From positions 104,856 to 168,855 of the forward strand of contig CAYSUL010000001.1 of the NCBI GenBank assembly GCA_964434255.1: 64,000 nucleotides of DNA. The letters are read 5' to 3'. Source of the DNA: an uncultured Candidatus Saccharibacteria bacterium (GTDB lineage Bacteria; Patescibacteriota; Minisyncoccia; Phycocordibacterales; Phycocordibacteraceae). Position 1 is the first letter of the stretch. Each line of letters begins with the position of its first letter. The notes under the pieces are model-generated. The model saw nothing but the letters and a program-made list of their open reading frames with translations, was not told the DNA's origin and did not search any database. Made by a program: the position numbers and the translations under genes. Shown one piece after another: positions 1 to 64,000 of the stretch.

Positions 1-123
1 TTCCAAGTGCTTATCCTCCTTGGTGAACGCAGGGAACGAGAAGCCGAGAAGCGAATAGAAGTTCACTGTGCTCCCGAAGTCCGAACTCGTTACCCCAATG
101 GCGTCCAGTCGCATAGGCGAGGA

Positions 124-1338
124 TTAAAGCTCGTCAACCGCGTCGTCGGCGAGATTGCGCGCATCCTTCGCGAGGTCCATGGCTTCGTCATAGTCCTCGT
201 CATCGTATGCTTCTTCCGCTTGCTCGAAGGTATCCTCCGCTTCCTCGAGGAGCTCCTGAGCATCGTCGACATCATCGCCGTCGTCCTCCGCTTCCTCTAT
301 CGCCTCCTGTGCGTCATTGATAGCGTTCTCCGCCTTGTCGAGCTCCTTCTTCGCGGACTGCTTCTCGCTTGAGCCTATAGCGTCTATGGCATCATCGACC
401 AAGTCGTCCGCTTCCTCCGCGAGATCCTTCGCATCGTCGAATTCTTCATCGTCGAATGCAGTTTGCGCTTGTTCGAGCATGTCCTCCGCTTCCTTGAGCG
501 TATCTTCCGCCTCATCCGTCTCCTTGTCGTCATCCTTCGCGTCGTCCAGGGTTTCCCATGCCTGCTCTATGCGCTCTTCCAGATCGTCGAGGAAGTCCTC
601 GGCTTCGTCCTCCGACGAGACACCGCCCGCTTCCTCGAAGGCATCTTCGGCGTTGTCCTTCGCGTCATCGGCGTGCTCAAGCGCCTTTGCGTAGTCTTTC
701 CTGAAATACGCGACGACTGCCTCGAACAGGTCATCCTTCGCGTCCTCAACTTCCGCTTCTGCGGTTCCGATAGCTCTGCCCTCATCGGCTGCATCCTCTA
801 TCTCCTCCTCGGCTTCCTCGATAGCTTCGAGTGCCTGTTCTATCAGTGCACGTGCATCCTTATCGGACGCTGAAGCCGGCGCCGTGGTCTGGCTTCCTTT
901 GAGCGACTCCACCTGCGCAAGCAGCTGCGCGAGCTGGGCCTTGAGGGCCGCTTCGCTATCGGTCGCGGGCGTGGTCGGTGCAGGTGTCGTCGTCACTCCG
1001 CTCATGAGCGCTCCATACTTCTGGCGCGAGAGCGGCCCGAAGTATCCCGTTGCAGGCGAGAGACCGCTCGCGGTCTGCCACTTGATGAGGGCGAGCTTCG
1101 TCTTATCGCGGAACTGGGTGGTCTCCTTGCCGGGAGAGCCAACACCCTCGGTGCTTATGACGAAGCCTGCACCGTTCAGGTACTTCTGGAGGCAGCGTAT
1201 GTCCTCACCGTCCTGGCCTAGCTCGAGATCGCGCTTGAAATCACACGTGGGCACAGCCGCAGAAACGGGCATCGAGAGGACGAACGAGAGGGCTATGGCG
1301 AATAGAGTGGCGAGAGGAAGGACTCTTGAGACGGTCAT
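124..1338 (-). CDS. Secreted peptidoglycan-binding (PG_binding_1-like) protein with long acidic D/E/A-rich repeat tail
   Basis: N-terminal signal/TM segment (LPLATLFAIALSFVLSMPVSA). PG-binding-like region with conserved W/G pattern (LQKYLNGAGF...LIKWQTASGL...GYFGP). About 270 aa of low-complexity EEAEEEIEDAADE-type repeats follow. Confidence 0.6.
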   Translation of the reverse strand: MTVSRVLPLATLFAIALSFVLSMPVSAAVPTCDFKRDLELGQDGEDIRCLQKYLNGAGFVISTEGVGSPGKETTQFRDKTKLALIKWQTASGLSPATGYFGPLSRQKYGALMSGVTTTPAPTTPATDSEAALKAQLAQLLAQVESLKGSQTTAPASASDKDARALIEQALEAIEEAEEEIEDAADEGRAIGTAEAEVEDAKDDLFEAVVAYFRKDYAKALEHADDAKDNAEDAFEEAGGVSSEDEAEDFLDDLEERIEQAWETLDDAKDDDKETDEAEDTLKEAEDMLEQAQTAFDDEEFDDAKDLAEEADDLVDDAIDAIGSSEKQSAKKELDKAENAINDAQEAIEEAEDDGDDVDDAQELLEEAEDTFEQAEEAYDDEDYDEAMDLAKDARNLADDAVDEL

Positions 1339-1443
1339 AGGGAGGGACGGATTAGTAAGACGAACGTTGTATGCCGTCTATGATAGAACGCGGCCGCGCT
1401 CTTAACAACACGGTCGCGCTTCATTAAGCGTGGCTATCGGCTG

Positions 1444-2355
1444 CTAGGGAGCGGTTCCTTCGTACGCAGCCTCGAGCGCGGCGAGATCAAACTTCTTCAT
1501 CGCAAGGAAGGCTTTCGTGACGCGCTCTATCTGCTCGGGGGTTCCTGCCCGCATCATCTCATTCATCCTGGTCGGGACTATCTGCCATGCGACACCGTGA
1601 ACGTCCTTGAGCCATCCGCACTGCTCCGCTTCTGGCACAAAAGAAAGCCGTTCCCAGTAATAATCGATCTCTTCTTGGGAGTCACACTCGACCATGAGCG
1701 AGACGGCCTCGTTGAAGGCGAAGTCGTGCTGGTGGGCGCTCTCCATCGCCGCGAACCATTGCCCCTCAAGCTGGAAATCCGTGAACATGACCGCCCCCTC
1801 CTTATCCGGCTCCATGCCTGCGGGGTACCGCGCGAGCGTGCCGCGTTTCGAATCCTTGAAGATAGAGAGATAGAAATCAGTCGCCTCCTCGGCCTTGCCG
1901 TATGCGTCCTTAACGAACATGAAGAAAGGAATGATGAACGGGCGCTCCTCCCCTTCAGGGTTCGTGAGCATGAGCTGCCAGGACACCCCATACTTATCCT
2001 GTATCCATCCGTACCGCTTGCTGAACGGATACTCGTCGAGCGGCATGAGCGCTTTCCCGCCGCTCGAGAGCTTCTCCCAGAGCTCGTCGAGATGCTCGAG
2101 CGCCTCTGCGTCCCTCGAAGGATCGAAATTCAACAGGAAGGATATCGAGGGATTGAGCTTGAAATAGGGCCCGGCGCTGATGGCCATGAACGAATAGCCG
2201 GACAGGTCGAACGAGACGGTATCGGCATCGCCGGACGGCGTGTCGTGAAGCGTCGTTACATTCGTGATCTTGGAGTCCTTGAAGGCCGAGACGTAGAATT
2301 CTGCAGCCTCCTTCGCTTCCGTATCGAACCAGAGGTGCGGGATTATCTTTTGCAT
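1444..2355 (-). CDS. VOC/PhnB-like (3-demethylubiquinone-9 3-methyltransferase domain) family protein, tandem domains
   Basis: Two repeated glyoxalase/PhnB-like halves (IIPHLWFD...YGVSWQL and IIPFFMF...HGVAWQI). The ORF extends to 2493, but the start was chosen at MQKIIPHLWF (2355). Confidence 0.55.
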   Translation of the reverse strand: MQKIIPHLWFDTEAKEAAEFYVSAFKDSKITNVTTLHDTPSGDADTVSFDLSGYSFMAISAGPYFKLNPSISFLLNFDPSRDAEALEHLDELWEKLSSGGKALMPLDEYPFSKRYGWIQDKYGVSWQLMLTNPEGEERPFIIPFFMFVKDAYGKAEEATDFYLSIFKDSKRGTLARYPAGMEPDKEGAVMFTDFQLEGQWFAAMESAHQHDFAFNEAVSLMVECDSQEEIDYYWERLSFVPEAEQCGWLKDVHGVAWQIVPTRMNEMMRAGTPEQIERVTKAFLAMKKFDLAALEAAYEGTAP

Positions 2356-2556
2356 ATGCTCGAATCGTATCACGCAGCGCTGTACGAATCGTGAAGCCGC
2401 AGCGATACTAGACGATTCCATGAGCCCTGCTGCTACCGCCTGCGCGCCGTCCGGAGCTCGAATACCTGGTTCCTGACGTGCTCTTTCATGCACATGAACG
2501 GTACCGATAAGGAGCGGGGGCGTTAACTAGTACTGCGAGCGCTTCGCGTGCCGTAT

Positions 2557-2946
2557 CTATGCTTCGAACGTGACCTGGAAGCTGTACATCCCCATGGCGC
2601 AGACCCCTTGCAGCGTGCTGCCTATCTTCTGCGGAGGCACCGTGACTTCGGTAACGCCGCTCGGCTCCATGGTCGTGCTATAGCCGAGACTCGGGATGCG
2701 GATGGCGGCCGAACAATCGTAGGTGCCGCTCGTCTTCACCCGAAGCACGGTGGGAACATCCGCTCGGGCGGTGCTCAGCTTGGGCGCATAGCCCCCCTTC
2801 GCATCGATCTCGATGACCTGCGTCTCCCCTTCCATGCGGACGTTAGCTGCTTGAGCTACGGGCTCGCCTTTGCTGGCGAACATCACGGCCCCACCGATAA
2901 CGAAGGCTGCGATGAGTATGGACGCCATAAGCGGAAGCTGCTTCAT
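2557..2946 (-). CDS. Membrane-anchored cupredoxin-like domain protein
   Basis: N-terminal TM helix followed by a beta-rich 100-aa domain typical of cupredoxin-like proteins encoded next to Cu-ATPases. It is the last gene of the csoR-copA operon. Confidence 0.5.
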   Translation of the reverse strand: MKQLPLMASILIAAFVIGGAVMFASKGEPVAQAANVRMEGETQVIEIDAKGGYAPKLSTARADVPTVLRVKTSGTYDCSAAIRIPSLGYSTTMEPSGVTEVTVPPQKIGSTLQGVCAMGMYSFQVTFEA

Positions 2947-2958
2947 ATGCCGATTGTA

Positions 2959-3975
2959 CTAGAAACTGATAAGCGGTGGAATGAGCCCTGCAGCCACCAG
3001 GCTATTCATGAGATTGAAGAGCCCGAAGAATATCACCACGAGCCCCGCCGTCTTATAGAACACGCCGGTCTGCATCTTCTTGAGGCTAAGCGCGCCGAAC
3101 GAGAGGAACGCGAGCACCGGAAGCGTGCCGAGCGCGAAGATGGTCATGGTGAGCGCTCCGGTAAGGAAGCTTCCCGTGGTGAGCGTATAGAGCTGCATCG
3201 ACTGCGTGAACCCGCAGGGCAGGAAGAAGGTCGCTGCACCGATGAGGAACGGCATGAAGGCATTGTTCACGCTCTTCAGGGCTCCTATCCGCTTGGCGAA
3301 CGCGCTCGGGAGCGCAAGCTGGAACTTCTTGGTGGCCGGCAGCACATCGAGCAGGTTGATGCCGAGGATGAGAAGGACGACCGCAACGATGAGGCCGAGC
3401 ACGAATGTGCCCGTCCCGCCGAGCACGAAGAACGAGCCGAGCGCTCCGATGGCCCCGCCGAGCACGAAGAACGAGACGAGGCGGCCGATATGGAATAGCA
3501 CCTGCGGCCCTGTGCCCTTCCCCTCCTTGGCATACGTCGCTGACATCGAGAGCACGAGGCCGCCCACGACCGCCATGCAGGTGGAGACCGAGGCGATGAG
3601 GCCGATCACGAACGCGGTCGTATACGTCATGTCTCCCGTCCCGGCGAGGTTCACGATGCCGAGCTTCTGCAGCACGATGAACAGGGCGATGAAGACGGCC
3701 GCAGCAGGAACGGCATAGGTGAAGTCCGCCCAGCGCACCTGATGCTTCTTCCGTTCCAGACTCACCGTGTATCCGTGCCTTGCGAGCGGTTCGGTCAGGT
3801 ATGCCGCAATCTCTAGAGGCGTGCGGTCGCCGAACTCCCCAGCGACGTCGACCGTATGGGTAGCGAGCGACGACTCCGCATGCGTGACCTCCGGCAGGTC
3901 CATGAGCTCTCCCTCGGTGAGGGCGATGCATGCCTTGCAGTGCATGCCGTGGACGTGAAAGGTATAGGTTTCCAT
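2959..3975 (-). CDS. HMA (heavy-metal-associated) domain fused to DsbD_2/CcdA-like polytopic membrane domain
   Basis: N-terminal GMHCKAC metal-binding motif. The C-terminal part has 6-8 TM helices with conserved membrane cysteines (STCMAVVGG and FFLPCGF). Its start is 3 nt from the copA stop. Confidence 0.6.
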   Translation of the reverse strand: METYTFHVHGMHCKACIALTEGELMDLPEVTHAESSLATHTVDVAGEFGDRTPLEIAAYLTEPLARHGYTVSLERKKHQVRWADFTYAVPAAAVFIALFIVLQKLGIVNLAGTGDMTYTTAFVIGLIASVSTCMAVVGGLVLSMSATYAKEGKGTGPQVLFHIGRLVSFFVLGGAIGALGSFFVLGGTGTFVLGLIVAVVLLILGINLLDVLPATKKFQLALPSAFAKRIGALKSVNNAFMPFLIGAATFFLPCGFTQSMQLYTLTTGSFLTGALTMTIFALGTLPVLAFLSFGALSLKKMQTGVFYKTAGLVVIFFGLFNLMNSLVAAGLIPPLISF

Positions 3976-3977
3976 AG

Positions 3978-6272
3978 CTAGAGCGTAACGGCCTTTAATC
4001 GAAGCGAATTGAGCACCACCGACACGCTCGAGAGCGCCATCGCGAGCCCCGCGATGACCGGGGACAAGAGTATCCCGAAGAACGGAAACAGGATGCCGGC
4101 AGCGATAGGAATACCGACGAGGTTGTAGAAGAATGCCCAGAACAGGTTCTGCTTGATGCCGCGCATCGTGAGGCGCGAGAGCTTTATGGCCTTCACAAGC
4201 TTCCCGATATCGCCTCCAAGGAGCGTGATCCCGGCCGTTTCTATCGCAACGTCCGTGCCCGTGCCCCTGGCCCTGCCTACAGCCGCTTGCGCGAGCGCCG
4301 GGGCATCGTTGCCGCCATCGCCCGCCATGGCCACGACATCCCCCTTCGCCTGGGTCCCCCGTAACGCTTCGAGCTTCACGTCGGTCCGGACTTCGGCCCC
4401 CGCCCCCTCCAGTCCCAACTCTCGGGCGAAAGCCGCTGCCGTTTGTTTATTATCGCCGGTAAGCATGACTATCGTGATGCCCATATGGTGCAGCGCCGCC
4501 ACTGCCGCTACGGACTCGGGCTTTATCGCGTCTGCGACGAGCACCAGAGCGATTATCTCTTTTTTGGTCGCGAGAACGATCGGCGTCCGTCCTTTAGCCG
4601 TATGCATCGCGAGCGAGTCCGTATCGAGCGGAAGCTTGAGATCACCGATGAGCTTCGTATTGCCCGCGAAGTATTCCGTTCCCTCCACGAGAGCTCGGAC
4701 CCCCTTCCCTTGGATGACTTCGAACCGCTCCGTCCGCACGGGCTCGACCGAGCGCTCGTGCGCATACGCGAGGACAGCCGTTGCGACCGGGTGCTCGGAC
4801 TTCTGCTCAAGCGAGGCGAGTATCCGTAGCACGTCCGTCTCGGTATGGTTCCCGTACGCCTCCACCACGACCACTTCGGGCTTTCCCTTCGTGATCGTGC
4901 CGGTCTTATCGACAACGATAGTATCCACCTCCTGGAGCTTCTGGAGCGTCGCGGCGTCCTTGATGAGGATGCCCTCCTGCGCTCCCTTGCCCACGCCCAC
5001 GATAACGGCGATAGGCGTCGCGAGCCCGAGCGCGCACGGGCACGCAATGACGAGGATGCCGACGAAGGACGTAAGGCCGAGCGAGAGCGCTGCAGCGAAC
5101 CCGAGCGCGGGTATGCCAAGGACAAGCCATGCCGCAAGTACGAGCACCGCGAATACGAGCACGATCGGGACGAAGACGCTCGAGAGCTTGTCGGCGAGCC
5201 CCTGTATAGGCGCCTTGCTGCCCTGCGCTTCGCCTACCATCCGTATGATGCTTGCAAGCAGGGTTTCAGAACCGACCTTCGTCGCCTTGAATATGAAATG
5301 GCCGTTCGTGTTTAGCGTGCCTGCCACGACGGTATCTCCCGGGTTTTTCTCCGCCGGCATCGGCTCGCCCGTGACCATGGACTCGTCTACGTACGAACTT
5401 CCTTCGGTGAGCACGCCGTCGACCGGAATCTTCCCGCCGGGCCGCACGACGACGAGGTCGCCATGCGTCACCTGGTCTACTGGAACGGACACCTCCTTCC
5501 CGTCCCGCATCAGGAATGCGGTCTTCGCCTGGAGGTTGAGCAGTTTCTCGATGGCGTCGCCGGTCTTGAGCTTCGAACGGGCTTCGAGGTATTTGCCGAG
5601 CGCGATGAATGCGATCACGACGATCGTGACGTCGTAGTAGGTTTGGTCGACGTTCAGCAGGCCTCGGAGCGGCTCCTCGAAGGCTGTAAGGATGAAGCTG
5701 TAGAGGAACGCGACCGAGGTGCCGATGCCGATGAGCGTATCCATGTTCGCCTTGCCGTAGCGGACGAAGCGGTAGAAGCCGAGCAGATAGGGCTTCCCTA
5801 CCACCACCATGGTGTAGGTCGCGAAGATAGGCAGGAGATGGTGGAAGAACTCGTACCAGATCAGAGGCATGGCAGCGAGCACACCGAACTCTCCCAGCAT
5901 CTCCCAACCCATGACGAAGACGCTGAACGCAGCGAGCGGCAGCACCGAGAGCACCTTCCATTGCATATCCTTAATCTCTTCGAGCTTCTCCGCCTTCGAT
6001 TGAGTGATGCCGGTGTGCGCGGCATGCTCGTCAGGGGACATATTCATGCTTTCGGCGGTAGGCACGACGAGCGAGTAGCCGAGGGGTTGTATCTGTTTGG
6101 AAAGCTCGTGGGGGTCCGTCTTCGACTCGTCGAACGCAATCTTCGCCGTTTCGGTGCCGTAACTGACTTCGACGTGCTCCACGCCCGCCACCTTCTTGAC
6201 CGCTCGCTCGATGATGCTCGCGCAGGAGGCGCAGTGCATTCCCTTGATCCGGTAGGTCTTATGGTCGCTCAT
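3978..6272 (-). CDS. copA: Copper-translocating P1B-type ATPase
   Basis: N-terminal HMA (GMHCASCA), the membrane CPC motif ([12 protein letters not shown]), DKTGTIT phosphorylation site and the [10 protein letters not shown] hinge. Total length 764 aa. Confidence 0.92.
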
Positions 6273-6278
6273 AGTATT

Positions 6279-6545
6279 TTATTTACGCTTCAGGCGATAC
6301 ACGGCAAGAATCTCCTTCTTCGCCTTCGCGATATTCCCAGCCTTGATCTGCTTCGACGCGCAGGTGTCGAGATGGTTCTCGAGGAGCAGGTCCTCGACGC
6401 CGGACAGCGCGCTCTTTATCGCGGAGGTCTGGGTAATGACATCGATGCAGTAGGTTTCCTTCTCTACGAGCTCCTGCAGGCCCCGCACCTGGCCCTCGAT
6501 ACGACGCAGGCGATTCTGCAAAAGCTTTTTTGTTTCCGTCTTCAT
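6279..6545 (-). CDS. csoR: CsoR-family copper-sensing transcriptional repressor
   Basis: An 88-aa protein with the Cys-His-Cys signature (YCIDV ... ENHLDTC) of Cu(I)-sensing CsoR/RcnR. It lies immediately upstream of copA. Confidence 0.8.
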   Translation of the reverse strand: MKTETKKLLQNRLRRIEGQVRGLQELVEKETYCIDVITQTSAIKSALSGVEDLLLENHLDTCASKQIKAGNIAKAKKEILAVYRLKRK

Positions 6546-6553
6546 ATGCCCAA

Positions 6554-6574
6554 TATACCCCCAGGGGGTATATT
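6554..6574. promoter_or_regulatory. Putative CsoR operator: 21-bp palindrome ATATACCCCCAGGGGGTATAT in the csoR / DUF305 divergent promoter region
   Basis: A perfect 10-1-10 inverted repeat. Its GC-core/AT-flank architecture resembles known CsoR operators (TACCC..GGGTA). It lies between the csoR start (6545) and the DUF305 start (6609). Confidence 0.5.
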
Positions 6575-6608
6575 GTCAACGGACAAGGATGCGCTACGCT
6601 ACGAGCAT

Positions 6609-7058
6609 ATGAACCACAGCAAGAACTACCACCGACTCGCACTCATGTTCGGACTCCACCTCATCGCGATGTACATCCTCATGTACGCGATGGTGAATAC
6701 CTTCGCAAACGCGGTCCCGAACCATAATCAGCTCTATATGGCCGTGCTCATGGCCTCCCCGATGCTCGTGCTCGAGCTCTGGCTCATGGGTTCTATGTAT
6801 CAGAATAAGAAGCTGAACGGCGGGATCATCATTGCAGGGCTTCTCTTGCTTGTTGGCTCGTTCTTTTTCATCCGGCAGCAGACCGCCATTGCCGACGAGC
6901 AGTTCTTAAAATCGATGATCCCCCACCATGCCGGGGCCATCCTCATGTGCGAAAAGGCCGATCTCACGGATCCTCAAATAAAAGAGCTGTGCGGGAATAT
7001 CGTATCCGGCCAGCAGGCGGAGATAGATTGGATGAGGGCGAAGCTGGAAACGCTATAG
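6609..7058 (+). CDS. DUF305 family protein (copper-resistance associated, ferritin-like)
   Basis: Contains the HHxxAI motif (IPHHAGAILMC) with N-terminal TM helices. ATG at 6609-6611. Only the C-terminal 149 aa of the long 5463..7058 ORF is credible; the rest is antisense to copA. Confidence 0.65.
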   Translation: MNHSKNYHRLALMFGLHLIAMYILMYAMVNTFANAVPNHNQLYMAVLMASPMLVLELWLMGSMYQNKKLNGGIIIAGLLLLVGSFFFIRQQTAIADEQFLKSMIPHHAGAILMCEKADLTDPQIKELCGNIVSGQQAEIDWMRAKLETL

Positions 7059-7460
7059 AGCTAGCTCGTCGGTAGTCCCGCCTTCGTAGTGCTCATCATC
7101 CTTCTCGGCGTCCTTCTTGGTCTTGTGGACTATCGCATCCTCGTGGTGGGGCGGCGCGTAGAGAGTATAGAGCTTGAGGGCATCGCTTGAGGACAGGTTC
7201 TTGATATTGTGGCGCACGCCCGCGGGGATCACCACTGCCGATCCGTCGGTGAGATCGCGCTCGACGCCATCGAGGACGCTCTGCCCTTCCCCTTCCTCGA
7301 TGCGGATGAACTGATCGACGTCATGCACCTCCTCCCCGATGTCTTCGCCCGCTGGGATCGACATAAGGACGAGCTGGCAGTGCTCTGCGGTATACAGCAC
7401 GCGCCTGAAGTCCTCGTTCTCAAGGGTCTCGGCTTCTATATTGGTTACGAATCCTTTCAT
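7053..7460 (-). CDS. Cupin domain protein
   Basis: Two cupin motifs (G(x)5HxH-like: EEVHDVDQF; PAGVRHNIKN). Confidence 0.55.
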   Translation of the reverse strand: MKGFVTNIEAETLENEDFRRVLYTAEHCQLVLMSIPAGEDIGEEVHDVDQFIRIEEGEGQSVLDGVERDLTDGSAVVIPAGVRHNIKNLSSSDALKLYTLYAPPHHEDAIVHKTKKDAEKDDEHYEGGTTDELAL

Positions 7461-7470
7461 ATGTATTTAG

Positions 7471-8139
7471 TTATTGCGCCGTATCCTGCAGGCGCATGCT
7501 GGTAACTATCTGATCGATATGTGTATCGGGTATCTCCGACTTTCCAGACCGGTCATACCACACGACGACGACCGGATAATCCGGGTTCTTCGTTTCGATG
7601 AAGTTGATGAAGAATACCTGGTCGTCGCATACCTCGAACCCATTGCAGGCAGGAGAGTAGCCGACCTTCACGTACTCAAGACCGTGCTCATTCGTCATCT
7701 TCGCGCAGGAAAGCGGGAGCGGGCCACGCGCGCAGAAATCCTCGATGTCCTTCTCGCTGAACGTGTCCTCATAGCGCCGCTCGCGTGGCAGCGGATGGAG
7801 CGAAAATAGGCGGCTCTCCGCCGAAAAGAACCAGCGCGGTTCGTTCGCGCGCGTCGTCCCGAGGTAGCGGTGCTCGCACCCGTCGCTTGCCGTCAGCAAG
7901 GAGTCGTCGCACTCACCAAGCTCCTGCGCTTCTTCCCTGATTTCGCCCAGCTCCGAGGAATACTCGAAGGCGATCCCCATGGCTGGGCTTGCATAGGTCT
8001 CGGTAGTCGGCACTGCGAGCGGGAACGTACCCCCTTCGCGGCGCACGCCAGCATAGAAGCTCATGCCAGCGATGAGGGTAAAGATGACGATGAAGAGCGC
8101 GATTCGTGCAGGGAGCGATTGTTTGATGTACGCGATCAT
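7471..8139 (-). CDS. Hypothetical membrane-anchored cysteine-rich protein
   Basis: N-terminal TM helix followed by an extracytoplasmic domain with about 8 Cys. No family recognised. Confidence 0.4.
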   Translation of the reverse strand: MIAYIKQSLPARIALFIVIFTLIAGMSFYAGVRREGGTFPLAVPTTETYASPAMGIAFEYSSELGEIREEAQELGECDDSLLTASDGCEHRYLGTTRANEPRWFFSAESRLFSLHPLPRERRYEDTFSEKDIEDFCARGPLPLSCAKMTNEHGLEYVKVGYSPACNGFEVCDDQVFFINFIETKNPDYPVVVVWYDRSGKSEIPDTHIDQIVTSMRLQDTAQ

Positions 8140-8150
8140 AGGCCAAGTGA

Positions 8151-8915
8151 TTATGCGGCAAGCCAGCCGCCGTCCACATAGAATGTCGCGCCGGTCACGT
8201 AGCTCGCTTCATCCGAAGCGAGGAACACTACCATCGGGGCGACCTCGTCGGACGTACCGATCCGGCGCAGCGGCACATGCTGGGCAAGGAACGCATCCAT
8301 GTCTTCCTTGGAGAGACGACGGGCCCGGCTCATGTCCGTATCGATAGCTCCTGGTGCGACTGCATTAACGTTGATACCGAGCGGTGCCCACTCGGCTGCG
8401 AGGCTTTCGGTCATTGCGATGATGCCGCCCTTGGTCGCGGCGTAGTGCGCGCCGCCCACGAGCCCGACGCCCACCTGCCCGGATGCGACGGAGGCGATAT
8501 TGATGATCCTTCCTGACCCCTGCTTCGCCATTTCCTTCGCCGCACGTTGGGCGCACAGGAACTCGCCCCTGAGATTAACGCGCATGGTTTGCTCCCATTC
8601 CTCTTCCGTTATATCGAGTGCGGGCGTGGGGCGATATACACCTGCGTTATTCACGAGAATATCGAGCTTTCCCCAGGTTTCGACGGTCTTCGTGATGACT
8701 TCGTCGATCTGAGCCTTGTTAGCCACATCCATCGCAAAGCACAGCGCTTCTCCGCCTGCCGCAGTTATCTCGCCCGCGACCAGCGCGCAGCCATCGACTC
8801 CTACGTCGGTGACCACCACCCTGGCCCCCTGAGAAGCGAGCGCGAGCGCATGGGCACGCCCCATGCCTCGCTGAGCGCCCGTTACGAGTGCGACCTTACC
8901 GGTGAGATCAAACAT
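8151..8915 (-). CDS. SDR family oxidoreductase (FabG-like 3-oxoacyl-ACP reductase fold)
   Basis: TGAQRGMGRA Rossmann motif, NNAG and the S...YxxxK catalytic triad (YAATKGG). Start chosen at MFDLTGK. Confidence 0.8.
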   Translation of the reverse strand: MFDLTGKVALVTGAQRGMGRAHALALASQGARVVVTDVGVDGCALVAGEITAAGGEALCFAMDVANKAQIDEVITKTVETWGKLDILVNNAGVYRPTPALDITEEEWEQTMRVNLRGEFLCAQRAAKEMAKQGSGRIINIASVASGQVGVGLVGGAHYAATKGGIIAMTESLAAEWAPLGINVNAVAPGAIDTDMSRARRLSKEDMDAFLAQHVPLRRIGTSDEVAPMVVFLASDEASYVTGATFYVDGGWLAA

Positions 8916-8994
8916 ATGTAGAGTGTAGCACCGCCTCCTATGGACCAATACGGGATATGGCTCGAAAGGGCCGCGGCCCGGGTAGTGTAGACTC

Positions 8995-9459
8995 TTGTAT
9001 ATGACCCAGGATCAAACAGGACGCGCCCGTTCGTTCCTATTGAAGAATACGACCGGGGTGCTCGCCACCGCCACACAAGGAGGAGGTGTGCGTGCTCGCA
9101 CCGTTCACTACGCCGCCAACGATGCCTTCGAGCTCTATTTCCTTACGCTCGCCGGTACGCGCAAGGTCGAGGATATCGCTGCGAATCCCCGGGCGGCCTT
9201 CGTGGTCTCGGATCCACAGGCTCCGTGGACGCTTCAGATTGAAGGCACCCTATCCGAGCAGCCTGACACGACCATTATCGACCCCATGGTCCAGAAGCTC
9301 ATGGACACCCTTATGGAGAAGGGCGACGCCTTTGCCCCGCTCACGCATCTTGATCCGAATAAGATCCTCTTCTACAAACTCACTCCTACCTGGATACGCC
9401 TCGGTGAGTTCGCTAGGGGCGAAGGTACGAAAGAGGTATTCTCGATGATCACTCCGTAG
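8995..9459 (+). CDS. Pyridoxamine 5'-phosphate oxidase-like (general stress protein 26 type) FMN-binding protein
   Basis: PNPOx split-barrel pattern (GVLATA...RTVHYA...LYFLT). Confidence 0.55.
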   Translation: MYMTQDQTGRARSFLLKNTTGVLATATQGGGVRARTVHYAANDAFELYFLTLAGTRKVEDIAANPRAAFVVSDPQAPWTLQIEGTLSEQPDTTIIDPMVQKLMDTLMEKGDAFAPLTHLDPNKILFYKLTPTWIRLGEFARGEGTKEVFSMITP

Positions 9460-9901
9460 GCGTCTTCTCGAACTCCCAAGGGCGCTCCTCCTCCCCTACC
9501 TTATGGAGGAACATGGACCGTGCGGTCTTCACGGCGAAATAGAACGCGAGCACGAGGAGCACGACCTCGACCTCGCGTACGAGAAGAAGCTGGAACGAGT
9601 CCCGCGCGTGATAGGTAATTGCCGTTGCCTCGACGAGAAGGGCCCCCACGCCTGCCGCCACTGCGTTGAGCACCATGACGACCTTGCTGTGGGGGTTGGT
9701 GAGGCCGGCTAAGAGCACGAGGATAAGGCCGCCGGCTATCTGAGTGAAAAGGCCGAACGGGAGCAAATCGCCCCATATCGGGAGCGCGACAAACGAGACC
9801 ACGGCGGCAGCAAGGAAGCAGAAGCGGACGTAGTCGCCGTAGTAATGCCGTATGCCGGGTTTTGGTTCGGTCATTTTATAGTCGGAGTAACCATCAGTCA
9901 T
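9449..9901 (-). CDS. Hypothetical integral membrane protein
   Basis: 4 predicted TM helices. No recognisable family. Confidence 0.4.
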   Translation of the reverse strand: MTDGYSDYKMTEPKPGIRHYYGDYVRFCFLAAAVVSFVALPIWGDLLPFGLFTQIAGGLILVLLAGLTNPHSKVVMVLNAVAAGVGALLVEATAITYHARDSFQLLLVREVEVVLLVLAFYFAVKTARSMFLHKVGEEERPWEFEKTPTE

Positions 9902-9911
9902 ACGTAGAATA

Positions 9912-10424
9912 TTATTTCTTCTTGCGCGCTGCCTGCGCTTTTTTAATGTTCGCCTTTTGCGCCCTCTTCATCGCGGGTGTCGGCTTCGCCTTTTCGGGGA
10001 CGTTCTTCACCGGATGCGCGTGGAATATGTCGCCTTTCACCTGCGTAATCTTCCCACTTATCGCCTTAGAAAGAGCGGCTCGCTCTTTCGCATTATCTAT
10101 AACCAGCTGACCACCGGGGGTAACGTGGGCATGCTTCTTGTCTATGAGCCAGGTGGCGGTATCCCAGCTTCCGCTCGAACGTCTTCCGGCGATGCGCTCC
10201 AATCCGCCCTTCTTTCCAACGTCTTGCGTCCGGAAGGAGGTGAACTGCCCCTTAGGCCGCACTTCTACGCGATAGAATTTTCCCTCTCCGCCGGTGCCCG
10301 GCTTCTTGCGTCCCCTCCCCTGCGGCTGGGCGAGCGTGCGCTGCCGCGGGCTCATGCTCTTCCACTTCGCTGACGCTTTCTTGACGTTCTTCTTTGCTGC
10401 CGAAACCTGTTTTTTTGTAGCCAT
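9912..10424 (-). CDS. Lysine-rich basic hypothetical protein (possible nucleic-acid-binding)
   Basis: K/A/R-rich N- and C-termini (AAKKNVKKASAK..., ...KKAQAARKKK) flank a globular core. Confidence 0.4.
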   Translation of the reverse strand: MATKKQVSAAKKNVKKASAKWKSMSPRQRTLAQPQGRGRKKPGTGGEGKFYRVEVRPKGQFTSFRTQDVGKKGGLERIAGRRSSGSWDTATWLIDKKHAHVTPGGQLVIDNAKERAALSKAISGKITQVKGDIFHAHPVKNVPEKAKPTPAMKRAQKANIKKAQAARKKK

Positions 10425-10559
10425 ACGACTAAAGATTAGGAGCTGACAGTTGCGTTGTTAGTACTGGACAAGCGAGCCTTCCAAAAAACTATAGTGGAGT
10501 TGATAGGATAGAGCCACTCGGTGGGGCTTTATTTTCAGCTTCTCCATCTTATAAATATA

Positions 10560-10581
10560 CCCCCTTATTAGGGGGCTTTTA
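10560..10581 (-). terminator. Hairpin CCCCC-TTATTA-GGGGG with U-rich flank; probable terminator for the peptidase gene
   Basis: 5-bp G/C stem with a 6-nt loop, 20 nt downstream of the 10601 stop, followed by T/A-rich sequence on both strands. Confidence 0.35.
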
Positions 10582-10600
10582 TCGCGGAGTCGGATATTGA

Positions 10601-11215
10601 CTATGAAGCCGGATATATTTCTATATAGCGCTTTTTCCAGGCCTTGGTGAAGGTGTCCACTGAGATGGTCCCGCCACCCTCTCGCTCTGCAGGGTCGTTG
10701 TAATACACTGTTTCTCCCTCGATCCTATTGATAACGACCAGGTGCGGGATAGGATTGCTTGGCTCAAACGTGTAATGCACGGAGGCAATGACCGGTCCCC
10801 GTCCTACCGCTTCCTTAAATTGCGCAAAAGCCTCGGCATTCCCGGCAAGGTCATGACTCTCTCCGGTAAACCCATACGCGCTTGAGACACCTATCAGTCC
10901 CTTATACGTCCAGCCCGCCTCTGAATAGGCTCCCTGCTCAATACCGTCTGCAAGCAATGCATCAACCGAAACGGTACCGGGCTTGTAATACTCCATGATC
11001 ATGCCGAGGCTTGCGATACCGCAACCCACCTTTTGCCACTTAGGAGAGCTGATGTCCGTGAATTGTGAAAAGAATGGGACACTGGTTGGCTGGTACGTCT
11101 CAAGAATCGCCTTTGGGGGAAGCGTGTTTGTCTGCGCAACCGCGGGAGTTGCAGACGTGAATCCAGGCGCACTAAGCAAGAGCAACCCGGTTAGGAGCAA
11201 AGAGAGAAAGGCCAT
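10601..11215 (-). CDS. Secreted papain-like cysteine peptidase, C39-like domain
   Basis: Signal peptide and a catalytic Cys context (KVGCGIASLGMIMEYY) typical of the Peptidase_C39_2 family. Confidence 0.55.
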   Translation of the reverse strand: MAFLSLLLTGLLLLSAPGFTSATPAVAQTNTLPPKAILETYQPTSVPFFSQFTDISSPKWQKVGCGIASLGMIMEYYKPGTVSVDALLADGIEQGAYSEAGWTYKGLIGVSSAYGFTGESHDLAGNAEAFAQFKEAVGRGPVIASVHYTFEPSNPIPHLVVINRIEGETVYYNDPAEREGGGTISVDTFTKAWKKRYIEIYPAS

Positions 11216-11256
11216 AACTCGAACATCCTACTGCCCCTCACCACATCCCGCAATGC

Positions 11257-12183
11257 CTAATCTTCTACGATGATGACGGTTCCTAACTCAGCCCAATCAT
11301 AGAGCTCCTTCGCCTTGTCCGGCGGCAGGTTTACGCATCCGTGGGAATACCTGCCTCCAAAGCTGGAGTGCCAATATGCACCGTGAATGACCGCGCCTTC
11401 ATGAGTGAAGTAGAGATTCCACGGCACACCAGGAAGGTCGTAGTAATCGCTTGGAACGCCAGGGATCGGTCCCTGCATATAACGGCTCGGTGTTTTCTTG
11501 AAAACAGCGAACGTGCCGCGCGGCGTCGGCGTAAGCTCAAGGCCGGTAGAAATCGCCGTTTCCATGAATACGGTATCGCCATCGTATGCAATCAATGTCT
11601 GCTCGCTACGATCCACGACGATACGCTTCGTCGTCGTTGCCGTCTCGTGCTCCCATATCGTCTTATCCCCTTCGTCCAGAACAACGCGCACATAGTCAGC
11701 AGCGACGTACCAGTCGCCCGTAACTCGTTCGGGATACCTGAGCGATTCATCGAATACGACCTTGAACCAGCTTTTTCCATCTCGCTCAACCTTCCCGCTG
11801 ATTTTCAGTACAACATGATTTCGTAGACGCGTAACAACCGGAAAGTCAGTGCCCGGACCCGAGCGCACATGGACGCATTCTCCTTGGAAATGCTCCGCGC
11901 AACTATCAATGACTTCGATATATTCAAAGAGCACGTTCGTTAGCGGCAGTAAGCGTGCGCCCGCTTCTGTCGATGAGTCGATGAGCACTGCTTCTTCGGG
12001 TCGAACGAAAGAAGTCTGCGGCGCTTCCCAATACGCAGCTTCTGGTTCATCTATATACTGCTGCGCTTCTCCAAGTCCGTGCGGAGCTGAGGCATACTTA
12101 TCAAGAAGCAGGTACGTGCCTGCGCCAACCGCGGCGAGTATGAGCGCCCACAGTATCAACGGCCGATGAGCTGATGCCTTCAT
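11257..12183 (-). CDS. L,D-transpeptidase (YkuD domain) with N-terminal SH3-like domain
   Basis: Catalytic motif HGAYWHSSFGGRYSHGCVNL. N-terminal TM/signal segment. Confidence 0.8.
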   Translation of the reverse strand: MKASAHRPLILWALILAAVGAGTYLLLDKYASAPHGLGEAQQYIDEPEAAYWEAPQTSFVRPEEAVLIDSSTEAGARLLPLTNVLFEYIEVIDSCAEHFQGECVHVRSGPGTDFPVVTRLRNHVVLKISGKVERDGKSWFKVVFDESLRYPERVTGDWYVAADYVRVVLDEGDKTIWEHETATTTKRIVVDRSEQTLIAYDGDTVFMETAISTGLELTPTPRGTFAVFKKTPSRYMQGPIPGVPSDYYDLPGVPWNLYFTHEGAVIHGAYWHSSFGGRYSHGCVNLPPDKAKELYDWAELGTVIIVED

Positions 12184-12321
12184 AGGCGCACTATATATGA
12201 TTTAGTTTTCTTAAGGAAACAGTGCGGCAAGGGTGGTGCTGTAATCTGGCACGAATTTGCTGGTCATCTGAGGTGGTATCCGAACTGGTTCCGCTCTCCG
12301 TATACCCGAATATCTACTACG

Positions 12322-13005
12322 CTATTCAGGCTGGAATGGCCTCGGGATCTCCTTGTCCAAGATCTCACGCTGCAGGTACTTCTTCTTGGTGCGTATCGTT
12401 GCGCCCTTCTCCGGCGATCTATCCTTAGCAGCTTCCATACGCTTCAGTTCAAGCCACTCCTCGAGTCTCCGCTTTTCCTTCTGCTGCTTCTCGTACGCTT
12501 CGGTGGTGCGCGCCTGATTCTTTTCCCTCTCGATGAGATAGCTGGCGTAATCGCCCGTATAGGAACTGATCGAGCGAGTCGAAGGATGTATCTCGAGGAT
12601 ACGCGTCACACGCGCAGCATGCATGAGCTTTGAATTCTCCGAAGCTAGAAGTAGCCCTCCACGGAATCCTGCGATGAAGCGTATGATAGCCCCGACATCC
12701 ACGGAATCGCTCAAACCCTGCGCGTCGATGACGAGGAAGGTGGGTCGCGCGTGGAGTATCTGCACGAGCGAGTCCGCGCCTCCCTGGATACCTTCAGGAG
12801 AGATATATGCGAGACGCTCTCCGTCATGGGTGACGGAGCCTCCATCCATCTCGTCTTCATCCGCGATAATACGAAGGAATGTTCCCGTATCGCCTTCCCT
12901 GACACCCAATACGCCCACGCGCTCTCCCGGACGCATAACAAGATTGACCTTCTCGAAGAGAGGTTCGCCGAGCGCATCCACGCGCAAATCCTTAACGACG
13001 ATCAT
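12322..13005 (-). CDS. Degenerate ABC-F-like ATPase half (pseudo-ATPase)
   Basis: ABC fold order with Walker A degenerated (GVLGVREGDTG), no LSGGQ signature and Walker B without the catalytic Glu (FLVIDAQ). An ABC-F-type charged linker follows (EKQQKEKRRLEEWLE). Confidence 0.4.
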   Translation of the reverse strand: MIVVKDLRVDALGEPLFEKVNLVMRPGERVGVLGVREGDTGTFLRIIADEDEMDGGSVTHDGERLAYISPEGIQGGADSLVQILHARPTFLVIDAQGLSDSVDVGAIIRFIAGFRGGLLLASENSKLMHAARVTRILEIHPSTRSISSYTGDYASYLIEREKNQARTTEAYEKQQKEKRRLEEWLELKRMEAAKDRSPEKGATIRTKKKYLQREILDKEIPRPFQPE

Positions 13006-13109
13006 GGAGCCTTACTATAACGTGCTGGGGGTTTGGTACGACGTGGGAACTTTTATTAAATAGAAGAGCCGCCGTTCCCTTTCGGAAACAGGCGGCCCCA
13101 GAGTTCTGT

Positions 13110-13688
13110 TTAGTTGAACATGTTCCAGTAAGCGGAAGGGTTCTTCCAGTCGGGATAGTGTTCTTCCAACCAGTCGTTGATTTTCTTTTGCAGCTCCTTC
13201 AGAGAAGCTTCTCTTGTCTCTTTAGGAATGCGAACTTCGTATTCCCCATACAGACGTTCTCCATAAGGATTTTCGATCCATTGAGAGCGCGTCGTGTAGG
13301 ATTCATCTTCACCCGCACTGAACCCTGTCCACTGGGTGAGAGCGTACTGTAAGCGGAGTACGGGAGGTTTGAATCTCCACCGTTTCAGCCGCCCATCAGC
13401 GTGAGTACCAGGCATGTAATGATTGGGGCGCAGTGCGTCCAGAATCCTACCGCGAAGCTGCTCACGTTCGTCCAGCAGAAGCGGCCGGCCGTTTTCCAGT
13501 AGTATGTGCCAGCCCTTAGGCAAACTCACGGTCTGCCAGCCCTGATGATCACCTGATTGTCCGAACTCGCGCCCGAATGGAGTGATGCCCAAAGTGCGAA
13601 GTATTGTTTCGACATCTTCGTCATCAACCTCGTTCATTACGATTTTGAGTGGAATCTCATTCCAACGATCTTGCGTTCTGGGCATTGC
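13110..13688 (-). CDS. Hypothetical protein
   Basis: ORF with good coding periodicity. Start chosen at MPRTQDRW. No family recognised. Confidence 0.35.
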   Translation of the reverse strand, partial: AMPRTQDRWNEIPLKIVMNEVDDEDVETILRTLGITPFGREFGQSGDHQGWQTVSLPKGWHILLENGRPLLLDEREQLRGRILDALRPNHYMPGTHADGRLKRWRFKPPVLRLQYALTQWTGFSAGEDESYTTRSQWIENPYGERLYGEYEVRIPKETREASLKELQKKINDWLEEHYPDWKNPSAYWNMFN

Positions 13689-13755
13689 CCGCCTCCAGTG
13701 TGAGTGGTTCCTGTTCTGAGTATTAAAATAGCACACTATACATAAAAGTCAATTG

Positions 13756-13826
13756 CTGCGAGACTAGGACTCGAACCTAGATAACATCCTCCAGAGGGAT
13801 GCGTCCTACCATTAGACGATCTCGCA
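13756..13826 (-). tRNA. tRNA-Gln (anticodon CUG)
   Basis: Cloverleaf folded by hand: U1-A72 acceptor (typical bacterial tRNA-Gln), anticodon loop CUCUGGA, T-loop TTCGAGT, discriminator G. Its translation appears as an artefact in the ORF track. Confidence 0.8.
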
Positions 13827-13893
13827 ATGACGAAGCGGCTCACGCCGCCGTCGAGGACACAATACTGGAAAATAGCCCGTTCTTCAACCGTAT

Positions 13894-13929
13894 AAAAAGT
13901 ACTAAGTCCTGGCGGAGCCAGGACTTAGT
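13894..13929 (-). terminator. Rho-independent terminator (12-bp perfect stem ACTAAGTCCTGG/CCAGGACTTAGT + U-tract on minus strand)
   Basis: Hairpin at 13901-13929 with the AAAAAGT tract on the plus strand (a U-run on the minus strand), downstream of the DUF1761 gene. Confidence 0.5.
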
Positions 13930-13994
13930 CCAAGTACTTTATACCGAACACCTCGTACGCGCCAGGGCCGCGAAGACGATATGGGGATAACAAT

Positions 13995-14438
13995 CTATGC
14001 CGGGAACGAGGCCAGGATGGCGCCCATAACGAGCAGGTTCACGAGATAGTAGCCGGAGGTGATGAACCAGTACTTCCAGCTCTTGTTCTCCCAGAGCACG
14101 GGACCGAGCGATACCGGCATGACGAAGCCGAGCCAGCTCCAGAAACCGGCCATGAGCCCTGCGGCGATACCGACTGTCTGCGTATATGCCGAGGAGAATG
14201 CGAGTGCATATGCGAGAACATACGCCATGACGACGCTTCCAAGCGTCATGAGCGCATAGCTCCTGAGCATCGCGCTCTTAGCGGACGGATCGGTCTTTGC
14301 CTTCATCATGTCGTCCGTGGTGAGGCCCACCTCCTTCATCCAGGCTTTCCCGAACAGCGGACCGTACCAGAGCGAGCCGAGTACGACTGCGGTTACGACC
14401 GCTCCCAAGATGGCTAGATAGTTTATTGCTACTTCCAT
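13995..14438 (-). CDS. DUF1761-like integral membrane protein
   Basis: 4 TM helices with a W/Y-rich pattern (LWYGPLFGKAW ... KYWFITSGYYLVN). Confidence 0.5.
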   Translation of the reverse strand: MEVAINYLAILGAVVTAVVLGSLWYGPLFGKAWMKEVGLTTDDMMKAKTDPSAKSAMLRSYALMTLGSVVMAYVLAYALAFSSAYTQTVGIAAGLMAGFWSWLGFVMPVSLGPVLWENKSWKYWFITSGYYLVNLLVMGAILASFPA

Positions 14439-14562
14439 ACGGAAATAATTAATGGATACACAAAAAGTATAGCGCCGCCTAAACCCATTGACTTCATCCT
14501 ATATACAGGTTAGAATGCTACTATCTCGTTCGGGCAATCACGCCACCAAAGGGAGAGAGTGC

Positions 14563-14994
14563 ATGAGTTTTAAATTGGTTCTTAAGGGCGCGTATAGCCA
14601 GGTGACTTATGAATTTCTCCTGGCCGCAGGTATCCGTATGGAGCCGTTCGAAGCGGCCCAGAGGGTATCGCTCGGAGATGAGCGCCTATGGGAACTGTCC
14701 AGGTGCGTTCCTCGCTTCCTGGTTGAGGGCAATCTTCAGGACCCCGACGAGTTGTGCGTCGTGCTTGATGTCGAGGAGGATTCGTTGGAGTCGCTCGATC
14801 ATCTCTATGAGAAGCCGGTTCCGCATCTGCGGCTCCACGTCGAACGCAACAAATGCGTCATTCGACGTGAGGACGCCGCTCCTCCCGGCGGGAAAATCGT
14901 TCGCGTGAGGGACTTGGCTTTCTGGCCGCGTGCTCCAAAAGAGAACGATGAGCTCCGGGCATTCTTTTCGCCAGCACAACAGCAAGCGGCATAA
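14563..14994 (+). CDS. Hypothetical protein
   Basis: ATG at 14563 is preceded by GGGAGAGAG (an RBS). No family recognised. Confidence 0.35.
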   Translation: MSFKLVLKGAYSQVTYEFLLAAGIRMEPFEAAQRVSLGDERLWELSRCVPRFLVEGNLQDPDELCVVLDVEEDSLESLDHLYEKPVPHLRLHVERNKCVIRREDAAPPGGKIVRVRDLAFWPRAPKENDELRAFFSPAQQQAA

Positions 14995-15025
14995 ACAGAT
15001 CTTTCGGCGCAAGTACGCCAACTAG

Positions 15026-15055
15026 GCTTCCCTTCGGGGAGGCCATTCTTTTTAT
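15026..15055 (+). terminator. Rho-independent terminator (GGCTTCCC-TTCG-GGGAGGCC + T-run)
   Basis: 8-bp stem with a TTCG tetraloop followed by ATTCTTTTTATATTT, after the 14994 stop. Confidence 0.45.
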
Positions 15056-15067
15056 ATTTACGATGTC

Positions 15068-16720
15068 TTATCCCCTAAAGTCCGCACGCTTCTGCGCCGC
15101 CTCGAGGAACTTCGTGAAAAGTGGGTGCGGCGTGAGTGGACGCGCCTGAAGCTCCGGATGGAACTGGCAGCCCAGATAGAACGGATGTTCGGTCTTAGGA
15201 AGTTCCGCTATCTCCATGAGCACGCCGTCAGGTGACTTCCCCGAGAATACGAGACCCTTCTGGGTAAGCCGCTCGATGTATTCCGGATTTATCTCGTACC
15301 GATGGCGATGGCGCTCTTCTACGACGTCAGCTCCGTATGCTTCCTGCGCAATAGTGCCCTTCGTGAGGTGCGCGGGATACGAACCGAGGCGCATAGTGCC
15401 GCCATACTTCCCCTCGGCGATAAGCGCCTTCTGGTCCGGCATCACGTCGACGACCGGGTGCGCAGCATTCGGGTCTATCTCCACCGTGTGCGCTCCCTCG
15501 AGCCCGAGCACATTGCGTGCGTACTCGATAACGAGCATATGCATGCCATAGCAGAGGCCGAAATACGGGATACGGTGCGTCCTCGTATATTCCGCCGCCT
15601 TTATCTTCCCTTCTATCCCGGTCTCGCCGAACCCGCCCGGTACGATGACGCCGTCATACTGCTCAAGCTTCTCAGCATCTTCCTTCGTTTCTATATCCTT
15701 GGCGTTCACCCATTCGATGATGGCCTTAACGCCGACTGCAGCAGCCGAGAACTTGAGCGCCTCGATGACGGAAAGATAGGCGTCTGAGAGCACGAAATCG
15801 CCCGTATCAAAGTACTTCCCGACGATACCTATCTTCACCGTCGGTTTCTCCACCTTCGTCCTGTCCACAAACTCCTTCCAGTCCGAGAAATCGGCAGCCT
15901 TGTCCTTCGGGAGCGAAAGCGCATCGAGGAGCAAGTCGCCGAGATTATCCTTCTCGAAGTTGAGCGGCACGTCATAGATGCTCGCGACGTCAGGTGCCGA
16001 GATGATGTGGTCAGGGCGCACGTTGCACCAGATGGCGAGCTTCTCCTTCCGCTTCTCGTCCATCGTGTTGTTGCTGCGCGCAAGGATGAAATCCGGCTGC
16101 ACTCCATACGAGTTAAGTTCGCGGACGGCCGATTGAGTGGGCTTGGTCTTCATCTCCCCTATCGTATTAGGCACCGGCAAGTATGAAACGAGCACGAAAC
16201 GCACGTCGTCGGGCTTCTTGAGACGCATCACGCGTGCCGCTTCGATGAAGAGCGCATTCTGGAAGTCGCCCACCGTCCCGCCTATCTCTATAACGGAGAT
16301 GCGGCTGCCGTTGTGTGCAGCCGCCGTTTCCAGGCGCTCGATGATTTCATCACGGACGTGCGGGATAGCCTCGACGAACTTGCCCTTGTAGCCGAGCGCG
16401 CGCTCGCGGTTGATGACCGACTGGTACACCATACCGCTCGTCATGTAGTCCTCAGGACCCAGATCGCGTCCGAGGAAGCGCTCGTAGTTGCCCATGTCCT
16501 GGTCGGTCTCGAGCCCGCTCTTGAGCACGAACACCTCGCCGTGCTCGGTCGGGTTCATGGTGCCCGCGTCCACATTGAGGTACGGGTCTATCTTCACGAG
16601 ATTCACGTCGTACCCGCGCTCCTTGAGAATGAGCCCCATTGAGGAGGTGGCGATGCCCTTGCCCACGCCGCTCATCACGCCGCCCAGAACGAATATGTAC
16701 TTATGACCTTCCTTCGCCAT
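15068..16720 (-). CDS. pyrG: CTP synthase
   Basis: N-terminal synthetase domain (YIFVLGGVMSGVGKG) and C-terminal glutamine amidotransferase (GLCYGMH...HPE). Length 550 aa. Confidence 0.92.
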   Translation of the reverse strand: MAKEGHKYIFVLGGVMSGVGKGIATSSMGLILKERGYDVNLVKIDPYLNVDAGTMNPTEHGEVFVLKSGLETDQDMGNYERFLGRDLGPEDYMTSGMVYQSVINRERALGYKGKFVEAIPHVRDEIIERLETAAAHNGSRISVIEIGGTVGDFQNALFIEAARVMRLKKPDDVRFVLVSYLPVPNTIGEMKTKPTQSAVRELNSYGVQPDFILARSNNTMDEKRKEKLAIWCNVRPDHIISAPDVASIYDVPLNFEKDNLGDLLLDALSLPKDKAADFSDWKEFVDRTKVEKPTVKIGIVGKYFDTGDFVLSDAYLSVIEALKFSAAAVGVKAIIEWVNAKDIETKEDAEKLEQYDGVIVPGGFGETGIEGKIKAAEYTRTHRIPYFGLCYGMHMLVIEYARNVLGLEGAHTVEIDPNAAHPVVDVMPDQKALIAEGKYGGTMRLGSYPAHLTKGTIAQEAYGADVVEERHRHRYEINPEYIERLTQKGLVFSGKSPDGVLMEIAELPKTEHPFYLGCQFHPELQARPLTPHPLFTKFLEAAQKRADFRG

Positions 16721-16722
16721 AC

Positions 16723-17637
16723 CTAGACCTTCAGATACCTACGCACCGCGAGCCACGAAGCGAGCGCCCCTATCAAGATGCCGGAGCCCACGAGTATGCC
16801 GAACACCATCGCGAAGTTCGAGACGTAGTAGTCGAAGAGGTTGAATCCGCCGAGCCAGCTTGAGAGCGCGCTCCCGGCGTACCACGTCGCAGGATAGAAC
16901 AGGAGGAGCGCTATGACAGCAGCCATGATTCCCGAGAGGATACCGGCCACGATAAATGGACCCCGGATGTACATATTCGATGCTCCCACGAGCCGCATGA
17001 CCGCAATCTCGTCGCGTGCGCTGTATATCGCGAGGCGGATGGTCGCAAGTGCGATGATGACTGAAGCGCCGGCGAACAAGATGACAACGAAGAGACCTGC
17101 CTTCTCCATAGTCTCTATGGCGCCCGTAAGGCGGTCGATGACCGACTTGTTCTGGTAGTAGTTGATACGATCGACGATGTCGGTACCGCTCGGGTCGTCA
17201 GCGAGATGGTTCACGATGGACTCGTACTGGCTCGGATCCTTCGCCTTTATAGCAAGCGATGCCCCGAGCGGGTTCTCACCGAGCTCCTCAAGCGCCTGAA
17301 GCGTGAGCTGGTCGTTCGCATGGCGGGTCTTGAATTCCTCGAGCGCCGCGTCGCGTGACGTATAGGTGACGGTCGCTACTTCTGGCAACTCCTCCAGCGA
17401 GTCCTGGATGGCAAGGATGTCTCCTTCGGCTGCGTCGACGGTGAAGTACACGTTCACGTCCACCTTGTCCTGCACGAGCGCGAGCGTGTGGGTGAGGAGC
17501 GCGGAAAGGAAGATGAGGAAGCCGACGATGACAAGCGTCACCGTCATGATGAGCACGGTCGCGAACGATACGGCCCCGCTCCGGGCGAAGTTCTTCGCGC
17601 CGCTCGATGCTATCCGTTTAAGTGAGGTCCAAAGCAT
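16723..17637 (-). CDS. ftsX: Cell division ABC transporter permease FtsX
   Basis: 4-TM FtsX topology with a large extracytoplasmic loop. Immediately downstream of ftsE. Confidence 0.85.
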   Translation of the reverse strand: MLWTSLKRIASSGAKNFARSGAVSFATVLIMTVTLVIVGFLIFLSALLTHTLALVQDKVDVNVYFTVDAAEGDILAIQDSLEELPEVATVTYTSRDAALEEFKTRHANDQLTLQALEELGENPLGASLAIKAKDPSQYESIVNHLADDPSGTDIVDRINYYQNKSVIDRLTGAIETMEKAGLFVVILFAGASVIIALATIRLAIYSARDEIAVMRLVGASNMYIRGPFIVAGILSGIMAAVIALLLFYPATWYAGSALSSWLGGFNLFDYYVSNFAMVFGILVGSGILIGALASWLAVRRYLKV

Positions 17638-17642
17638 AAAAT

Positions 17643-18326
17643 CTATAGTACGTACTGACCCTGCAGGTCATCGCGGATAATCCGTCCCTTGTCCATCGTC
17701 ACCACACGCTTGCCGAGGGAGTCCACGACGCCCTTATTATGCGTCGTGATGAGCACCGTGGTGCCCACGAGTTCGTTGATCTTCTTGAGGATATCCATGA
17801 TCTCGAACGTGTTCATCGGGTCGAGGTTGCCCGTCGGCTCGTCGGCCACGATGACGTCCGGCTGATTGATGATGGCGCGACCGATAGCGACGCGCTGCTG
17901 CTCCCCGCCTGAGAGCTGGTGCGGGAAGTGCCATGCCTTGTCCGTCAGGTCGACGAGGCCGAGGATGTGCGGAACGTCGGAGTCTATCTCCTCCTGAGGC
18001 CGGCCTGCCGCTTCCATTGCGAACGCGATGTTCTCATACGCGGTCTTATGCGGGATGAGTCGGAAGTCCTGGAACACCATGCCTATCTTCCGGCGATAGT
18101 GGTGAAGCGCGCTGCGCGGTACGGCATGCACATCGATGTCTTCGAAGAAGACCGAGCCCTCGGTAGGCCGATCCTCAGCAAGCAGCATACGGAGGAGCGT
18201 GGTCTTCCCTGCTCCTGAGTGACCGACGATGGAGACGAATTCCTTAGGCGCTATCTTGAGGGTCACCGCATCGAGCCCGGAAGTCCCGTCGCGATGTATT
18301 TTGGTGACCCGGTCGAAATAGATCAT
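17643..18326 (-). CDS. ftsE: Cell division ATP-binding protein FtsE
   Basis: Walker A GHSGAGKTT, LSGGEQQRVAIGRA signature and Walker B VIVADEPTGNLD. Confidence 0.9.
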   Translation of the reverse strand: MIYFDRVTKIHRDGTSGLDAVTLKIAPKEFVSIVGHSGAGKTTLLRMLLAEDRPTEGSVFFEDIDVHAVPRSALHHYRRKIGMVFQDFRLIPHKTAYENIAFAMEAAGRPQEEIDSDVPHILGLVDLTDKAWHFPHQLSGGEQQRVAIGRAIINQPDVIVADEPTGNLDPMNTFEIMDILKKINELVGTTVLITTHNKGVVDSLGKRVVTMDKGRIIRDDLQGQYVL

Positions 18327-18346
18327 AGGTTAAACAACGGAAAGCA

Positions 18347-19216
18347 TTATACCCCACCCTCGCGGGAAGCGTCTATAAAATCATCCAGGTCACCCGCAAG
18401 GACGGCGTCCGGATTACCGGATTCGTGCCCCGTCTCGTGGTCCTTCACCATCTTATACGGATGCAGGACGTAGGAACGCATCTGGGAGCCCCATTCGTTG
18501 GCAGTGGACGGCGCTATGGAGCGGCCTTTCGCCTCGGCTTCGCGGCGTTCCTCCTCCATACGGAACAGCTTCGCTTGGATGAACTCGAGCGCCTTCTCCC
18601 GGTTGGCGAGCTGGCTCCGCTCGCTCGACACATGGACCGATACGCCGCTCGGGGTGTGGGTAATACGCACCGCGGTCTCCCGCTTATTCACGTTCTGGCC
18701 GCCAGCTCCCCCTGACTTCGCGAACTGGATATCGAGGTCGTCCGACCGGAGCTCCACCTTGTGCTGTGCATCGAGCTTCGGGAGCACCTCGACCAGCGCG
18801 AATGAGGTCTGGCGCTTGTCGTTGGCGTTAAACGGCGAGATACGCACGAGACGATGTACGCCCGCTTCGTTCTTCAGCCTCCCGTATACCCCCTTCCCCG
18901 TTATTTCAAGGAGAAGGTTGCGGAACCCGCCATGATTGTTCTCGTTCGCATGGAGTTCGAGCACGCTCCATCCTTTCGACTTCGCGTATCCCTCGTACAT
19001 ACGGCGGAGCATGGCAGCGAAGTCCTCCGCATCATCGCCACCCGCGCCTGCGAGTATCGCGAGGGTCGCGCTCCCGCCGTCGAGCGAGTCTCCATCCCCT
19101 CCCTCCTTGAGTGATTGGTATTCAGCGACACGGCGCTGCGCTTCGTCTTTATCCGCCCAGAAGTCAGGACTCGCCATGAGCGCCTCTATCTCCTTCATCC
19201 GCTCCTCGGGATTCAT
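18347..19216 (-). CDS. prfB: Peptide chain release factor 2 (short domain-1 form, no programmed frameshift)
   Basis: SPF tripeptide (RISPFNAN) and GGQ (SGGAGGQNVN). 289 aa with domain 1 about 55 aa shorter than E. coli RF2. No upstream CUU-UGA frameshift cassette is present. Confidence 0.85.
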   Translation of the reverse strand: MNPEERMKEIEALMASPDFWADKDEAQRRVAEYQSLKEGGDGDSLDGGSATLAILAGAGGDDAEDFAAMLRRMYEGYAKSKGWSVLELHANENNHGGFRNLLLEITGKGVYGRLKNEAGVHRLVRISPFNANDKRQTSFALVEVLPKLDAQHKVELRSDDLDIQFAKSGGAGGQNVNKRETAVRITHTPSGVSVHVSSERSQLANREKALEFIQAKLFRMEEERREAEAKGRSIAPSTANEWGSQMRSYVLHPYKMVKDHETGHESGNPDAVLAGDLDDFIDASREGGV

Positions 19217-19548
19217 TGAGGGAGTATAGCAAAGCGGCGCCCGAGGGCGCCGCAGTCGCTAATTGAGACCGGCGGAGCGCTGGAGACGGATGAGCCCGCC
19301 AACTACGCACTCCTCTGGATCGAATGGTTCTGCCAACACGAGGTAATACGGATGGGAATCGCCACTGATCCAATATCGCGTGTCTGCCGGAGACGGAGTA
19401 GTGAGAAGTTTTGTAAAAGCCGGTTCGGTCGTGCAGTCGCGGAAGACCATTGCCCCGCTCGCATCCACGAATTCGAGGGAGACTCGCATGGGGAAACCTC
19501 TCTGCATGCTGTTGCGGGTTACACCTGCAATAAGGATAGCACCTGCTT

Positions 19549-19624
19549 TGGAGCCGAAGGGGAGATTCGAACTCCCGACATTTCGCTTACGATGCGAACG
19601 CTCTACCAACTGAGCTACTTCGGC
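19549..19624 (-). tRNA. tRNA-Thr (anticodon CGU)
   Basis: 76-nt cloverleaf with anticodon loop AUCGUAA and an encoded CCA end. The ORF-track artefact EVAQLVERS is its translation. Confidence 0.85.
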
Positions 19625-19641
19625 GAAGTGTAGGGAATATA

Positions 19642-20112
19642 TCATAATCCCGAATTCTTGCGAGAGCGTTTTCTATAAAGAAGGCCTGCCTCCTTCGCAC
19701 GATTACTGATAGCTCGGTTGGGCCTACCCTTACCTTTGTTTAAGGCAGCAAACGTGGTGGTAAGTGCATCACAATTCGGACAGAGAAGCCGTAGGTTCCC
19801 TTCAGAATTATTCCTCCAATTACCATCAATATGATCCGCCACGAGCGGCGCCTCTCCTGTTTTTGGGTTCTTTTCCGACCATCCGCACACACAGCATTTA
19901 TTTTCGAACTTCTCACGTAAATACCTTTTGACTGTCTTGTTGACCAAGCCAATACTAGTCAGTCCAGCTACTTCCCCAGATTTCCATCGCTTTATAAATA
20001 TCCTGTTTTGATATACGAACTGACACTTATTGCTGCAATATTTATAAGTGGAACGCGGAGTTTCTCCGCCACAAGCGAGACAGGGCGTCCTCGGCTTCTT
20101 CGGGTTCGGCAT
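19642..20112 (-). CDS. HNH endonuclease (low-GC, probably horizontally acquired)
   Basis: HNH motif (ADHIDGNWRNNSEGNLRLLCPNC) with N-terminal CxxC...C zinc-ribbon-like cysteines. Local GC about 45% versus about 60% background. Directly adjacent to tRNA-Thr. Confidence 0.7.
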   Translation of the reverse strand: MPNPKKPRTPCLACGGETPRSTYKYCSNKCQFVYQNRIFIKRWKSGEVAGLTSIGLVNKTVKRYLREKFENKCCVCGWSEKNPKTGEAPLVADHIDGNWRNNSEGNLRLLCPNCDALTTTFAALNKGKGRPNRAISNRAKEAGLLYRKRSRKNSGL

Positions 20113-20153
20113 ACCCCACCTCTATACCAGATAGAGATAATGAAAATATGAAA

Positions 20154-20750
20154 TTACGCGTGCTTCTTCCAGTAGAACAGGCCGATAAGCGTACCGATGA
20201 TGCTTCCGATGAGATTCACGACGAGATCGATCGCGGTGTTGTAGTAGCCGCCAACATCGGTGTCCGGGATGGTGAGCTTCGCTATGAACTCGATTATCTC
20301 GTTCGCGGCGCCGATGCCCATCGCACCGAATATGGTCAGGAGCGCGAGACCGATGGGGTGGAACTTCCCGTCGCGGGCGAGGAAGAAATAGACGGCGAGT
20401 GCCGCGATGATGGAGCCATACGTATGAACTATCTGATCGAACTTGATGAACGTGAGCCCGGTCGGATTATCGAGCGGCATGACCACATAGTTATAGAGGA
20501 CGTCATTCGCCACCTGTATGCCGCCACCGAGTATATGGAGGAGCATCTGGAGCGAGAGCATCCAGAGGAGCCAATCGGGCAGGCACGTCCATTTGAGCGT
20601 GCAGGCGACGAGCGCCAATATGAGGGCAACCGCAGCGATATATCCCAAGAACTCCGTGTTCCCTACCGATATGAAATAGAACACCGCAATGACGATGTAT
20701 GCGAGCGTGAATAGGCCGAGCGCTATCCGGGAGGGGGTGATGATATTCAT
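20154..20750 (-). CDS. Hypothetical integral membrane protein
   Basis: 5-6 TM helices. No confident family. Confidence 0.4.
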   Translation of the reverse strand: MNIITPSRIALGLFTLAYIVIAVFYFISVGNTEFLGYIAAVALILALVACTLKWTCLPDWLLWMLSLQMLLHILGGGIQVANDVLYNYVVMPLDNPTGLTFIKFDQIVHTYGSIIAALAVYFFLARDGKFHPIGLALLTIFGAMGIGAANEIIEFIAKLTIPDTDVGGYYNTAIDLVVNLIGSIIGTLIGLFYWKKHA

Positions 20751-20814
20751 GCTCTTGCTGTTGAGTCTCCGTAGCTAATACTACTGACCATGAAGAATAG
20801 TTGAATTCGAGTTG

Positions 20815-20886
20815 AGCCGATGGGCAGAATTGAACTGCCGACCTACTCCTTACCATGGAGTTGCTCTACCCCTGAGCTACATCGGC
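20815..20886 (-). tRNA. tRNA-Thr (anticodon GGU)
   Basis: Cloverleaf with anticodon loop AUGGUAA and T-loop TTCAATT. Confidence 0.85.
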
Positions 20887-20982
20887 GATGTCGCCCGAAG
20901 GCGACCTTCGCAGACTACGGCATTTCCGGTACTTTTTCAAACTTCACCATTCCCCCACCACCTCTCCATATACTGGATCAGA

Positions 20983-21711
20983 ATGCGCATAGCCGTGATA
21001 AATCTCCAGTCCGGCATCGGCACCACGAAAGGCTACGGCCAATATGCCACCTCGGGATGGAAATACGTCCTTCCGCACGGAGCGAAGTATGTACGCGAAG
21101 CAGGGGCGCTTGTCGCTGCTGAGGATATCGATATCGCCCTCATTACGGAAGTGGACGACCGAGGCCTTCGTTCAGGCTTCCTTCCTCAGAGCGAAACCCT
21201 CAGTGAATACTCGGGTATTCCGCATACCAGGTTCTTCCCGACCCGTACCATTGCCCCGCTCGTGGTCGAGGGGAACACCATTCTCTCTCGGTATCCGATA
21301 ACCCATACGGAGACGCACCCACTTTCCATCGGGACTATCCCCCGCGTTATGGGAGAGATCATCGTCCATGTCGAGGAGCAACGGGTGCATGTATTCGTTG
21401 CGCACCTGGGCATACGCAACATCGCACGCGCGAAGCAGATACAAGATATCCATCGCATCATTACGGAACGCGACGAGCCCGTCATACTCGGCGGGGACTT
21501 CAATGAACGCGATCACGAAGCGTTCGAGATACTGCGGACTGCGGGCTTCGCGCATATAGTCGCGCTCCCCACCTTCCCGTCATGGAAGCCGGTCCATTCA
21601 CTCTCGGTACTTTTCCTATCGGATCACTTCCACGCTCCGACATCATCCATACCTGACGCCGCTTCTTTCTCGGACCATTTGCCGCTGCTGGCTGAAACTA
21701 GCTTTCGATAG
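20983..21711 (+). CDS. Endonuclease/exonuclease/phosphatase (EEP) family protein
   Basis: EEP pattern (INLQSG..., GGDFNE, SDHLPL). The track ORF starts at 20812, but the 5' 57 codons are antisense to the tRNA; ATG at 20983 was chosen. Confidence 0.6.
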   Translation: MRIAVINLQSGIGTTKGYGQYATSGWKYVLPHGAKYVREAGALVAAEDIDIALITEVDDRGLRSGFLPQSETLSEYSGIPHTRFFPTRTIAPLVVEGNTILSRYPITHTETHPLSIGTIPRVMGEIIVHVEEQRVHVFVAHLGIRNIARAKQIQDIHRIITERDEPVILGGDFNERDHEAFEILRTAGFAHIVALPTFPSWKPVHSLSVLFLSDHFHAPTSSIPDAASFSDHLPLLAETSFR

Positions 21712-21760
21712 TAGTTTCTTGCAAACACAAAACCGCCCACATGGACGGTTTTGTGAAGTG

Positions 21761-22042
21761 CGCGGTCGACCGGACTTGAACCGGCAACCTTCCGCGTGCA
21801 TGCTACCCCCCTACTTTCGTAGGGGCATGGACTATATCTTCACCATAGGTTTCCCCGTAGGTGCTCCGGTATCTAGTCTCTACGGCGCCCCCCTCCGAGT
21901 GAGGGGGTTCCCTCGGTATTCGCATATCCTGGTAGACCAGGACTTAGCATTCACCGATATCCCAGAGAGTTTCAACTTGACTTTCGAACAAGAAGCTGCC
22001 TAATCGACAGGCGGATGCTCTAACCAGTTGAGCTACGACCGC
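21761..22042 (-). tRNA. tRNA-Asp (anticodon GUC) interrupted by a 208-nt group I intron in the anticodon loop
   Basis: Exon 1 (22042-22007) is GCGGTCGTAGCTCAACTGGTTAGAGCATCCGCCUGU. Exon 2 (21798-21761) is CACGCGGAAGGTTGCCGGTTCAAGTCCGGTCGACCGCG. The spliced product folds as tRNA-Asp with loop CUGUCAC and discriminator G73. Confidence 0.6.
21799..22006 (-). ncRNA. Group I self-splicing intron (ORF-less, compact) within tRNA-Asp
   Basis: Contains group I core elements in the correct order: R-like GTAGAGACTAGA, a P4-like CGGGGAAACC and the S element AAGATATAGTCC. P1 can form between exon CUGU|C and intron GGCAG with a U-G pair at the splice site. The intron ends in G before the 3' exon. Confidence 0.55.
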
Positions 22043-22120
22043 ACTATGCTGAATATCAATCCCTTAACCGACTAACGCGCACGAGTCGAATATAGCCTGG
22101 AATCAGACTATAGACAACTC

Positions 22121-22197
22121 TGGTGCCGACGGCAGGGAACGATCCTGCGACCTTAGCTTTATGAGTGCTACGCTCTAACCAACTGAGCTACGTCGGC
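22121..22197 (-). tRNA. tRNA with CAU anticodon (elongator Met or Ile2/lysidine type), atypical A54/U58 T-loop
   Basis: Cloverleaf with acceptor GCCGACG/CGTCGGC, anticodon loop CUCAUAA and T-arm GCAGG-ATCGTTC-CCTGC. CCA is encoded. No initiator features (G1-C72). Confidence 0.7.
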
Positions 22198-22876
22198 AAT
22201 TCTCGATTTGAGCAATGCGCTCTATATAGGCCAATATCTTGTCTCTAATATCTGTACCCTTTGAGACACGCAATGCCAGAACACCATAATACACATCGCG
22301 GTTCTCGTAAATCTTTTTCCCTCTATCTAGGAAGGTGGTGCGTCGGAATTGACTAATCGGAATATCGAGAGCCTTGCTCCAAAACCGTAGAATGTCTGTC
22401 TCGCGGTCGCGATGCGTGTCGCTTATGAATATCCGTGGCATGAAACGAGACTTCTCCACCTCGAGACATTCCATGAACCAACGACTCATGAGTTGAATGA
22501 CCCGTGGGTCTGAATTTATCAGAGCGAGCGACCCAGAGTTCGATTTAACGCCCTCTCCCCAGTACAAGCCTATCCCGATTAGGAACAGCTCCCTATCCGT
22601 AAGATCAGGCAGAATGTTGATAGCTTCTTCCTGCGCGACTTTCAGACGATTCGATCGCTTCATTCTATTCATCTCAGCCCCAATCATCCGTCCGCGATGG
22701 CCTGCCACTATCTGTTTCGCATGAAGTACCTCCTTTTGCTCCGGTGTTAACTCGATATCTCGAAGCCACAAACTGACCGTGCTGGGAGCGATTTTTATCG
22801 CCCGGCCTATTTCCTTAACGCTCATCCCTTTCCGCCTCAGTTCGATAGCCCTTCGTTTCTCCTCTGGTTTAGCCAT
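22175..22876 (-). CDS. HTH domain protein with LAGLIDADG-like (GLYWGEG) motif; putative free-standing homing endonuclease (paralog of 59121..59795)
   Basis: N-terminal HTH (MSVKEIGRAIKIAPSTVSLWL) followed by FLIGIGLYWGEGVKS, resembling the LAGLIDADG block (cf. GLWIGDG). Low local GC. Its 3' end overlaps the first 23 nt of the downstream tRNA. Confidence 0.45.
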   Translation of the reverse strand: MAKPEEKRRAIELRRKGMSVKEIGRAIKIAPSTVSLWLRDIELTPEQKEVLHAKQIVAGHRGRMIGAEMNRMKRSNRLKVAQEEAINILPDLTDRELFLIGIGLYWGEGVKSNSGSLALINSDPRVIQLMSRWFMECLEVEKSRFMPRIFISDTHRDRETDILRFWSKALDIPISQFRRTTFLDRGKKIYENRDVYYGVLALRVSKGTDIRDKILAYIERIAQIENCRRSSVG

Positions 22877-23031
22877 ATGTATCGCTATCATTTTCCTGCA
22901 GGCCTCATCATCATTTCCTGGAATTTATATAAAGGAAATCTGGAATAGTAATCGTCTCGCTATGCCCACCACACCTCTTTCCTTCGTCCCATTCGCGAAG
23001 CTCCCTGTTACAATCCACTCAACATAGCCGC

Positions 23032-23700
23032 ATGAGAGTTCTTGTCGTCGAAGATGAGCAGCAGATCGCAGACTTCCTCAAGGAATCCTTCGAGGCGGAG
23101 TATTTCGTAGTCGATGTCGCGAGCGATGGCGAGCGTGGTTCCTATTACGCCCGCACGAACGACTACGACCTCATCGTGCTCGATAACATGCTGCCGAAGA
23201 AGGAGGGTGCGCAGGTGTGCCGAGAGGTCCGCGCAGCCGGCCGCCTCATGCCCATACTCATCGTATCGGTCCGGAGCCATACGCTGGATAAGGTGGAGCT
23301 GCTCGATGCCGGCGCGGACGACTATCTCGCCAAGCCCTTCGCACTTGAGGAGCTTATGGCCCGCTCGCGCGCATTGCTCCGCCGGCCGCAACCGCTCGAG
23401 GGAGATATCCTCCAGATAGAGGACATCGTACTCGATACGAGGTCAGGCATCGTCCGCAAGGGAGAAAGCGACATCCGCCTTACGCGCAAAGAATACATGC
23501 TCCTGCGCTATCTCATGAAGAATCCCGGTATCGTACTTTCGCGCGGCATGATACTCGAGCATGTATGGGACATGGAAGTCGATATCTTCTCCAACACCAT
23601 CGAGTCCCATATCCTCTCGCTTCGGAAGAAGATGGGAAACCGGGGGCGGGATAGCCTTATCCAGACCATTTCCGGAAGAGGCTATCGCATGGGCACCTAA
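23032..23700 (+). CDS. OmpR-family two-component response regulator
   Basis: Receiver domain (VLVVEDE...D...LDNMLP) and a winged-helix output domain. Confidence 0.85.
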   Translation: MRVLVVEDEQQIADFLKESFEAEYFVVDVASDGERGSYYARTNDYDLIVLDNMLPKKEGAQVCREVRAAGRLMPILIVSVRSHTLDKVELLDAGADDYLAKPFALEELMARSRALLRRPQPLEGDILQIEDIVLDTRSGIVRKGESDIRLTRKEYMLLRYLMKNPGIVLSRGMILEHVWDMEVDIFSNTIESHILSLRKKMGNRGRDSLIQTISGRGYRMGT

Positions 23701-23794
23701 AGATTTCTTTATCTTTTCTCCAGGAAAATTTTAACAATGGCTTCGTATCATTCTGGGTAATGACGTATTGCACGACTAGGTAACGATTCAGCGG

Positions 23795-24970
23795 ATGGAG
23801 TCACCTGAAAGGCCGACCGCACTCGGTATCCTTGCTTTCGCTCGTTCTTGGTGGACGGGTTTCTGTTCCATCGTCCAGAACGATGATTACGACCATGCCG
23901 AAATCCTGCATTCACTCAGCGAGATACTCTATACGAACCTCGAGTTCAGCGACCTCATACGCGAGTCTGAGAAAAGCCTTGCGAAGATACTCAGGGCCGA
24001 ATCGGTCACCATCCGATTCTCCGAAGAGCACGGTATCGATACCCCTGATTTCGATGCACTCGCTACCGAACATATCGTGGCGATACCCATCGTCATCGGC
24101 ACGCACACCATCGGTACCATATCGTTCGAGAAGCGGCTTTCCGGAAAGCCGTACAGCGAGAATGACCTCAAACTCCTCAAGACGTTCTCGTACCAGGCAG
24201 CAACCGCCTTCCATCGTGCGCATCTCCATACGAAGACGAAAGAGCACGCGAACGAGCTCGAACGCATTGTCGCTAAGCGTACGCGTGCGCTTCGCAGGGC
24301 GCAGGCGTACGAACGGAGGATGATAGTCGATCTTTCGCACAATCTCCAGACGCCCCTTACCGTCTTCCGAGCGAAGCTCGAACAGCTCAAGTCGCAGGAC
24401 AAGGAAACGGAAGCGCTTGAGCTCGCGCTGAACGAGCTCTCCGGCTTCATTCATGACCTCCTGGCCCTCGCGCGCCTCGATGGTGAGCCCGCACAGGAAC
24501 ATGTTCCCTTCGACGTCTCCCTGCTGCTTCGGGATATCGTGGACGAGGTCGGCATCATTGCTGCGGCCAATGTGCGGATAGAGAGCGATATACCGAGCGG
24601 AATCATGATCTGCGGCGACGACAAGCGATTGCGGGAGGCGGTGCTGAATATCGCGAGTAATTCCCTCAACTATATGCGGGAAGACGGGGATAGGCGGCTT
24701 TCCTTCTCCCTCGGACAGGATGCGGGGACGATCAGAATCGCTATCCGCGATACCGGCATCGGCATACCGCAATCCGAGCTAGCGCGTGTCTTCGATCGCT
24801 TCTATCGAGGCACGAACGTGCCGCTTCCCGTACTTGGGAGCGGACTCGGGCTATCGATAGCCAAGCGCATTAGCGAGCAGCATGGCGGCCGTATCTTCAT
24901 AGAAAGCACGCAGGGCGTCGGCACGAACGTTTCGCTCCACCTTCCTGCTGGGACGGCGCTCCACGTATAG
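23795..24970 (+). CDS. Sensor histidine kinase (cytoplasmic, GAF-like N-terminal region)
   Basis: H-box (LSHNLQTPLT), an N box and G1/G2 boxes (DTGIGIP, GSGLGLSIAKR). No TM segment. Confidence 0.8.
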   Translation: MESPERPTALGILAFARSWWTGFCSIVQNDDYDHAEILHSLSEILYTNLEFSDLIRESEKSLAKILRAESVTIRFSEEHGIDTPDFDALATEHIVAIPIVIGTHTIGTISFEKRLSGKPYSENDLKLLKTFSYQAATAFHRAHLHTKTKEHANELERIVAKRTRALRRAQAYERRMIVDLSHNLQTPLTVFRAKLEQLKSQDKETEALELALNELSGFIHDLLALARLDGEPAQEHVPFDVSLLLRDIVDEVGIIAAANVRIESDIPSGIMICGDDKRLREAVLNIASNSLNYMREDGDRRLSFSLGQDAGTIRIAIRDTGIGIPQSELARVFDRFYRGTNVPLPVLGSGLGLSIAKRISEQHGGRIFIESTQGVGTNVSLHLPAGTALHV

Positions 24971-24980
24971 TCGACAAGCG

Positions 24981-25949
24981 CTAACTCACCGCGAACCGGG
25001 CAAGGTTCACGAACTGGATAGCGAGAAATACCCCATAGAAGAGAAGCAGGGCTACACCTTCTCTACGCGAAAGGATTGAACGAGAACGGGCGAAGAAATA
25101 GAACGCGGTGAATCCTACGAACATAAGGAGTGCGGATGCTACGAACTCGCTGCTCTCGACGACGAATCCCCCTGACAAGAGCGCGAGCATTCCGAAGATG
25201 GGAACGTTCGCAGCAGCGGAGCCCAGATAATCACCGAACGCGATGTCCTTGCGCTTCTCGAGCACAGCACGGACCGCGATGACGATCTCGGGGATATTGG
25301 TCCCCACCGAGAGCAGGATGAGCCCGATAAGCGAAGATGGTACGTCAATAAGGCGCGCGACCTCGACGGTCTGCTCGACGAGGAAATGCGATGCGACGAA
25401 TATCGCTCCGGCGCTCAAGAGTATCTTCCCAGTATCGATGAGGAGACCGCGCTTGCCGCCTGCGGCTTCTGGTATGCATACGTTCGTCTCGGTAGCCTCG
25501 GGGCGGTTCCGTATCGAGTACGCGAGCGCCGCGTACGCCAGGACGGCGAACGCGCCCTCGAGCATGGTCACGCGCCCGTCCGCGAGCAGGAGCACCGGGA
25601 GCAGGACGACTAGGAGAGTGAACGCGAGCATCTCCTTCGAGACCAGTCCCTTGAGCGATATGCCGTTACCGGCGACCGCGAGGAATGGAACGATGAGCAG
25701 GAGGATGACGAACGATGCGCCGACGAGATTGCCGGCGGAGACCCCAGGCACTCCGGCGAGCCCCGCGTTCATGGCGACCGATATCTCGCTAATGGAAGTG
25801 AGGAATCCGAGCAGGAAGAACGCAGTTCCAAACCCCGAGCGGCAGAGCCGCATGGAGATGCGCCCCACGGTATCGAGAAGGACGCCCGCGAAGAACCAGA
25901 CGACCCCTATCGAAAGCAGGAATACAAGGAGATGGGAGACCAGAGACAT
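24981..25949 (-). CDS. Na+/Ca2+ (CaCA family, YrbG-like) antiporter
   Basis: Two internal alpha-repeat halves, each with a G(S/T)N(I/V)PE-like motif (GTNIPEIVI), and about 10 TM helices. Confidence 0.65.
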   Translation of the reverse strand: MSLVSHLLVFLLSIGVVWFFAGVLLDTVGRISMRLCRSGFGTAFFLLGFLTSISEISVAMNAGLAGVPGVSAGNLVGASFVILLLIVPFLAVAGNGISLKGLVSKEMLAFTLLVVLLPVLLLADGRVTMLEGAFAVLAYAALAYSIRNRPEATETNVCIPEAAGGKRGLLIDTGKILLSAGAIFVASHFLVEQTVEVARLIDVPSSLIGLILLSVGTNIPEIVIAVRAVLEKRKDIAFGDYLGSAAANVPIFGMLALLSGGFVVESSEFVASALLMFVGFTAFYFFARSRSILSRREGVALLLFYGVFLAIQFVNLARFAVS

Positions 25950-26013
25950 ATGACCGGAATATTGTACCCCAGGGCAATCGATGCGGTTCCCGAGGGGTTA
26001 GAAACGCGTTCGC

Positions 26014-27237
26014 TTAGTGCCCATGCCCCGGAACGATGACGCCATCGTATATTTCCTTATTCTCTTCCCCCGATACCGTAAGGACTCCCCACGCTCCCTT
26101 CTCCATGCGTGCGAGCGCATGATCGACTAACACATAGTTCCCTGGAACCTGCGTATCGAACTCCACGACCGAGGCGCCGCCCGCAGGAACGATGGTCGTT
26201 TGAACATCGGTATGCGGAATGGAAGTCAATGATGCTTCTGGGAACACCCGATCGAATACTTCTCCGATGACGTGGAAGGACGATACGAGGTTCACGCCGC
26301 CGTTGCCGAAGTAAATGCGCGTGGTTTCGCCAGTGTTCGCCTGCATACGATCCGAGAGCCCGCCGATTTTGCCGTTGAAGACGACGTACGTAGGGTTGCC
26401 ATCAAGCATCGCCTTGGCGTCGAAGAGCTGGAGGCCCTTTCGACCCATGCCCCCGGTCGCATAGTATTCTCCCTGCATTACGTAATATTCGTTATCTACG
26501 GGCGCCAATCCTTCTTCCGGCTCTACGAGGATCAAGCCGTACATGCCATGCGTCATGTGGTTCGCGACGTTCGGCGTCGCGCAATGGTAGACGAACAGTC
26601 CGGGATGAAGCGCCTTGAAGGTGACGGTGGCTGATTCCCCCGGCGCGACCATAGTGGACACTGCTCCACCACCAGGACCCGTGACCGCATGCAAGTCGAT
26701 ATTGTGGTGGTGCAAGCTGGTCGGATCGTTATGGAGCGTAAGCTCGACCGTGTCGCCCTCGCGAACGCGGAGCATCGGTCCCGGGATCTTCCCATCAAAG
26801 GTCCAGTAGTTAACGAATACCCCTGGCGCCATCTCAGCGATGACTTCTTTTGCGGTTAGTTCTACTTTCACGCGTTCGGATACCGTCCGCTCGATTGGTG
26901 GCGGGACTTCGTTCGGGTCGCGAGCGATATCATCCACACGTTCGATCTCATCGAAATGAGTGAGCAATCCCCACACATTCGACAGCGGGAGTACCGGCCC
27001 TTCTGCCGGCCCGTACGTAATGAGAGAAAGTGGGTACTCGAGATTCCGCGGCAACCCATTGGGTACATAGAACACGATCGAAACGGCGAGGAACACGACG
27101 ACGAGCGCAATGCGCATCGAATACCACCGTAGGTGCCGCAACGAGAGATAGATGAAGATGCCAGCGAAGATGAAGGCGATGAACAATCCAGCAGCTTGGA
27201 CGAAGTACGACCAGGTGTACGAGAGCAATTGCAGCAT
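26014..27237 (-). CDS. nirK: Copper-containing nitrite reductase (NirK-type multicopper oxidase) with N-terminal membrane anchor
   Basis: Type-1/type-2 Cu ligand motifs (HNIDLHAVTG, YHCATPNVANHMTHGMYG, SFHVIGE). Two N-terminal TM helices. Confidence 0.7.
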   Translation of the reverse strand: MLQLLSYTWSYFVQAAGLFIAFIFAGIFIYLSLRHLRWYSMRIALVVVFLAVSIVFYVPNGLPRNLEYPLSLITYGPAEGPVLPLSNVWGLLTHFDEIERVDDIARDPNEVPPPIERTVSERVKVELTAKEVIAEMAPGVFVNYWTFDGKIPGPMLRVREGDTVELTLHNDPTSLHHHNIDLHAVTGPGGGAVSTMVAPGESATVTFKALHPGLFVYHCATPNVANHMTHGMYGLILVEPEEGLAPVDNEYYVMQGEYYATGGMGRKGLQLFDAKAMLDGNPTYVVFNGKIGGLSDRMQANTGETTRIYFGNGGVNLVSSFHVIGEVFDRVFPEASLTSIPHTDVQTTIVPAGGASVVEFDTQVPGNYVLVDHALARMEKGAWGVLTVSGEENKEIYDGVIVPGHGH

Positions 27238-27246
27238 AAATAGGAT

Positions 27247-27600
27247 TTAGAAAGGGATTTTACATTCGTCGAAGCAATGCGCGCTCCGGTTAAGGCGATA
27301 GACCCGCTCGCGCCCCTGGTCGGTGCTCTCGACGGCATCGACGGAACGCAACGCATTGAGGTGATGGGTCACGGTCGGCTGGGCAAGCTTAAGTTTTTTG
27401 GTAAGCGCCGAGACGGTCATTCCATTCGCTTCCTTCCCCAGGAGGCACACGAGCGTATACCGGCTCTTCGAACCGACCACCTTAAAGCAGTCCGGGCAAA
27501 GCTCCTCTTCCGAGGTAACCGATTTCTTAACCCATGCAGGCCTCTTATACGTGCGCTCGCTTGCCGGCTTCTTCGTTGTCCCCACCTTTTTTTGATTCAT
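27247..27600 (-). CDS. ArsR/SmtB-family metal-sensing transcriptional regulator
   Basis: wHTH (VSALTKKLKLAQPTVTHHLNAL) plus N- and C-terminal Cys clusters (CPDC, CFDEC). Confidence 0.6.
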   Translation of the reverse strand: MNQKKVGTTKKPASERTYKRPAWVKKSVTSEEELCPDCFKVVGSKSRYTLVCLLGKEANGMTVSALTKKLKLAQPTVTHHLNALRSVDAVESTDQGRERVYRLNRSAHCFDECKIPF

Positions 27601-27664
27601 AGATGACCATCTATTGATACACTGATAAACCCATAGACGCTTATCAATATATCACCTTACTTTT

Positions 27665-29947
27665 ATGCCACGAACGAAATCCACATACCCCGCCTCGATC
27701 ATCAAGCGAGATGGGTCGAGCGCCCCATTCGAGCTTGAAAAGATTGCCCGTGCTATCGCGAAAGCGCTTGCGGCAGCGAGCGAAGGATCGAGCGAGGAAT
27801 CGATAACCGTCGCACGATCGGTCGCGGCTTCACTCCAAGGCGCGCTCGAACAAGGCGCGCGAACGGTGCCTTCGGTGGAGCAGGTGCAGGATATAGTCGA
27901 GGCGGAACTCATGAAGGCCGGGTACGTCGCGACCGCCAAGGCGTACATCCTGTATCGCGAGCATCACGCGAAGCTGCGCAAGGAAGCGTCCGACGTATCG
28001 CCCGCCATCCGCGCCGTCGTTTCCAAGAGTAAGGAATACTTCCCCAACCAGCTCTCCGAATTCGTCTACTACAGCACGTATTCCAGATGGCTCGACGACC
28101 AGGGCCGGCGCGAAGCCTGGGTCGAGACGGTCGACCGCTATATATCATTCATGCGGGAGAACCTGGGCGACAGGCTTACGCAGGACGAGTATCAGGAAGT
28201 ACGCGAGTACATGCTCGCTATGAAGGCGATGGGATCGATGCGGCTCCTGTGGAGCGCCGGCGCGCCGGCCCGGACATCGAATGTCTGCGTCTACAACTGC
28301 TCGTTCATAGCGCCCGCATGCTGGCAGGATTTCGCCGAAATAATGTACATCTCCATGTGCGGAACAGGCGTCGGCTTCTCGGTGGAGCGCCAGACCGTCG
28401 AGGCGCTTCCGGTAATCGAACAGCAGACCGGCGCTACCCTTCCCCAATACGTGATCGAAGATAGCAAGGAGGGCTGGGCGGATGCGCTTGCGTACGGCAT
28501 GGACGCCTGGGCGTCTGGCTCGGACGTTTCCTTCGATTACGGCCATATCCGCCCGCGAGGAGCGCGCCTCAAGACCATGGGTGGACGGGCCTCGGGACCG
28601 GAACCCTTGAAGAATCTCCTTGAGTTCGCGCGCGAGCGCATGCTGGAGCACCAAGGACGCCATCTCTCCACGCTCGATGTGCACGACCTGGTCTGCAAGA
28701 TCGGCGAGATCGTAGTGGCTGGAGGCGTGCGCCGAAGCGCTCTCATCTCCCTCTCCGACCTCGATGATATAGAGATGCGCGAGGCGAAGAACGGCCAGTT
28801 CTACCTGACGAATCCGCAGCGCGCTATGGCGAATAACTCCGCGGTCTATAACGAGAAGCCGACGGCAATCGAATTCATGGAGGAGTGGCTCAACCTGGCG
28901 AAGAGCGGGTCCGGCGAGCGCGGCATCTTCAATCGCGGAAGCCTTGAGAAGCAGCTGCCCGCACGCAGGTGGCCGCTCTTCGCGAAGGACCTCGCCCGAA
29001 GCGGCACGAACCCGTGCGGCGAGATCATCCTCAAGTCCAAACAATTCTGCAACCTGAGCGAAGTCGTGGTGCGCCCTGAGGATACGCTCGAGACCCTGGC
29101 TGCGAAGGTGCGTATCGCGACCATCCTTGGCACCTATCAAGCATCGCTCACTGATTTCCCGTACCTTTCGCCCGAATGGAAGAAGAATTGCGAAGAGGAG
29201 GCATTGCTCGGGGTGTCCATGACCGGGCAATGGGACAATGCGGCCGTACGCGATCCTGGCGTCCAACGCGCTCTCAAGGAAGTGGCCCTCGAGACGAACC
29301 AAATCTATGCGAAGCGCTTCGGCATCAATCCTTCCACGGCGATCACGGCAGTGAAGCCGTCCGGCAACGGCTCGCAGCTCTTCGATTGCGCATCCGGCAT
29401 GCACCCGCGGCATTCTAAATACTACCTGCGGCGCGTGCGCATCGAGGGACACAATCCGCTCAAGCGGCTCCTTGAGGACGCGGGCGTCCCTTGCGTGCCT
29501 GAAGTCGGGCAAACGAAGGATACCGCCACGACGTGGGTGCTCGAGTTCCCGGTGAAAGCGCCGGAAGACGCTGCCGTTAAGGGCGATCACACCGCGCTCG
29601 ATCAGCTTGAGTATTGGAAGATGGTGAAGGAGGAGTATTGCGAGCACAACCCTTCAGTGACCGTCACCATAGCCGCCGATGAATGGTTCGCGGTCGGCGA
29701 GTGGGTCTATGCGCATTGGGACATCGTCGGCGGGCTGTCGTTCCTGCCCAAAAGCGAGCATGTCTACCAACTCGCGCCGTACGAGGAGATAAGCAAGGAG
29801 CGGTACCTTGAGCTCGCCTCCGTCTTCCCCGCTATCGACTTCGCCCAACTGGTCCGCTACGAAACGGAGGACGCCACTACCGGAGCGAAGGAGCTTGCCT
29901 GCGTATCGGGCACCTGCGAGATCGACGTGCCTGCCCCGACTAACTGA
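27665..29947 (+). CDS. nrdJ: Ribonucleotide reductase with N-terminal ATP-cone; class II (adenosylcobalamin-dependent) NrdJ-like
   Basis: ATP-cone (VIKRDGSSAPFELEKI). The active-site loop TNPCGEII is typical of class II (class I has NLCSEI-type). No nrdB gene is nearby. Confidence 0.7.
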   Translation: MPRTKSTYPASIIKRDGSSAPFELEKIARAIAKALAAASEGSSEESITVARSVAASLQGALEQGARTVPSVEQVQDIVEAELMKAGYVATAKAYILYREHHAKLRKEASDVSPAIRAVVSKSKEYFPNQLSEFVYYSTYSRWLDDQGRREAWVETVDRYISFMRENLGDRLTQDEYQEVREYMLAMKAMGSMRLLWSAGAPARTSNVCVYNCSFIAPACWQDFAEIMYISMCGTGVGFSVERQTVEALPVIEQQTGATLPQYVIEDSKEGWADALAYGMDAWASGSDVSFDYGHIRPRGARLKTMGGRASGPEPLKNLLEFARERMLEHQGRHLSTLDVHDLVCKIGEIVVAGGVRRSALISLSDLDDIEMREAKNGQFYLTNPQRAMANNSAVYNEKPTAIEFMEEWLNLAKSGSGERGIFNRGSLEKQLPARRWPLFAKDLARSGTNPCGEIILKSKQFCNLSEVVVRPEDTLETLAAKVRIATILGTYQASLTDFPYLSPEWKKNCEEEALLGVSMTGQWDNAAVRDPGVQRALKEVALETNQIYAKRFGINPSTAITAVKPSGNGSQLFDCASGMHPRHSKYYLRRVRIEGHNPLKRLLEDAGVPCVPEVGQTKDTATTWVLEFPVKAPEDAAVKGDHTALDQLEYWKMVKEEYCEHNPSVTVTIAADEWFAVGEWVYAHWDIVGGLSFLPKSEHVYQLAPYEEISKERYLELASVFPAIDFAQLVRYETEDATTGAKELACVSGTCEIDVPAPTN

Positions 29948-29955
29948 AAACGCCT

Positions 29956-30498
29956 ATGAATATCTCCCTCTCGATGACCGCACGTATCGCTCTATTCTGC
30001 GCGCTCCTGGCGCTCGGCATAGGTTCGCGCTTCATTCCGCATCCGCCGGACATGACGGCATTGACCGCGGTCATATTCGCGGGCGCGCTGTATCTCGGGC
30101 CGCGGATGTCGCTCGTGCTCGCACTGTCCCTTCTCCTGGTGTCCGACGCGCTCATTGGTAGTTACGAACTGCCGGTGATGCTCTCCGTCTACGGCACCTT
30201 CCTCCTGATCGCGGGAGCTGGAATCCTTTTCGCGCGTTCAGGAAGCGTCGGCAACAAGGCTCTCGCGCTTGCGGGTGCCTCGCTACTGTTCTTCCTCGTC
30301 ACGAATGCCGCTGTGTGGTATTTCACGCCCTGGTACCCGAAGGATATCGGAGGGCTCATGGCCTCGTACACGCTTGGCCTTCCCTTCCTTAAGAACATGC
30401 TTATCGGCGACTTCATCTATACGCCGGCGCTGCTCGCTGCGCTCGCGCTCGTACTGAAGCCGTACCCGGCGCCGGCGCACTCTACGTATGCGGCATAG
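29956..30498 (+). CDS. Small polytopic membrane protein (possible ECF-type S-component / vitamin capture protein)
   Basis: 180 aa with 5-6 TM helices. Sits between nrdJ and the DUF4430/transcobalamin-like genes. Confidence 0.35.
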   Translation: MNISLSMTARIALFCALLALGIGSRFIPHPPDMTALTAVIFAGALYLGPRMSLVLALSLLLVSDALIGSYELPVMLSVYGTFLLIAGAGILFARSGSVGNKALALAGASLLFFLVTNAAVWYFTPWYPKDIGGLMASYTLGLPFLKNMLIGDFIYTPALLAALALVLKPYPAPAHSTYAA

Positions 30499-30925
30499 AA
30501 CGCTCATGGTCGGCAGCGTCGCGCTTGCAGCAGGGATAGCCGGCACTCTGCTAGCCCTTGAGGCTAGCGGGCCTTATCCTCCTACGCAGCCGCACGGAGC
30601 GGACGGGCATATGCATGCGGCGCCCCCGCATACGGACTCGCCTGCAGGAAAGATTCGCGATGCGGTCCCTGACCGTTCCTACGTTTTTGTCGCGGAGGCT
30701 ACAGGAACCGTAGAGACCCTCATGCAGGAAAAGCGGGCGGACGGTTCTCTCGCCTTCACAAGCAAGGAGTACCCAACGCTTGGTTCGTTCCTTGAATCAG
30801 TGAACGGAGTACGGAACGAGAACGGCGAATATTGGATGCTGCATATTAATGGAACGCGCTCTTCCGTCGGGATGTCGAGTGCTCCGGTAGTCCCTGGCGA
30901 CCGTATCGAATGGCGCTATGAATAG
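30488..30925 (+). CDS. DUF4430 domain protein (transcobalamin beta-domain-like; B12-uptake associated)
   Basis: N-terminal TM/signal segment. C-terminal pattern YWMLHINGTRSSVGMSSAPVVPGDRIEWRY matches the DUF4430 signature. Confidence 0.55.
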   Translation: MRHRTLMVGSVALAAGIAGTLLALEASGPYPPTQPHGADGHMHAAPPHTDSPAGKIRDAVPDRSYVFVAEATGTVETLMQEKRADGSLAFTSKEYPTLGSFLESVNGVRNENGEYWMLHINGTRSSVGMSSAPVVPGDRIEWRYE

Positions 30926-32870
30926 ATTCCTCTTCATCGCTCTCGCGGCCGTTCTTTCCGTAAGCGCTCCGCTCGGAGTGCGTGCCGACGAGATTGCCAC
31001 GACCTCGCCTGGAACGATCACGGATCCCATTGAAATTCCGGTCGAGCCGATCGTCGAGAGCACCACCTCGGCCGAGCCTATGATGGAGAGCGGTACCTCG
31101 ACCGAACCAATTGATGCGCCTGCGCCAGCGATCTCGATTCGGCTCAGCATCGAGAGCCACAGCGAAACGCTCTTCGATGGACCGCTGACCGTGACCGCGT
31201 GCCCGCGTTCCCCGGGCGACGCGACGGAGTCCATCAGCGGATACTGCGCCCTCGAGCAATCGGGCGTTGCCACGCGATGGTCCTGGTACGGGAATGACGC
31301 GTTCATCGACTCGATCGGAGGGGTGGCGAACGACCATGCCGCAAGCGCGTACTGGAACTGGTTCTCGGATCTTTCCTTCGGAGCGACTGCGCTTAACGCG
31401 CACGAGCTTCACGAGGGTGAATCACTACTCCTTACGATTGAACGATTCCCGCTGCGCGTGTCCCTCTCGCCGGACACGCTCGTCGCGAATAGCACGACAA
31501 CTGTGTCCGTGCTGCAGTTCGGATTCGATACGAGCTTCAACCCTGTATGGGAGCCTGCACCAGGAAGCATCGTCCTCATAAACGAAGAGTCGCATCAGGC
31601 CGATGTCGCAGGAACATTCGCCTACGTCCCTCCTGTAGCTGGAGAACTCACGATCGCCGCGACCAAGGAAGGGTACCTGTCAGCAGGCCCCGTCACGACG
31701 CACGTCGAGAATGCAGCCCTTCCCGCGCCAGACACGGACAATGGTAGCGGAAGCACCGCACCTCCTCAGCCTGAGGAGGATCCGGTCGCTAGCGCCCTTG
31801 AGTTCCTCCTTCATTATCAGCGGACGGACGGCTCCTTCCCGAATCCCCTGCTCACGGATTGGGCTGCGATAGCGCTCAAGAGCACGGGCGCCCCCACGAA
31901 GTCGCTGAAGAAGTACCTGACTGCGGCGTCCGACCCCTTGGAGACCGCGACAGATTTCGAACGAAGGGCGATGGCGCTTATGTCGCTTGGTATCGATCCG
32001 CAGGAGATGATCGAGGAAATAACCGATCGCTTCGATGGCACGCAGATCGGCGACCCCTCGCTCGTGAATGACGATATCTTCGGGCTCATAGCGCTCTCTC
32101 ACGCCGGGTACACCGACGCTGATGAGATCACGAAGGAAGTCACGTCCTTCGTCCTTGGCAGGCAGAAATCGAACGGCTCATGGGAAAGCGCTGACCTTAC
32201 CGCAGCAGCGATACAGGCGCTCGCTCCCCTCGATGCTCTCCCGGGCGTATCTAGCGCGGTATCGAAAGCGCGGGACTATCTCGCCTCAAACCAGCGACAG
32301 GACGGCTGCTTCGGCAACAGCTTCACGACCAGCTGGGGTATCATGGCTATCGTTGCGCTCGGCGACTCTCCTGACGGATGGCGTTCGGCTAGCGGGATAT
32401 CGCCGCTTGCGTGCCTGCGATCGCTCCAGGCTGCTGATGGTGGATTCGAGGAGGGAGCGGACGGAAATACACGAGCATGGGCGACCGCATACGCGATACC
32501 CGCCCTTGAAGAAGATACCTGGAACAAGCTGCTCGGCCAGTATCAAAGATCCATACCCCCAAAGGTCGAAGACGATGAGGCTCACCTCGTCGCGGCACTC
32601 CCCTTGGAATCAGAGCGCGCGACGACCACGGTCGAGGTATTTCCAGAAGCTCCTCTCCCCATGCTACCGATAGCCGTAACGGAACCGGCTATCTCTCGGA
32701 CGAGCGAGCAGGTTGTGCCTGGACCTCCTGCGCGGACATTAGCCGCAGCGGCCGTACTCGCGCTTCCAGAAGCGGTACCTGAACGGAGCGCGAGCATATG
32801 GTCGTTCTTCGCTGACATCGCTGCATTCTTCCTGAGCGGGATATACAATCTTCTATCGAAGACAGACTAG
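30918..32870 (+). CDS. Large secreted/anchored protein: DUF4430-like domain + prenyltransferase/terpene-cyclase-like alpha6/alpha6 repeats (transcobalamin-like architecture)
   Basis: Signal peptide and a DUF4430-like segment (YWNWFSDLSFGATALNAHELHEGESLLL). Four Q-x-x-DG-(F/W) repeats follow (QRTDGSF, QKSNGSW, QRQDGCF, AADGGF). A hydrophobic segment lies near the C-terminus (IWSFFADIAAFFLSGIYNLL, 20 aa before the end). Confidence 0.5.
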   Translation: MNRFLFIALAAVLSVSAPLGVRADEIATTSPGTITDPIEIPVEPIVESTTSAEPMMESGTSTEPIDAPAPAISIRLSIESHSETLFDGPLTVTACPRSPGDATESISGYCALEQSGVATRWSWYGNDAFIDSIGGVANDHAASAYWNWFSDLSFGATALNAHELHEGESLLLTIERFPLRVSLSPDTLVANSTTTVSVLQFGFDTSFNPVWEPAPGSIVLINEESHQADVAGTFAYVPPVAGELTIAATKEGYLSAGPVTTHVENAALPAPDTDNGSGSTAPPQPEEDPVASALEFLLHYQRTDGSFPNPLLTDWAAIALKSTGAPTKSLKKYLTAASDPLETATDFERRAMALMSLGIDPQEMIEEITDRFDGTQIGDPSLVNDDIFGLIALSHAGYTDADEITKEVTSFVLGRQKSNGSWESADLTAAAIQALAPLDALPGVSSAVSKARDYLASNQRQDGCFGNSFTTSWGIMAIVALGDSPDGWRSASGISPLACLRSLQAADGGFEEGADGNTRAWATAYAIPALEEDTWNKLLGQYQRSIPPKVEDDEAHLVAALPLESERATTTVEVFPEAPLPMLPIAVTEPAISRTSEQVVPGPPARTLAAAAVLALPEAVPERSASIWSFFADIAAFFLSGIYNLLSKTD

Positions 32871-32995
32871 CCGACCGGGCGTGATGCAGATGCGCCGCCG
32901 CTAGACTGTTGGATCTCTGGGTGGAAAAGCGAAAGCCCGACTTTCGTCGGGCTTTCGCTTGCTTATTGCACTGGTAGGACAGGATTGGCACCAGA

Positions 32996-33952
32996 TCAAC
33001 CTTTGGGTACAGGCATGCTTCTAACTGAACGTCGAGGATCCTTCTTCGAGAACACGCTATTGATGGGCGTTTTCAGGAACGGAACACCCGTCTCCCTATC
33101 GAGAGTAATCTCCCCCGCACGCATATTCACCTGAAGCGAGGGAATTATGAGGCGCGGTACGCCAAGCGTCGTATCCCGCTGTATGCGAAGCGTAGTAAAT
33201 TCCTCAATGCTCGTGCGTGCGTTCAAATGCACATTGGTGCGCTTCTGTTCTCCGACCGTCGTCTCGTACCGGTATTCGGAACGACCTTCAGGAAGGTAAT
33301 CATGGCACATGAACATTCGCATTTCTTCAGGGAGCATGAAGAGCTTCTGGGCTGATGCATGCATATCCTTTGCACTCCCACCCGGAAAATCAACACGTGC
33401 AGTTCCATAGTCCGGCATGAAGAGGGTGTCCCCCGGAAATACCGCATCCCCTATCACATAGGTGACGTCTGCGGGTGTGTGGCCCGGGGTATAGAGTACC
33501 CGTACCGGGATATTCCCTATCGAAAACGTATCGTCTTCCTTGAACAATCGATCGAACTGGCTTCCGTCGCGTTGGAATTCCGTGCCTTCATTGAACACCT
33601 TGCCGAACACCTCCTGAACTTCGAGAATTCGTTCACCGATAGCCATCTTCCCGCCCAGCCGCTCCTTTAGGTACGGTGCCGCCGAGAGGTGATCCGCGTG
33701 TACATGTGTCTCAAGAATCCAGTCGACCGCATATCCGTGTTCTTCAACATAGCGGATGATACTGTCTGCACTCTCATACGAAATGGTTGCGCTATGCGGC
33801 TCGTAATCAAGCACACTATCGATAATGGCGCATCGCTTGGTCTCTCTGTCCGCGACCACGTAGCTCACGGTATTGGTCGCGTGGTCGAAGAATCCCTTGA
33901 CGGAGGGAGGATGGTTGAGGAACGATTCATAGCGATGCATAGGCAGATTCAA
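32996..33952 (-). CDS. MBL-fold metallo-hydrolase (persulfide dioxygenase-like)
   Basis: HxHxDH motif (ETHVHADHL) with downstream His/Asp ligands. Confidence 0.65.
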   Translation of the reverse strand: MNLPMHRYESFLNHPPSVKGFFDHATNTVSYVVADRETKRCAIIDSVLDYEPHSATISYESADSIIRYVEEHGYAVDWILETHVHADHLSAAPYLKERLGGKMAIGERILEVQEVFGKVFNEGTEFQRDGSQFDRLFKEDDTFSIGNIPVRVLYTPGHTPADVTYVIGDAVFPGDTLFMPDYGTARVDFPGGSAKDMHASAQKLFMLPEEMRMFMCHDYLPEGRSEYRYETTVGEQKRTNVHLNARTSIEEFTTLRIQRDTTLGVPRLIIPSLQVNMRAGEITLDRETGVPFLKTPINSVFSKKDPRRSVRSMPVPKG

Positions 33953-34477
33953 TTAGTCCTTATTCCAGGGCATACGCATAAGCAGCATGCTCATCCCGCA
34001 CCAGCCAGTGAGCCCGGCAAAAAGGAGCCCTGCCCCCACTACGGCAGAGAGAGCAAGCCACAGCGGCGAAGCGAGCAGGGCGAACACGTGCGCGAGGATA
34101 ACAAGCGCGCCAGCGACCAAGAGTGTCTGCCGCATGAGCGAAAGTCGTGAAGAAATCCGTTCCGTTCCGTACCCCGCCTGTTCCCAGGCGAGCAGGCCGC
34201 CCTCCACATTCACCAGCTCGGCCTGTATCCCGAGCGCAGAGAGCTTCTCTATCGCAGTACTGCCCCTACGCCCCGAACGGCAGTGCACGTAGATGGTCTT
34301 CTTATCCTTGAACTCGGCTATATGACGCTCCAACTCATCAAGCGGTACTGAACGTACCCCGCTTATATGCTTCTCCTTATACTCCTCAGGCGTACAGACA
34401 TTGATAAAATCGACCGACGGATTGTTCTTCTCTACATCTACGACCTCTTTGAATGACGATACGGAAATATGCTTCAT
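33953..34477 (-). CDS. Rhodanese-domain sulfurtransferase with C-terminal membrane anchor (YgaP-like)
   Basis: Active-site loop YVHCRSGRRG and two C-terminal TM helices. Confidence 0.7.
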   Translation of the reverse strand: MKHISVSSFKEVVDVEKNNPSVDFINVCTPEEYKEKHISGVRSVPLDELERHIAEFKDKKTIYVHCRSGRRGSTAIEKLSALGIQAELVNVEGGLLAWEQAGYGTERISSRLSLMRQTLLVAGALVILAHVFALLASPLWLALSAVVGAGLLFAGLTGWCGMSMLLMRMPWNKD

Positions 34478-34481
34478 ACGA

Positions 34482-34742
34482 TTAGGTAGTTAGAGTAATG
34501 ACGGCTCGTGCAAGGTTCGTATAGTCGCGAGAGGCGGTCTTGTAATAGACGTGGCGGCCGCTCGTGCGCGTGCGCACAACTCCTGTCTTACGCAGCACCG
34601 CGAGGTGCTGCGAGAGAGCGCTCTGGCTCAGATCGCATTTCTCGAGGAGGCCGGTCACCGTGCTCTCGCGTGCAAGGCACGCTACGAGCCGTACCCGCTC
34701 CGGGTTCCCGAACGCGCTACATAGTTCCCTTAACTTCATCAA
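34482..34742 (-). CDS. ArsR-family transcriptional regulator (sulfur/persulfide-responsive candidate)
   Basis: wHTH (SQSALSQHLAVLRKTGVV) and a Cys pair. Heads the rhodanese-MBL operon. Confidence 0.65.
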   Translation of the reverse strand: MMKLRELCSAFGNPERVRLVACLARESTVTGLLEKCDLSQSALSQHLAVLRKTGVVRTRTSGRHVYYKTASRDYTNLARAVITLTT

Positions 34743-34801
34743 TACATATTAGCGAATACTAATGTATTTGCAAGCACGTCACCGCTCTCGACTGGAAATG
34801 C

Positions 34802-34827
34802 AAAAGTCCGGCACGGGCCGGACTTTT
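34802..34827 (-). terminator. Rho-independent terminator (AAAAGTCCGGC-ACGG-GCCGGACTTTT), bidirectional
   Basis: Perfect hairpin flanked by A-run and T-run, just 3' of the tRNA-fMet. Confidence 0.55.
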
Positions 34828-34835
34828 GCTTCTTG

Positions 34836-34906
34836 TTGCGGGGGCCGGAATCGAACCGGCGTCTGGAGGTTATGAGCCTCCCGAGGTACCTCTCCTCTAC
34901 CCCGCT
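34836..34906 (-). tRNA. Initiator tRNA-fMet (anticodon CAU)
   Basis: 1:72 mismatch (A1 with A72), A11:U24 in the D-stem and anticodon loop CUCAUAA. The T-arm and acceptor 3' strand are nearly identical to E. coli tRNA-fMet (GGTTCGATTCCGGCCCCCGCAA). Only two G-C pairs at the base of the anticodon stem. Confidence 0.7.
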
Positions 34907-34952
34907 ATATCTATGTTATACGCCACAAAAACCCTCTTCGCAACCCATACAT

Positions 34953-35549
34953 CTATATCTCGCCGTGCTCCCGCATCACCGCCTCATATTTGTGTATCGT
35001 CCTATACGCCAGGTGGTCGTTCAGCTGGTACGCCGATCCTTCATGCGCGATGGAGTTACGCACCATATGCGCGTCCCATGCGTCCCGGATGGTCTTGAAG
35101 TGCGCCGGGTCCACCGCCTTGAGCTTCTCCCCTACCGAAGTTCCTAGGTACCCGAGCTGCGTAAGCAGGTCATCGAGCATGATATCGGCTTCGAGTATGG
35201 CTTGTCGCCAATCGTTCTCGTGCGGGCTCTCGATAAGCTCCATGACATGCGCCCAGCGGTTATGGTCGCGCTTGGTCTCGACGACCGCAGGATGCTGCGT
35301 CGCGTACTTCGGTGCCTCCTGCCGCTTAGTCTCAAGCATGCGGATAGTGGAGTGAATGAGCACCGCAAGCGCGGCAAGCGATATAAAGAAGCAGAGGATG
35401 GTCACGACCACCCAAAGAGCGCCTGTGAACGCGACGAAGTCGCCCCATGCGTCACCAGTCCCGCCGACCCTACCCCCCGTGAAGAGCTCGTAGAGAAGAC
35501 GGAAGAAGTAGGAAACGTTGAGGAAATGGATATCGGAATCGCTTCCCAT
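34953..35549 (-). CDS. Hypothetical membrane protein
   Basis: One or two TM helices then a soluble domain. No family recognised. Confidence 0.35.
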   Translation of the reverse strand: MGSDSDIHFLNVSYFFRLLYELFTGGRVGGTGDAWGDFVAFTGALWVVVTILCFFISLAALAVLIHSTIRMLETKRQEAPKYATQHPAVVETKRDHNRWAHVMELIESPHENDWRQAILEADIMLDDLLTQLGYLGTSVGEKLKAVDPAHFKTIRDAWDAHMVRNSIAHEGSAYQLNDHLAYRTIHKYEAVMREHGEI

Positions 35550-35555
35550 TAGTCT

Positions 35556-36992
35556 CTAGTATAGCGTCTCGCCGGTGACTGCAGCACCTATCTTGAACAG
35601 AAGATCATCAGCTCCGTGAGGCGCGGTGAAATGGATGCCAGTCGGAAGCGTGCTTCCCTCGCGCACTACCGTTCCCATCGGTACCGAAATGGCCGGCATG
35701 CCAGTCAGGTTCGCAGTCACCGTAAAGATATCCTCGATGTACATGGAGACCGGATCGCTCTTCTCGCCGAACTTGAACGCGGGCGACGGCGTGGTCGGGA
35801 ACGCGATTACATCCACATCCGCGAAGGCCGCATTGTATTCGTTCGTGAGTACGAGACGTGCGGCATCCGCCTTGCGGTAATACGCATCGATATAGCCTGA
35901 GGAGAGCACGAACGTGCCGAGCAGTATGCGGCGCTTGGTCTCCGCACCGAATCCTTCGGTGCGCGCCTGTATGTAATCCTGGAGCAGGTCCTTACCGCGC
36001 GCAGCATGCCCGTACCGTATACCATCGAAGCGTGCGAGGTTGGTGGAGGCTTCGGCCGGCATGATGACGTAGTACACGGGGAGTGCGGACGCGCTGGTCG
36101 GAAGCGAGACTTCGGTCACTTCGTGGCCTGCGGCCGTAAGAGCATCGAGCGTCGCATCGAAATGGGCACGCACATCCGCATCTACCCCTTCGGAAAGAAG
36201 GTGCATCGGTACCCCGATACGGAGTTTCTCTCTCACCTCTTTCTTTGGATAGGTATCGTCCCCGATGCTCGTCGAATCAAGGGGATCTTTCCCGCGAATG
36301 GTTTCGTACAACGCCTTCGCATCAGCTACCGTGCGTGCGAGCGGTCCTGCCTGGTCGAGCGAACTTCCGAGCGCGATGAGACCGCTTCGCGAGACCGCAC
36401 CATACGTCGGCTTCATACCGACGAGTCCGCAGTGGGCCGCGGGCTGACGAATGGAGCCGCCCGTATCGGTACCAAGCGCAGCGAGCGCCATGTTGGCCGC
36501 AGCGGCAGCGGACGAGCCGCCGGACGAGCCGCCTGGAACTCGTGCAGTATCGAGCGGGTTCAGGACCTTCCCGAATGCAGAGTGCTCGGTGGAGCTTCCC
36601 ATCGCGAACTCGTCCATGTTCGTGCGCCCTACGAAAAGCGCGCCTGCTTCTTTGAGCTTATGGGTCACGGTCGCGTCATACGTGGCCGTATAGTTCGCAA
36701 GCATCTTCGAGGCCGCGCTCGCGATATGGCCTTCGATGAGGATGTTGTCCTTCATCGCAAGCGGGATGCCGCACAAGAGCGGGGCGGCGTCCCCTTCCTC
36801 ATCGATACGCTTCTGCGCGTACGCTATCGCTTGCTCGTCCGCTTCGAAGATCTCGAGGTATGCATTCAATTCCGGATTGCGCTTAACCGCTTCAGCTGCC
36901 ACCGCGTCCCACAGCTCGTGTACCGTTATCTCCTTGGCGCGGAGCTTCTTCCCCGCCTCGATTATGGAAAGCTCGTTCAGTAGCTTACTCAT
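35556..36992 (-). CDS. gatA: Glutamyl-tRNA(Gln)/Asp-tRNA(Asn) amidotransferase subunit A
   Basis: Amidase signature (GGSSGGSSAAAAA...) with the Ser-cisSer-Lys triad context. 478 aa. Confidence 0.9.
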   Translation of the reverse strand: MSKLLNELSIIEAGKKLRAKEITVHELWDAVAAEAVKRNPELNAYLEIFEADEQAIAYAQKRIDEEGDAAPLLCGIPLAMKDNILIEGHIASAASKMLANYTATYDATVTHKLKEAGALFVGRTNMDEFAMGSSTEHSAFGKVLNPLDTARVPGGSSGGSSAAAAANMALAALGTDTGGSIRQPAAHCGLVGMKPTYGAVSRSGLIALGSSLDQAGPLARTVADAKALYETIRGKDPLDSTSIGDDTYPKKEVREKLRIGVPMHLLSEGVDADVRAHFDATLDALTAAGHEVTEVSLPTSASALPVYYVIMPAEASTNLARFDGIRYGHAARGKDLLQDYIQARTEGFGAETKRRILLGTFVLSSGYIDAYYRKADAARLVLTNEYNAAFADVDVIAFPTTPSPAFKFGEKSDPVSMYIEDIFTVTANLTGMPAISVPMGTVVREGSTLPTGIHFTAPHGADDLLFKIGAAVTGETLY

Positions 36993-37284
36993 GGGTAAGT
37001 ATCTTCTTCACGAGAAGATGGTTGCCATCCTTGTCCGGGAACTGCTCGACAAGTGCCTGGGTGTATTTCCCCCCCTCATGCGGCTCGCCGTCCTCGCGGA
37101 ACACATTGCGGACAACACCAGCAGTCGGCGTCTCGTGCGCAAGCGTGAGCTCATCGAGCTTTCCCACGTACGCGAGGACCGCGTCGAATTCCTTAGTAAA
37201 CGAGGCGAGCTCGGCCTCGGGCACTTCTATACGCGCGAGCGCCGCGAGCTTCTGTACGTCTTCGGGAGTAGCCATTGCCGCCAC
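36985..37284 (-). CDS. gatC: Glutamyl-tRNA(Gln) amidotransferase subunit C
   Basis: 99-aa GatC pattern (LARIEV...). Overlaps the gatA start. Confidence 0.8.
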   Translation of the reverse strand: MAAMATPEDVQKLAALARIEVPEAELASFTKEFDAVLAYVGKLDELTLAHETPTAGVVRNVFREDGEPHEGGKYTQALVEQFPDKDGNHLLVKKILTHE

Positions 37285-37288
37285 TTTA

Positions 37289-39331
<2,043 letters not shown>

Positions 39332-39787
39332 TTAGTACGTGACCTTAAGGCCACGCTCCACGCGCCGTTGATCAGTCGTCAAACAGCTACTATATCCGGT
39401 CGCGTATATACCAGTAGCACCCGACGTATTCTTGGTTATCGTCACGCGCGCGTTCGAACCCGTTGGCGAGCAAGGAATAGTCATCGTGGAAGTGCGTACC
39501 GCTCCAGCAGTGCTTGCCGTAACAGCCACCGTCTGGTTATTGCATCTGATGCTCGTCGTCGCGACCGCGGTACTGAACGCATTGAACTGCTGATCGACAT
39601 ATAGCCCGCATTCGAGGGCGGAGTCGGCGTTATAGAATGCGACCTGAGAGTTACGCGCGGTCGAGGAAAGGATGACCTGCTTGTATGCGATGTCGACGAG
39701 CGCAAGACCGACCGCAACAAGCACGGAACTCAAGATGACCGCGATAAGGAGGGTGAAGCCGCGAGGAGAGATGGTCATCATAGCCAA
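39332..39787 (-). CDS. Type IV minor pilin / pseudopilin
   Basis: Prepilin-type N-terminus (RGFTLLIAVILSSVLVAVGLAL). Confidence 0.5.
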   Translation of the reverse strand: MAMMTISPRGFTLLIAVILSSVLVAVGLALVDIAYKQVILSSTARNSQVAFYNADSALECGLYVDQQFNAFSTAVATTSIRCNNQTVAVTASTAGAVRTSTMTIPCSPTGSNARVTITKNTSGATGIYATGYSSCLTTDQRRVERGLKVTY

Positions 39788-40308
39788 TTATAGAGATTAT
39801 CGGTGACCGTGACCGTAAATGGAGTATGCGCAGTATTGAAGGTAACCGTGACCGTGAGCTGCGTCTCGTTCGAGCTTATGGACGTGAGTTTCACTTTCCG
39901 GGTGAAGCGGGTGGCGGTAAAACTGCTACCCGTCTGCTGGGTATAGAGAGAGCCCGAGCTCACCGTCATGACGGGACAGGTAGCTCCGCACACAAGCACG
40001 TTCGTCGTGCCCGTTGGATCGACGACGCATCCATTAGTCGTGGTGCAGTTAGCGCTCCCGCCCGTACCATCGACACCGAAGAGCCATGAGCGCGGCGTAG
40101 TAGGATTCGCGAGGTTGTACAGATAGTTCCCGTCCCGTATGGCCCGTACGTACTCGATACCCTCTTCTGCCAGTGCCGTCGCTATTAATTGGTCGCGCGC
40201 CGCATACGAAGTCAGCAATCCCTGCTGGACCATCTGGAACGGCCCGAGCACCGCTATCACTATGATGGTGATAGCAACGAGGGTCTCGACGAGAGTAAAG
40301 CCTTTCAT
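39778..40308 (-). CDS. Type IV minor pilin (prepilin-type N-terminal methylation domain)
   Basis: MKGFTLVETLVAITIIVIAVLG leader/TM. Confidence 0.55.
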   Translation of the reverse strand: MKGFTLVETLVAITIIVIAVLGPFQMVQQGLLTSYAARDQLIATALAEEGIEYVRAIRDGNYLYNLANPTTPRSWLFGVDGTGGSANCTTTNGCVVDPTGTTNVLVCGATCPVMTVSSGSLYTQQTGSSFTATRFTRKVKLTSISSNETQLTVTVTFNTAHTPFTVTVTDNLYNWL

Positions 40309-40309
40309 A

Positions 40310-40891
40310 TTACGGGATATCGAGCAGTCGCTGCGTACCGCTCGTCTGGATGACGAACGAGGCGGTCTTGCCCGCATCGGTCTCCATAGTACCGCGCACC
40401 GAAACAGTCACCTGAGGCTGTACGAGCGCGTTTGCGCCGGTAACTCCAACACCGCGCACATTGAAAGAAAGGCTCGTGATAGTTATGCGAGGATCCGTAA
40501 GCGGGATGGCGGTCGCGTCCGAGCAGGTAGTGACCGCGGACCCGCTGCACTGGCCGATGGTTCCGGTGCTGTTCAACCGATAGTGCATCGGCTGATCCTG
40601 GCTATCGCAGAATGTAAGTCGATTGAACGTACCGTTCGTGCCGCTACCCGCCGCGGCGCAGTTAACGGTCGTCGTGCCGCCCGTATAGTGCGTACCCGTG
40701 CGCACGTTACGCACCATACTCTCGATGCCGAACGAAAGGTTCGCAACGAGCTGATTGGTCGCCCGCGCCTCGCGGTCATGACTGATAAGCGCGAGATAGA
40801 GTCCCATCACGACGAGCATGACCATGCTGAAGAGCCCGATAGAGACGATGAGCTCGAGCAGCGTGTATCCGCGGGCAGGGGTACGCATCAT
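40310..40891 (-). CDS. Type IV minor pilin (PilW-like)
   Basis: ARGYTLLELIVSIGLFSMVMLVV N-terminus. Start chosen at MMRTPARGYTLLEL. Confidence 0.5.
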   Translation of the reverse strand: MMRTPARGYTLLELIVSIGLFSMVMLVVMGLYLALISHDREARATNQLVANLSFGIESMVRNVRTGTHYTGGTTTVNCAAAGSGTNGTFNRLTFCDSQDQPMHYRLNSTGTIGQCSGSAVTTCSDATAIPLTDPRITITSLSFNVRGVGVTGANALVQPQVTVSVRGTMETDAGKTASFVIQTSGTQRLLDIP

Positions 40892-41601
40892 AGGCAATCG
40901 GTGACAGCGACCTGACCTACTTTCGAGACGACGACGCAACGCTCAGCGGCACCGTCCGGCGAGCGCAGGTATATCTTCGCATCAGTGAGCGAATGCAGCG
41001 TTGTTCCGCCTGTCGTCCTCCCGAAGATGATGGTATCGGTCGACGGTCGCATGAACGTTATATGCATCGTCTCAAAATCACCGGTAGTGGAGCAGAGTAG
41101 CGCCCCGCCGATCGCGTGGCCACAGAACTTATATATGTTGAATCCCCTGTTGAGCGAATAGGTGCGGACGAGCTCGGCAGGAGTGGCCGACGGGTCATAG
41201 ATGCAATCGCCCGGATGGGCTTCAGGTGAGGTTGCTGACAATTGAGTATGGCCAGGACACAGTCCAGATTGCGTGCTGCCAGGCGAAGCGGGCGAAGTAT
41301 CGGCGAATAAAATATACGACGTAGGAGTGAGACTCGAGAACCGCACGCCATACCCCGCCCCGTATACGCTACCCGAGATACGGCTCGAAAGACCGAGTGT
41401 CTGCGCTTCGCGCACGGAAAACGCGATGGTATACGTCGTATCGGTGAGAAGAAGCGAGCGATTGAAGGTGCTCTGCCCCATCACGGCGATAAGCGTGACG
41501 ACCACGATTATGGAAAGGACGACGAGCATCTCGACCAAGGAGAAGCCGCGACTCGCAGATGGATGTACTTTCGTATCTCTTAGAAAAGGAATGGGTTCCA
41601 T
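40888..41601 (-). CDS. Type IV minor pilin (GspH/FimT-like)
   Basis: SRGFSLVEMLVVLSIIVVVTLIAV N-terminus. Confidence 0.5.
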   Translation of the reverse strand: MEPIPFLRDTKVHPSASRGFSLVEMLVVLSIIVVVTLIAVMGQSTFNRSLLLTDTTYTIAFSVREAQTLGLSSRISGSVYGAGYGVRFSSLTPTSYILFADTSPASPGSTQSGLCPGHTQLSATSPEAHPGDCIYDPSATPAELVRTYSLNRGFNIYKFCGHAIGGALLCSTTGDFETMHITFMRPSTDTIIFGRTTGGTTLHSLTDAKIYLRSPDGAAERCVVVSKVGQVAVTDCL

Positions 41602-42329
41602 TGAGTGAAGAATGCGAGCAGGAAGCCGGCGGCCAGGAACGGCACGAACGGCACCTCAATACCTATTCTATGCCCCCTCGGCGTAGCTACCAATATAGCA
41701 ATGCCGCACAACGCCCCTATCCAGAACGAGAAGATGAGGCCAGGGAACGCCGCCGCGAACCCCACAAGGAGCGCGAGACCGAGCGCGACCGGGCTATCCC
41801 CGAGCCCCATCAACCGCCCGCGCGAGAGCGCATAGAAGACGAAGAAGGCAGCACCGATGATGCCGGCAAAGAGAAGGGTGAGCCCGAAGTCCCTTAGATC
41901 GAACGAGTTCAGATAGCTCGTGATAACGGCCAGGGCGACGAAGAGCGATGACGCTACGGGCGGCACCACCGTATGCCGCATATCGTAGAGGACGATGAAC
42001 GCGAGGACGCAGAGCGCTCCGAGGAACGGGATAAGTACGAGGGTGAGCCCGAATGTAAGGTAGGAGAGAGCGAAGAGTATCCCGAGCGCGGCTTCCGTAA
42101 CCACATAGCTTATAGGAAGCCTGACCCCGCAGTATCCGCACCGCCCATAGGTCGCGAGCCAGGAAGCGACAGGAACGAGGTCGAGGAATCCGAGCTGAGT
42201 GCTGCATGAATTGCAGCGGGAGCGATCGCTCGCCCATCGCTCGCCCGTATAGAGGCGCTCGGCGAGCACGCCGATGAAGCTCGCGAGTATGGCGCCGAGA
42301 ACTCCGAACGCGAAGGCGAGAAGCGTCAT
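41580..42329 (-). CDS. pilD: Prepilin peptidase (A24 family)
   Basis: N-terminal CxxC...CxxC zinc motif (CNSCSTQ...CGYCGV) and polytopic A24 peptidase membrane topology with the catalytic Asp pair. Confidence 0.8.
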   Translation of the reverse strand: MTLLAFAFGVLGAILASFIGVLAERLYTGERWASDRSRCNSCSTQLGFLDLVPVASWLATYGRCGYCGVRLPISYVVTEAALGILFALSYLTFGLTLVLIPFLGALCVLAFIVLYDMRHTVVPPVASSLFVALAVITSYLNSFDLRDFGLTLLFAGIIGAAFFVFYALSRGRLMGLGDSPVALGLALLVGFAAAFPGLIFSFWIGALCGIAILVATPRGHRIGIEVPFVPFLAAGFLLAFFTQWNPFLF

Positions 42330-42352
42330 GCGTTCAGTATAACCTCACGAGA

Positions 42353-42823
42353 CTACTGGCAATCAAGGTCCGCACTCGACTGCAGGAGTGCGACCGACGA
42401 AGTCGCAACACCTCCAACACTATCGACGCAGTAGAATCCGCCCGTCTTGAGCGCGGCTTCCGCTGCCCACAATGCGTCGTCCGAATTGCATGAGGACTGC
42501 AACTCGGTCGTCGGGCCCGTCCCTATCGCGTTCCCTCCCCCCGCAAGCGTCGCGCCCCACACGAGCGTATAGATGCTCTTCACTTCAGCGCCCGCATTAT
42601 CGATGCACACATTCGCGAAGCTCTTGTTGTTCGCATCATGGTACAGCTCCGCCTGCGCACGGATACCGCTCAAGTTCGACCTGACCGCGGCATCCTGACC
42701 CTTATCGCGCGCGACACGTATGGAAGTGAGCACCACCGACGAGAGGATGCCGATGATAGCGATCACGACGAGGAGCTCGATGAGGGTGAAACCCTTCCGA
42801 GCGGAAGATGTTACAGGATGCAT
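42353..42823 (-). CDS. Type IV major pilin (PilA-like), copy 1
   Basis: Leader MHPVTSSARK then G|FTLIELLVVIAIIGILSSVVL. C-terminal Cys pair (disulfide loop). Confidence 0.8.
   Translation of the reverse strand: MHPVTSSARKGFTLIELLVVIAIIGILSSVVLTSIRVARDKGQDAAVRSNLSGIRAQAELYHDANNKSFANVCIDNAGAEVKSIYTLVWGATLAGGGNAIGTGPTTELQSSCNSDDALWAAEAALKTGGFYCVDSVGGVATSSVALLQSSADLDCQ
42728..42793. repeat. 66-nt exact direct repeat (copy A) encoding the conserved pilin N-terminal helix
   Basis: Identical to 43330..43395 (gagcaccaccgacgagaggatgccgatgatagcgatcacgacgaggagctcgatgagggtgaaacc). Confidence 0.7.
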
Positions 42824-42878
42824 GCGACGAAGGTGATTGGTATGAGCGTAAGTATAACGTGCGCATGAGAGGTAAAAA

Positions 42879-42906
42879 CAAAGAGCCCCGTTCGGGGCTC
42901 TTTGTT
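42879..42906 (-). terminator. Rho-independent terminator (AAAGAGCCCCG-TTCG-GGGCTCTTTG + U-run)
   Basis: Perfect hairpin 19 nt downstream of pilin copy 2 stop. On the minus strand it is followed by GTTTTT. Confidence 0.5.
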
Positions 42907-42924
42907 CATCCTATATACGTAGGA

Positions 42925-43437
42925 CTAGTAGGTGGCGTCAGTGTCGCAGTTCGCGTCTGAGACAATGGAAGGACCAGGGTTGGTGCTGCTTGCGAAGCCT
43001 GTGGAGTCAACGCAGTAGATTTCAGTCGTGGTCGTCTTGAGGGCGACCATAGCTGCCCAACGCTCTGAGTTCGCGTAGCAAGAGGTTGCAAGCGTTGCAG
43101 AGCTACCAGAAGCACTGAGAGCCGCATTCACGCTATCGCCGATGACGTTCGAGCCAGTTGCGGCGCAGACGCCCGTACCGCCAGTACCAGTCATGGTAGG
43201 GGCCGTAACGGTCGTTGAATAACGGTTATTGTTGCTGTCGTAGAAGATTTCCGCCTCAGCGCGAGCTGAAGAGAGGTTCGATTTGACCGCCGCGTCCGCA
43301 CCCTTATTGCGCGCGGTGTTGAGCGATGCGAGCACCACCGACGAGAGGATGCCGATGATAGCGATCACGACGAGGAGCTCGATGAGGGTGAAACCTCGAA
43401 GATGTCCTTGTCGGATGCCTGAAGGTGCAAGATTCAT
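42925..43437 (-). CDS. Type IV major pilin (PilA-like), copy 2
   Basis: Leader then G|FTLIELLVVIAIIGILSSVVL. The N-terminal 25 residues after cleavage are identical to copy 1. Confidence 0.8.
   Translation of the reverse strand: MNLAPSGIRQGHLRGFTLIELLVVIAIIGILSSVVLASLNTARNKGADAAVKSNLSSARAEAEIFYDSNNNRYSTTVTAPTMTGTGGTGVCAATGSNVIGDSVNAALSASGSSATLATSCYANSERWAAMVALKTTTTEIYCVDSTGFASSTNPGPSIVSDANCDTDATY
43330..43395. repeat. 66-nt exact direct repeat (copy B)
   Basis: See 42728..42793. Confidence 0.7.
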
Positions 43438-43560
43438 AATTATGAAGTGATGGTTACGCGGTTACGAGTAAAAATATCCGCTTGCTTCTATTGTACGAGA
43501 TGATATCTCGCTTGTTTTGATGCGTGTGGATAAGGGTCATCCGCAGCGGAACGAAACTGG

Positions 43561-44766
43561 CTAGATCGAACCGGCGAGATTGTAGATAGGAACGAGCACC
43601 GACGCGAGCAGGACGCCCACACCAAGGCCAAGAAGCACGATCATCATCGGCTCGATGAGGTCGACGAGCGTGTCGACGGCGTTGCTCACCTCACGACGAT
43701 AGAACTTTGCGAGCGTCGTGAGAATGTTGCCGAGCTCTCCTGTCTCCTCGCCCACCTTCACCATGGCACTCATGATTCCTGGTATCTCCGGGTGGCGCGA
43801 GAGCGCGTCCGATATGGGTGCGCCGCCCTTCACCTGGTCACCCACGTCTTTGAGTACCGCTTCGTAGCGCGCGTTACCCACCACCGATGCGGTTATCTCC
43901 ACCGACTCCACCACCGGCACACCCGACATGAGCATCGTTGCGAAGTTGTCCGCGATGCGGGAGAGGTAGAGCTTCTCGTAGAGGTCACCGATGTATGGGA
44001 CTTCGAGCTTCAGATCATCGAAGAAGAGACGGCCGGGCGGGGTCTGGCCCCAACGGTACGCGAAGACGCCGCCGACGACGAGCGCCACGAGGAAGAAGAA
44101 CCCGTAATTCACGAGGAACATGGAAAGCCCGATGACTATCTGCGTGTAGAGCGGTACTTCCTGACCCGAGTCTATGAGTATCTGGCTCACCTTCGGAATG
44201 ACCATGGTGAGCATGAGCGCCATCACCACGAAGAACACCGTTATCACGAACGCCGGATAGATGAGCGCGTTCTGCGCCTTGCTCGCGACTTCATAGGTGC
44301 GATCGAGATAGTCGGCGAGGTACCCGAACGTCTCGGAAAGCTTTCCGGACTCTTCGCCCGAGCGCACCATGTTCACATAGAAGGTGGTGAACACCTTTGG
44401 GTGGCGCGCCATCGCCTTGCTGATGGGGCTTCCTCCCTGCAGGTCGTCAGCCACCTGCGTGAGTATCTCAGAGAGGTGGCGGTTATCGACCTCGGCCGCG
44501 AGCAGGCGGAACACGCGGAGCGCGGAGACCTGCGCTTCGAACAAAGTCGCTATCTGCCGCGACAGTATGACGATGTCTTTGTTCGAAACGCTCTTAAGGA
44601 AGCTGAGCTCCACCTTGAGCGGTCCCTTCTTCCCCATCGGTTCTATCGAAGAGACGATGAGATTGCGGCGCTGGAGCGTCGACACCGCGACGTCCATGGA
44701 CAAGGCCTCGATAGTCCCCTGACGCTCATGCCCATCGGTATCGAGTGCTCGGTATGAAAAAAGCAT
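43561..44766 (-). CDS. pilC: Type IV pilus assembly platform protein PilC (GspF family)
   Basis: Two GspF repeats and 3 TM segments. 401 aa. Confidence 0.85.
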   Translation of the reverse strand: MLFSYRALDTDGHERQGTIEALSMDVAVSTLQRRNLIVSSIEPMGKKGPLKVELSFLKSVSNKDIVILSRQIATLFEAQVSALRVFRLLAAEVDNRHLSEILTQVADDLQGGSPISKAMARHPKVFTTFYVNMVRSGEESGKLSETFGYLADYLDRTYEVASKAQNALIYPAFVITVFFVVMALMLTMVIPKVSQILIDSGQEVPLYTQIVIGLSMFLVNYGFFFLVALVVGGVFAYRWGQTPPGRLFFDDLKLEVPYIGDLYEKLYLSRIADNFATMLMSGVPVVESVEITASVVGNARYEAVLKDVGDQVKGGAPISDALSRHPEIPGIMSAMVKVGEETGELGNILTTLAKFYRREVSNAVDTLVDLIEPMMIVLLGLGVGVLLASVLVPIYNLAGSI

Positions 44767-44769
44767 AGG

Positions 44770-45831
44770 TTAGAGGTATCGCTCGAAGGTCTTGGGGTCC
44801 ATCGCGCGTTCGTACGCATGCTCGATGGTGACTTCTCCCTTGCGTACGAGCTCGGCGAGCGAGCGGTCCATGTCTATCATCCCCTCCTGGCTCGACGTCT
44901 GCACAACCGTCGATATCTCGTGGGTGCGGCCTTCGCGGATGAGGTTCGCAACCGCGCTGTTGTTGATGAGAAGTTCGTACGCCGGGACCTGACCACCCGA
45001 TATGCGCGGCACGAGACGCTGCGAGAATATACCGGCGAGGGAACCCGCGAGCTGCACGCGCACCTGCGCCTGCTGGTTCGGCGGGAACATGTCGATAATG
45101 CGGTCAATGGTCTGCGCCGCGTTATTAGTATGAAGCGTCGACAGCACGAGGTGACCCGTCTCAGCCGCGGTGACGGCTGCGGAAATGGTCTCGTAGTTAC
45201 GCATCTCTCCCACCATGATGACGTTCACGTCCTCGCGGAATGCCGAGTTGAGCGCGGCCGCGAAGTCAGGCGTATCGATATGCACCTCGCGCTGATGGAT
45301 GAGCGACTTCTTCTGCTCGAAGAGGTACTCGACCGGATCCTCGATGGTGACGATGTGCTCGGCACGCGTCTCGTTGATGCGGTCGATGATAGCGGCGAGC
45401 GTCGTCGACTTACCCTGCCCTACCGGCCCTACCACGAGGAAGAAGCCCTGCTGCTTCTGGCTGAATACTTCGAGCACCGAAGGGAGATTGAGATCCGTGA
45501 ACGTACGTATCTCCTTCGGGATGAGACGCATCGCGATAACGACCGCGCCCTGCACCACATATCCATTCACGCGGAAGCGATTGCCATCCGTATGCGCGAG
45601 CGAGAAGTCGACGGCCTGCTCGGCCTCGAACTTCGGCCACATGTTCTGCGGGGCCACCGATTTCAGCATTTCCTTCGTCTCATCAGGCGTAAGCACCGCT
45701 TCCTGCACGAGCGGCACGAGCGCGCCCGATACACGGATGATAGGAGGAGAGCCGACCGATATATGGAGGTCGGAGCCACCTTCGCGTACGACCGTATCAA
45801 GGAGCGTTTGTATACGATTCATCGAGGTCAT
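44770..45831 (-). CDS. pilT: Twitching-motility retraction ATPase PilT
   Basis: Walker A GPVGQGKST and the Asp/His boxes of the secretion ATPase family. 353 aa with no N-terminal GSPII_E_N domain, consistent with PilT. Confidence 0.85.
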   Translation of the reverse strand: MTSMNRIQTLLDTVVREGGSDLHISVGSPPIIRVSGALVPLVQEAVLTPDETKEMLKSVAPQNMWPKFEAEQAVDFSLAHTDGNRFRVNGYVVQGAVVIAMRLIPKEIRTFTDLNLPSVLEVFSQKQQGFFLVVGPVGQGKSTTLAAIIDRINETRAEHIVTIEDPVEYLFEQKKSLIHQREVHIDTPDFAAALNSAFREDVNVIMVGEMRNYETISAAVTAAETGHLVLSTLHTNNAAQTIDRIIDMFPPNQQAQVRVQLAGSLAGIFSQRLVPRISGGQVPAYELLINNSAVANLIREGRTHEISTVVQTSSQEGMIDMDRSLAELVRKGEVTIEHAYERAMDPKTFERYL

Positions 45832-46214
45832 GCAGGCTGAGTTTCTATTATCTTTATGGTTTCGGTGAATACTTCGGACGGAATGGCGGAAGCCTTGATG
45901 ATGTATCCATCTGCCTTAAGCTCCTTCGCACGATTGAGATCGGCGTCCTGTCCCTGGTTCGAGAGGATGATGACCTTCATGCCAGGCGCAAGATTCTCCT
46001 TACGGATGACATCGAGTATGTCGAATCCGCTCATTCCCGGCATCACGACGTCGAGAAGGAGCGCGTTCGGTGCCGGCTGCTCACGGAGCGCAGCGAGGAG
46101 CTCCTCGCCCTTTGAGAATGCCGTCACTTCATGGCCCGCAGCCTTGAATTTGACGGCGTACATATCGAGCAGGAAACGATCATCATCTACGAGATAGAGG
46201 CGATAGGTGTTCAT
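45828..46214 (-). CDS. CheY-like single-domain response regulator (PilH-like)
   Basis: Receiver domain (LVDDD...D...K) with no output domain. Embedded between pilT and pilB. Confidence 0.7.
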   Translation of the reverse strand: MNTYRLYLVDDDRFLLDMYAVKFKAAGHEVTAFSKGEELLAALREQPAPNALLLDVVMPGMSGFDILDVIRKENLAPGMKVIILSNQGQDADLNRAKELKADGYIIKASAIPSEVFTETIKIIETQPA

Positions 46215-47977
46215 ACGACTGGTTCAGGGAGGGTATCTTCAGGTTCGTCGACTGCGAAATACGTGCCGCCCAAGGTATTGACTTCCTCGAACGGTATCTC
46301 GCCAGCGAGTGCCTTCATGATAGCATCCTCGCGCATCGTATACATGCCTTTTGCACGCGCTGCCGCGAACACTTTCTCCTCCTGCGGCTGGGCGAGCACC
46401 ACCTGCTCGAGCTCCTTATCCATCTCGAGGAATTCAAAGACAGCGAGGCGTCCGCGGGTGCCGTTCGGGCAGTCAGGCGTCGCCTGGGCATGGTAGATAT
46501 TCTCGAATTTAGGGAGATTCACCTTCGCGTGCTCCGGCAGGTCCTCGAACTCCTTCTCGAGCAGCACGCGGATGGAGTCGGAGACCGGCACCGCCTGTCC
46601 GGCACCCGGACACAGCTTACGCACGAGGCGTTGGCCAACGGCGGCGATGAGGGTCGGTGCGATGAGGTACGGGTCGACGCCCATGTCGATGAGGCGCGGA
46701 ATGACACCGGCGGCGGTGTTCGTGTGGATGGTCGAGAAGACGAGGTGACCGGTGAGCGCGGCCTGTATGGCGAGCTGCGCCGTTTCCTTGTCGCGGATCT
46801 CTCCCACCATGATGACGTCAGGGTCCTGACGCAGGATGGAACGGAGTCCCGACGCGAACGTGTAGCCTATTTCAGGACGGACCTGCGACTGCGCGACGCC
46901 CGGTATCTCATACTCGACCGGATCCTCCACCGACACCACGTTCGAGGCCTCCCTATCGAGAGCCGAAAGCATAGCGAACAGAGTCGTCGACTTACCCGAA
47001 CCGGTCGGTCCCGCGACGAGGATGATGCCGTACGGCTTGCGGATGATGTCCTTCACGCGCGCGAGATCCGACGGGGAAAGACCGAGATCCTCAAGCGATG
47101 CGATGGATTTCGCGCGATCGAGGATACGCATCACCACCTTCTCTCCGTCAGGCGTCGGGAATGTCGAGACACGGAAGTCTATCCTTCGCCCTTCCACGGT
47201 CGCCGAGAAGCGTCCATCCTGCGGCTTACGCTTCTCATCGAGACGCATCTGCGAAAGTATCTTGATACGCGCGACGACCGCAGGGTGCACCTTCGTCGGG
47301 AGCTCGAGCGAGGTGTGGAGCTCGCCGTCCATACGGAAGCGTACACGGGTCTTCTCGTCGGTCGGCTCGATGTGGATATCGGATGCGCCGCCCTCCACCG
47401 CGTACCGGAGGATGGTCGCCACGATCTTGGTGACCGGCGCGTCCGCTTTTATCGCCTGTTCCTCGACGATGCCCGTGTCGTCCTCCTTATCCTGCTGCAT
47501 ATCTATCTCGAGCGTGCCCTCGTATTCAGTCAACGCCTCGCCCACTTCGCCCGTGAGATTCTCGTATTCCTTTATGACGCGGGCGAAATCAGTCTCGCTG
47601 ATGAGCGAGAGCTTGTATGGCATGCCAACGCGCGACGATATGAACTGCAGCGCATCGAGCGCTTCGAGATTATCCGGATCGACGATACCGACCTCGAGCG
47701 CAGCGTCGGCAATTGCGAGCGGGACGAATCGGTAGTGGCGCGCGGATTCTTCCGGGATGAACTCGAGCGCCTCGTGCGCTATCTCCTGCGACGGAAGTAT
47801 CTTGTACGGCATGTCGTACCGTTCGCTCTTCGCTTTCAGCATCTGCTCGACCGTGATGCCGCGCTTCTCGAGCAGCGTCTCGATGGAGGTCGCAGAACCC
47901 TTGGCTTCCGCAGTAATAGCAGCCGCGTCCTCCTGTTTAAGGAGTCCGGTGTCTACGAGAAGCGAGAGCGTATTCAT
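46211..47977 (-). CDS. pilB: Type IV pilus assembly ATPase PilB (GspE family)
   Basis: N-terminal GSPII_E_N domain and Walker A GPTGSGKST. 588 aa. Confidence 0.88.
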   Translation of the reverse strand: MNTLSLLVDTGLLKQEDAAAITAEAKGSATSIETLLEKRGITVEQMLKAKSERYDMPYKILPSQEIAHEALEFIPEESARHYRFVPLAIADAALEVGIVDPDNLEALDALQFISSRVGMPYKLSLISETDFARVIKEYENLTGEVGEALTEYEGTLEIDMQQDKEDDTGIVEEQAIKADAPVTKIVATILRYAVEGGASDIHIEPTDEKTRVRFRMDGELHTSLELPTKVHPAVVARIKILSQMRLDEKRKPQDGRFSATVEGRRIDFRVSTFPTPDGEKVVMRILDRAKSIASLEDLGLSPSDLARVKDIIRKPYGIILVAGPTGSGKSTTLFAMLSALDREASNVVSVEDPVEYEIPGVAQSQVRPEIGYTFASGLRSILRQDPDVIMVGEIRDKETAQLAIQAALTGHLVFSTIHTNTAAGVIPRLIDMGVDPYLIAPTLIAAVGQRLVRKLCPGAGQAVPVSDSIRVLLEKEFEDLPEHAKVNLPKFENIYHAQATPDCPNGTRGRLAVFEFLEMDKELEQVVLAQPQEEKVFAAARAKGMYTMREDAIMKALAGEIPFEEVNTLGGTYFAVDEPEDTLPEPVV

Positions 47978-48059
47978 ATATTAAGCCTGCGAACGATGCA
48001 TGCGTCCATGATAGCGCACGAACGCGTTGCATTCGTGCATAAGATTGTAGCGGCTGTGG

Positions 48060-48368
48060 TTAGCGACCGAGCGGCGCGAACGGATCGTTGCGTCCTGGCA
48101 CCTCAGGCGTGATGGCGGTATGGATATCGATGAGCGCGAGGAAACGCGGGTCGCTGAAGATGCTCGTATCGAAGACGATGGAGTCGAGCTCGCCTGCGAG
48201 CGTCACAAAGTTCGCTTCGCTTGCGGTAGCAGCACCTCCGGTTACCGACACGGTGCTGTCGGACTCATCGTTCTTCATGAGCGTGTACCCAACCGCAAGC
48301 GCGATGATAACAGCGAGCGCGACCAGGACTGCTACGGTTCGCGAGATATGGAAAGAGTTCGGGTTCAT
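48060..48368 (-). CDS. Hypothetical small membrane-anchored protein within pilus locus
   Basis: TM helix plus a 70-aa domain. Position suggests a PilP-like role, but there is no sequence support. Confidence 0.35.
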   Translation of the reverse strand: MNPNSFHISRTVAVLVALAVIIALAVGYTLMKNDESDSTVSVTGGAATASEANFVTLAGELDSIVFDTSIFSDPRFLALIDIHTAITPEVPGRNDPFAPLGR

Positions 48369-48375
48369 ATGATAG

Positions 48376-48930
48376 TTAGCGGAGCCAGTAGAGGCGGAAC
48401 GTCATGTTGTAGGTATAGACCCCCGTCTCGGTGGTCTGCACATCGAGCGCGATGAGATCGAGCGGACGCAGGCTCACCTCGACATTATCGAGGAAGGTAC
48501 GGAAGGCGGCGTAGGTGCCCTTGCCGCTCATCGTGAGCTCGATGGAATCGACCGGATGATCGCTCGGCGTTATGACCCCGTCCGCCGCATCGTTAGCAGC
48601 ATCAACGGCAACCTCGGTCGTGTCGAAATTGCCAAGCTGGATGCCCGAGCGCGTCGCGAGCGCGTCGAGGTCGAGGATGAGCTGCACGTTATCGACGCCG
48701 TCTGGAAGGAACGCTTCGAGGCGCGCGAGCGACTCCGGAGGTATGTTGCTACGCTCCTGGGAGAGCTGTGCTTCCTTCTGCCTGAAACGATCGGCGGCTG
48801 CGAGCGCACTGTCGTAGTCCTGTATCTGCTGCTTCGCTACCGCTATGGGGCCCGTAAGCGTCGGATTGATATACCCGAAGAAGAGGCCGATTGCGAGGAG
48901 GATGCCGATGACGGGGATGAGACGTGACAT
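48376..48930 (-). CDS. pilO: Type IV pilus inner-membrane component PilO
   Basis: N-terminal TM, coiled coil and ferredoxin-like C-terminal domain. Gene order is pilM-N-O. Confidence 0.6.
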   Translation of the reverse strand: MSRLIPVIGILLAIGLFFGYINPTLTGPIAVAKQQIQDYDSALAAADRFRQKEAQLSQERSNIPPESLARLEAFLPDGVDNVQLILDLDALATRSGIQLGNFDTTEVAVDAANDAADGVITPSDHPVDSIELTMSGKGTYAAFRTFLDNVEVSLRPLDLIALDVQTTETGVYTYNMTFRLYWLR

Positions 48931-48934
48931 AGAG

Positions 48935-49558
48935 TTATGGTTGCGTAGGCAGGGCTTCGGCCGGAGGCGCGACTGGCGCTACCGGGCCTCTCCATATAAG
49001 TACTGATGGGTCGATCTCAGCGGATAGCGTGAAATCGATCAACCCCTTCTCCTGGGTCGTGATTCCCGAGAAGATAGCCCGCTTTATGCGCTTCTCGGCC
49101 GCGAATGCGGACGATTGCGCAGCGAGCGCATTGAAATTACGGGCGCTTCCGGTCATCTCCAAGGTTGCGGTCCTATCCTCCTTCACCGCAACCTTGAGCG
49201 AATCGAACATTACGCTCTGGAGCGTAAGCGTTTCGAGCACATCGAAGTACTGCGAGAGCGCGACATGCTGGTCGAGGAGCATGCCGGTTGAAGAGAATCG
49301 GTTACGGAGCCGGAGGAATTCCTCGACCGTCGCACGACTGATGCTCGCTTCCGCATCACGCAGCTCTTCCGCCTTAGCATCACGTGAGGACTCGAGGAAT
49401 TTCAGGTAGCCAAATATGCCGGCTGAAGCCAGGAGCGCGAGCCCCGCGACTATCATCGCGACGACCATGAACACGTTCACGCCGGAACGAGCACGGCGCG
49501 TGGTCGCGACGGGCTGCTTCGGCACGAACGAGGTAGGTACGGTAGGAGGTAGTGCCAC
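48935..49558 (-). CDS. pilN: Type IV pilus inner-membrane component PilN
   Basis: Single TM after a short cytoplasmic N-terminus. Immediately downstream of pilM. Confidence 0.6.
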   Translation of the reverse strand: MALPPTVPTSFVPKQPVATTRRARSGVNVFMVVAMIVAGLALLASAGIFGYLKFLESSRDAKAEELRDAEASISRATVEEFLRLRNRFSSTGMLLDQHVALSQYFDVLETLTLQSVMFDSLKVAVKEDRTATLEMTGSARNFNALAAQSSAFAAEKRIKRAIFSGITTQEKGLIDFTLSAEIDPSVLIWRGPVAPVAPPAEALPTQP

Positions 49559-49610
49559 GATGTTCAGTATACGCGGTCAAATAATGGAATGTATGCCTTT
49601 ATACACACCG

Positions 49611-50717
49611 TTACTCGAGCTCCTCGAGCTTGCGCAGCGCAAGCCCGACGGCAACGGCGAACTCCGGCCCTATTTCTTTCAGGACCGGCTGCATGAATGC
49701 GGGCGTCTGCGTCTTGCTGAACGGATCCGCCACCTGCACATCGAGAGAGAAGAATGATTTCGCGTACGCGCCAAGCTCTTTCGTCACCCCGCCTCCGCCC
49801 GTGAGAATGAGCGTGGAGATGGATTTGCTCTCCCCCGCCTCGTACTGCATCATGGCGCGCTTCGCTTCCTCGAAGATGCGGGAGAACACGAGCTCGATGG
49901 TACTGCGGTCGTACGACGAGGCGCCCGCAGCACGGAAGCCATGTTCCTTCTTGAGGATCTCTGCCTTCTGTATGGTCATGCTGTGCGCAGCCGCGATGGT
50001 ACGCGTCACGTCCTGGCCGCCCTTAGGTATGTTGTGCGAGAGCGCGACCACGCCGTGCTCGACGACGTAGACCTTTGTCGCGGATGCACCGATATCGAGC
50101 ACGAGCACCGGCTTCACCGGCTCGTCAACGACAGAGCGTATGGTGCTGAATATCTCTATCTCATAGAACGTCGCCTGGAGCTCGGCGCCCGTTACGACCT
50201 GTTCGAGCAGCTTGAGCTCATCGTTGTGCACCGCGACCAATAGCACGTCGACTTTCTGGGGCGCTTCCTTCAGCGCATCCTTGCCGCCCTCGGGTATAGG
50301 CTGCGGGAGGATGAACCAGTCGAGTTGCACCTCGGAGACGGGTACCGGAATGTACTTCCTCGCCTCGAGCTCGATGATGGTCTTCTGCTCGTCCGGATTC
50401 TCCCTATACGGGAGGGTCACGAGCGTAAGCAGTGAGCGGGAGAATGGGATAGAGACGCCCGCCTCGTTCGTCGTGACATTCGCCTCACGAAGGAGGTCCT
50501 TGAGGGATTCCGTTATCTTCGCGGCAGGAAGATTCGTCGCGGTGCCCACTTCGCCGCCCGAATACGGGCCGAGCGCGAGCTCGCCATACGTTTCAAGCAC
50601 AGCAGTCCCTCCTTCGCGGCGAAGCTGGACCACTTTTAGCGATGAAGAGCCGACGTCGATGCCGATAACGCTCTTGCTCTTCTTCGTGCTTGCGAACAGC
50701 TTCGAAAGAAAGCTCAT
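49611..50717 (-). CDS. pilM: Type IV pilus assembly ATPase-like protein PilM (actin/FtsA fold)
   Basis: GIDVGSSSLKVV N-terminal actin-like motif. 368 aa. Confidence 0.8.
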   Translation of the reverse strand: MSFLSKLFASTKKSKSVIGIDVGSSSLKVVQLRREGGTAVLETYGELALGPYSGGEVGTATNLPAAKITESLKDLLREANVTTNEAGVSIPFSRSLLTLVTLPYRENPDEQKTIIELEARKYIPVPVSEVQLDWFILPQPIPEGGKDALKEAPQKVDVLLVAVHNDELKLLEQVVTGAELQATFYEIEIFSTIRSVVDEPVKPVLVLDIGASATKVYVVEHGVVALSHNIPKGGQDVTRTIAAAHSMTIQKAEILKKEHGFRAAGASSYDRSTIELVFSRIFEEAKRAMMQYEAGESKSISTLILTGGGGVTKELGAYAKSFFSLDVQVADPFSKTQTPAFMQPVLKEIGPEFAVAVGLALRKLEELE

Positions 50718-51369
50718 GGGGCGATTGTATCATGCAGGTATGCGCATACTGTCGCGATTGCTCGACCTTCTCTTCCCTCCGCGCCCGACAGCGAGGCTTG
50801 CGCGCGATGCCGCTTCTGCTTCCGTCGCCCCGCTCATATCGCCCGAAGCACGCTCCATAGCCGGGCACGAAGGCGCCGCGCTGCTGCCTTACCGCCATCC
50901 GCTCGTGCAGGCTCTCGTCATCGAGGCGAAGTACCATGGAAACCGACACGCGCAGTCGCTACTCGGCACTGCTCTTGCGGACTATCTCGCTGACTTCATA
51001 CGTGACATGCACGCGTTTTCCGAGCGACGTATCGTGCTTGTGCCGATACCGCTTGGAGCAGCGAGGTTACGCGAGCGCGGATATAACCAGACAGAACGCA
51101 TATGCAGGGCCGCGATTGGCAACGGAATTGAAATGAATCCTGAAATCCTTATGCGCACTAGAAATACCGTACCTCAAACAACGCTGTCCAAATCAGAGAG
51201 ATTGAAGAATATGATTGGCGCATTCGTCGTCCGAGGCTCTATCGACCCATCCGCTACCTATGTAGTGTTCGATGATGTCGTTACCACGGGTACGACCCTC
51301 ACGAGCGCTATTTCCGCGCTCAGAAAAGCCGGAGCACGTCATGTTTCTGCGCTTGCACTCGCCCATTAG
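50716..51369 (+). CDS. comFC: ComF family protein (phosphoribosyltransferase domain), ComFC-like
   Basis: PRTase motif (VVFDDVVTTGTTL) in a ComFC-like C-terminal domain. An alternative start at 50740 is possible because ATG 50716 overlaps the pilM start by 2 nt. Confidence 0.6.
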   Translation: MGRLYHAGMRILSRLLDLLFPPRPTARLARDAASASVAPLISPEARSIAGHEGAALLPYRHPLVQALVIEAKYHGNRHAQSLLGTALADYLADFIRDMHAFSERRIVLVPIPLGAARLRERGYNQTERICRAAIGNGIEMNPEILMRTRNTVPQTTLSKSERLKNMIGAFVVRGSIDPSATYVVFDDVVTTGTTLTSAISALRKAGARHVSALALAH

Positions 51370-51434
51370 ATTACCCTCATCTTTTCATGAACCTGATTGT
51401 TTAGGACGCTGAAGTGAAGTAGGATAGCCGGAAA

Positions 51435-51523
51435 GGATGGGTGTCTGAGTGGCCGAAAGAGATGGATTGCTAATCCATTATACGGGTTAAACCGTATCGA
51501 GGGTTCGAATCCCTCCCCATCCG
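51435..51523 (+). tRNA. tRNA-Ser (anticodon GCU)
   Basis: Class II tRNA with a long variable arm (TATACGGGTTAAACCGTATC), anticodon loop UUGCUAA and T-loop TTCGAAT. Confidence 0.8.
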
Positions 51524-51561
51524 CAGCGTTTTTACTTCCGTAGAGCGTTATCACAAACACC

Positions 51562-52422
51562 ATGAAAAGCTGGGTGAGGAGAACCATATTCATACTCATA
51601 GGGCTCTTCGCCCTCATCGGACTCGCTTTCACCGCGGTGTTCATCGCCATGCAGTTCGATCTATTGAATGTGCGCGGATCGATACTCGAACGGAACCACT
51701 TCTTCGCGAACGTAGCGAGCGCACCGATCATTCCCGCAGCCCTAGCCCAGCCCTGCGTCGATGCCGCCAAGAAGAAGTGCGACTGGAACGAGACGCCGGA
51801 GTGGGCGGTCGTCGCTGGAGGCCTGGAAAAGGATGCTTTCATCATCGAACGCGTCGCGAAGGAGACCGATGTAGATGCGCGCCTCATCGCAGCCGCGGTC
51901 ATTCCTGAACAGCTCCGGTTCTTCACCTCCGAACGCGAGGTGTTCAAGCGGTACTTCGAACCGCTCAAGATACTCGGTTCCCTCTCCCAGTTCTCGCTCG
52001 GCGTTTCCGGCATCAAGCAGGAGACGGCGAAGGAGATAGAGCGCCATGCGCTTGACGCTGCTTCCCCGTTCTACCCAGGACCCGAATACGCCAAGCTCAT
52101 CGAATACCCAGAAGGCGCTAACGCCGACGCTGAACTCTACAGGCGGCTGACCGACGCGAAGGACCACTACTACTCCTATCTCTACACCGCGCTCTATATA
52201 AAGGAAGTCGAAGCGCAGTGGGAACGTGCCGGGTTCGGAAGTGAACTCACCCCCGATATCGCTATCACCCTCTTCAACATCGGGTTCGAACGCTCCAACC
52301 CCAATCCGATGCCAGTCGCCGCGGGCGCGTCCATACAGGTAGGTGGACGAGCGTACCCATTCGGCGTACTTGGCGGCGAGTTCTATCGCTCCGAAGTGCT
52401 GCTCGATATCTTCCCGCGATAG
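51562..52422 (+). CDS. Hypothetical membrane-anchored protein
   Basis: N-terminal TM then a 250-aa domain. No family recognised. Confidence 0.4.
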   Translation: MKSWVRRTIFILIGLFALIGLAFTAVFIAMQFDLLNVRGSILERNHFFANVASAPIIPAALAQPCVDAAKKKCDWNETPEWAVVAGGLEKDAFIIERVAKETDVDARLIAAAVIPEQLRFFTSEREVFKRYFEPLKILGSLSQFSLGVSGIKQETAKEIERHALDAASPFYPGPEYAKLIEYPEGANADAELYRRLTDAKDHYYSYLYTALYIKEVEAQWERAGFGSELTPDIAITLFNIGFERSNPNPMPVAAGASIQVGGRAYPFGVLGGEFYRSEVLLDIFPR

Positions 52423-52787
52423 CTTCATAGAGCGCTCATGCATGAGCGCATAGGATGCAGGAATGAAGAAAACGAGCCGAATAAGCATCGAAGGACGCCT
52501 ATCCCGCACTCCCTCTCGTACCGATCTAATCGCCCGTTTCGAGCGATTGCTTGGCATACAGCTTCCACGCCTCGGCGCTCCTACCCCTCGCCCTACGTGG
52601 ATACACTTCCCACCCCTCGTTACATAACGACGAGCATGGAGTGGGTGTAGAATCGACTGTACGATTATCCTTCACATAGTCCGTATGCATACGAGAATCC
52701 TGTGGGCGCCTCCTACCATCGTCTTCCGGGATATCTCCGCCGCGCTTGCGGGGCTGCAGTATCTGAAGCCTCGGGCTGCGCTATAGC

Positions 52788-53234
52788 ATGTATATGGAGC
52801 CCATACGAACACGTTCGGCGGGGGGTATCGTCATCGGCGATGGCGGAACCATTGCGCTCGTGCAGAGCCGTAGCAGCGGGTTCTGGACCTTCCCGAAAGG
52901 CCACGTGGACGAAGGTGAGACGGATGAGCAGGCCGCACGACGCGAGATACAAGAGGAGGCCGGATTAACGGATCTAGAATATATCGACGACCTCGGCGAG
53001 TTCGAGCGTCCGCACATCCTCCCTGATGGTTCGGACGATTCGAAGGAGATAAAAATAATCAAGATGTTCCTCTTCGCTGCAGTGCCGCATTCCGTGCTCG
53101 CACCCTCGATGGAGATGAAGGATGCCAAGTGGGTACCGTTCCGTGAACTCGCAGACCACATCGTCTATCTCAAGGATAGAGCGTGGCTCGCAACAGTCGC
53201 GCCACGTATACGCGAAGCAATACAACGCGACTAA
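52788..53234 (+). CDS. NUDIX hydrolase
   Basis: Nudix box GHVDEGETDEQAARREIQEEAGL. Confidence 0.75.
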   Translation: MYMEPIRTRSAGGIVIGDGGTIALVQSRSSGFWTFPKGHVDEGETDEQAARREIQEEAGLTDLEYIDDLGEFERPHILPDGSDDSKEIKIIKMFLFAAVPHSVLAPSMEMKDAKWVPFRELADHIVYLKDRAWLATVAPRIREAIQRD

Positions 53235-53671
53235 GAGAGGCTCAAGAAAAGGAAGAGTGCGATGGGTGCGACCCACACTGCCCAATCAGCGACGCTTTTG
53301 CGCCAGAGCTGACCATAGTATTTAGGATGGAGGTAAAACTCCTGGAACGAGATGAAGAGTACCGCGAGCGCGAGCAGCAAGTAGAGCGCCGTCTCGCTGC
53401 CGAAGATATCCTTGGCCACGAGCGTCGTGAAAATGATAAGGAGAAGTGCCCCCGCAAGATGGCAGGCCTGCCTGTACGCGAGCACCTTATACCCAAAATG
53501 GCCGGGACCGAGTTTGCGGCGCGCCCGAGCGAGCGCTAGGTCGTACGAGCGCTTGCCTCGCACCCACTCTCCCTTTATCTCGTTCCGGAACGGATAGAAC
53601 CTGTCCGGGAGCGTAATGAGGAATGGATAGACCCCACCCCGTTGACTCTTCTTGGCTCGAGCTTTTTTCAC
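53231..53671 (-). CDS. Hypothetical integral membrane protein
   Basis: 3 TM helices. No family recognised. Confidence 0.35.
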   Translation of the reverse strand: MKKARAKKSQRGGVYPFLITLPDRFYPFRNEIKGEWVRGKRSYDLALARARRKLGPGHFGYKVLAYRQACHLAGALLLIIFTTLVAKDIFGSETALYLLLALAVLFISFQEFYLHPKYYGQLWRKSVADWAVWVAPIALFLFLSLS

Positions 53672-53686
53672 GCACTAAGTATAGCG

Positions 53687-54832
53687 CTACTTCCGTACAG
53701 CTCCCGCGACAGCCTTCACTACCCGCTTATCGAGGATATCGGGGATTATTTTTGAGACGGTGGGCTTCGATACGAGCGCCGCAAGTACCTTAGCCGCCCG
53801 AAGCTTCGAAGCGTCCGTAATGCGTGTTACTCCCTTATCAAGCGCTCCCCGGAATATGCCCGGGAACACGAGCGCGTTGTTTATCTGGTTCGGGAAATCC
53901 GAGCGTCCAGTCGCGATAACCATAGCCCCGCCCTTCTTCGCCTCTTCAGGCAGAATCTCTGGCACCGGGTTCGAGAGCGCGAACACGATAGCCTTCTCGT
54001 TCATGAGCTTCACGTCCTCGGCCTTGAGGAGATTGGGGCCTGACACACCGATGAATACGTCGGACTCGACGAGCGCTTTGCGGAGGTCGCCCTCCTCGCC
54101 TGCATTGACGAGCCCTTCGTCGATAAGCGCCTGCTTGGTCGGATTCAAATCCTTCCTTCCTTTCCCTATGATGCCGCGACTATCGACCGCAAGGATATTC
54201 ACCTTGGGCTGATACAGCTTGAGGAGCCGGATGATGGCGACGCCTGCCGCCCCGACCCCGCTTATCGTTATCCGTGTGCCGTTCCACTTCTTCCCGACCA
54301 CCTGCATCGCGTTGATGAGACCGGCGAGCACGACGATAGCGGTACCATGCTGGTCGTCATGCATGACTGGGATATCGAGTGCTTCGATGAGACGCTTCTC
54401 GATGTCGAAGCATTCCGGCGCCTTGAAGTCCTCGAGGTTGATGCCGCCCCACCCGGGCGCTATCGCCGTGATAGTTCGCACTATCTCATCGGGATTCTGC
54501 GTATCTAGCACGATGGGCCACGCGTCGATGCCTGCAAGCTCCCGGAAGATGAGCGCCTTCCCCTCCATGACCGGGAGTGCGCCGTACGGACCGATGTTGC
54601 CGAGACCGAGCACCGCCGACCCATCCGATATGACCGCGACGGAGTTCTTCTTTACCGACATGAGTCGAGCGTCCTTCGGATACCTTGCGAGATGAAGCGA
54701 TGCAGCACCTACGCCCGGGGTGTAGTAGAGGGCGAAGTCCTCTTTCGTCTTCATCTTCACGCGACTCTTCGTCTCGATACGGGCTCCGGTCTTCTTGAAC
54801 GCGTCTACTATCTGTTTCGGTGTCTTAGCCAT
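53687..54832 (-). CDS. NAD(P)-dependent malic enzyme (short bacterial form)
   Basis: Malic enzyme N-terminal domain (YTPGV...) and NAD-binding domain (GVGAAGVAI). 381 aa. Confidence 0.8.
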   Translation of the reverse strand: MAKTPKQIVDAFKKTGARIETKSRVKMKTKEDFALYYTPGVGAASLHLARYPKDARLMSVKKNSVAVISDGSAVLGLGNIGPYGALPVMEGKALIFRELAGIDAWPIVLDTQNPDEIVRTITAIAPGWGGINLEDFKAPECFDIEKRLIEALDIPVMHDDQHGTAIVVLAGLINAMQVVGKKWNGTRITISGVGAAGVAIIRLLKLYQPKVNILAVDSRGIIGKGRKDLNPTKQALIDEGLVNAGEEGDLRKALVESDVFIGVSGPNLLKAEDVKLMNEKAIVFALSNPVPEILPEEAKKGGAMVIATGRSDFPNQINNALVFPGIFRGALDKGVTRITDASKLRAAKVLAALVSKPTVSKIIPDILDKRVVKAVAGAVRK

Positions 54833-54910
54833 GAGTAGGAGTTAGAGGCTCAGTATATAAAGAAAGCGGCCCCGCACCACTGTGGATGCGGGACCGTTGC
54901 TTTCTAAGGT

Positions 54911-56515
54911 TTATTTACACACTGCGAGAAGCGCTTTCGCGGTCATAGGACCCACGATGCCGTACCCTGCGCTACCTGCGGCGGCTATCTTATTCTTCAC
55001 CTGGAAGGCCTTCACCGCCTTGTCCGTTGCTGGCCCGAAGTACCCGGTCACCTTTCCTTCCGGATAAATGGTCTTGTCCTGCGCCAGTATCTTCTGGAGA
55101 CGCGTCACTTGTCCCTTCGTTTTCGCGTCAGTGCTCTCGAGCTCGAGCGAACCCGTGAATGCTGCGCAAGAGCTAGAGACAGTGGTGGGCGCAGGTACGA
55201 GCGTAACCGGGTCCGTTGTAGCAATAACCGGCACCAGGCTATACCGCGCGTTAAGTATATTGCGCGTCGTCGCATCGAGCGTGCCGCTCTCCTTGATGCC
55301 TCTCGCTTTCTGATATGCCCTAAGCGCGTCCGTTACGCACTCTCCCATCCGTCCGTCGAGTGGGCAGTTTATGAGCGTAGAGGGCGCAGCTGGATAGTAT
55401 CCCTCCGCCTTGAGTGCGTGCTGGAGCGCGTAGATAGCGATGCTTGAAACGGGTTCAGGCGTAACGGCAGCACTGGTCGGCGATTGTTCTGGGTTTGCGA
55501 GCGCATAGGGTTGCGGTTCCAGAGCCGCGACTACATCGCTCCTCCACGTATGCGGGAGCGCTTTCGTCTCATATGTGCCCGACGCATTGCCTCCGAAGAA
55601 GTCGTGTACGCCGCGCGCGGTCTGGAGCGCGTAATCGGTAAAGACGGTGGTGCGGATGTTCTCGTCGATGAACTTCGGTTCGTATATATAGCCGTATTCG
55701 ATGAGGATGCTCGCAACGGCCGACGTACTGTTCGCACCCAGCGCGATGAGCTCCTGATCCTCGACAACGCCCTTATCCTCGATAGGAAGCGTGGACTTCG
55801 CCGTGAGCTTCGTTACCTTGTCGAATACATCCTCGGCGATGTCCTTGGATACATCCCCGTTCCCGAACTGGCTATCTGGCACGTATATGGCGAGGCCGGA
55901 GTACTTTCCTACGCCGCTAGCGGTGCGGTCGCCCGCATCATTGAGATGCACATGGATCATGAGGTCGACATCGTTCTCATTCGACCACTTCGTGATTCCG
56001 TACAGACGATATGCAACGTCGCCCGGTGCGACATTGTGCCCTGCCTGCTCTTCGTTCTTCTCCACCTTCCCGCGCTTAAGCAGCTTCTTCATCTCCTTCT
56101 TATGCGTTTCGACGAATTTCTTTATCGTCTTCATGTTCCGCTTGAAGTACGGGGCGAGGTCGTCGTTCCACCCGGTCATGTCGCGCGCAACGAGCACCTC
56201 GAGGTTCGGGTCTGCGCGGAGTTCAGTGGCGAGCTTCTCCGAAAGCATGAGGGCGAGTTCGCGTTCGTAGTATCCAGCGTACTGCGCGCCGCCATAGGTG
56301 GGTTCGTGGCCCGGAACGATAAGGATGCGCACCCTGTCGCCTCCCGCCGCCGCTTCCTGATACGCGGCCTTCAGTTCAGCTGATGTGGGTGCCTCGCTCG
56401 ATGCGAGCCTCGTCTTGGTCGCTGCTTGTATGAATGCGGTCGGGAATGCGAACAGGAACGAAACGATGAGCGCGACCGCGATGACGATGGACCAGTGACG
56501 TGAGTAGCGGAACAT
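54911..56515 (-). CDS. Cell-wall hydrolase: N-acetylmuramoyl-L-alanine amidase (Amidase_3) with two C-terminal peptidoglycan-binding domains
   Basis: Signal/TM (SIVIAVALIVSFLFAF), amidase_3 core (ILIVPGHEP...MIHVHLNDAGD) and two PG_binding_1-like repeats. Start set to ATG 56515 because the ORF's 5' 172 codons overlap the recG promoter/5' region. Confidence 0.65.
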   Translation of the reverse strand: MFRYSRHWSIVIAVALIVSFLFAFPTAFIQAATKTRLASSEAPTSAELKAAYQEAAAGGDRVRILIVPGHEPTYGGAQYAGYYERELALMLSEKLATELRADPNLEVLVARDMTGWNDDLAPYFKRNMKTIKKFVETHKKEMKKLLKRGKVEKNEEQAGHNVAPGDVAYRLYGITKWSNENDVDLMIHVHLNDAGDRTASGVGKYSGLAIYVPDSQFGNGDVSKDIAEDVFDKVTKLTAKSTLPIEDKGVVEDQELIALGANSTSAVASILIEYGYIYEPKFIDENIRTTVFTDYALQTARGVHDFFGGNASGTYETKALPHTWRSDVVAALEPQPYALANPEQSPTSAAVTPEPVSSIAIYALQHALKAEGYYPAAPSTLINCPLDGRMGECVTDALRAYQKARGIKESGTLDATTRNILNARYSLVPVIATTDPVTLVPAPTTVSSSCAAFTGSLELESTDAKTKGQVTRLQKILAQDKTIYPEGKVTGYFGPATDKAVKAFQVKNKIAAAGSAGYGIVGPMTAKALLAVCK

Positions 56516-56542
56516 ATATAAGAGACTATACCTCAGTAGACG

Positions 56543-58768
56543 ATGAGGAATGCGTGTTCTTTCATGAAGGCGCGCGGACATCGAAAATCGTATACTTCTC
56601 GTATGCAACCGGAGGACCCTATCGAGAAGCATTTCACGCGCTTGAAGCCCGACCAGAAGAAAGCGCTCGCGAAGCTCGGTCTTGCGACCGTGCGTGACCT
56701 CCTCTACCACTTCCCCGCGCGCTACGAGGCAGCAGGGCCCACCGGCACCATCATAGGTGCTACTCCGGGCACTGACGTCACCCTCTATGGGACGGTCAGG
56801 AAACCAGAGACCCGCAAAGCATGGAAGAGCCGCCGGCCGATAGCGGAAGCATGGCTTGAGGACGCGTCGGGACGCATCAAGATGATGTGGTTCAACCAGC
56901 CCTATATCGCGAAGACGCTTCAGGATGGCATGGTCATCCGAGCGACCGGGAAGATCGCAGGCGAGGGCGCGAAGCGATACCTCGCGAACCCGGAGATAGA
57001 CAGGACGCCCATTACGAGCGAGGACGTGCATGACACGCTCTTCACCGAAGCGAGCGTCGAAGGCGAGAACACGCTCTACGCCATATACCCCGAATCGAAA
57101 GGTGTCTCATCGCTCTGGTTCCTGCACGCGCAGAAGCGGTTGTTCGAGGGAAGGCTCCACGAGACGATACCGGACCCTATCCCCGCTGACATACTCGAGC
57201 GATACAACCTTCCCTCCCTTTCCACCGCGCTCGTATGGATGCACGCACCCCGCAAGCTACCGGACGCGCAAGCTGCAAGGAAGCGCTTCGCGTTCGAGGA
57301 AGTGTTCGCGATACAGCTCGGCATGCAGCGCGAGCGCAGTTCAGCCGTACAGGAGAAGGCGCTTTCGGTCGAGACCGACCGCACGACACTCAACGAGTTC
57401 ATCGCATCGTTCCCCTTCCCGCCGACCGCAGCGCAGACGCGCTCGATAGAGAGCGTCGCGCTCGACTTCGAGCAATCGCATCCGATGCGTCGCTTGCTCG
57501 AGGGTGACGTGGGTAGCGGGAAGACCGCGGTCGCAGCGGCGACCGCATATATGGTGGCGACGTCGAGGCCACCCGGACGCAAGAGCGGCACGCTCCAGGT
57601 CGCCTATATGTGCCCGACCGAGATACTCGCGAAGCAGCACTTCTCCACCTTCGTCTCGTACTTCAAGGACCATCCTATCCCTATCGGCCTCATCACCGGA
57701 AGCGAGTGCCGCAAGTTCCCGAGCAAGGTACACAAAGAAGAGTCGACGAAGATATCCCGCGCGCAGTTCAGCAAATGGGTCAAGAACGGTGAGATTCCCA
57801 TCGTTATCGGTACGCACGCGCTCGTCTACAAGTCCCTTGAGTTCCAGAATCTCGCATACGCCATCATCGACGAGCAGCATCGCTTCGGTAAGGCGCACCG
57901 GCAGAAGCTCGTGAAGAAGGATGGTATCTCGCCGCACCTTCTCTCTATGACCGCGACCCCTATCCCTCGCACGCTCGCACTCACCATATATGGCGATCTG
58001 GATATATCGCTCCTCGACGAGATGCCTGCGGGGAGGAAGCCGGTCATAACGGAGATACTCGATATAAAAACACGCGAGAAGGCGTATGAGCGCGTACGAA
58101 GCGAGCTAGCGGAGGGTCGCCAAGCATATGTCATCTGTCCCCGCATCGATGAGCCTGATCCAACGAAGGAGCTCGCTATGCAAGCCAAGTCCGTTAAGGC
58201 GGAAGCCGAGCGATTGAAAAACGAAGTCTTCCCTGGCGTTTCCATAGATATCCTCCACAGCAAGATGACGCCTATAGAGAAAGAGAAAGCGATGGAGCGC
58301 TTCGAGAAGAACGAGGTGCAGATATTGGTCGCGACGTCCGTCGTCGAAGTCGGCGTGAATGTGCCGAACGCGACCGTCATCCTCATCGAGGGCGCGGAAC
58401 GTTTCGGTCTCGCCCAGCTCCATCAGCTCCGCGGTCGCGTCATACGCTCGACGCACCAGGCGTACTGCTTCGCGCTGCCGGAGAAGTTCAGCGGCCAGAC
58501 GAAGGAGCGATTGAAGGCACTCGTTACCGCGAAGAACGGCTTCGAGCTCGCCGAGTACGACCTCGCGCTCCGTGGTTCCGGCGAGCTCTATGGCGCTCGC
58601 CAGTGGGGCGTGTCGGACATCGCGATGGAAGCGCTCAAGAATATAAAGATGGTGGAGGCTGCCCGGACCGAGGCTGGACGGCTCATTCGGGAAGACCCAG
58701 AACTCACGGACTATCCCGCACTCAAGGAGCTCGCGCTTGAGGCTATGGCGCACGTGCATCCGGAGTAG
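56543..58768 (+). CDS. recG: ATP-dependent DNA helicase RecG
   Basis: Wedge/OB domain, helicase motifs (GDVGSGKT, DEQHRFG) and a TRG motif. 741 aa; true start may be at 56603 (MQPEDP). Confidence 0.85.
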   Translation: MRNACSFMKARGHRKSYTSRMQPEDPIEKHFTRLKPDQKKALAKLGLATVRDLLYHFPARYEAAGPTGTIIGATPGTDVTLYGTVRKPETRKAWKSRRPIAEAWLEDASGRIKMMWFNQPYIAKTLQDGMVIRATGKIAGEGAKRYLANPEIDRTPITSEDVHDTLFTEASVEGENTLYAIYPESKGVSSLWFLHAQKRLFEGRLHETIPDPIPADILERYNLPSLSTALVWMHAPRKLPDAQAARKRFAFEEVFAIQLGMQRERSSAVQEKALSVETDRTTLNEFIASFPFPPTAAQTRSIESVALDFEQSHPMRRLLEGDVGSGKTAVAAATAYMVATSRPPGRKSGTLQVAYMCPTEILAKQHFSTFVSYFKDHPIPIGLITGSECRKFPSKVHKEESTKISRAQFSKWVKNGEIPIVIGTHALVYKSLEFQNLAYAIIDEQHRFGKAHRQKLVKKDGISPHLLSMTATPIPRTLALTIYGDLDISLLDEMPAGRKPVITEILDIKTREKAYERVRSELAEGRQAYVICPRIDEPDPTKELAMQAKSVKAEAERLKNEVFPGVSIDILHSKMTPIEKEKAMERFEKNEVQILVATSVVEVGVNVPNATVILIEGAERFGLAQLHQLRGRVIRSTHQAYCFALPEKFSGQTKERLKALVTAKNGFELAEYDLALRGSGELYGARQWGVSDIAMEALKNIKMVEAARTEAGRLIREDPELTDYPALKELALEAMAHVHPE

Positions 58769-58810
58769 GAAGTGCTAGAGTCCCAGGTAGAAGTCACGGA
58801 GGAGCTCGCC

Positions 58811-58978
58811 ATGAGCGACCAAAGGAAGAAACAGGAGTTCGACGCGGACTTTAGCCCGTCCAATCCGGTGAACCGTCAGGCTGCCGAATACCACGGACTT
58901 CGTTTCGATTCCCGCAAGAAGGCGTACGTTGATGAGGGCGGCTGTCTCGTTCGCGATCGCTTCGGTCAAAAACTATGA
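58811..58978 (+). CDS. Possible small protein (55 aa)
   Basis: ATG at 58811 with a GGAGG 9 nt upstream. Followed by the terminator at 59002. Confidence 0.25.
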   Translation: MSDQRKKQEFDADFSPSNPVNRQAAEYHGLRFDSRKKAYVDEGGCLVRDRFGQKL

Positions 58979-59001
58979 AGATTCCCCAAGGGAATGAGGG
59001 A

Positions 59002-59034
59002 CTCAGGCGCTCGCGCCTGAGTCGTTTCCTTTTG
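59002..59034 (+). terminator. Rho-independent terminator (CTCAGGCG-CTCG-CGCCTGAG + TCGTTTCCTTTT)
   Basis: 8-bp G/C stem with a tetraloop and T-rich tail. Confidence 0.5.
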
Positions 59035-59108
59035 TGCGCCCGGCAGGGCACGATCCTGCGACCCCCCGGATATAAGCCGGGTGCTCTGACCAACTGAGCT
59101 ACGGGCGC
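59035..59108 (-). tRNA. tRNA-Ile (anticodon UAU), atypical A54/U58 T-loop
   Basis: Acceptor GCGCCCG/CGGGCGC, anticodon stem CCCGG/CCGGG with loop CUUAUAU. The D-arm and T-arm (GCAGG-ATCGTGC-CCTGC) are nearly identical to the CAU tRNA at 22121..22197. Confidence 0.65.
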
Positions 59109-59120
59109 TCCATCATGGAA

Positions 59121-59795
59121 TCACGGAGGTAAGTTCCGTGCAAATGTATCGCGAATACTTTCGAGGCATGCGTGCACATATTCGGATACATCGCGATTCC
59201 CATAGAGGATATTGCAGGTTCCATGAGTGAACCGTTGCGTGTAGGTAAGTCCGCTTCGGCTCGATGACTTGATGTATGGTTTTCGGAAAGCCGTTCTCGG
59301 CAGATCTAGTACCTCTGACCAATAATTCAATTCGGCTTCCGCATCCATGTCCTGATAAAGATGTATGCACACCTTCAATTTCTCTCTCGGCACGCCGAAC
59401 ATTTCCAGCCATTTGATAAAGAAGATCAATACCGCGGGATCCGTGTTCGATATAGCAGTAAGAGTATTCTGAGTCTTACTCCCTTCACCCCAATATAGAA
59501 ACAGGCCCGCTATGAACATTTCACGTTCGGACAGTGTAGAGACATCTTTCGCTGCGCGTTCATAGACTCCCTCAAGTCGTGTGCGTTTCTTCAGCGCCTT
59601 CGTCTCTCGACACTTCTCAATCCTGCGCTCACTCCATCCACGCAGCTCGTTGATTCGCTCTCGAGAAAGCGGATAGTCCTGCAACCAGATACTTAGTGTC
59701 CCCTTACTTACACCAAGCGCCGCTTTTATCTGGCTGTAGCTCATCTGCTGCATCCGCATTTCAAGCGCTCGCGCCTTTAATTCTCGTTTAGCCAT
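59121..59795 (-). CDS. HTH domain protein with LAGLIDADG-like (GLFLYWGEG) motif; putative homing endonuclease (paralog of 22175..22876)
   Basis: Collinear similarity to the 22175..22876 product (MAKxE..., LSIWLQD, FIAGLFLYWGEGSK, ISNTDP, WSEVLDLP). Low GC. Located 13 nt upstream of tRNA-Ile(UAU). Confidence 0.45.
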   Translation of the reverse strand: MAKRELKARALEMRMQQMSYSQIKAALGVSKGTLSIWLQDYPLSRERINELRGWSERRIEKCRETKALKKRTRLEGVYERAAKDVSTLSEREMFIAGLFLYWGEGSKTQNTLTAISNTDPAVLIFFIKWLEMFGVPREKLKVCIHLYQDMDAEAELNYWSEVLDLPRTAFRKPYIKSSSRSGLTYTQRFTHGTCNILYGNRDVSEYVHACLESIRDTFARNLPP

Positions 59796-59914
59796 AGTAC
59801 TTAGGAGTAGTGCACACAAAGTACTAACTCCTAGTTCAAATATTCCTGGAGAAATAATAGGGGAAAGCTGAAAACCGCCGAGACATATGTCTCGGCGGTT
59901 TTCATGTGAGTTAC

Positions 59915-61888
59915 CTAAATGTCTATCTTCGGCGACTCCTCGTCCTCTTTCGTCTTGGGTGTTATGCCGTTCGCAATGAGGAGCTTCTCGAATTCCTCGC
60001 GTTCGAGCGTCTCCACTTCGACGAGCTTCTCCGCGATGGCGTCGAGTGCCTTGCGATGCTCGGTGAGGACACGCCGCGCGCTTTCTTTCGCCTCTTCGAT
60101 GATACGGGTGACCTCAGCATCTATCGTCGCGGACACGTTCTGCGAGTAGATAGCGTCGCTATGGGCGCGGTCTGCGGCGAACGCGACCGGCCCTATCTTA
60201 TCCGACATGCCGTAGCGGGCGACCATGTCGCGCGCGAGTCCCACGACCACCGCAAGGTCGTTGGATGGTCCTGTCGTGAGGTCATCGAATACCATCTCTT
60301 CCGCGACATAACCGCCGAGCGTTGCGGCAATGTCGTCGAGGAATTCTTTCTTCGACTGCATTCTCCTGTCCTCGAACGGAAGCTTGAGCGTGTAGCCGCC
60401 TGCGCGTCCGCGACTGATGATGGAAATCTTGTGCACTGGGTCAGCGTACGGAAGCACCGACGAGACAAGCGCGTGACCTCCTTCGTGGTATGCGGTGACG
60501 AGCTTCTCCTTCTTCGAGAGAAGGTGGCTCTTTCGTTCGGGCCCGAGCATCACCTTCTCGATGGAGCGGATGAGGTCGTACTGCGTTATCTCCTTGCGGT
60601 TCTCGCGTGCAGCCAGGATTGCGCCCTCGTTCATGAGCGAGTAGAGCTCAGCGCCCGAGAAGCCTGGCGTGCGTTCCGCGATGACTTCAAGGTTCACGTC
60701 AGGACCGAACGGCTTCTTGCGGGAATGCACGGAAAGTATCGCGAGACGGTCCTTGCGATCCGGAAGATCGAGCATGACGCGCCTATCGAAGCGACCAGGA
60801 CGAAGGAGCGCTGGGTCGAGCACATCAGGACGGTTGGTTGCCGCGAGGATGATGACTTTCTCGTTCGGATCGAATCCATCCATCTCGACGAGTATCTGGT
60901 TCAACGTCTGCTCGCGCTCGTCGTTGCCGCCGCCAACACCCGTGCCACGCACGCGACCTACCGCGTCTATCTCATCCACGAAGATGATTGCCGGAGCGAC
61001 CTTCTTCGCCATGTTGAAGAGGTCGCGCACACGTGACGCCCCGACTCCCACGAACATCTCCACGAACTCGGAGCCCGAGATGGAGAAGAACGGTACGCCT
61101 GCCTCGCCCGCAACAGCGCGCGCAAGCATCGTCTTTCCCGTTCCTGGGGCGCCCATGAGAAGAATGCCCTTCGGGATGCGTGCACCTATATCGAGGAACT
61201 TCTTCGGGTTCTTGAGGAAGTCCACGACTTCCATGAGCTCTTCCTTCGCCTCCTTCGCGCCTGCGACGTCTGCGAACAATATGCGCTGCGTCGTATCAGC
61301 CGGGTCTATCATCTTCGCCTTGGACTGACCGAAACTGAACGCTTGCATGCCCGCTCCGCGCACCTGGCGCGTGAGGAACCAGAAGAGGATAGCGAGGAAG
61401 AGGATGGGAAGAAGTATCGGCGCGAGGTTGAAGAACCAATACTTGAAGCCCGACTCCGTCGCGATGGTTATCTGCGTACGAGTGAGCTCCTCTGGAGTGA
61501 CGCCGTATACTGCGAGCGTCTCGGGAAGTCCCTGATCCGGGTCCTTCATCGACTTCTTCTCCGTGCCGTCCGCGTACGTGAGCAGAAGCTCGTTCCCTTC
61601 TATCTTCACGACGGTGAGCGAGCCCGCCTTCACGTCCTGTGCTACCTGCGAGAGCGCTATCTCCTCCTTCGCCTTATCTCCTCCGAACAAAAGGGAGAAG
61701 ATGCTCATTAAGAGAAGGAACACGAGCACCGTCGAAAGGAGGTTGCCCATGAAGCCTGGGGTGCCAGGCGTGAGGAAATTGCGCGGGCCCTTGCCCTTGC
61801 CTGGTTTCTTGCCGCTCCCCTTCTTTGCCGATCCACCAGTCGGTGGAGTATTCGGCGAGGCTTTCTTGTTTGGGGTGATGGATGCCAT
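59915..61888 (-). CDS. ftsH: ATP-dependent zinc metalloprotease FtsH
   Basis: Two N-terminal TM helices, AAA module ([11 protein letters not shown]) and the HEGGH zinc site. 657 aa. Confidence 0.92.
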
Positions 61889-61932
61889 TTTTTGAGCTTA
61901 CTTCCCGACACTATACAATAAGGCGAATTGCT

Positions 61933-62802
61933 ATGGAAACGATGAAGAGAGAGCCTATCGCCATCATCACATCAGGTGGCGGCATGAAATGCGCGTATTC
62001 AGCGGGCGCTCTCGTCGCGCTCGCGAAAGAACTGAAGCTCACCTCGCCCGACATCTTCGTCTCGGCATCGGGCTCGGTGGGCGCCATGTTCTACTACCTC
62101 GCCGGCCAGTACGACGACATAGAGAAAGCGTGGACGCGGTATCTTCCCTCTCCGCAGTTCATCCGGTACGCACCATTCCCTGCGCTCCGAATCAATTACA
62201 TGGTCGATACCGTCCTCAAGCAATATCTCCCGCTCGATGTCGAGAAGGCGGAAGCGAGCAAGACGAAGTTCCTCGTGCCAGTCACCGATATACGCTCCGG
62301 CGATACACGCTTCATCGGCAATGACCTCTGGCTCAACCCGTACGAAGTGATGCGTGCCGCCACCGCGATACCGCTTCTGTATAACGGGCATGTGAATCTG
62401 GGCAGTCACAGCTATCTCGATGGCGATTTCACGACCGGTATCGCCGACCTCATCACGGCCGCCATCAACGCCGGAGCGAAGCGCATCGTCTGCATCACGA
62501 ACACCGACGCGCCCACGAAGGTGGGCAAGGCCATCCTTCGGGTATATGGAGCGCTTCTCTCTCCGGGGCTGCGCCGTGCGCTCCTGCGCGATATGGCGAT
62601 GACGCAGGATATCGAATGGCCCGGCGGCATCAAGTTCTCGCTCATCTCCCCCACCTCTCCGCTCCCGACCGTGCTGTATAGCAGGGAGCGCAGGAAGGTG
62701 GTCGAGGCGTTCACGATGGGATACGAGGACTTGCTCGCGAAGCGCGAGGAGATAGAGGAGCTATTCGGTGCCGAGCCCACTCGCGATACAGTATCGGTAT
62801 GA
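61933..62802 (+). CDS. Patatin-like phospholipase family protein
   Basis: Oxyanion GGGMKCAYSAG and nucleophile elbow (SASGSVGA), with a downstream Asp in a DGG/DGD context. Confidence 0.5.
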   Translation: METMKREPIAIITSGGGMKCAYSAGALVALAKELKLTSPDIFVSASGSVGAMFYYLAGQYDDIEKAWTRYLPSPQFIRYAPFPALRINYMVDTVLKQYLPLDVEKAEASKTKFLVPVTDIRSGDTRFIGNDLWLNPYEVMRAATAIPLLYNGHVNLGSHSYLDGDFTTGIADLITAAINAGAKRIVCITNTDAPTKVGKAILRVYGALLSPGLRRALLRDMAMTQDIEWPGGIKFSLISPTSPLPTVLYSRERRKVVEAFTMGYEDLLAKREEIEELFGAEPTRDTVSV

Positions 62803-63245
62803 GCCTCATACAGAACAAGAAAGCGCACCTGCGGTTCGAGGTACTCGAGTCGTATGTCGCGGGCATGGAGCTTACCGGCGGCGAAGTGAAGAGTTTGCGT
62901 GCTAAGCATGGCTCTCTTGAAGGGGCTCGGGTGATAGTCCGAGGCGGCGAGGCGTACGTGGCCGGCATGACTATTCCCCCATACCAGGTGAAGAACACAC
63001 CCGAGGCGTATGACCCGGAGCACGTGCGCCGCCTGCTCCTTTCCAAGAAGGAAATAAGCGAGCTTTCTGACGCAGAGTCCAAGAAGGGCTTGACAGTAGT
63101 GCCTTTGGAAGTGTATAATAGTGGGAGGTACCTGAAGCTCAAGGTCGCTATCGTGCGCGGCAAAGGAAAAGCCGATAAACGAGAGGACTTGAAGCGAGCG
63201 GACGCCAAGCTCGACATCGAGCGGGCGCTTCGCGGGAAGAAATAA
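62799..63245 (+). CDS. smpB: SsrA-binding protein SmpB
   Basis: 148 aa with conserved SmpB motifs (GxEVKS, basic C-terminal tail). Directly precedes the tmRNA. Confidence 0.85.
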   Translation: MSLIQNKKAHLRFEVLESYVAGMELTGGEVKSLRAKHGSLEGARVIVRGGEAYVAGMTIPPYQVKNTPEAYDPEHVRRLLLSKKEISELSDAESKKGLTVVPLEVYNSGRYLKLKVAIVRGKGKADKREDLKRADAKLDIERALRGKK

Positions 63246-63292
63246 GCGGGCCAGTCGCGTTCCGGACACCATCTCCTGATAGTGTCCGGAAC

Positions 63293-63699
63293 GGGGGTGA
63301 CCGGCTTTGACGGTCTGTACTTTGAGAGACGTGCGACGCGATGGAAGATTGCTGACCATCTAAATCCCGCAATCAACCAATACTTGCAAACAAAACTGTT
63401 GCAAGCGTAAAGTCTCCGTACTTCGGTAAGGAAAGCTTTGCGTTCGCTTACGCGTAAAAGCTTCGCGCTTTCGCCTAAGCGACGTCTTTTTCTCTCGGTT
63501 CTCGTAGCGAGGGGAAGGGGCGGAATCTTCTACGGGATCGGCTCGTGCTCTCCTAGGCACCGAGCTTAAACAACAGGATCAGGAAGGAGCGTTTTCGCTA
63601 GCGTTCTTATTCTCCTTCTGAAGCATCAACACTAGCTATGCGTCGTAGATTCGTCCTCAAAGCCAGATTCGGACCGGAGTTCAACTCTCCGCACCTCCA
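63293..63699 (+). ncRNA. ssrA: tmRNA (SsrA)
   Basis: 5' GGGGGUGACCGGCUUUGACGG resembles the tmRNA 5' end. The 3' tRNA-like T-arm GGAGTTCAACTCTCC is followed by acceptor CACCUCC-A-CC, giving the alanine determinant G3-U70. An internal tag ORF appears to end ...FAFAYA-stop. Located after smpB. Confidence 0.7.
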
Positions 63700-63796
63700 C
63701 CTAGTTTCACTAAAGGCCTCGAAAGAGGCCTTTAGTGTTGGCGTGTCTTGATGGATTGGAGGTTCTAATCTTTCGCAGCAACCTCTAAAAATTCCC

Positions 63797-64000
63797 CTAC
63801 CTCTCAGCCACAAAGATTGCATCCATGCCGTTCCTGAAAATTCGTTCTATCTTCTTAAACTCATACTTTTCTAAGAAAGCTTTTTGTTCACTTTCGGTGA
63901 ATTTAATCTTCTCGTCTTGAAGGTAATGCTTAGTCCATTCTTCTTTGACGTCCGGCCTTCCTATTTCGTCGTACACCTCGAACGCCTCAATCTGCTCCTG
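63797..64000 (-). CDS. Partial CDS (C-terminal 68 codons; runs off window), low-GC, hypothetical
   Basis: Open frame from the window edge to TAG at 63797-63799 (…KIERIFRNGMDAIFVAER*). GC about 40% versus about 60% background. Lies directly 3' of ssrA. Confidence 0.3.
   Translation of the reverse strand, partial: QEQIEAFEVYDEIGRPDVKEEWTKHYLQDEKIKFTESEQKAFLEKYEFKKIERIFRNGMDAIFVAER

Follow-up and report, generated by a model that had tools for sequence, protein, structure and literature searches.

Free-standing homing endonucleases in tRNA regions are a textbook feature of phages such as T4 and T5. The GIY-YIG homing endonuclease SegB, whose gene stands free among the tRNA genes of T4, has been shown to drive preferential inheritance of the T4 tRNA region; the start and stop codons of segB are lost when the flanking tRNAs are processed, which its authors proposed as a limit on expression (PMC2330249). 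The F-Tfl enzymes of the T5 tRNA cluster (Akulenko et al. 2004) are described as site-specific or homing endonucleases (cited in PMC2330249 and PMC10644984). In the phylum to which the organism studied here belongs, HNH (PF01844) endonuclease genes have been reported inside the introns of tRNA-Asn, and neither flank-resident endonuclease genes nor a link to tRNA-Thr(CGU) is described in that report (PMC13011429). In the literature searched, no cellular lineage was found for which free-standing homing endonucleases are described as recurrent.

Here we present the analysis of an HNH endonuclease gene that stands directly 5' of tRNA-Thr(CGU), together with a comparison of its relatives in Patescibacteria and phages. 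The window is the whole stretch of DNA that was analysed (64,000 nucleotides), and the coordinates of the relevant features are collected in Table 1. The open reading frame (ORF) is probably a free-standing homing-endonuclease gene of a family that is specialised in the 5' flank of tRNA genes and lies outside any intron or intein. Like the elements reported from tRNA-Asn it would be selfish and exploit tRNA genes, but it occupies the 5' flank of the tRNA with no intron; an Rfam intron search was negative between the DUF2238 gene and tRNA-Thr(CGU). In contrast to the situation in T5-like phages, the gene is chromosomal and lies beside a single tRNA-Thr(CGU) upstream of prfB, with no tRNA array. 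SegB differs in its GIY-YIG fold, in being a phage gene and in its demonstrated activity, whereas for the HNH protein cleavage and homing are what we infer.

Table 1. Features of the HNH locus and of the adjoining tRNA region in the window
Feature	Coordinates	Strand	Basis
CTP synthase (pyrG)	15068-16720		
prfB (release factor 2)	18347..19216	(-)	Pfam PCRF and RF-1
tRNA-Thr(CGU)	19549..19624	(-)	ARAGORN; Rfam 70.5 bits
TGATATATT, extended -10-like box, candidate tRNA promoter	19636..19644	(-)	sequence reading
HNH endonuclease gene, free-standing, 156 aa	19642..20112	(-)	ORF, family matches, invariant residues, AF2 model
Spacer from DUF2238 stop to HNH start, 41 nt	20113..20153	(-)	sequence comparison with empty sites
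DUF2238 membrane-protein gene, left-flank host gene	20154..20750	(-)	Pfam 1.5e-9
tRNA-Thr(GGU)	20814..20886	(-)	ARAGORN, Rfam
EEP (endonuclease/exonuclease/phosphatase) family gene	20983..21711	(+)	Pfam Exo_endo_phos 5.8e-12
tRNA-Asp(GUC) with group I intron	21761..22042	(-)	Rfam RF00028; exon joining
tRNA-Met(CAU)	22121..22197	(-)	ARAGORN, Rfam
238-aa ORF, HTH_23 N-terminus, possible LAGLIDADG-like C-terminal domain	22175..22891	(-)	

The first-pass annotation had described an HNH gene wedged between tRNA-Thr(CGU) and a membrane-protein gene, and this is the arrangement found: the 5' end of the tRNA lies 17 nt past the end of the ORF, which on its other side adjoins the DUF2238 gene. Downstream of the tRNA, prfB is followed by ftsE, ftsX and pyrG, a conserved host context.

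From its sequence, the ORF is predicted to encode an HNH nuclease with an intact zinc ribbon and an intact HNH core. The zinc ribbon is N-terminal (CxxC...CxxxC, formed by C11, C14, C26 and C30) and is followed by a helical linker and the C-terminal HNH core, in which the catalytic His, the Asn/metal-ligand residues and the CxxC zinc pairs C73/C76 and C111/C114 are all present. Across 25 diverse members of the family that were compared, C73, C76, D93, H94, N102, N106, C111, N113 and C114 are invariant. HNH families of PHROG match the protein with values of 3.4e-16, 4.2e-15 and 1.8e-14, and its best Pfam family is HNH_3 (0.0017; 18.4 bits, under the cut-off of 24.8). The only sequence match in PDB (E 0.3) is I-HmuI of Bacillus phage SPO1 (PDB 1u3e, Pfam HNH_3), which shares the motif DHxDGNxxNNxxxNLR, the match being short and below the family thresholds. 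I-HmuI differs in being encoded inside a group I intron and in having neither CxxC zinc pairs nor an N-terminal zinc ribbon. In the AF2 model of the protein (pLDDT 77), strands at residues 91-94 and 107-110 are followed by a helix at 112-115, which is the beta-beta-alpha-metal fold of the HNH (His-Me finger) superfamily. The model suggests a structure closer to the zinc-bearing HNH domains of the McrA type than to I-HmuI.

At least 241 species genomes of Patescibacteria contain the protein family in this architecture, and in the 80 loci that were examined its neighbour is a tRNA gene present in a single copy. Regarding the 80 species loci that were found via the protein, tRNA-Thr(CGU) directly follows the HNH ORF in 77, directly precedes it in two and is cut off by a contig end in the last one; in the two loci with the gene 3' of the tRNA (L023 and L074), no tRNA fragment fused to the gene was found. 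In all 91 records with an adjacent tRNA, that tRNA is tRNA-Thr(CGU). The gap between ORF and tRNA ranges from -44 to +58 nt in the bacterial clade (85 HNH-bearing ORFs, i.e., the 77 protein-found loci, the window and 7 metagenome loci), and the stop codon lies inside the tRNA in 39 of these 85 ORFs, including 22 in which it falls at tRNA positions 8-10. The members of this clade are closely alike (60-72% identity) and keep to a single tRNA species. On the downstream side, prfB follows on the same strand in 64/80 protein-selected loci, which share the order HNH, tRNA-Thr, prfB, ftsE, ftsX; the tRNA-Thr(CGU) link persists in those loci with enough downstream sequence in which the downstream neighbour is not prfB. 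On the upstream side the neighbour varies between loci, with tRNA-Thr(GGU) as the immediate left neighbour in at least 14 related ones. The bacterial clade is bound to the tRNA-Thr(CGU) position, whatever stands on the other side.

Homologues of the HNH protein were found on 158 phage contigs of IMG/VR, with 34-56% identity over about residues 8-133, and in 138 isolated phage genomes, T5-like phages included. The likeness to phage tRNA clusters colonised by homing endonucleases, which had been pointed out on first inspection, is therefore one of homology. Of the 80 phage loci kept, 79 have tRNAs within 4 kb, and 52 of the 80 ORFs end between -37 and +60 nt from the 5' end of a tRNA on the same strand (all but one within +12). 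These phage relatives sit before many different tRNAs in phage tRNA arrays, and the seven closest (48-56%) all abut tRNA-Thr(UGU). In the T5-like phage HdH2, gp177 is 38% identical to the HNH protein of the window across residues 11-126 (120 residues, the zinc ribbon among them; E 2e-25), and its gene ends 1 nt into a tRNA-Thr, a placement as in the bacterial clade. The site occupied in HdH2 is empty in T5, which matches the presence/absence behaviour in bacteria described below. Within T5, the HNH core of hegA (T5.075) aligns with that of the window protein (hhalign 97.5%, E 6e-12); hegC and hegD overlap tRNAs too, but are of a different HNH type.

A fall in GC content to about 45% across the gene, as first reported, was recovered in 400-nt windows (45-46% over 19600-20199, compared with 57.4% for the whole window). 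The HNH ORF has a GC of 0.465 (z = -3.76) and a GC3 of 0.465 (z = -3.27), whereas the remaining 57 genes of the window average 0.576 +/- 0.029 and 0.699 +/- 0.072, respectively. Of the 58 genes it is the lowest in GC and in GC3 and the one whose codon usage deviates most, and strongly so (1.23 per codon, against a median of 0.20 and a 95th percentile of 0.57 for the other genes). The same bias was observed throughout the family: at 53 of 60 bacterial loci the gene is poorer in GC than the genes around it (mean difference -7.2 points GC and -16 points GC3), and so are its phage relatives in 76/80 loci. Low GC is common to the family as a whole and is no sign that the gene arrived recently in this genome. 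The HNH gene accounts for the strongest local anomaly of composition in the window, without a large island.

Several features would also suit a vertically inherited accessory gene of the host, coupled to the tRNA-Thr(CGU)/prfB unit, perhaps as a co-transcribed nuclease with a cellular role, that is ancestral in the class, has repeatedly been lost in genome reduction and is not mobile; we consider this alternative unlikely. The protein is strongly conserved, with a mean column identity of 60% across the family and a dN/dS of 0.054 (0.059 for PrfB) in the only pair with unsaturated dS; as dS was saturated in all other pairs, dN/dS was rejected as a measure across the family. The unsaturated pair indicates that the protein evolves under purifying selection. 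A host gene would also fit the gene order shared by most of the protein-selected loci, and a GC3 that partly follows that of the host (r = 0.72, slope 0.44), but the AT-rich codon usage is kept even in GC-rich hosts. The linkage, moreover, is to the tRNA and not to prfB, the upstream neighbour is variable, and other members of the family stand in phage tRNA arrays before many different tRNAs.

The loci found via the protein look syntenic, but a sample chosen independently of it shows a patchy presence of the gene. Among 80 metagenome loci picked by PrfB similarity, 49 tRNA-Thr(CGU) sites were informative, and the HNH gene is present at 7 of them, about one in seven, and absent from 42. In the empty-site relatives L088 (PrfB 83%) and L093 (78%), DUF2238 is followed by tRNA-Thr(CGU) with gaps of 33 and 41 nt, and the PrfB of L093 differs by only 9% from that of the occupied locus L097. 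Absence from most sites, even among such close relatives, argues against a stable host gene, although the lack of decaying copies at the empty sites counts in favour of the latter: a six-frame hmmsearch of 44 HNH-free sites found no HNH remnants (all E above 0.7). The only degenerate copy found is that of L125, one of the seven occupied sites, in which an in-frame deletion of profile positions 67-104 removes the DHIDGN...N core. With one degenerate copy and no remnants, precise loss or sites that were never invaded would explain the data just as well as would a homing cycle. In the population of the window itself, the gene is present on all 7 contigs, and no polymorphism within the species was seen. 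Exact matches to the proteins came only from Hainich groundwater and Logan contigs, and the nearest named relatives carry the labels Kaiserbacteria, Parcubacteria or Paceibacterota. The upstream ORFs at HNH-free sites, whose sequences were read by eye for endonuclease families, are diverse and ordinary-looking, with no obvious nuclease motifs.

By parsimony on the PrfB tree, the distribution over 102 loci requires no fewer than 18 changes (gains or losses), and 7 are required for the 7 occupied prfB-chosen loci plus the window. Presence is nevertheless more clustered on this tree than at random (18 changes vs. a random mean of 31.8), as a vertically inherited gene would be. The identity of the HNH proteins stays near 65% while that of host PrfB+FtsE spans 45% to 85%, although about 40% of the sites saturating fast on an invariant core could account for part of this flat level, since dS is saturated in almost all pairs. 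Spearman correlations of HNH with host identity are 0.16 and 0.09, compared with 0.76 for PrfB with FtsE. The HNH dN is 0.26 for L047/L054, which share 91% PrfB identity, but 0.12 for L021/L080, which share 48%. Triplet violations amount to 16-28% for HNH and 0% for host genes; the 72-84% of triplets that do agree with the host tree favour vertical descent. In comparison with RF2, the HNH proteins are more alike at deep divergence and less alike at shallow divergence, which is at odds with a gene inherited together with prfB.

That the protein is a stand-alone defence or toxin nuclease of the Zorya ZorE, Septu PtuB or CBASS Cap5 type, placed near the tRNA by chance or in a small defence islet, is very unlikely. 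Weak PADLOC matches to ZorE (4e-6 to 5e-3) and PtuB (0.007) were obtained, but the best PADLOC match is a 'homing endonuclease' model (5.6e-11). The best Foldseek matches of the AF2 model in PDB are the HNH domains of McrA, ScoMcrA, Cap5 and Cas9, with probabilities of 0.9-0.97 but E of 0.04 or worse and a TM of about 0.35; the presence of Cap5 and McrA among them could be read in favour of defence, but the matches are limited to the shared HNH core. No partner genes accompany the gene, whose neighbours are DUF2238, tRNAs and prfB, and its strict position at tRNA 5' ends in both phages and bacteria is foreign to those systems. It is hardly credible that the gene was left behind by a prophage or integrative island that had entered tRNA-Thr via an integrase. 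Although tRNA genes are classic integration sites for islands and the gene combines phage homologues with low GC, the insert measures only about 0.5 kb and stands 5' of the tRNA instead of 3' of it. Neither an integrase nor a duplicated 3' segment of the tRNA nor an att-like repeat was found in the region, the only direct repeats being 5' halves shared between different tRNAs, and the identical insert of one gene was seen in more than 80 species.

As a free-standing homing endonuclease, the HNH enzyme would recognise, and nick or cut, DNA in or near the tRNA-Thr(CGU) gene of an allele without the HNH gene. Repair from the occupied allele would then transfer a copy of the gene, for which the conserved tRNA would provide the right homology arm; the tRNA is presumed to act as such an arm or as the recognition region. 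Donor DNA might be provided by DNA uptake or by phages. For the host, a gene located in a tRNA's 5' leader would do no harm, since RNase P cuts off leaders of any kind, and the leader would thereby play the role that the intron has for intron-borne endonucleases. Where the ORF runs into the tRNA with its stop at U8-A9-G10, we infer that the gene is co-transcribed with the tRNA and that processing takes the stop codon away, an architecture that resembles the codon removal described for SegB. The occupied and empty alleles form a natural set for finding the target of the enzyme, which is a candidate for a compact, tRNA-gene-specific nuclease. The family also offers a concrete marker of DNA exchange among episymbiotic bacteria with reduced genomes and their phages. 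When such genomes are annotated, a gene that abuts or overlaps the 5' end of a tRNA should not be set aside as a miscall.

A broader reading is offered tentatively, as one that may well not hold. Selfish endonuclease genes might quite generally find a 'safe harbour' in the tRNA 5' leader, where cleavage by RNase P would take the place of splicing, and one HNH family might shuttle between phage tRNA arrays and Patescibacteria chromosomes, its clades being tuned to Thr(CGU) in the latter and to Thr(UGU) in the closest phages. At loci with the stop in the tRNA (U8-A9-G10), processing would strip the stop codon and so both tie and throttle endonuclease synthesis to tRNA maturation, possibly with tmRNA tagging, and the HTH/LAGLIDADG-like family described below would have converged on the same lifestyle.

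The TG of the TGATATATT box is supplied by the TGA stop of the HNH gene, and the box occupies the stretch 17-25 nt ahead of the 5' end of the tRNA. A strict two-hexamer promoter scan made no call at the box. At a distance of 12-32 nt ahead of the tRNA, 35/85 HNH-bearing and 9/44 HNH-free loci have the pattern TGnTAnnnT. In the window the box probably restores a promoter to the tRNA. The spacer on the other side of the gene contains a -10-like TGGTATAGA at 20121-20129, 8 nt before the HNH ATG. The window reads CTGGTATAGAGGTGGGGT immediately before this ATG, compared with CTCGGTATTGTACGAACAC and GGCTATTGTAGCCAGGACC immediately before GCC in the empty sites L088 and L093, respectively. By its resemblance to the tRNA promoter of the empty sites, TGGTATAGA is a candidate promoter of the HNH gene.

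Three further signals were considered and rejected. An 'AC/C' type of the tRNA anticodon arm (positions 31, 32 / 39), considered as an immunity or target polymorphism, was found in 5/85 occupied and 16/42 empty loci, a difference that is confounded with phylogeny and is not significant inside the window's own clade; the HNH-free locus L114 (PrfB 75%) has a tRNA nearly identical to that of the window. Regarding co-conversion of the tRNA with the HNH gene, tRNA and HNH identities are uncorrelated (rho 0.0007; partial Mantel p = 0.76), and as tRNA similarity does not track HNH similarity there is no sign of such co-conversion. A shared D-arm ('box A') recognition motif in the phage tRNAs adjoining the gene was not significant (p = 0.07).

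The first-pass annotation had placed the gene in a wider tRNA island (19.5-22.9 kb) rich in nucleases, with four tRNAs, a group I intron and three nuclease-type genes. The four tRNAs are confirmed, three of them (Thr(CGU), Thr(GGU) and Met(CAU)) by both ARAGORN and Rfam. The tRNA-Asp(GUC), which was overlooked by ARAGORN, consists of two exons (22042-22007 and 21798-21761, minus strand) whose spliced sequence folds as tRNA-Asp, and is split at anticodon position 35/36 by a group I intron of 208 nt (22006-21799, minus strand). The intron matches RF00028 over its full length (44.9 bits, E 2e-9, under the gathering score of 50); it contains no ORF and hence no endonuclease gene. This 35/36 insertion type of tRNA-Asp has already been published (PMC13011429). 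As for the nucleases, the HNH gene stands and the EEP family assignment is correct, but the gene itself has the look of a normal host gene that is not part of the mobile element: with a GC of 55.8% its composition is unremarkable, and in one relative (L093) a homologue of 46% identity stands at the corresponding place.

The third nuclease candidate is the 238-aa ORF, for which the LAGLIDADG label is weakly supported. On the whole, the island description holds only in part. This ORF is also low in GC (48.5%), is unrelated to the HNH gene and abuts tRNA-Met(CAU), the first 23 nt of which are covered by its 3' end. A paralogue at 59121-59819 lies beside tRNA-Ile(UAU). In 9 of about 14 independent loci members of this family are adjacent to a tRNA, and in the same genomes the HTH plus LAGLIDADG-like family is found before tRNA-Met, Ile, Gly and Gln.

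The HNH gene, a 156-aa ORF just 5' of tRNA-Thr(CGU), lies in a segment of a Patescibacteria genome of the Parcubacteria/Paceibacteria type with a GC content of 57.4%. The fall in GC to about 45% reported over this gene in the first-pass annotation was recovered in a window scan (45-46%), and its position between tRNA-Thr(CGU) and a membrane-protein gene was confirmed. Among the 58 genes of the window the ORF has the lowest GC (0.465, z = -3.76), the lowest GC3 (0.465, z = -3.27) and, in the codon-usage check that had been suggested, the most deviant codon usage; the anomaly is real and well beyond the gene-to-gene scatter of the window. The exact HNH protein was seen only on Hainich groundwater metagenome contigs.

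Features of the HNH locus and of the adjoining tRNA region, in window coordinates
Feature	Coordinates	Strand	Remarks
DUF2238 membrane-protein gene	20154-20750	-	first in minus-strand order
Spacer, DUF2238 to HNH ORF		-	41 nt
HNH ORF	19642-20112	-	156 aa
Gap, HNH ORF to tRNA-Thr(CGU)		-	17 nt
tRNA-Thr(CGU)	19549-19624	-
Extra DNA	19254-19548	-	~270 nt, separates tRNA-Thr(CGU) from the terminator and promoter ahead of prfB
Terminator hairpin	19234-19253	-
prfB	18347-19216	-	followed by ftsE, ftsX and pyrG
tRNA-Asp(GUC)	21761-22042	-	fourth tRNA of the region
Group I intron in tRNA-Asp(GUC)	21799-22006	-	anticodon position 35/36, 208 nt, ORF-less

The protein matched Pfam HNH_3 below threshold, PHROG HNH families (best 3.4e-16) and the PADLOC 'homing endonuclease' model (5.6e-11). 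In an alignment of 25 diverse relatives, an N-terminal CxxC...CxxxC zinc ribbon (weakly YacG-like) and the core CxxC...DHIDGNWRNN.E.NLRL.CPNC are invariant. The AlphaFold model (pLDDT 77) shows two strands and a helix, as expected for HNH; its best PDB matches, the HNH domains of McrA, ScoMcrA, Cap5 and Cas9, are weak (E 0.04 or worse), and at the sequence level I-HmuI was the sole PDB match.

The family comprises 1,778 database relatives, with identities to the window protein of 62-72% among the matches listed, apart from one at 95%. A scan with one genome per species found 241 loci encoding the gene, 80 of which were retrieved. tRNA-Thr(CGU) lies directly 3' of the ORF on the same strand in 77/80 and directly before it in 2/80, and the remaining contig stops 20 nt past the ORF. 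Downstream, prfB-ftsE-ftsX follow in 64/80 of these protein-selected loci, and the tRNA linkage persists where the downstream neighbor is not prfB (loci with enough downstream sequence); the upstream neighbor is variable (DUF2238, tRNA-Thr(GGU), tRNA-Gly(CCC) and others). The HNH gene is thus tied to the tRNA rather than to the gene neighborhood. Of 85 HNH ORFs, 39 extend into the tRNA gene; 22 of these stop at the conserved U8-A9-G10 triplet (TAG, in some TAA) and others in the D-arm or anticodon loop. Another 39/85, including the window, stop 14-58 nt upstream of the tRNA, usually at a TGA whose first two bases open an extended -10-like box, TGATATAnT. The pattern TGnTAnnnT is found 12-32 nt ahead of the tRNA in 35/85 occupied loci (HNH gene upstream of tRNA-Thr(CGU)) vs 9/44 empty ones. 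The gene is directly 3' of the tRNA, not 5', in loci L023 (CAYMXN010000002.1) and L074 (DASTLR010000007.1); a tRNA fragment fused to the HNH gene end was looked for in both and not found.

Since loci selected via the HNH protein cannot test synteny, 80 metagenome loci were sampled via the neighboring prfB with PrfB similarity (53-99% identity) as the sole criterion. Of the tRNA-Thr(CGU) sites in these loci, 49 were informative, having 500 nt or more of sequence upstream. The presence/absence polymorphism that the first-pass annotation proposed to look for is evident, as the gene is present at 7 and absent at 42 of these sites. Two empty loci retain the gene order of the window, namely L088 (PrfB 83%, same aquifer), with 33 nt from DUF2238 to the tRNA, and L093 (PrfB 78%; EEP-tRNA-Thr(GGU)-DUF2238-tRNA-Thr(CGU)-prfB), with 41 nt; PrfB differs by only 9% between L093 and the occupied locus L097. 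Mapped onto the PrfB tree, the distribution over 102 loci requires a minimum of 18 gains or losses, and the seven occupied loci of this sample plus the window represent at least 7 separate gain/loss events. A six-frame hmmsearch of 44 HNH-free sites detected no HNH remnants, and the upstream neighbors of empty sites, diverse and host-looking ORFs, show no obvious nuclease motifs. The only inactivated copy observed, in L125 (Ga0190269_10027739, 1338-1685), has lost the catalytic core (profile positions 67-104) by a clean in-frame deletion and still lies between tRNA-Thr(GGU) and tRNA-Thr(CGU).

The likeness to phage tRNA clusters noted earlier is borne out. A profile search of IMG/VR found near-full-length relatives (34-56% identity) on 158 viral contigs; among the 80 analyzed, tRNA genes lie within 4 kb in 79, and GC of the HNH gene is below that of its own locus in 76. 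In 52/80 the ORF ends -37 to +60 nt from the 5' end of a tRNA on the same strand (all but one at most +12), and here too the stop codon often falls at tRNA positions 8-10. Thr(UGU) is the downstream tRNA in 16 cases and Lys(UUU) in 12, alongside assorted others, and tRNA-Thr(UGU) follows all seven phage relatives closest to the window protein. Matches also occur in 138 genomes of isolated phages, in many cases T5-like. The homolog of phage HdH2 (38% identity, E 2e-25) ends 1 nt into a tRNA-Thr within a tRNA cluster, and the matching site of T5 is empty. The catalytic core is common to T5 hegA and the window protein. The F-Tfl HNH enzymes of T5 are described as site-specific or homing endonucleases sited in the tRNA cluster (PMC2330249; PMC10644984). 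T4 SegB is described as a homing endonuclease; it promotes inheritance of the tRNA region, and its ORF is trimmed during tRNA processing (PMC2330249). The 5' end of tRNA-Gln2 is overlapped over 23 nt by T5 hegD (5398-5979) and that of tRNA-Ser2 over 14 nt by hegC (7023-7607; NC_005859); both are of an HNH type other than the gene of the window, so more than one protein family has members that end inside a tRNA.

The first-pass reading of the HNH gene is essentially right and the finding is real: it is a putative member of a kind already known, the free-standing homing-type HNH endonucleases found in tRNA regions, here in a cellular chromosome. It belongs to a widespread clade specific to tRNA-Thr(CGU), which does not appear to have been described before; literature searches turned up no report of genes like this next to tRNA-Thr in Patescibacteria.

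HNH identity between loci is about 65% at host PrfB+FtsE identities of 45% and 85% alike, so that RF2 is the less conserved of the two proteins at deep divergence and the more conserved at shallow divergence; HNH dN is 0.26 for hosts with 91% identical PrfB and 0.12 for hosts at 48%. In triplet tests the host topology is violated by HNH in 16-28% and by FtsE vs PrfB in 0% (random expectation 67%). Vertical persistence occurs together with excess discordance. With dS saturated in almost every pair, horizontal transfer is likely rather than proven. Substitution patterns indicate a protein kept by selection, with a PrfB-like dN/dS of 0.054 in the sole unsaturated pair. Because GC of the HNH gene is below that of prfB/ftsE/ftsX in 53/60 loci and its GC3 tracks host GC3 (slope 0.44, r = 0.72), low GC is a family trait and does not indicate that the gene reached this genome recently.

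In the mechanism we propose, the enzyme would recognize a target in an empty allele, at or within its tRNA-Thr(CGU) gene, and nick or cut there, and repair off the occupied allele would copy the HNH gene in. Within the window's clade, occupied alleles have a conserved 17-nt leader beside the tRNA, whereas the leader of empty alleles is unrelated to it. The right-hand boundary of the element is therefore the tRNA itself, in keeping with a role of the tRNA as homology arm. RNase P removes any tRNA 5' leader, so residence there should be harmless. The stop-codon/-10 box of the window probably restores a tRNA promoter. Expression of the HNH gene may be driven by a second -10-like box, 8 nt ahead of its ATG, that resembles the promoter used by the tRNA at empty sites; a strict promoter scan called neither box.

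The four tRNAs and group I intron reported for the wider region are present, the fourth tRNA, tRNA-Asp(GUC), having been overlooked by ARAGORN because the intron interrupts it. The intron is of exactly the type that a 2026 paper on Patescibacteria described and showed to self-splice (PMC13011429); tRNA-Asp is uninterrupted in related loci where ARAGORN calls it. The proposed nuclease-rich island holds for the HNH gene, whereas the EEP (endonuclease/exonuclease/phosphatase family) gene (20983-21711, +) looks like an ordinary host gene, its composition being ordinary and a homolog occupying the same position in one relative, L093. ORF 22175-22891 and its paralog 59121-59819 rank second and third for low GC in the window. 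Their family, found in Patescibacteria and represented by 178 database relatives, has an HTH N-terminus and the motif GLGLYWGEG; of about 14 independent loci, 9 have the ORF ending between -38 and +23 nt of the 5' end of a tRNA for Met, Ile(UAU), Gly or Gln. A 208-aa ORF (13110-13736, -), which ranks fourth for low GC (50.9%) and third for codon-usage deviation and has a weak match to an integrase core (rve_3, E 0.004), adjoins tRNA-Gln(CUG) (13755-13826) and may be a transposase or integrase remnant beside another tRNA.

Downstream of tRNA-Thr(CGU), many relatives have just ~50-60 nt in place of the extra DNA, which contains a 76-aa ORF (19259-19489) that matched nothing in Pfam. This DNA (19446-19461, +) and the EEP gene (21247-21262, +) share an exact direct repeat of 16 nt, ACCATTGCCCCGCTCG, vs about 0.002 such matches expected by chance in 4.2 kb; the repeat may be a fragment of an EEP paralog. 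The prfB ORF is just 289 aa, with a shortened N-terminus; its ATG (19216) lies 6 nt past a TATACT box immediately after the GC-rich terminator hairpin (box and hairpin within 19217-19253, -), and recurrence of this 'ttgctatact' arrangement in many related loci suggests a leaderless mRNA. A tmRNA gene (63293-63701, +; Rfam 102.7 bits) encodes the tag peptide ANKTVASVKSPYFGKESFAFAYA.

Follow-up and report, generated by a model that had tools for sequence, protein, structure and literature searches.

A gene for tRNA-Asp(GUC) on the minus strand of the 64,000-nucleotide stretch of DNA analysed here (the window) is interrupted between tRNA positions 35 and 36, and very probably it is a working gene whose 208-nt intervening sequence is a group I ribozyme without a homing-endonuclease gene. 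This reading draws on the anatomy of the gene, on a match to the covariance model of group I introns, on covariation within a large family, and on homology to published members of that family. The host tRNA, the insertion site, the host phylum and the self-splicing of this type of element have all been published before, and what the window contains is an ordinary orthologue of an element that is very widespread; it raises no question past those that the literature itself asks, such as why reduced genomes retain these introns and whether their splicing is regulatory. Its chief value is for annotation, as the gene is overlooked both by default ARAGORN and by Rfam at the gathering threshold. Since default tools miss such a split gene, a genome that carries it would be scored as one without tRNA-Asp, and could be marked incomplete.

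The gene runs from 22042 to 21761 and consists of a 36-nt 5′ exon, the intron and a 38-nt 3′ exon (Table 1). In full, the 3′ exon reads CACGCGGAAGGUUGCCGGUUCAAGUCCGGUCGACCGCG, with the termini CACGCGGAAGG...CGACCGCG (also given as CACGCGGA...CGACCGCG) and the discriminator G73 at its end; on direct reading, CCA is not encoded at this end. When the two exons are joined in silico, ARAGORN returns tRNA-Asp(gtc) with a normal cloverleaf, an anticodon loop CUGUCAC, and an acceptor stem of which all the positions are paired, with G3-C70 among them. The first-pass annotation of this DNA had put the two tRNA halves 208 nt apart and had derived the same loop from them, and both its coordinates and its spacing are right. 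As for coding content of the intron, the sole listed ORF is one of 94 aa on the plus strand (21719-22003), which we take as spurious, antisense as it is to the tRNA and the intron.

How is this gene transcribed? From spacing and strand, tRNA(CAU) and tRNA-Asp are probably co-transcribed: a two-tRNA transcript is likely because the tRNA(CAU) gene precedes tRNA-Asp by 78 nt on its strand and a U-tailed hairpin follows the 3′ exon. A simple terminator scan did not call this hairpin, and two weak Rfam matches to terminator stems, RNAI and Leu_leader, coincide with it. These two were dismissed together with other weak Rfam matches (Plastid-ycf2, CRISPR repeat and mir-5984), all of which fall on the terminator hairpin or on the antisense strands of tRNAs. 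Two terminator-like hits at 22012-21996 are the P1 hairpin of the intron and no terminators.

Table 1. Features of the split tRNA-Asp(GUC) locus, in 5′ to 3′ order along the minus strand
Feature	Position in the window	Strand	Basis
tRNA(CAU) gene, 78 nt upstream of tRNA-Asp	22197-22121	minus	ARAGORN; Rfam tRNA, 64.2 bits
tRNA-Asp(GUC) 5′ exon, tRNA positions 1-35, GCGGUCGUAGCUCAACUGGUUAGAGCAUCCGCCUGU, last base U35	22042-22007	minus	direct reading
P1: exon CUGU and intron C1 paired with internal guide GGCAG; U35-G wobble at the 5′ splice site	22010-21996	minus	direct reading
Group I intron, 208 nt, between tRNA positions 35 and 36, CGAUUAGGCAG to GUAGCAUG	22006-21799	minus	RF00028 match
P2 hairpin, GAAA tetraloop	21992-21976	minus	92% paired; both-side changes in 4 of 4 outer pairs
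P3 5′ strand, CUCUGG	21967-21962	minus	partner at 21869-21864; also in minimum-free-energy fold
P4-P5-P5a domain	21957-21913	minus	covariation; minimum-free-energy fold (P5a)
P6-P6a hairpin	21912-21884	minus	P6 97%, P6a 82-83% paired, many pair types; in minimum-free-energy fold
J6/7 and P7 5′ strand, GUAGAGACUAGA	21883-21872	minus	invariant in 45 diverse sequences; aligns to Rfam core consensus AGACUA
P3 3′ strand, CCGGAG	21869-21864	minus	covariation counts
P8 hairpin, tip CGGGGAAACC at 21857-21848	21863-21841	minus	covariation
J8/7 and P7 3′ strand, AAGAUAUAGUCC	21840-21829	minus	identical to Rfam consensus GAUAUAGUC
P9 hairpin, GAAA tetraloop	21825-21808	minus	91-93% paired; both-side changes in 6 of 7 pairs
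Terminal G (omega G), adjoining the 3′ splice site	21799	minus	direct reading
tRNA-Asp(GUC) 3′ exon, tRNA positions 36-73	21798-21761	minus	direct reading; ARAGORN on joined exons
Terminator-like hairpin AAAACCGUCC...GGGCGGUUUU, U-rich tail, just 3′ of tRNA-Asp	21752-21723	minus	direct reading

The group I model of Rfam, RF00028 (Intron_gpI), matches 22024-21808 on the minus strand over its full length (model positions 1-253) with 44.9 bits. The E-value is 3.4e-10 in a search of 651 nt and 3.4e-8 when both strands of the 64-kb window are compared with the full set of 4227 Rfam families, and there is one such match in the whole window. Although the score stays below the curated gathering cut-off of 50 bits, the E-value is far from chance, and by this measure the covariance-model search that the first-pass annotation had proposed as a check came out significant. 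An Rfam search at the gathering threshold reports no intron at the locus, and default ARAGORN reports no tRNA-Asp there; both misses come from thresholds and from the handling of introns, not from absence of the element. It is to be noted that cut-offs applied to bacterial tRNA introns in the literature are lower, 18-20 bits or E < 1e-4, and that the Rfam seed of group I introns is said there to hold no bacterial sequence at all. In its intron mode, ARAGORN does give a tRNA-Asp(gtc) at 22042-21760, with a 194-nt intron at position 39; we rejected this solution, which makes a tRNA of 89 nt and ignores the rule that the 5′ exon ends in U and the intron in G. The exons had also been proposed as a test under alternative splice points, and here 35/36 gives a valid tRNA-Asp, while boundaries at 33/34 and at position 39 were rejected.

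How common is such an arrangement? One genome per species was scanned with a pattern made of the J8/7-P7 block, a gap of 12-42 nt, G, CAC and the T-arm signature. The scan yielded at least 120 stretches, and at least 109 distinct species loci passed a strict test, in which a complementary anticodon-stem half followed by YUGU had to be found upstream and ARAGORN had to return tRNA-Asp(gtc) after splicing at 35/36. Introns of these loci are 194-274 nt long with a median of 215 nt. U35 and the terminal G are demanded by the scan pattern and the exon filter, so that their presence in all the loci (the terminal G in 110 of 110 homologues) is by construction, and invariance of J8/7 and the 3′ strand of P7 among the loci is likewise by design, this element being a part of the pattern. 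Six further stretches among those listed look alike and are either cut by the ends of their loci or narrowly outside the filter. Five others (L007, L037, L052, L079 and L097, from Gemmatimonadota and unclassified MAGs) are chance matches within a conserved coding gene and are readily told apart.

Nearly all the listed loci belong to Patescibacteria, including Paceibacterota, Saccharibacteria, Kaiser-, Zambryski-, Yanofsky-, Nomura- and Daviesbacteria and others, which agrees with the expectation of the first-pass annotation that the host would be of an intron-rich lineage with small genomes. The split tRNA-Asp, listed for three complete genomes in the published table, is hereby extended to at least 109 species representatives and is a common trait of Patescibacteria. 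The same split gene is seen also in three MAGs titled Pseudomonadota, Gammaproteobacteria and Azotimanducaceae (L024, L056 and L063); these may be mis-binned contigs of Patescibacteria or may represent a genuine occurrence outside the phylum. Among the matches listed, introns closest to that of the window are found in L042 (83%), L062, L023, L103, L017 and L039, in the range of 77-83%, and the window exons are identical to those of the Paceibacterota loci L023 and L039.

The window sequence and the 109 loci were aligned with MAFFT (110 sequences). Among 45 diverse members, 89.0% of the cells are paired, versus 34.9-43.0% in controls in which the partners were slid by 1-3 columns; changes on both sides are found in 42 of 60 pairs, a covariation score of 0.388 compares with 0.166 in shuffles, and none of 500 shuffles attains any of the five observed measures. 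Counts per helix over all 110 sequences agree with this result. The structure was taken from the window sequence and is therefore somewhat favoured over the slid controls; despite this bias, so large a difference and so many compensatory pairs decide the matter for the helices.

The conserved catalytic core, P3 to P9, is present in the window intron in canonical order with the P3/P7 pseudoknot, so that the compact, ORF-less group I intron that had been read into the anticodon loop is borne out by the full-model match and by homologues with compensatory changes. P1 is paired in 100% of the 110 sequences, and its fifth pair covaries (AU 96, CG 9, GC 4, GU 1). The U-G pair at the 5′ splice site and the G before the 3′ exon, both of which had been pointed out, are found as U35-G in P1 and as the G at 21799. 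P3 is 95% paired with both-side changes in 5 of 6 pairs. P4 pairs UCGGUG (21957-21952) with UACCGA (21918-21913); it is 95% paired, with UA in 55 and AU in 49 sequences at the first pair. In the 110-sequence alignment, P5 is 96% paired, and P5a is 79% paired with heavy covariation. P7, formed by GACUA (21878-21874) and UAGUC (21834-21830), is 100% paired and is uninformative by covariation because it never varies and its 3′ strand is fixed by the scan pattern. The outer four pairs of P8 are 98-99% paired, with both-side changes in three of the four, and the P9 loop is GAAA in 104 of the 110 sequences. Folded by itself to its minimum free energy (-74.5 kcal/mol, z = -2.3 versus shuffles), the intron forms P3, P4, P5, P5a, P6, P6a, P8 and P9. 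Reading by eye for a P10 pairing of the 3′ exon with the guide region gave no convincing one; P10 is dispensable in many group I introns.

All three core motifs quoted by the first-pass annotation, GUAGAGACUAGA, AAGAUAUAGUCC and CGGGGAAACC, are present at the positions in Table 1, but the last had been labelled P4-like, and this assignment has to be changed. It is the tip of P8, because it follows the 3′ strand of P3 and precedes J8/7, and the true P4 is the UCGGUG/UACCGA helix described above.

What surrounds the gene? Housekeeping and flanking genes of the window show 68-75% DNA identity to Paceibacterota contigs, in a comparison set that is biased to carriers of the intron, and in L042 a response-regulator gene lies within about 1.4 kb of tRNA-Asp, as in the window. 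A FtsE protein identical to that of the window occurs on contigs from 0.1-µm-filtered Hainich groundwater (well H51), and a Logan assembly with the identical FtsE is 99.99% identical to window positions 7643-20869. From the nearest loci and this sample source, the host is probably a groundwater bacterium of the Paceibacteria/Parcubacteria type within Patescibacteria. Two contigs about 97% identical to the window, L001 and L002, share the terminator hairpin with it; their divergence begins precisely where tRNA-Asp has its 3′ end (window 21764), and they rejoin the window at 23007-23092. Between the shared flanks, the window (21765-23006, 1.24 kb) has tRNA(CAU), the split tRNA-Asp and an ORF with a helix-turn-helix, and L001 (87-4479, 4.4 kb) has a LAGLIDADG_3 gene, ClpB and a glyoxalase. 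The difference between L001 and the window is either a strain-level swap of a cassette at the end of a tRNA gene or an assembly join. The ORF in question (22175-22891, minus strand, 238 aa) directly precedes the tRNA pair and extends with its last codons into the tRNA(CAU) gene. It was considered as a homing endonuclease and rejected: the one domain that Pfam finds in it is an N-terminal helix-turn-helix (HTH_23, E 8e-7), blastp shows no relation to the LAGLIDADG_3 protein of L001 (E 2.3), and nothing indicates a function for the intron.

Several other genes for the translation apparatus were met in the window. It has two tRNA(CAU) genes, at 22121-22197 and 34835-34906, and ARAGORN finds a tRNA-Ile with the anticodon UAU at 59034-59108 on the minus strand; tRNA-Ile(UAU) is uncommon in bacteria, most of which read AUA by a lysidine-modified CAU tRNA. 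The called product of a release-factor gene (18347-19216, minus strand), with PCRF and RF-1 domains, has only 289 aa and is thus a short one among class I release factors; in related contigs a separate 76-aa gene is called just upstream of this gene. A tmRNA gene at 63293-63702 on the plus strand (102.7 bits) has an unusually long predicted tag peptide, ANKTVASVKSPYFGKESFAFAYA.

To which subgroup does the intron belong? In the scheme of Michel and Westhof, the hallmark of IA introns is the presence of extra hairpins, P7.1 and P7.2, between P7 and P3/P8. The window intron does not have this feature: GACUA, GAUA, CCGGAG and P8 run on directly, with just four bases from P7 to the 3′ strand of P3 and with P8 right behind it, which leaves P7.1/P7.2 no room. 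In size and layout it resembles the small IC3 introns of tRNA genes, from which it differs in its J8/7. By subgroup models, 25 of the 28 published introns at 35/36 were classed as IA, and no tRNA intron of Patescibacteria fell in IC (PMC13011429). Among at least 110 tRNA-Asp introns found here, 104 are of the window type, and five (L027, L061, L068, L078 and L114) are a second lineage with a GGUUCAGAGACUA core, tRNA-Asn-like and with extra hairpins after P7; the insert between P7 and P3/P8 is seen in L027, L068 and L114. Thus, two intron lineages occupy one site of tRNA-Asp in different Patescibacteria. One might go further and suppose that the window type is a distinct minimal class of about 200 nt, filed under IA though it is without the IA peripheral hairpins and inherited vertically in Paceibacteria and Saccharibacteria, that the Asn-like lineage took the same site in a few genomes, and that a cassette of tRNA-Met and tRNA-Asp is present or absent between 97%-identical strains, so that repeated invasion or replacement at one site was accompanied by movement of the cassette. 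Such a history, if true, would exceed what the published survey of complete genomes describes; as a whole we regard it as improbable.

Could the element instead be a decaying relic that no longer splices, leaving a tRNA pseudogene beside another tRNA-Asp gene elsewhere in the genome? With only 64 kb of the genome in view, a second, intron-less gene is possible elsewhere; the Rfam score is under the gathering cut-off; and replacement of the tRNA segment by other genes in the 97%-identical L001 and L002 means that the locus is not fixed among strains. A dead intron is nevertheless very improbable, because all the core helices are intact, all the core positions that are invariant in the family are kept in the window copy, and the exons match those of two other Paceibacterota species.

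Splicing at 33/34, with tRNA-Ala(UGC) as the product, has hardly any claim to belief, even though the window can be read as CU|...|UGCAC and ARAGORN or tFind give just this call for two of three published cases of tRNA-Asp. It fails because the intron would then end in A (...GUAGCA), not in G, and because the acceptor stem has G3-C70 and no G3-U70, the pair that defines alanine identity. G73, G10 and C38 also fit tRNA-Asp, and in a relative the product formed in vitro was sequenced with its junction at 35/36. That no real intron exists, and that a chance match or an assembly chimera missing the curated Rfam threshold deceived us, is next to inconceivable against the E-value for the whole window, the same arrangement with compensatory changes in at least 109 other species, an independent assembly (L005, 97.8% identical) in which this 3′ exon recurs together with the 3′ half of the intron, and the ease with which the five true chance matches to the scan pattern are distinguished.

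If the gene is a working one split by a self-splicing intron, the following course can be drawn. One transcript would probably cover the upstream tRNA(CAU) as well and run to the hairpin that follows the 3′ exon. The intron would fold into P1 to P9, in which CUGU and the first intron base pair with GGCAG to place U35 opposite G, and free guanosine held in P7 would attack after U35. The terminal G would then take the place of guanosine in the P7 pocket, and the freed 3′-OH of U35 would attack before C36, so that the exons are joined with the loop CUGUCAC and the intron is released. Judging by the Azoarcus intron and other small tRNA introns, docking of the GAAA loops on P2 and P9 into helix receptors is probable as well. 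We infer this guanosine-dependent, two-step self-splicing, and splicing in the cell with it, from the family and from an assay on a relative 63% identical to the window intron.

In a preprint, Williams (2020; 10.1101/2020.01.27.920355) brought the bacterial tRNA types known to be split by introns to 21, where there had been 4 before, and metagenomic genomes of unnamed phyla come second in the frequency of split tRNA genes, behind Cyanobacteria. Nakagawa et al. (mSystems 2026; PMC13011429) described Patescibacteria whose tRNA-Asp and tRNA-Asn genes are split by group I introns at 35/36, and the first-pass annotation is thus outdated in regarding tRNA-Asp as an unusual host. Their 4,934 complete genomes contained 28 introns at 35/36, of which 19 are in Patescibacteria and most have no endonuclease genes; they noted that tRNAscan-SE, ARAGORN and tFind overlook these introns or call them wrongly, one such call being Ala(UGC) at 33/34 (PMC13011429). 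One tRNA-Asp and one tRNA-Asn intron spliced themselves precisely in vitro, the tRNA-Asp precursor of GCA_001029755.1 exactly at 35/36, and a change of the terminal G to C abolished the second step (PMC13011429).

The window genome lies outside this published set of complete genomes (PMC13011429). With the published tRNA-Asp introns at 35/36, the window intron has in common the host tRNA, the site, U35, the terminal G, the core blocks and the lack of an endonuclease gene, and both they and it are missed by default tools. Over aligned positions, with sequences from the supplementary table of PMC13011429, it is 81% identical to the Paceibacteria tRNA-Asp intron of GCA_023898525.1 and 63-66% identical to the Microgenomatia tRNA-Asp introns of GCA_001029755.1 (63%) and GCA_030583725.1. 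P8 is short in the window intron (23 nt) and long in that of GCA_023898525.1. The first intron base is C in the window where the published ones have A, with a compensating G in the guide, and 9 of the 110 sequences are alike in this respect. A Paceibacteria tRNA-Asn intron (GCA_030583765.1, 73%) and a Doudnabacteria tRNA-Tyr(GUA) intron (72%) contain the window core almost verbatim and lie at the same site after U35. Introns of tRNA-Asn(GUU) have another host tRNA, and many of them are of the second lineage, with the GGUUCAGAGACUA core and extra hairpins after P7; some published ones carry HNH endonuclease genes, which the window intron does not.

The four classical types of split bacterial tRNA genes all have IC3 introns, at 34/35 in Leu, at 36/37 in Arg and Ile2, and at 33/34 in fMet (10.1101/2020.01.27.920355). 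Such IC3 introns, in tRNA-Ile(CAU) of Azoarcus, tRNA-Arg(CCU) of Agrobacterium, cyanobacterial tRNA-Leu(UAA) and tRNA-fMet, are likewise self-splicing, ORF-less inserts of the anticodon loop with a length of about 200-250 nt, whereas their insertion sites are 33/34, 34/35 and 36/37 and that of the window intron is 35/36. We take the two to have a common layout as well, with P2 but no P2.1, a simple P5, GAAA on P2 and P9, and the GUAGAGACUAGA block, the Azoarcus intron being our reference here, while the J8/7-P7 element AAGAUAUAGUCC of the window is presumably unlike the version in the IC3 introns of Azoarcus and Anabaena.

Follow-up and report, generated by a model that had tools for sequence, protein, structure and literature searches.

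The homodimeric LAGLIDADG endonucleases I-CreI, I-CeuI, I-MsoI, I-Tsp061I and I-Vdi141I consist of one domain of about 140 aa, in which G-E-G closes the first helix and a beta hairpin comes next; they are tied to highly conserved RNA genes and group I introns, and their presence among close relatives is patchy. The two ORFs described here, and the family to which they belong, are alike in all of these features, as judged from sequence and a structural model, the nuclease activity of the family being putative. Unlike these enzymes, the family shows no detectable sequence-profile similarity to LAGLIDADG proteins, has an additional helix between strands 3 and 4, carries an N-terminal helix-turn-helix (HTH) and a 44-residue linker helix, and consists of free-standing genes that border a tRNA gene on its 5′ side instead of lying in an intron or intein, with long vertical persistence. 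In WhiA (DUF199), a single chain holds two degenerate LAGLIDADG domains and, C-terminal to them, an HTH, and the acidic catalytic residues have been lost, whereas the family has its HTH at the N-terminus, only one such domain and an invariant glutamate; ORF1 and ORF2 gave no WhiA match in Pfam.

Three further systems resemble the family in their genomic setting. T4 SegB is encoded in a tRNA cluster, and for it preferential inheritance of the tRNA region has been shown (PMC2330249), with which the optional ORF, the orientation link and the viral arrays reported below agree. Like SegB, the family is a nuclease-type gene among tRNA genes, although SegB is a GIY-YIG protein, whereas the family is LAGLIDADG-like, is found mainly in cellular Patescibacteria genomes and keeps to one tRNA species per subfamily. 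In ‘collaborative homing’, a group I intron without an ORF spreads together with a free-standing endonuclease gene, as described for cyanophage F-CphI and the ORF-less group I intron of psbA beside it (PMC3984707, PMC6083498). ORF1, next to tRNA-Asp, and a third clade of the family, next to tRNA-fMet, likewise adjoin a gene with an ORF-less group I intron, but F-CphI belongs to another nuclease family, the interrupted genes are here tRNAs, the ORF2 type has no such intron nearby, and cleavage of intron-less alleles is putative for the family. Lastly, rRNA insertions of CPR bacteria hold LAGLIDADG-family endonucleases within rRNA introns (Tsurumaki et al. 2024, as summarized in PMC13011429); going by that summary, they represent the same general kind of element in the same phylum, while the present family is free-standing, lies beside tRNA genes and has a C-terminal domain that Pfam does not match. 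Many Patescibacteria tRNA group I introns have no endonuclease gene of their own (PMC13011429).

Two ORFs and their partner tRNA genes

The window, a 64-kb stretch of DNA analysed over its full length, contains two members of the family, and a search with the family HMM found no further copies in it. ORF1, which combines an HTH with a LAGLIDADG-like domain, occupies positions 22175..22876 of the minus strand, as delimited by the ORF list, its homologues and the family HMM (E 2e-86). A 238-aa product would result from the first ATG, at 22891 (22175..22891, minus strand); the MAKPEE start at 22876 is common to all homologues, more than 180 of which begin at MAK, and gives the 233 aa proposed in an earlier, sequence-only reading of this DNA. 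That reading also placed the ORF directly 5′ of, and overlapping, a tRNA(CAU) gene, and both ARAGORN and Rfam (64.2 bits) agree with this: the tRNA, which has an encoded CCA, lies at 22121..22197 of the minus strand, and the TAG stop of ORF1 (22175..22177) falls 23 nt deep inside its 5′ part, so that 23 nt are shared (22175..22197, minus strand). The isotype of this tRNA is probably elongator Met.

As had also been noticed, ORF1 and its tRNA adjoin an intron-containing tRNA-Asp(GUC) (21761..22042, minus strand). Its exons, read from the sequence, lie at about 22042..22007 and 21798..21761, and a group I intron of about 208 nt (~21799..22006) interrupts them at anticodon position 35/36, beginning about 115 nt past the end of tRNA(CAU). 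The intron matched RF00028 with 44.9 bits (E 8e-10), which is under the Rfam gathering score, and belongs to a class described in PMC13011429. From its arrangement, tRNA-Asp appears to be the third gene of one transcription unit with ORF1 and tRNA(CAU), and this unit would likely end at a terminator-like hairpin 3′ of tRNA-Asp (21726..21755, minus strand), which is a 14-nt inverted repeat, 93% complementary, with a T-rich stretch of the minus strand after it.

ORF2 (59121..59795, minus strand), identified from the ORF list, the comparison with ORF1 and the family HMM (E 3e-82), encodes an HTH and LAGLIDADG-like protein of 224 aa, or of 232 aa if a TTG start at 59819 were used. It has 2148 homologues and is 33% identical to ORF1 over 182 aa (E 2e-27), making the two ORFs paralogues. 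A tRNA gene follows 12 nt after its stop (59034..59108, minus strand; Rfam 65.6 bits), in line with the proposal of a second ORF-plus-tRNA cassette; ARAGORN calls this tRNA Ile(UAU), and the second cassette thus has no CAU anticodon. The gene order in the ORF2 subfamily is ftsH, ORF2 and tRNA-Ile(UAU), with recG on the other side of the tRNA. In other bacteria tilS often adjoins ftsH; a link to tilS was rejected, since the genes adjoining ftsH here are patatin and smpB.

Both partner tRNAs carry a non-canonical T-arm, with an ATCG(T/G)TC loop (A54, U58) between GCAGG and CCTGC stem strands; the A54/U58 loop reported earlier for tRNA(CAU) is thus seen in the alignment and also in tRNA-Ile(UAU), whereas the window's six other tRNAs have normal TTC(G/A)A loops. 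The D- and T-arms of the two had been called identical, which is true of the stems, one base differing in each loop. We considered the A54/U58 loop as a hallmark of the family and rejected it, as most partner tRNAs in relatives are canonical and the swap recurs only in L032, L045 and L085; it is a quirk of the source lineage and not a family feature.

The GC content of the cassettes is 0.49 (22121..22891) and 0.50 (59035..59819) as compared with 0.574 for the window. They are therefore poorer in GC than their surroundings, as had been claimed, although the figures are about 49% in 57% and not the 45% in 60% first estimated; only 1.7% of 700-nt windows are as low. The GC3 of the ORFs is 0.52–0.53, while that of ftsH, recG and a response regulator is 0.73–0.75, and the GC content of the ORF was below that of its flanks at 79 of 80 and 55 of 55 loci. 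Low GC and GC3 are typical of selfish elements. The low GC of the ORFs, together with an odd T-arm limited to the window's two ORF-linked tRNAs, is also what would be seen if each ORF and its tRNA formed one mobile cassette, with the tRNA as cargo and not a core gene, that had recently arrived from a low-GC donor. Against such a cassette, the two tRNAs are themselves GC-rich (0.57 and 0.69), and no flanking repeats or inverted repeats were found around ORF1 or ORF2.

Domain architecture and predicted fold

From N- to C-terminus, the proteins consist of the HTH, the linker helix and a single, divergent LAGLIDADG-like domain. The HTH, which the sequence-only reading had recognized, spans aa 4-37 of ORF1 (22766..22867, minus strand): Pfam HTH_23 matches residues 7-45 (E 8e-7), the AlphaFold model places its helices at 4-15, 20-27 and 31-37, and R14 and W37 are invariant in an alignment of 155 homologues. 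HTH_23 is N-terminal in ORF2 as well. The C-terminal domain covers aa 94-232 of ORF1 (22181..22597, minus strand), and its first helix in the model, 94-108, is closed by GLYWGEG (L-Y-W-G-E-G at 22550..22567, minus strand, from the sequence and the alignment). Across the 155 homologues, which represent both subfamilies, Y105, W106, E108, G109, K111 and N121 are each at least 99% conserved, and E108, the GEG glutamate, is invariant. In the model, E108 at the end of helix 1 and N121 at the end of strand 2 take the places of I-CreI D20 and Q47, and E108 is a putative catalytic acid, positioned where LAGLIDADG enzymes carry theirs; its counterpart in ORF2 is E104.

The likeness of GLYWGEG to the LAGLIDADG catalytic motif, suggested from the sequence, is therefore upheld by an invariant glutamate ending helix 1 but not by any match to a LAGLIDADG sequence profile. 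In Pfam, both proteins matched HTH_23, whereas LAGLIDADG_1, _2, _3 and Hom_end gave no match to either at E up to 1, and no Pfam LAGLIDADG match was present in ten tandem or long relatives and six viral relatives. HMM searches of the PDB with full-length and domain alignments gave no LAGLIDADG match, hhalign against I-CreI returned a probability of 0.2%, and Pfam, NCBIfam and PHROGs made no assignment for the C-terminal domain. The predicted structure does contain the alpha-beta-beta-alpha-beta-beta-alpha core expected of such a fold, interrupted by the additional helix that separates strands 3 and 4. A Foldseek search of the PDB found nothing significant, I-DmoI ranking only 43rd. The lack of a LAGLIDADG profile match and of a significant Foldseek match, together with the additional helix, speaks against a homing endonuclease.

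Two other assignments were tried and rejected. For an IS element or transposase, the NCBIfam match was limited to the HTH and far below cut-offs, and neither a catalytic domain nor terminal inverted repeats were found; for an anti-phage defence gene, PADLOC gave no match of note.

tRNA pairing, introns and inheritance

A profile search for the family returned 4360 clusters at 50% identity. The JGI label is ‘transposase-like’. The ORF1 type is followed by tRNA(CAU), tRNA-Asp and tRNA-Thr, in that order, at 67 of 80 loci, and the partner of the ORF2 type is tRNA-Ile(UAU) at 74 of 75; because it recurs in so many independent loci, the ORF-plus-tRNA arrangement is above chance. At 45 of 67 ORF1-type and 23 of 68 ORF2-type loci, the ORF terminates within the tRNA gene, and in the commonest overlap tRNA positions U8-A9-G10 serve as the TAG stop. 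An unrelated HNH-like ORF in the window lies 20 nt upstream of tRNA-Thr(CGU); this second nuclease-type ORF in a like position beside a tRNA counts for a homing function. Among viral sequences, tblastn against the INPHARED GenBank phage genomes found no relative, and the viral-contig relatives come from IMG/VR only. There, the putative viral relatives lie within tRNA arrays on 18 of 19 contigs, with a tRNA no more than 120 nt from the ORF stop in 11, and the tRNA species vary.

Group I introns are unevenly distributed over the family. In the third clade, one lies 100–350 nt upstream at 12 of 12 loci, and the interrupted gene is recognisably tRNA-fMet at 11 of these; one lies within 3 kb at 30 of 80 ORF1-type loci, and none was found near ORF2-type genes (0/80 loci). 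Maturases of group I introns are found among LAGLIDADG proteins, and the family might likewise be an RNA-binding helper, a maturase or tRNA chaperone that aids the folding, splicing or processing of the neighbouring pre-tRNA or of nearby ORF-less group I introns. The introns close to third-clade and ORF1-type loci would agree with this, as would the probable co-transcription of ORF and tRNA, which follows from the position of the ORF stop inside the tRNA. However, the ORF2 type has no introns to serve, many ORF1-type loci have intron-less tRNAs only nearby, and the HTH is a DNA-binding module. Maturases without nuclease activity have usually lost the acidic residue as well, which the family retains. 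In addition, the tRNA-Asp and tRNA-Asn introns of Patescibacteria self-splice in vitro (PMC13011429), and we regard a helper of this kind as highly improbable.

To follow the inheritance of ORF2, a small sample of ten related genomes was drawn via FtsH. ORF2 was missing in eight of them, even by HMM search, and six of these eight empty sites form one clade; in the FtsH tree, empty sites are nested among occupied ones. Examples of intervals without the ORF are GCA_964446735.1 CAYUQB010000001.1:355728-362692 and GCA_018826595.1 JAHJYZ010000001.1:101315-108159. The presence in some close relatives and absence in others for which the sequence-only reading had proposed a synteny comparison is thus found for the ORF. 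For the tRNAs, the opposite of its claim holds, since tRNA-Ile(UAU) was kept in the ftsH–recG interval in all ten genomes and tRNA(CAU), tRNA-Asp and tRNA-Thr keep their order across Patescibacteria. ORF2 is therefore optional and dispensable, and the partner tRNAs are core genes. We had also considered ORF2 as a strictly core, vertically inherited gene, as suggested by the ftsH-ORF2-tRNA-Ile synteny; the eight relatives without ORF2 overturned this.

The orientation of tRNA-Ile, which is the same as that of ORF2 at 67 of 74 occupied loci and opposite at seven of eight empty ones, is tied to the presence of ORF2, which fits joint inheritance of ORF and tRNA. This correlation and the viral tRNA arrays would favour the recently arrived cassette introduced above, but the retention of both sets of tRNAs irrespective of the ORF is contrary to it. 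Moreover, ORF GC correlates with host GC (r 0.9) and ORF2 divergence with FtsH divergence (r 0.78), arguing against a recent foreign origin. Such a cassette is consequently very unlikely, whereas the comparison with phage tRNA clusters holds, given the relatives in viral tRNA arrays.

ORF2 is under strong purifying selection (dN/dS 0.06–0.24, about 0.07). Its divergence in step with ftsH, the low dN/dS and the disruption of only about 1 in 80 ORF1-type copies look like long vertical residence; rather than having arrived recently, the ORFs have been resident for long under purifying selection. Within one clade, ORF2 splits into divergent allele groups that conflict with ftsH, although dS is near saturation, which weakens the comparison: between L086 and L099, dN is 0.07 for ftsH and 0.24 for ORF2, and between L094 and L099, pS is 0.52 for ORF2 and 0.68 for ftsH. 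These conflicts hint at exchange between lineages. A comparison of the tRNA-Ile genes of ORF2-carrying and ORF2-free genomes, meant to reveal a possible immunity change, gave no clear consistent difference and was confounded by phylogeny.

The selection on ORF2 and its co-divergence with ftsH might instead reflect a DNA-binding regulator that has been domesticated much as WhiA has: a LAGLIDADG-derived domain for dimerisation and DNA binding, joined to an HTH, would have lost its nuclease activity or use it differently, and would govern how the adjoining tRNA gene or operon is transcribed. In agreement with this, the 3′ end of ORF2 overlaps a conserved extended −10-like element, TGTATGAT, 12–20 nt before tRNA-Ile, and protein, promoter and tRNA are therefore closely linked. 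Nevertheless, the putative catalytic glutamate is invariant, unlike in WhiA, and eight of the ten relatives lack ORF2 but still have the same tRNA-Ile gene, together with a promoter-like sequence of its own. A search upstream of the ORFs for a conserved operator-like motif gave only generic TATAAT-like boxes, many different tRNA species partner the family in viral tRNA arrays, and GC3 is consistently low. We consider a regulator rather unlikely.

A candidate family of tRNA-gene homing endonucleases

The reading that we prefer, with a probability of roughly 0.55, is that ORF1 and ORF2 represent a new family of LAGLIDADG-like homing endonucleases that are encoded by free-standing genes and are specific for tRNA genes. 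What the analysis shows is the fold resemblance, the invariant motif, the pairing of each subfamily with a tRNA, the patchy occurrence of the ORF at a fixed locus, the low GC3, the purifying selection and the relatives in viral tRNA arrays. In the mechanism that we infer, the single LAGLIDADG-like domain would pair as a homodimer, as those of I-CreI and I-CeuI do, the invariant glutamate of YWGEG would be the metal-binding acid, and the HTH would add DNA contacts beyond the core site. Each subfamily lies at the 5′ edge of one tRNA gene, and in genomes without the ORF this conserved gene, or the DNA around it, would most likely be the target. After a double-strand break there, repair would use an ORF-carrying genome as template, and the ORF and the adjoining tRNA gene would be copied in. 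The positions of the third clade by tRNA-fMet and of ORF1 by tRNA-Asp fit collaborative homing. Intact, intron-less tRNA-fMet, tRNA-Met and tRNA-Asp genes lie beside the ORF at many ORF1-type loci and, if one of them is the target, pose a problem of self-protection for the genome.

Purely selfish endonuclease genes do not usually show such long vertical residence, which a host function looks to fit equally well. The family could thus be a LAGLIDADG-derived host factor dedicated one-to-one to tRNA genes and not, or no longer, a selfish endonuclease, for example a guardian, nickase or regulator with sequence specificity that controls the expression, gene conversion or inheritance of a given tRNA allele; the tRNAs concerned could be elongator Met, Ile(UAU) and initiator Met in Patescibacteria and other species in phage arrays. 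We hold such a dedicated factor to be possible but doubtful; if it were real, it would be the first protein family with subfamilies each paired to a single tRNA gene.

If, as we favour, the family consists of homing endonucleases, it would be a large group of such genes that no current domain library recognizes, with a new architecture, an HTH and one divergent LAGLIDADG-like domain, and a new niche, next to the 5′ end of one particular tRNA gene in the genomes of ultra-small bacteria and putative large phages. It would also provide natural enzymes with different, tRNA-gene-sized specificities. Because ORF2 is optional and yet under selection as strong as that on ftsH, it makes a good case for studies of the persistence or domestication of selfish nucleases. 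For the Patescibacteria, a recurrent gene annotated as ‘hypothetical’ or ‘transposase-like’ would gain an interpretation, and their tRNA introns that lack an endonuclease would gain a candidate mobility partner.

ORF1, ORF2 and their adjoining tRNA genes

The longest form of ORF1 spans 22175..22891 on the minus strand; a start at its internal MAKPEE methionine (22876), the position at which all homologues begin, yields the 233-aa protein of the sequence-only reading. On that strand, ARAGORN and Rfam identified 22121..22197 as a tRNA gene with a CAU anticodon, so that the TAG stop codon of ORF1 falls 23 nt within the tRNA gene, as the overlap claimed in that reading implies. The second copy of this arrangement is real in that ORF2 (59121..59795, minus strand) is a true paralogue of ORF1 (33% identity, E 2e-27) ending 12 nt ahead of a tRNA gene (59034..59108, minus strand), but ARAGORN identified this gene as tRNA-Ile(UAU) and not as another CAU tRNA. 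The two tRNAs have their D and T stems in common and differ at one base in each loop, so that their arms are not identical as had been proposed. T54 and A58 of the usual tRNA T-loop are replaced by A54 and U58 in both ORF-linked tRNAs, as noticed earlier, while the remaining six tRNAs of the window have ordinary T-loops. A few relatives have the same double change in their counterpart tRNA (two CAU, one UAU), most partner tRNAs of relatives have a normal T-loop, and further odd T-loops (TGCAAAT, CGCGACT) are present among others. The cassettes are lower in GC than the window, at 49–50% versus 57.4% rather than the 45% and 60% first estimated, and GC3 is 0.52–0.53 in the ORFs versus 0.73–0.75 in neighbouring housekeeping genes.

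Beside the ORF1 cassette, a tRNA-Asp(GUC) gene missed by ARAGORN (21761..22042, minus strand) contains the expected intron, which belongs to group I, is about 208 nt long and interrupts the gene at anticodon position 35/36; it scores 44.9 bits against the Rfam gathering score of 50 bits. Introns of this class were recently described for Patescibacteria (PMC13011429). The same tRNA cluster contains a 159-aa HNH-like ORF of about 46% GC (19645..20121, minus strand; motif DHIDGNWRNN...NLRLLCPNCD), unrelated to ORF1 or ORF2, whose Pfam HNH_3 match is weak and below the cut-off (E 0.0018). Its end and the start of tRNA-Thr(CGU) (19549..19624, minus strand) are 20 nt apart, so that nuclease-type genes of more than one kind occupy the slot 5' of tRNA genes.

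A domain family paired with tRNA genes

Searches of Pfam, NCBIfam and PHROGs recognized only the N-terminal helix-turn-helix (HTH), confirming this element of the sequence-only reading, and the C-terminal 140 residues had no match in Pfam or PDB sequences, family profiles included. Confident AlphaFold models built from family alignments (pLDDT 92.6 for the full length, 91.5 for the domain alone) predict the HTH at residues 4–37, a 44-residue helix and an alpha/beta domain, in which the first helix (94–108) ends in GLYWGEG and is directly followed by a beta hairpin. This arrangement agrees with the LAGLIDADG resemblance suggested earlier, which profile searches did not recover. Foldseek found no significant match to the predicted model, in which an additional helix separates strands 3 and 4, and we regard the structural support for a LAGLIDADG-like fold as moderate. 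Among 155 homologues from both subfamilies, six residues (Y105, W106, E108, G109, K111 and N121) each reach at least 99% conservation. Judging from predicted secondary structure and not from superposition, E108 and N121 occupy what we take to be the places of the catalytic residues D20 and Q47 of I-CreI.

The domain belongs to a large family that has not been named; a profile search with it yielded 4360 clusters at 50% identity, in domain-only, HTH-plus-domain and tandem forms. Eight gene calls of 400–576 aa have two domain copies, through fusion or merged calls, and two of these have two HTH regions. The ORF1 alignment retrieved 80 genome loci, of which 67 had a same-strand tRNA(CAU) at −29 to +82 nt from the match end; tRNA-Asp(GUC) and a pair of tRNA-Thr genes usually come next, as in the window. 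An initiator-type tRNA(CAU) lay 60–190 nt upstream of the ORF in 19 loci. The ORF2 alignment retrieved 80 metagenome loci; 75 extend far enough downstream, and in 74 of these tRNA-Ile(UAU) adjoined the ORF end (same strand in 67, inverted in 7). The ORF lacked its own stop and ended inside the tRNA in 45/67 ORF1-type and 23/68 ORF2-type loci, most commonly at the universal U8-A9-G10 read as TAG, which explains odd C-terminal tails such as RRSSVG and GVAQLVRA in the alignment. At ORF2-type loci an extended −10-like sequence, TGTATGAT, is conserved 12–20 nt upstream of tRNA-Ile; it is part of the final codons of ORF2, so that a promoter of the tRNA's own may lie inside the ORF. In ORF-less genomes tRNA-Ile is preceded by another box, TACAGT.

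In a third clade (12 loci), a group I intron lay 100–350 nt away, in 11 cases recognizably inside an initiator tRNA gene. Initiator tRNA(CAU) genes of Patescibacteria with ORF-less group I introns were seen at 25 ORF1-type loci, among them L072 (2580..2890, minus strand) of the third clade, where direct reading of the sequence places the insertion at position 33/34; the main text of PMC13011429 mentions tRNA-fMet once, for Cyanobacteriota. A role of the protein as an RNA helper is very improbable, as ORF2 loci have no introns and self-splicing has been shown for tRNA-Asp and tRNA-Asn introns of Patescibacteria (PMC13011429).

Distant relatives (21–34% identity) with the same motifs, most retaining the HTH, were found on 19 IMG/VR contigs labelled viral. 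All but one (18/19) lie inside tRNA arrays, in line with the proposed likeness to phage tRNA clusters, and in 11 contigs the distance from the ORF stop to a tRNA of varying identity (Val, Glu, Pro, Thr, Gly or Trp) is at most 120 nt, with overlap in some cases. A tblastn search of deposited phage genomes (INPHARED) was negative.

Constraint and optional presence of ORF2

The order ftsH, ORF2, tRNA-Ile(UAU) and facing recG is shared by at least 49 loci, with FtsH 43–90% identical to that of the window. ORF2 divergence tracks FtsH divergence (r 0.78), its dN/dS, where dS is measurable, is 0.06–0.24, similar to ftsH and indicating strong purifying selection, and disrupted copies are rare, with about 1 in 80 at ORF1-type loci. 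Such constraint and long residence would suit the main rival explanation, a domesticated WhiA-like regulator, which we consider unlikely given the invariant glutamate, the dispensable ORF and the relatives in phage arrays.

For the presence/absence comparison proposed with the sequence-only reading, FtsH was used to pick ten related genomes, blind to ORF2. tRNA-Ile(UAU) lies between ftsH and recG in every one of them, while ORF2 is present only in the two closest relatives; tblastn did not find it in the other eight, and an HMM search of six of these was also negative. The tRNA is therefore a core gene and the ORF an optional neighbour, which contradicts the view of these tRNAs as non-core genes and makes the strict version of the earlier reading, with the tRNA as cargo, improbable. 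The eight ORF2-less genomes have assorted small genes in its place, and the spot looks like a general gene-turnover hot spot beside a tRNA; in the interval at L164–L169, L172 and L173, these genes encode 60–477 aa of unknown function and tRNA-Ile is mostly inverted. In the window a patatin-like gene, smpB and a tmRNA gene (61882..63701) adjoin ftsH; the smpB-ftsH order is kept in all ten relatives, and the patatin gene was seen only in the two with ORF2.

Empty sites are nested among occupied ones in the FtsH tree. ORF GC is below that of the flanks in 79/80 and 55/55 loci, and in one clade divergent ORF2 allele groups conflict with ftsH, a weak test as dS is near saturation. tRNA-Ile has the same orientation as ORF2 in occupied loci and mostly the opposite one in empty loci, as expected if ORF and tRNA gene were copied in together. 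Low GC, allele conflict and tRNA orientation lean to a selfish element.

A candidate homing endonuclease of tRNA genes

Known precedents are endonuclease genes within phage tRNA clusters and, in CPR bacteria, LAGLIDADG genes within rRNA introns. In the literature searched we found no report of this so far unrecognized domain family, of its HTH-plus-single-domain architecture, of subfamilies each matched to one tRNA gene in cellular genomes, or of an optional gene under strong constraint as in ORF2. The explanation we favour, with a probability only somewhat above even (about 0.55), is that these free-standing genes form a new family of LAGLIDADG-like homing endonucleases, with subfamilies each specific for one tRNA gene. 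The protein, probably acting as a dimer, would cut the tRNA gene region of ORF-less genomes, and repair would copy in the ORF plus the adjoining tRNA gene. The proposed copying-in resembles that of T4 SegB at the T4 tRNA region (PMC2330249), and the members beside intron-containing tRNA-fMet or tRNA-Asp would fit collaborative homing, in which the endonuclease gene has an ORF-less intron as its partner (PMC3984707, PMC6083498).
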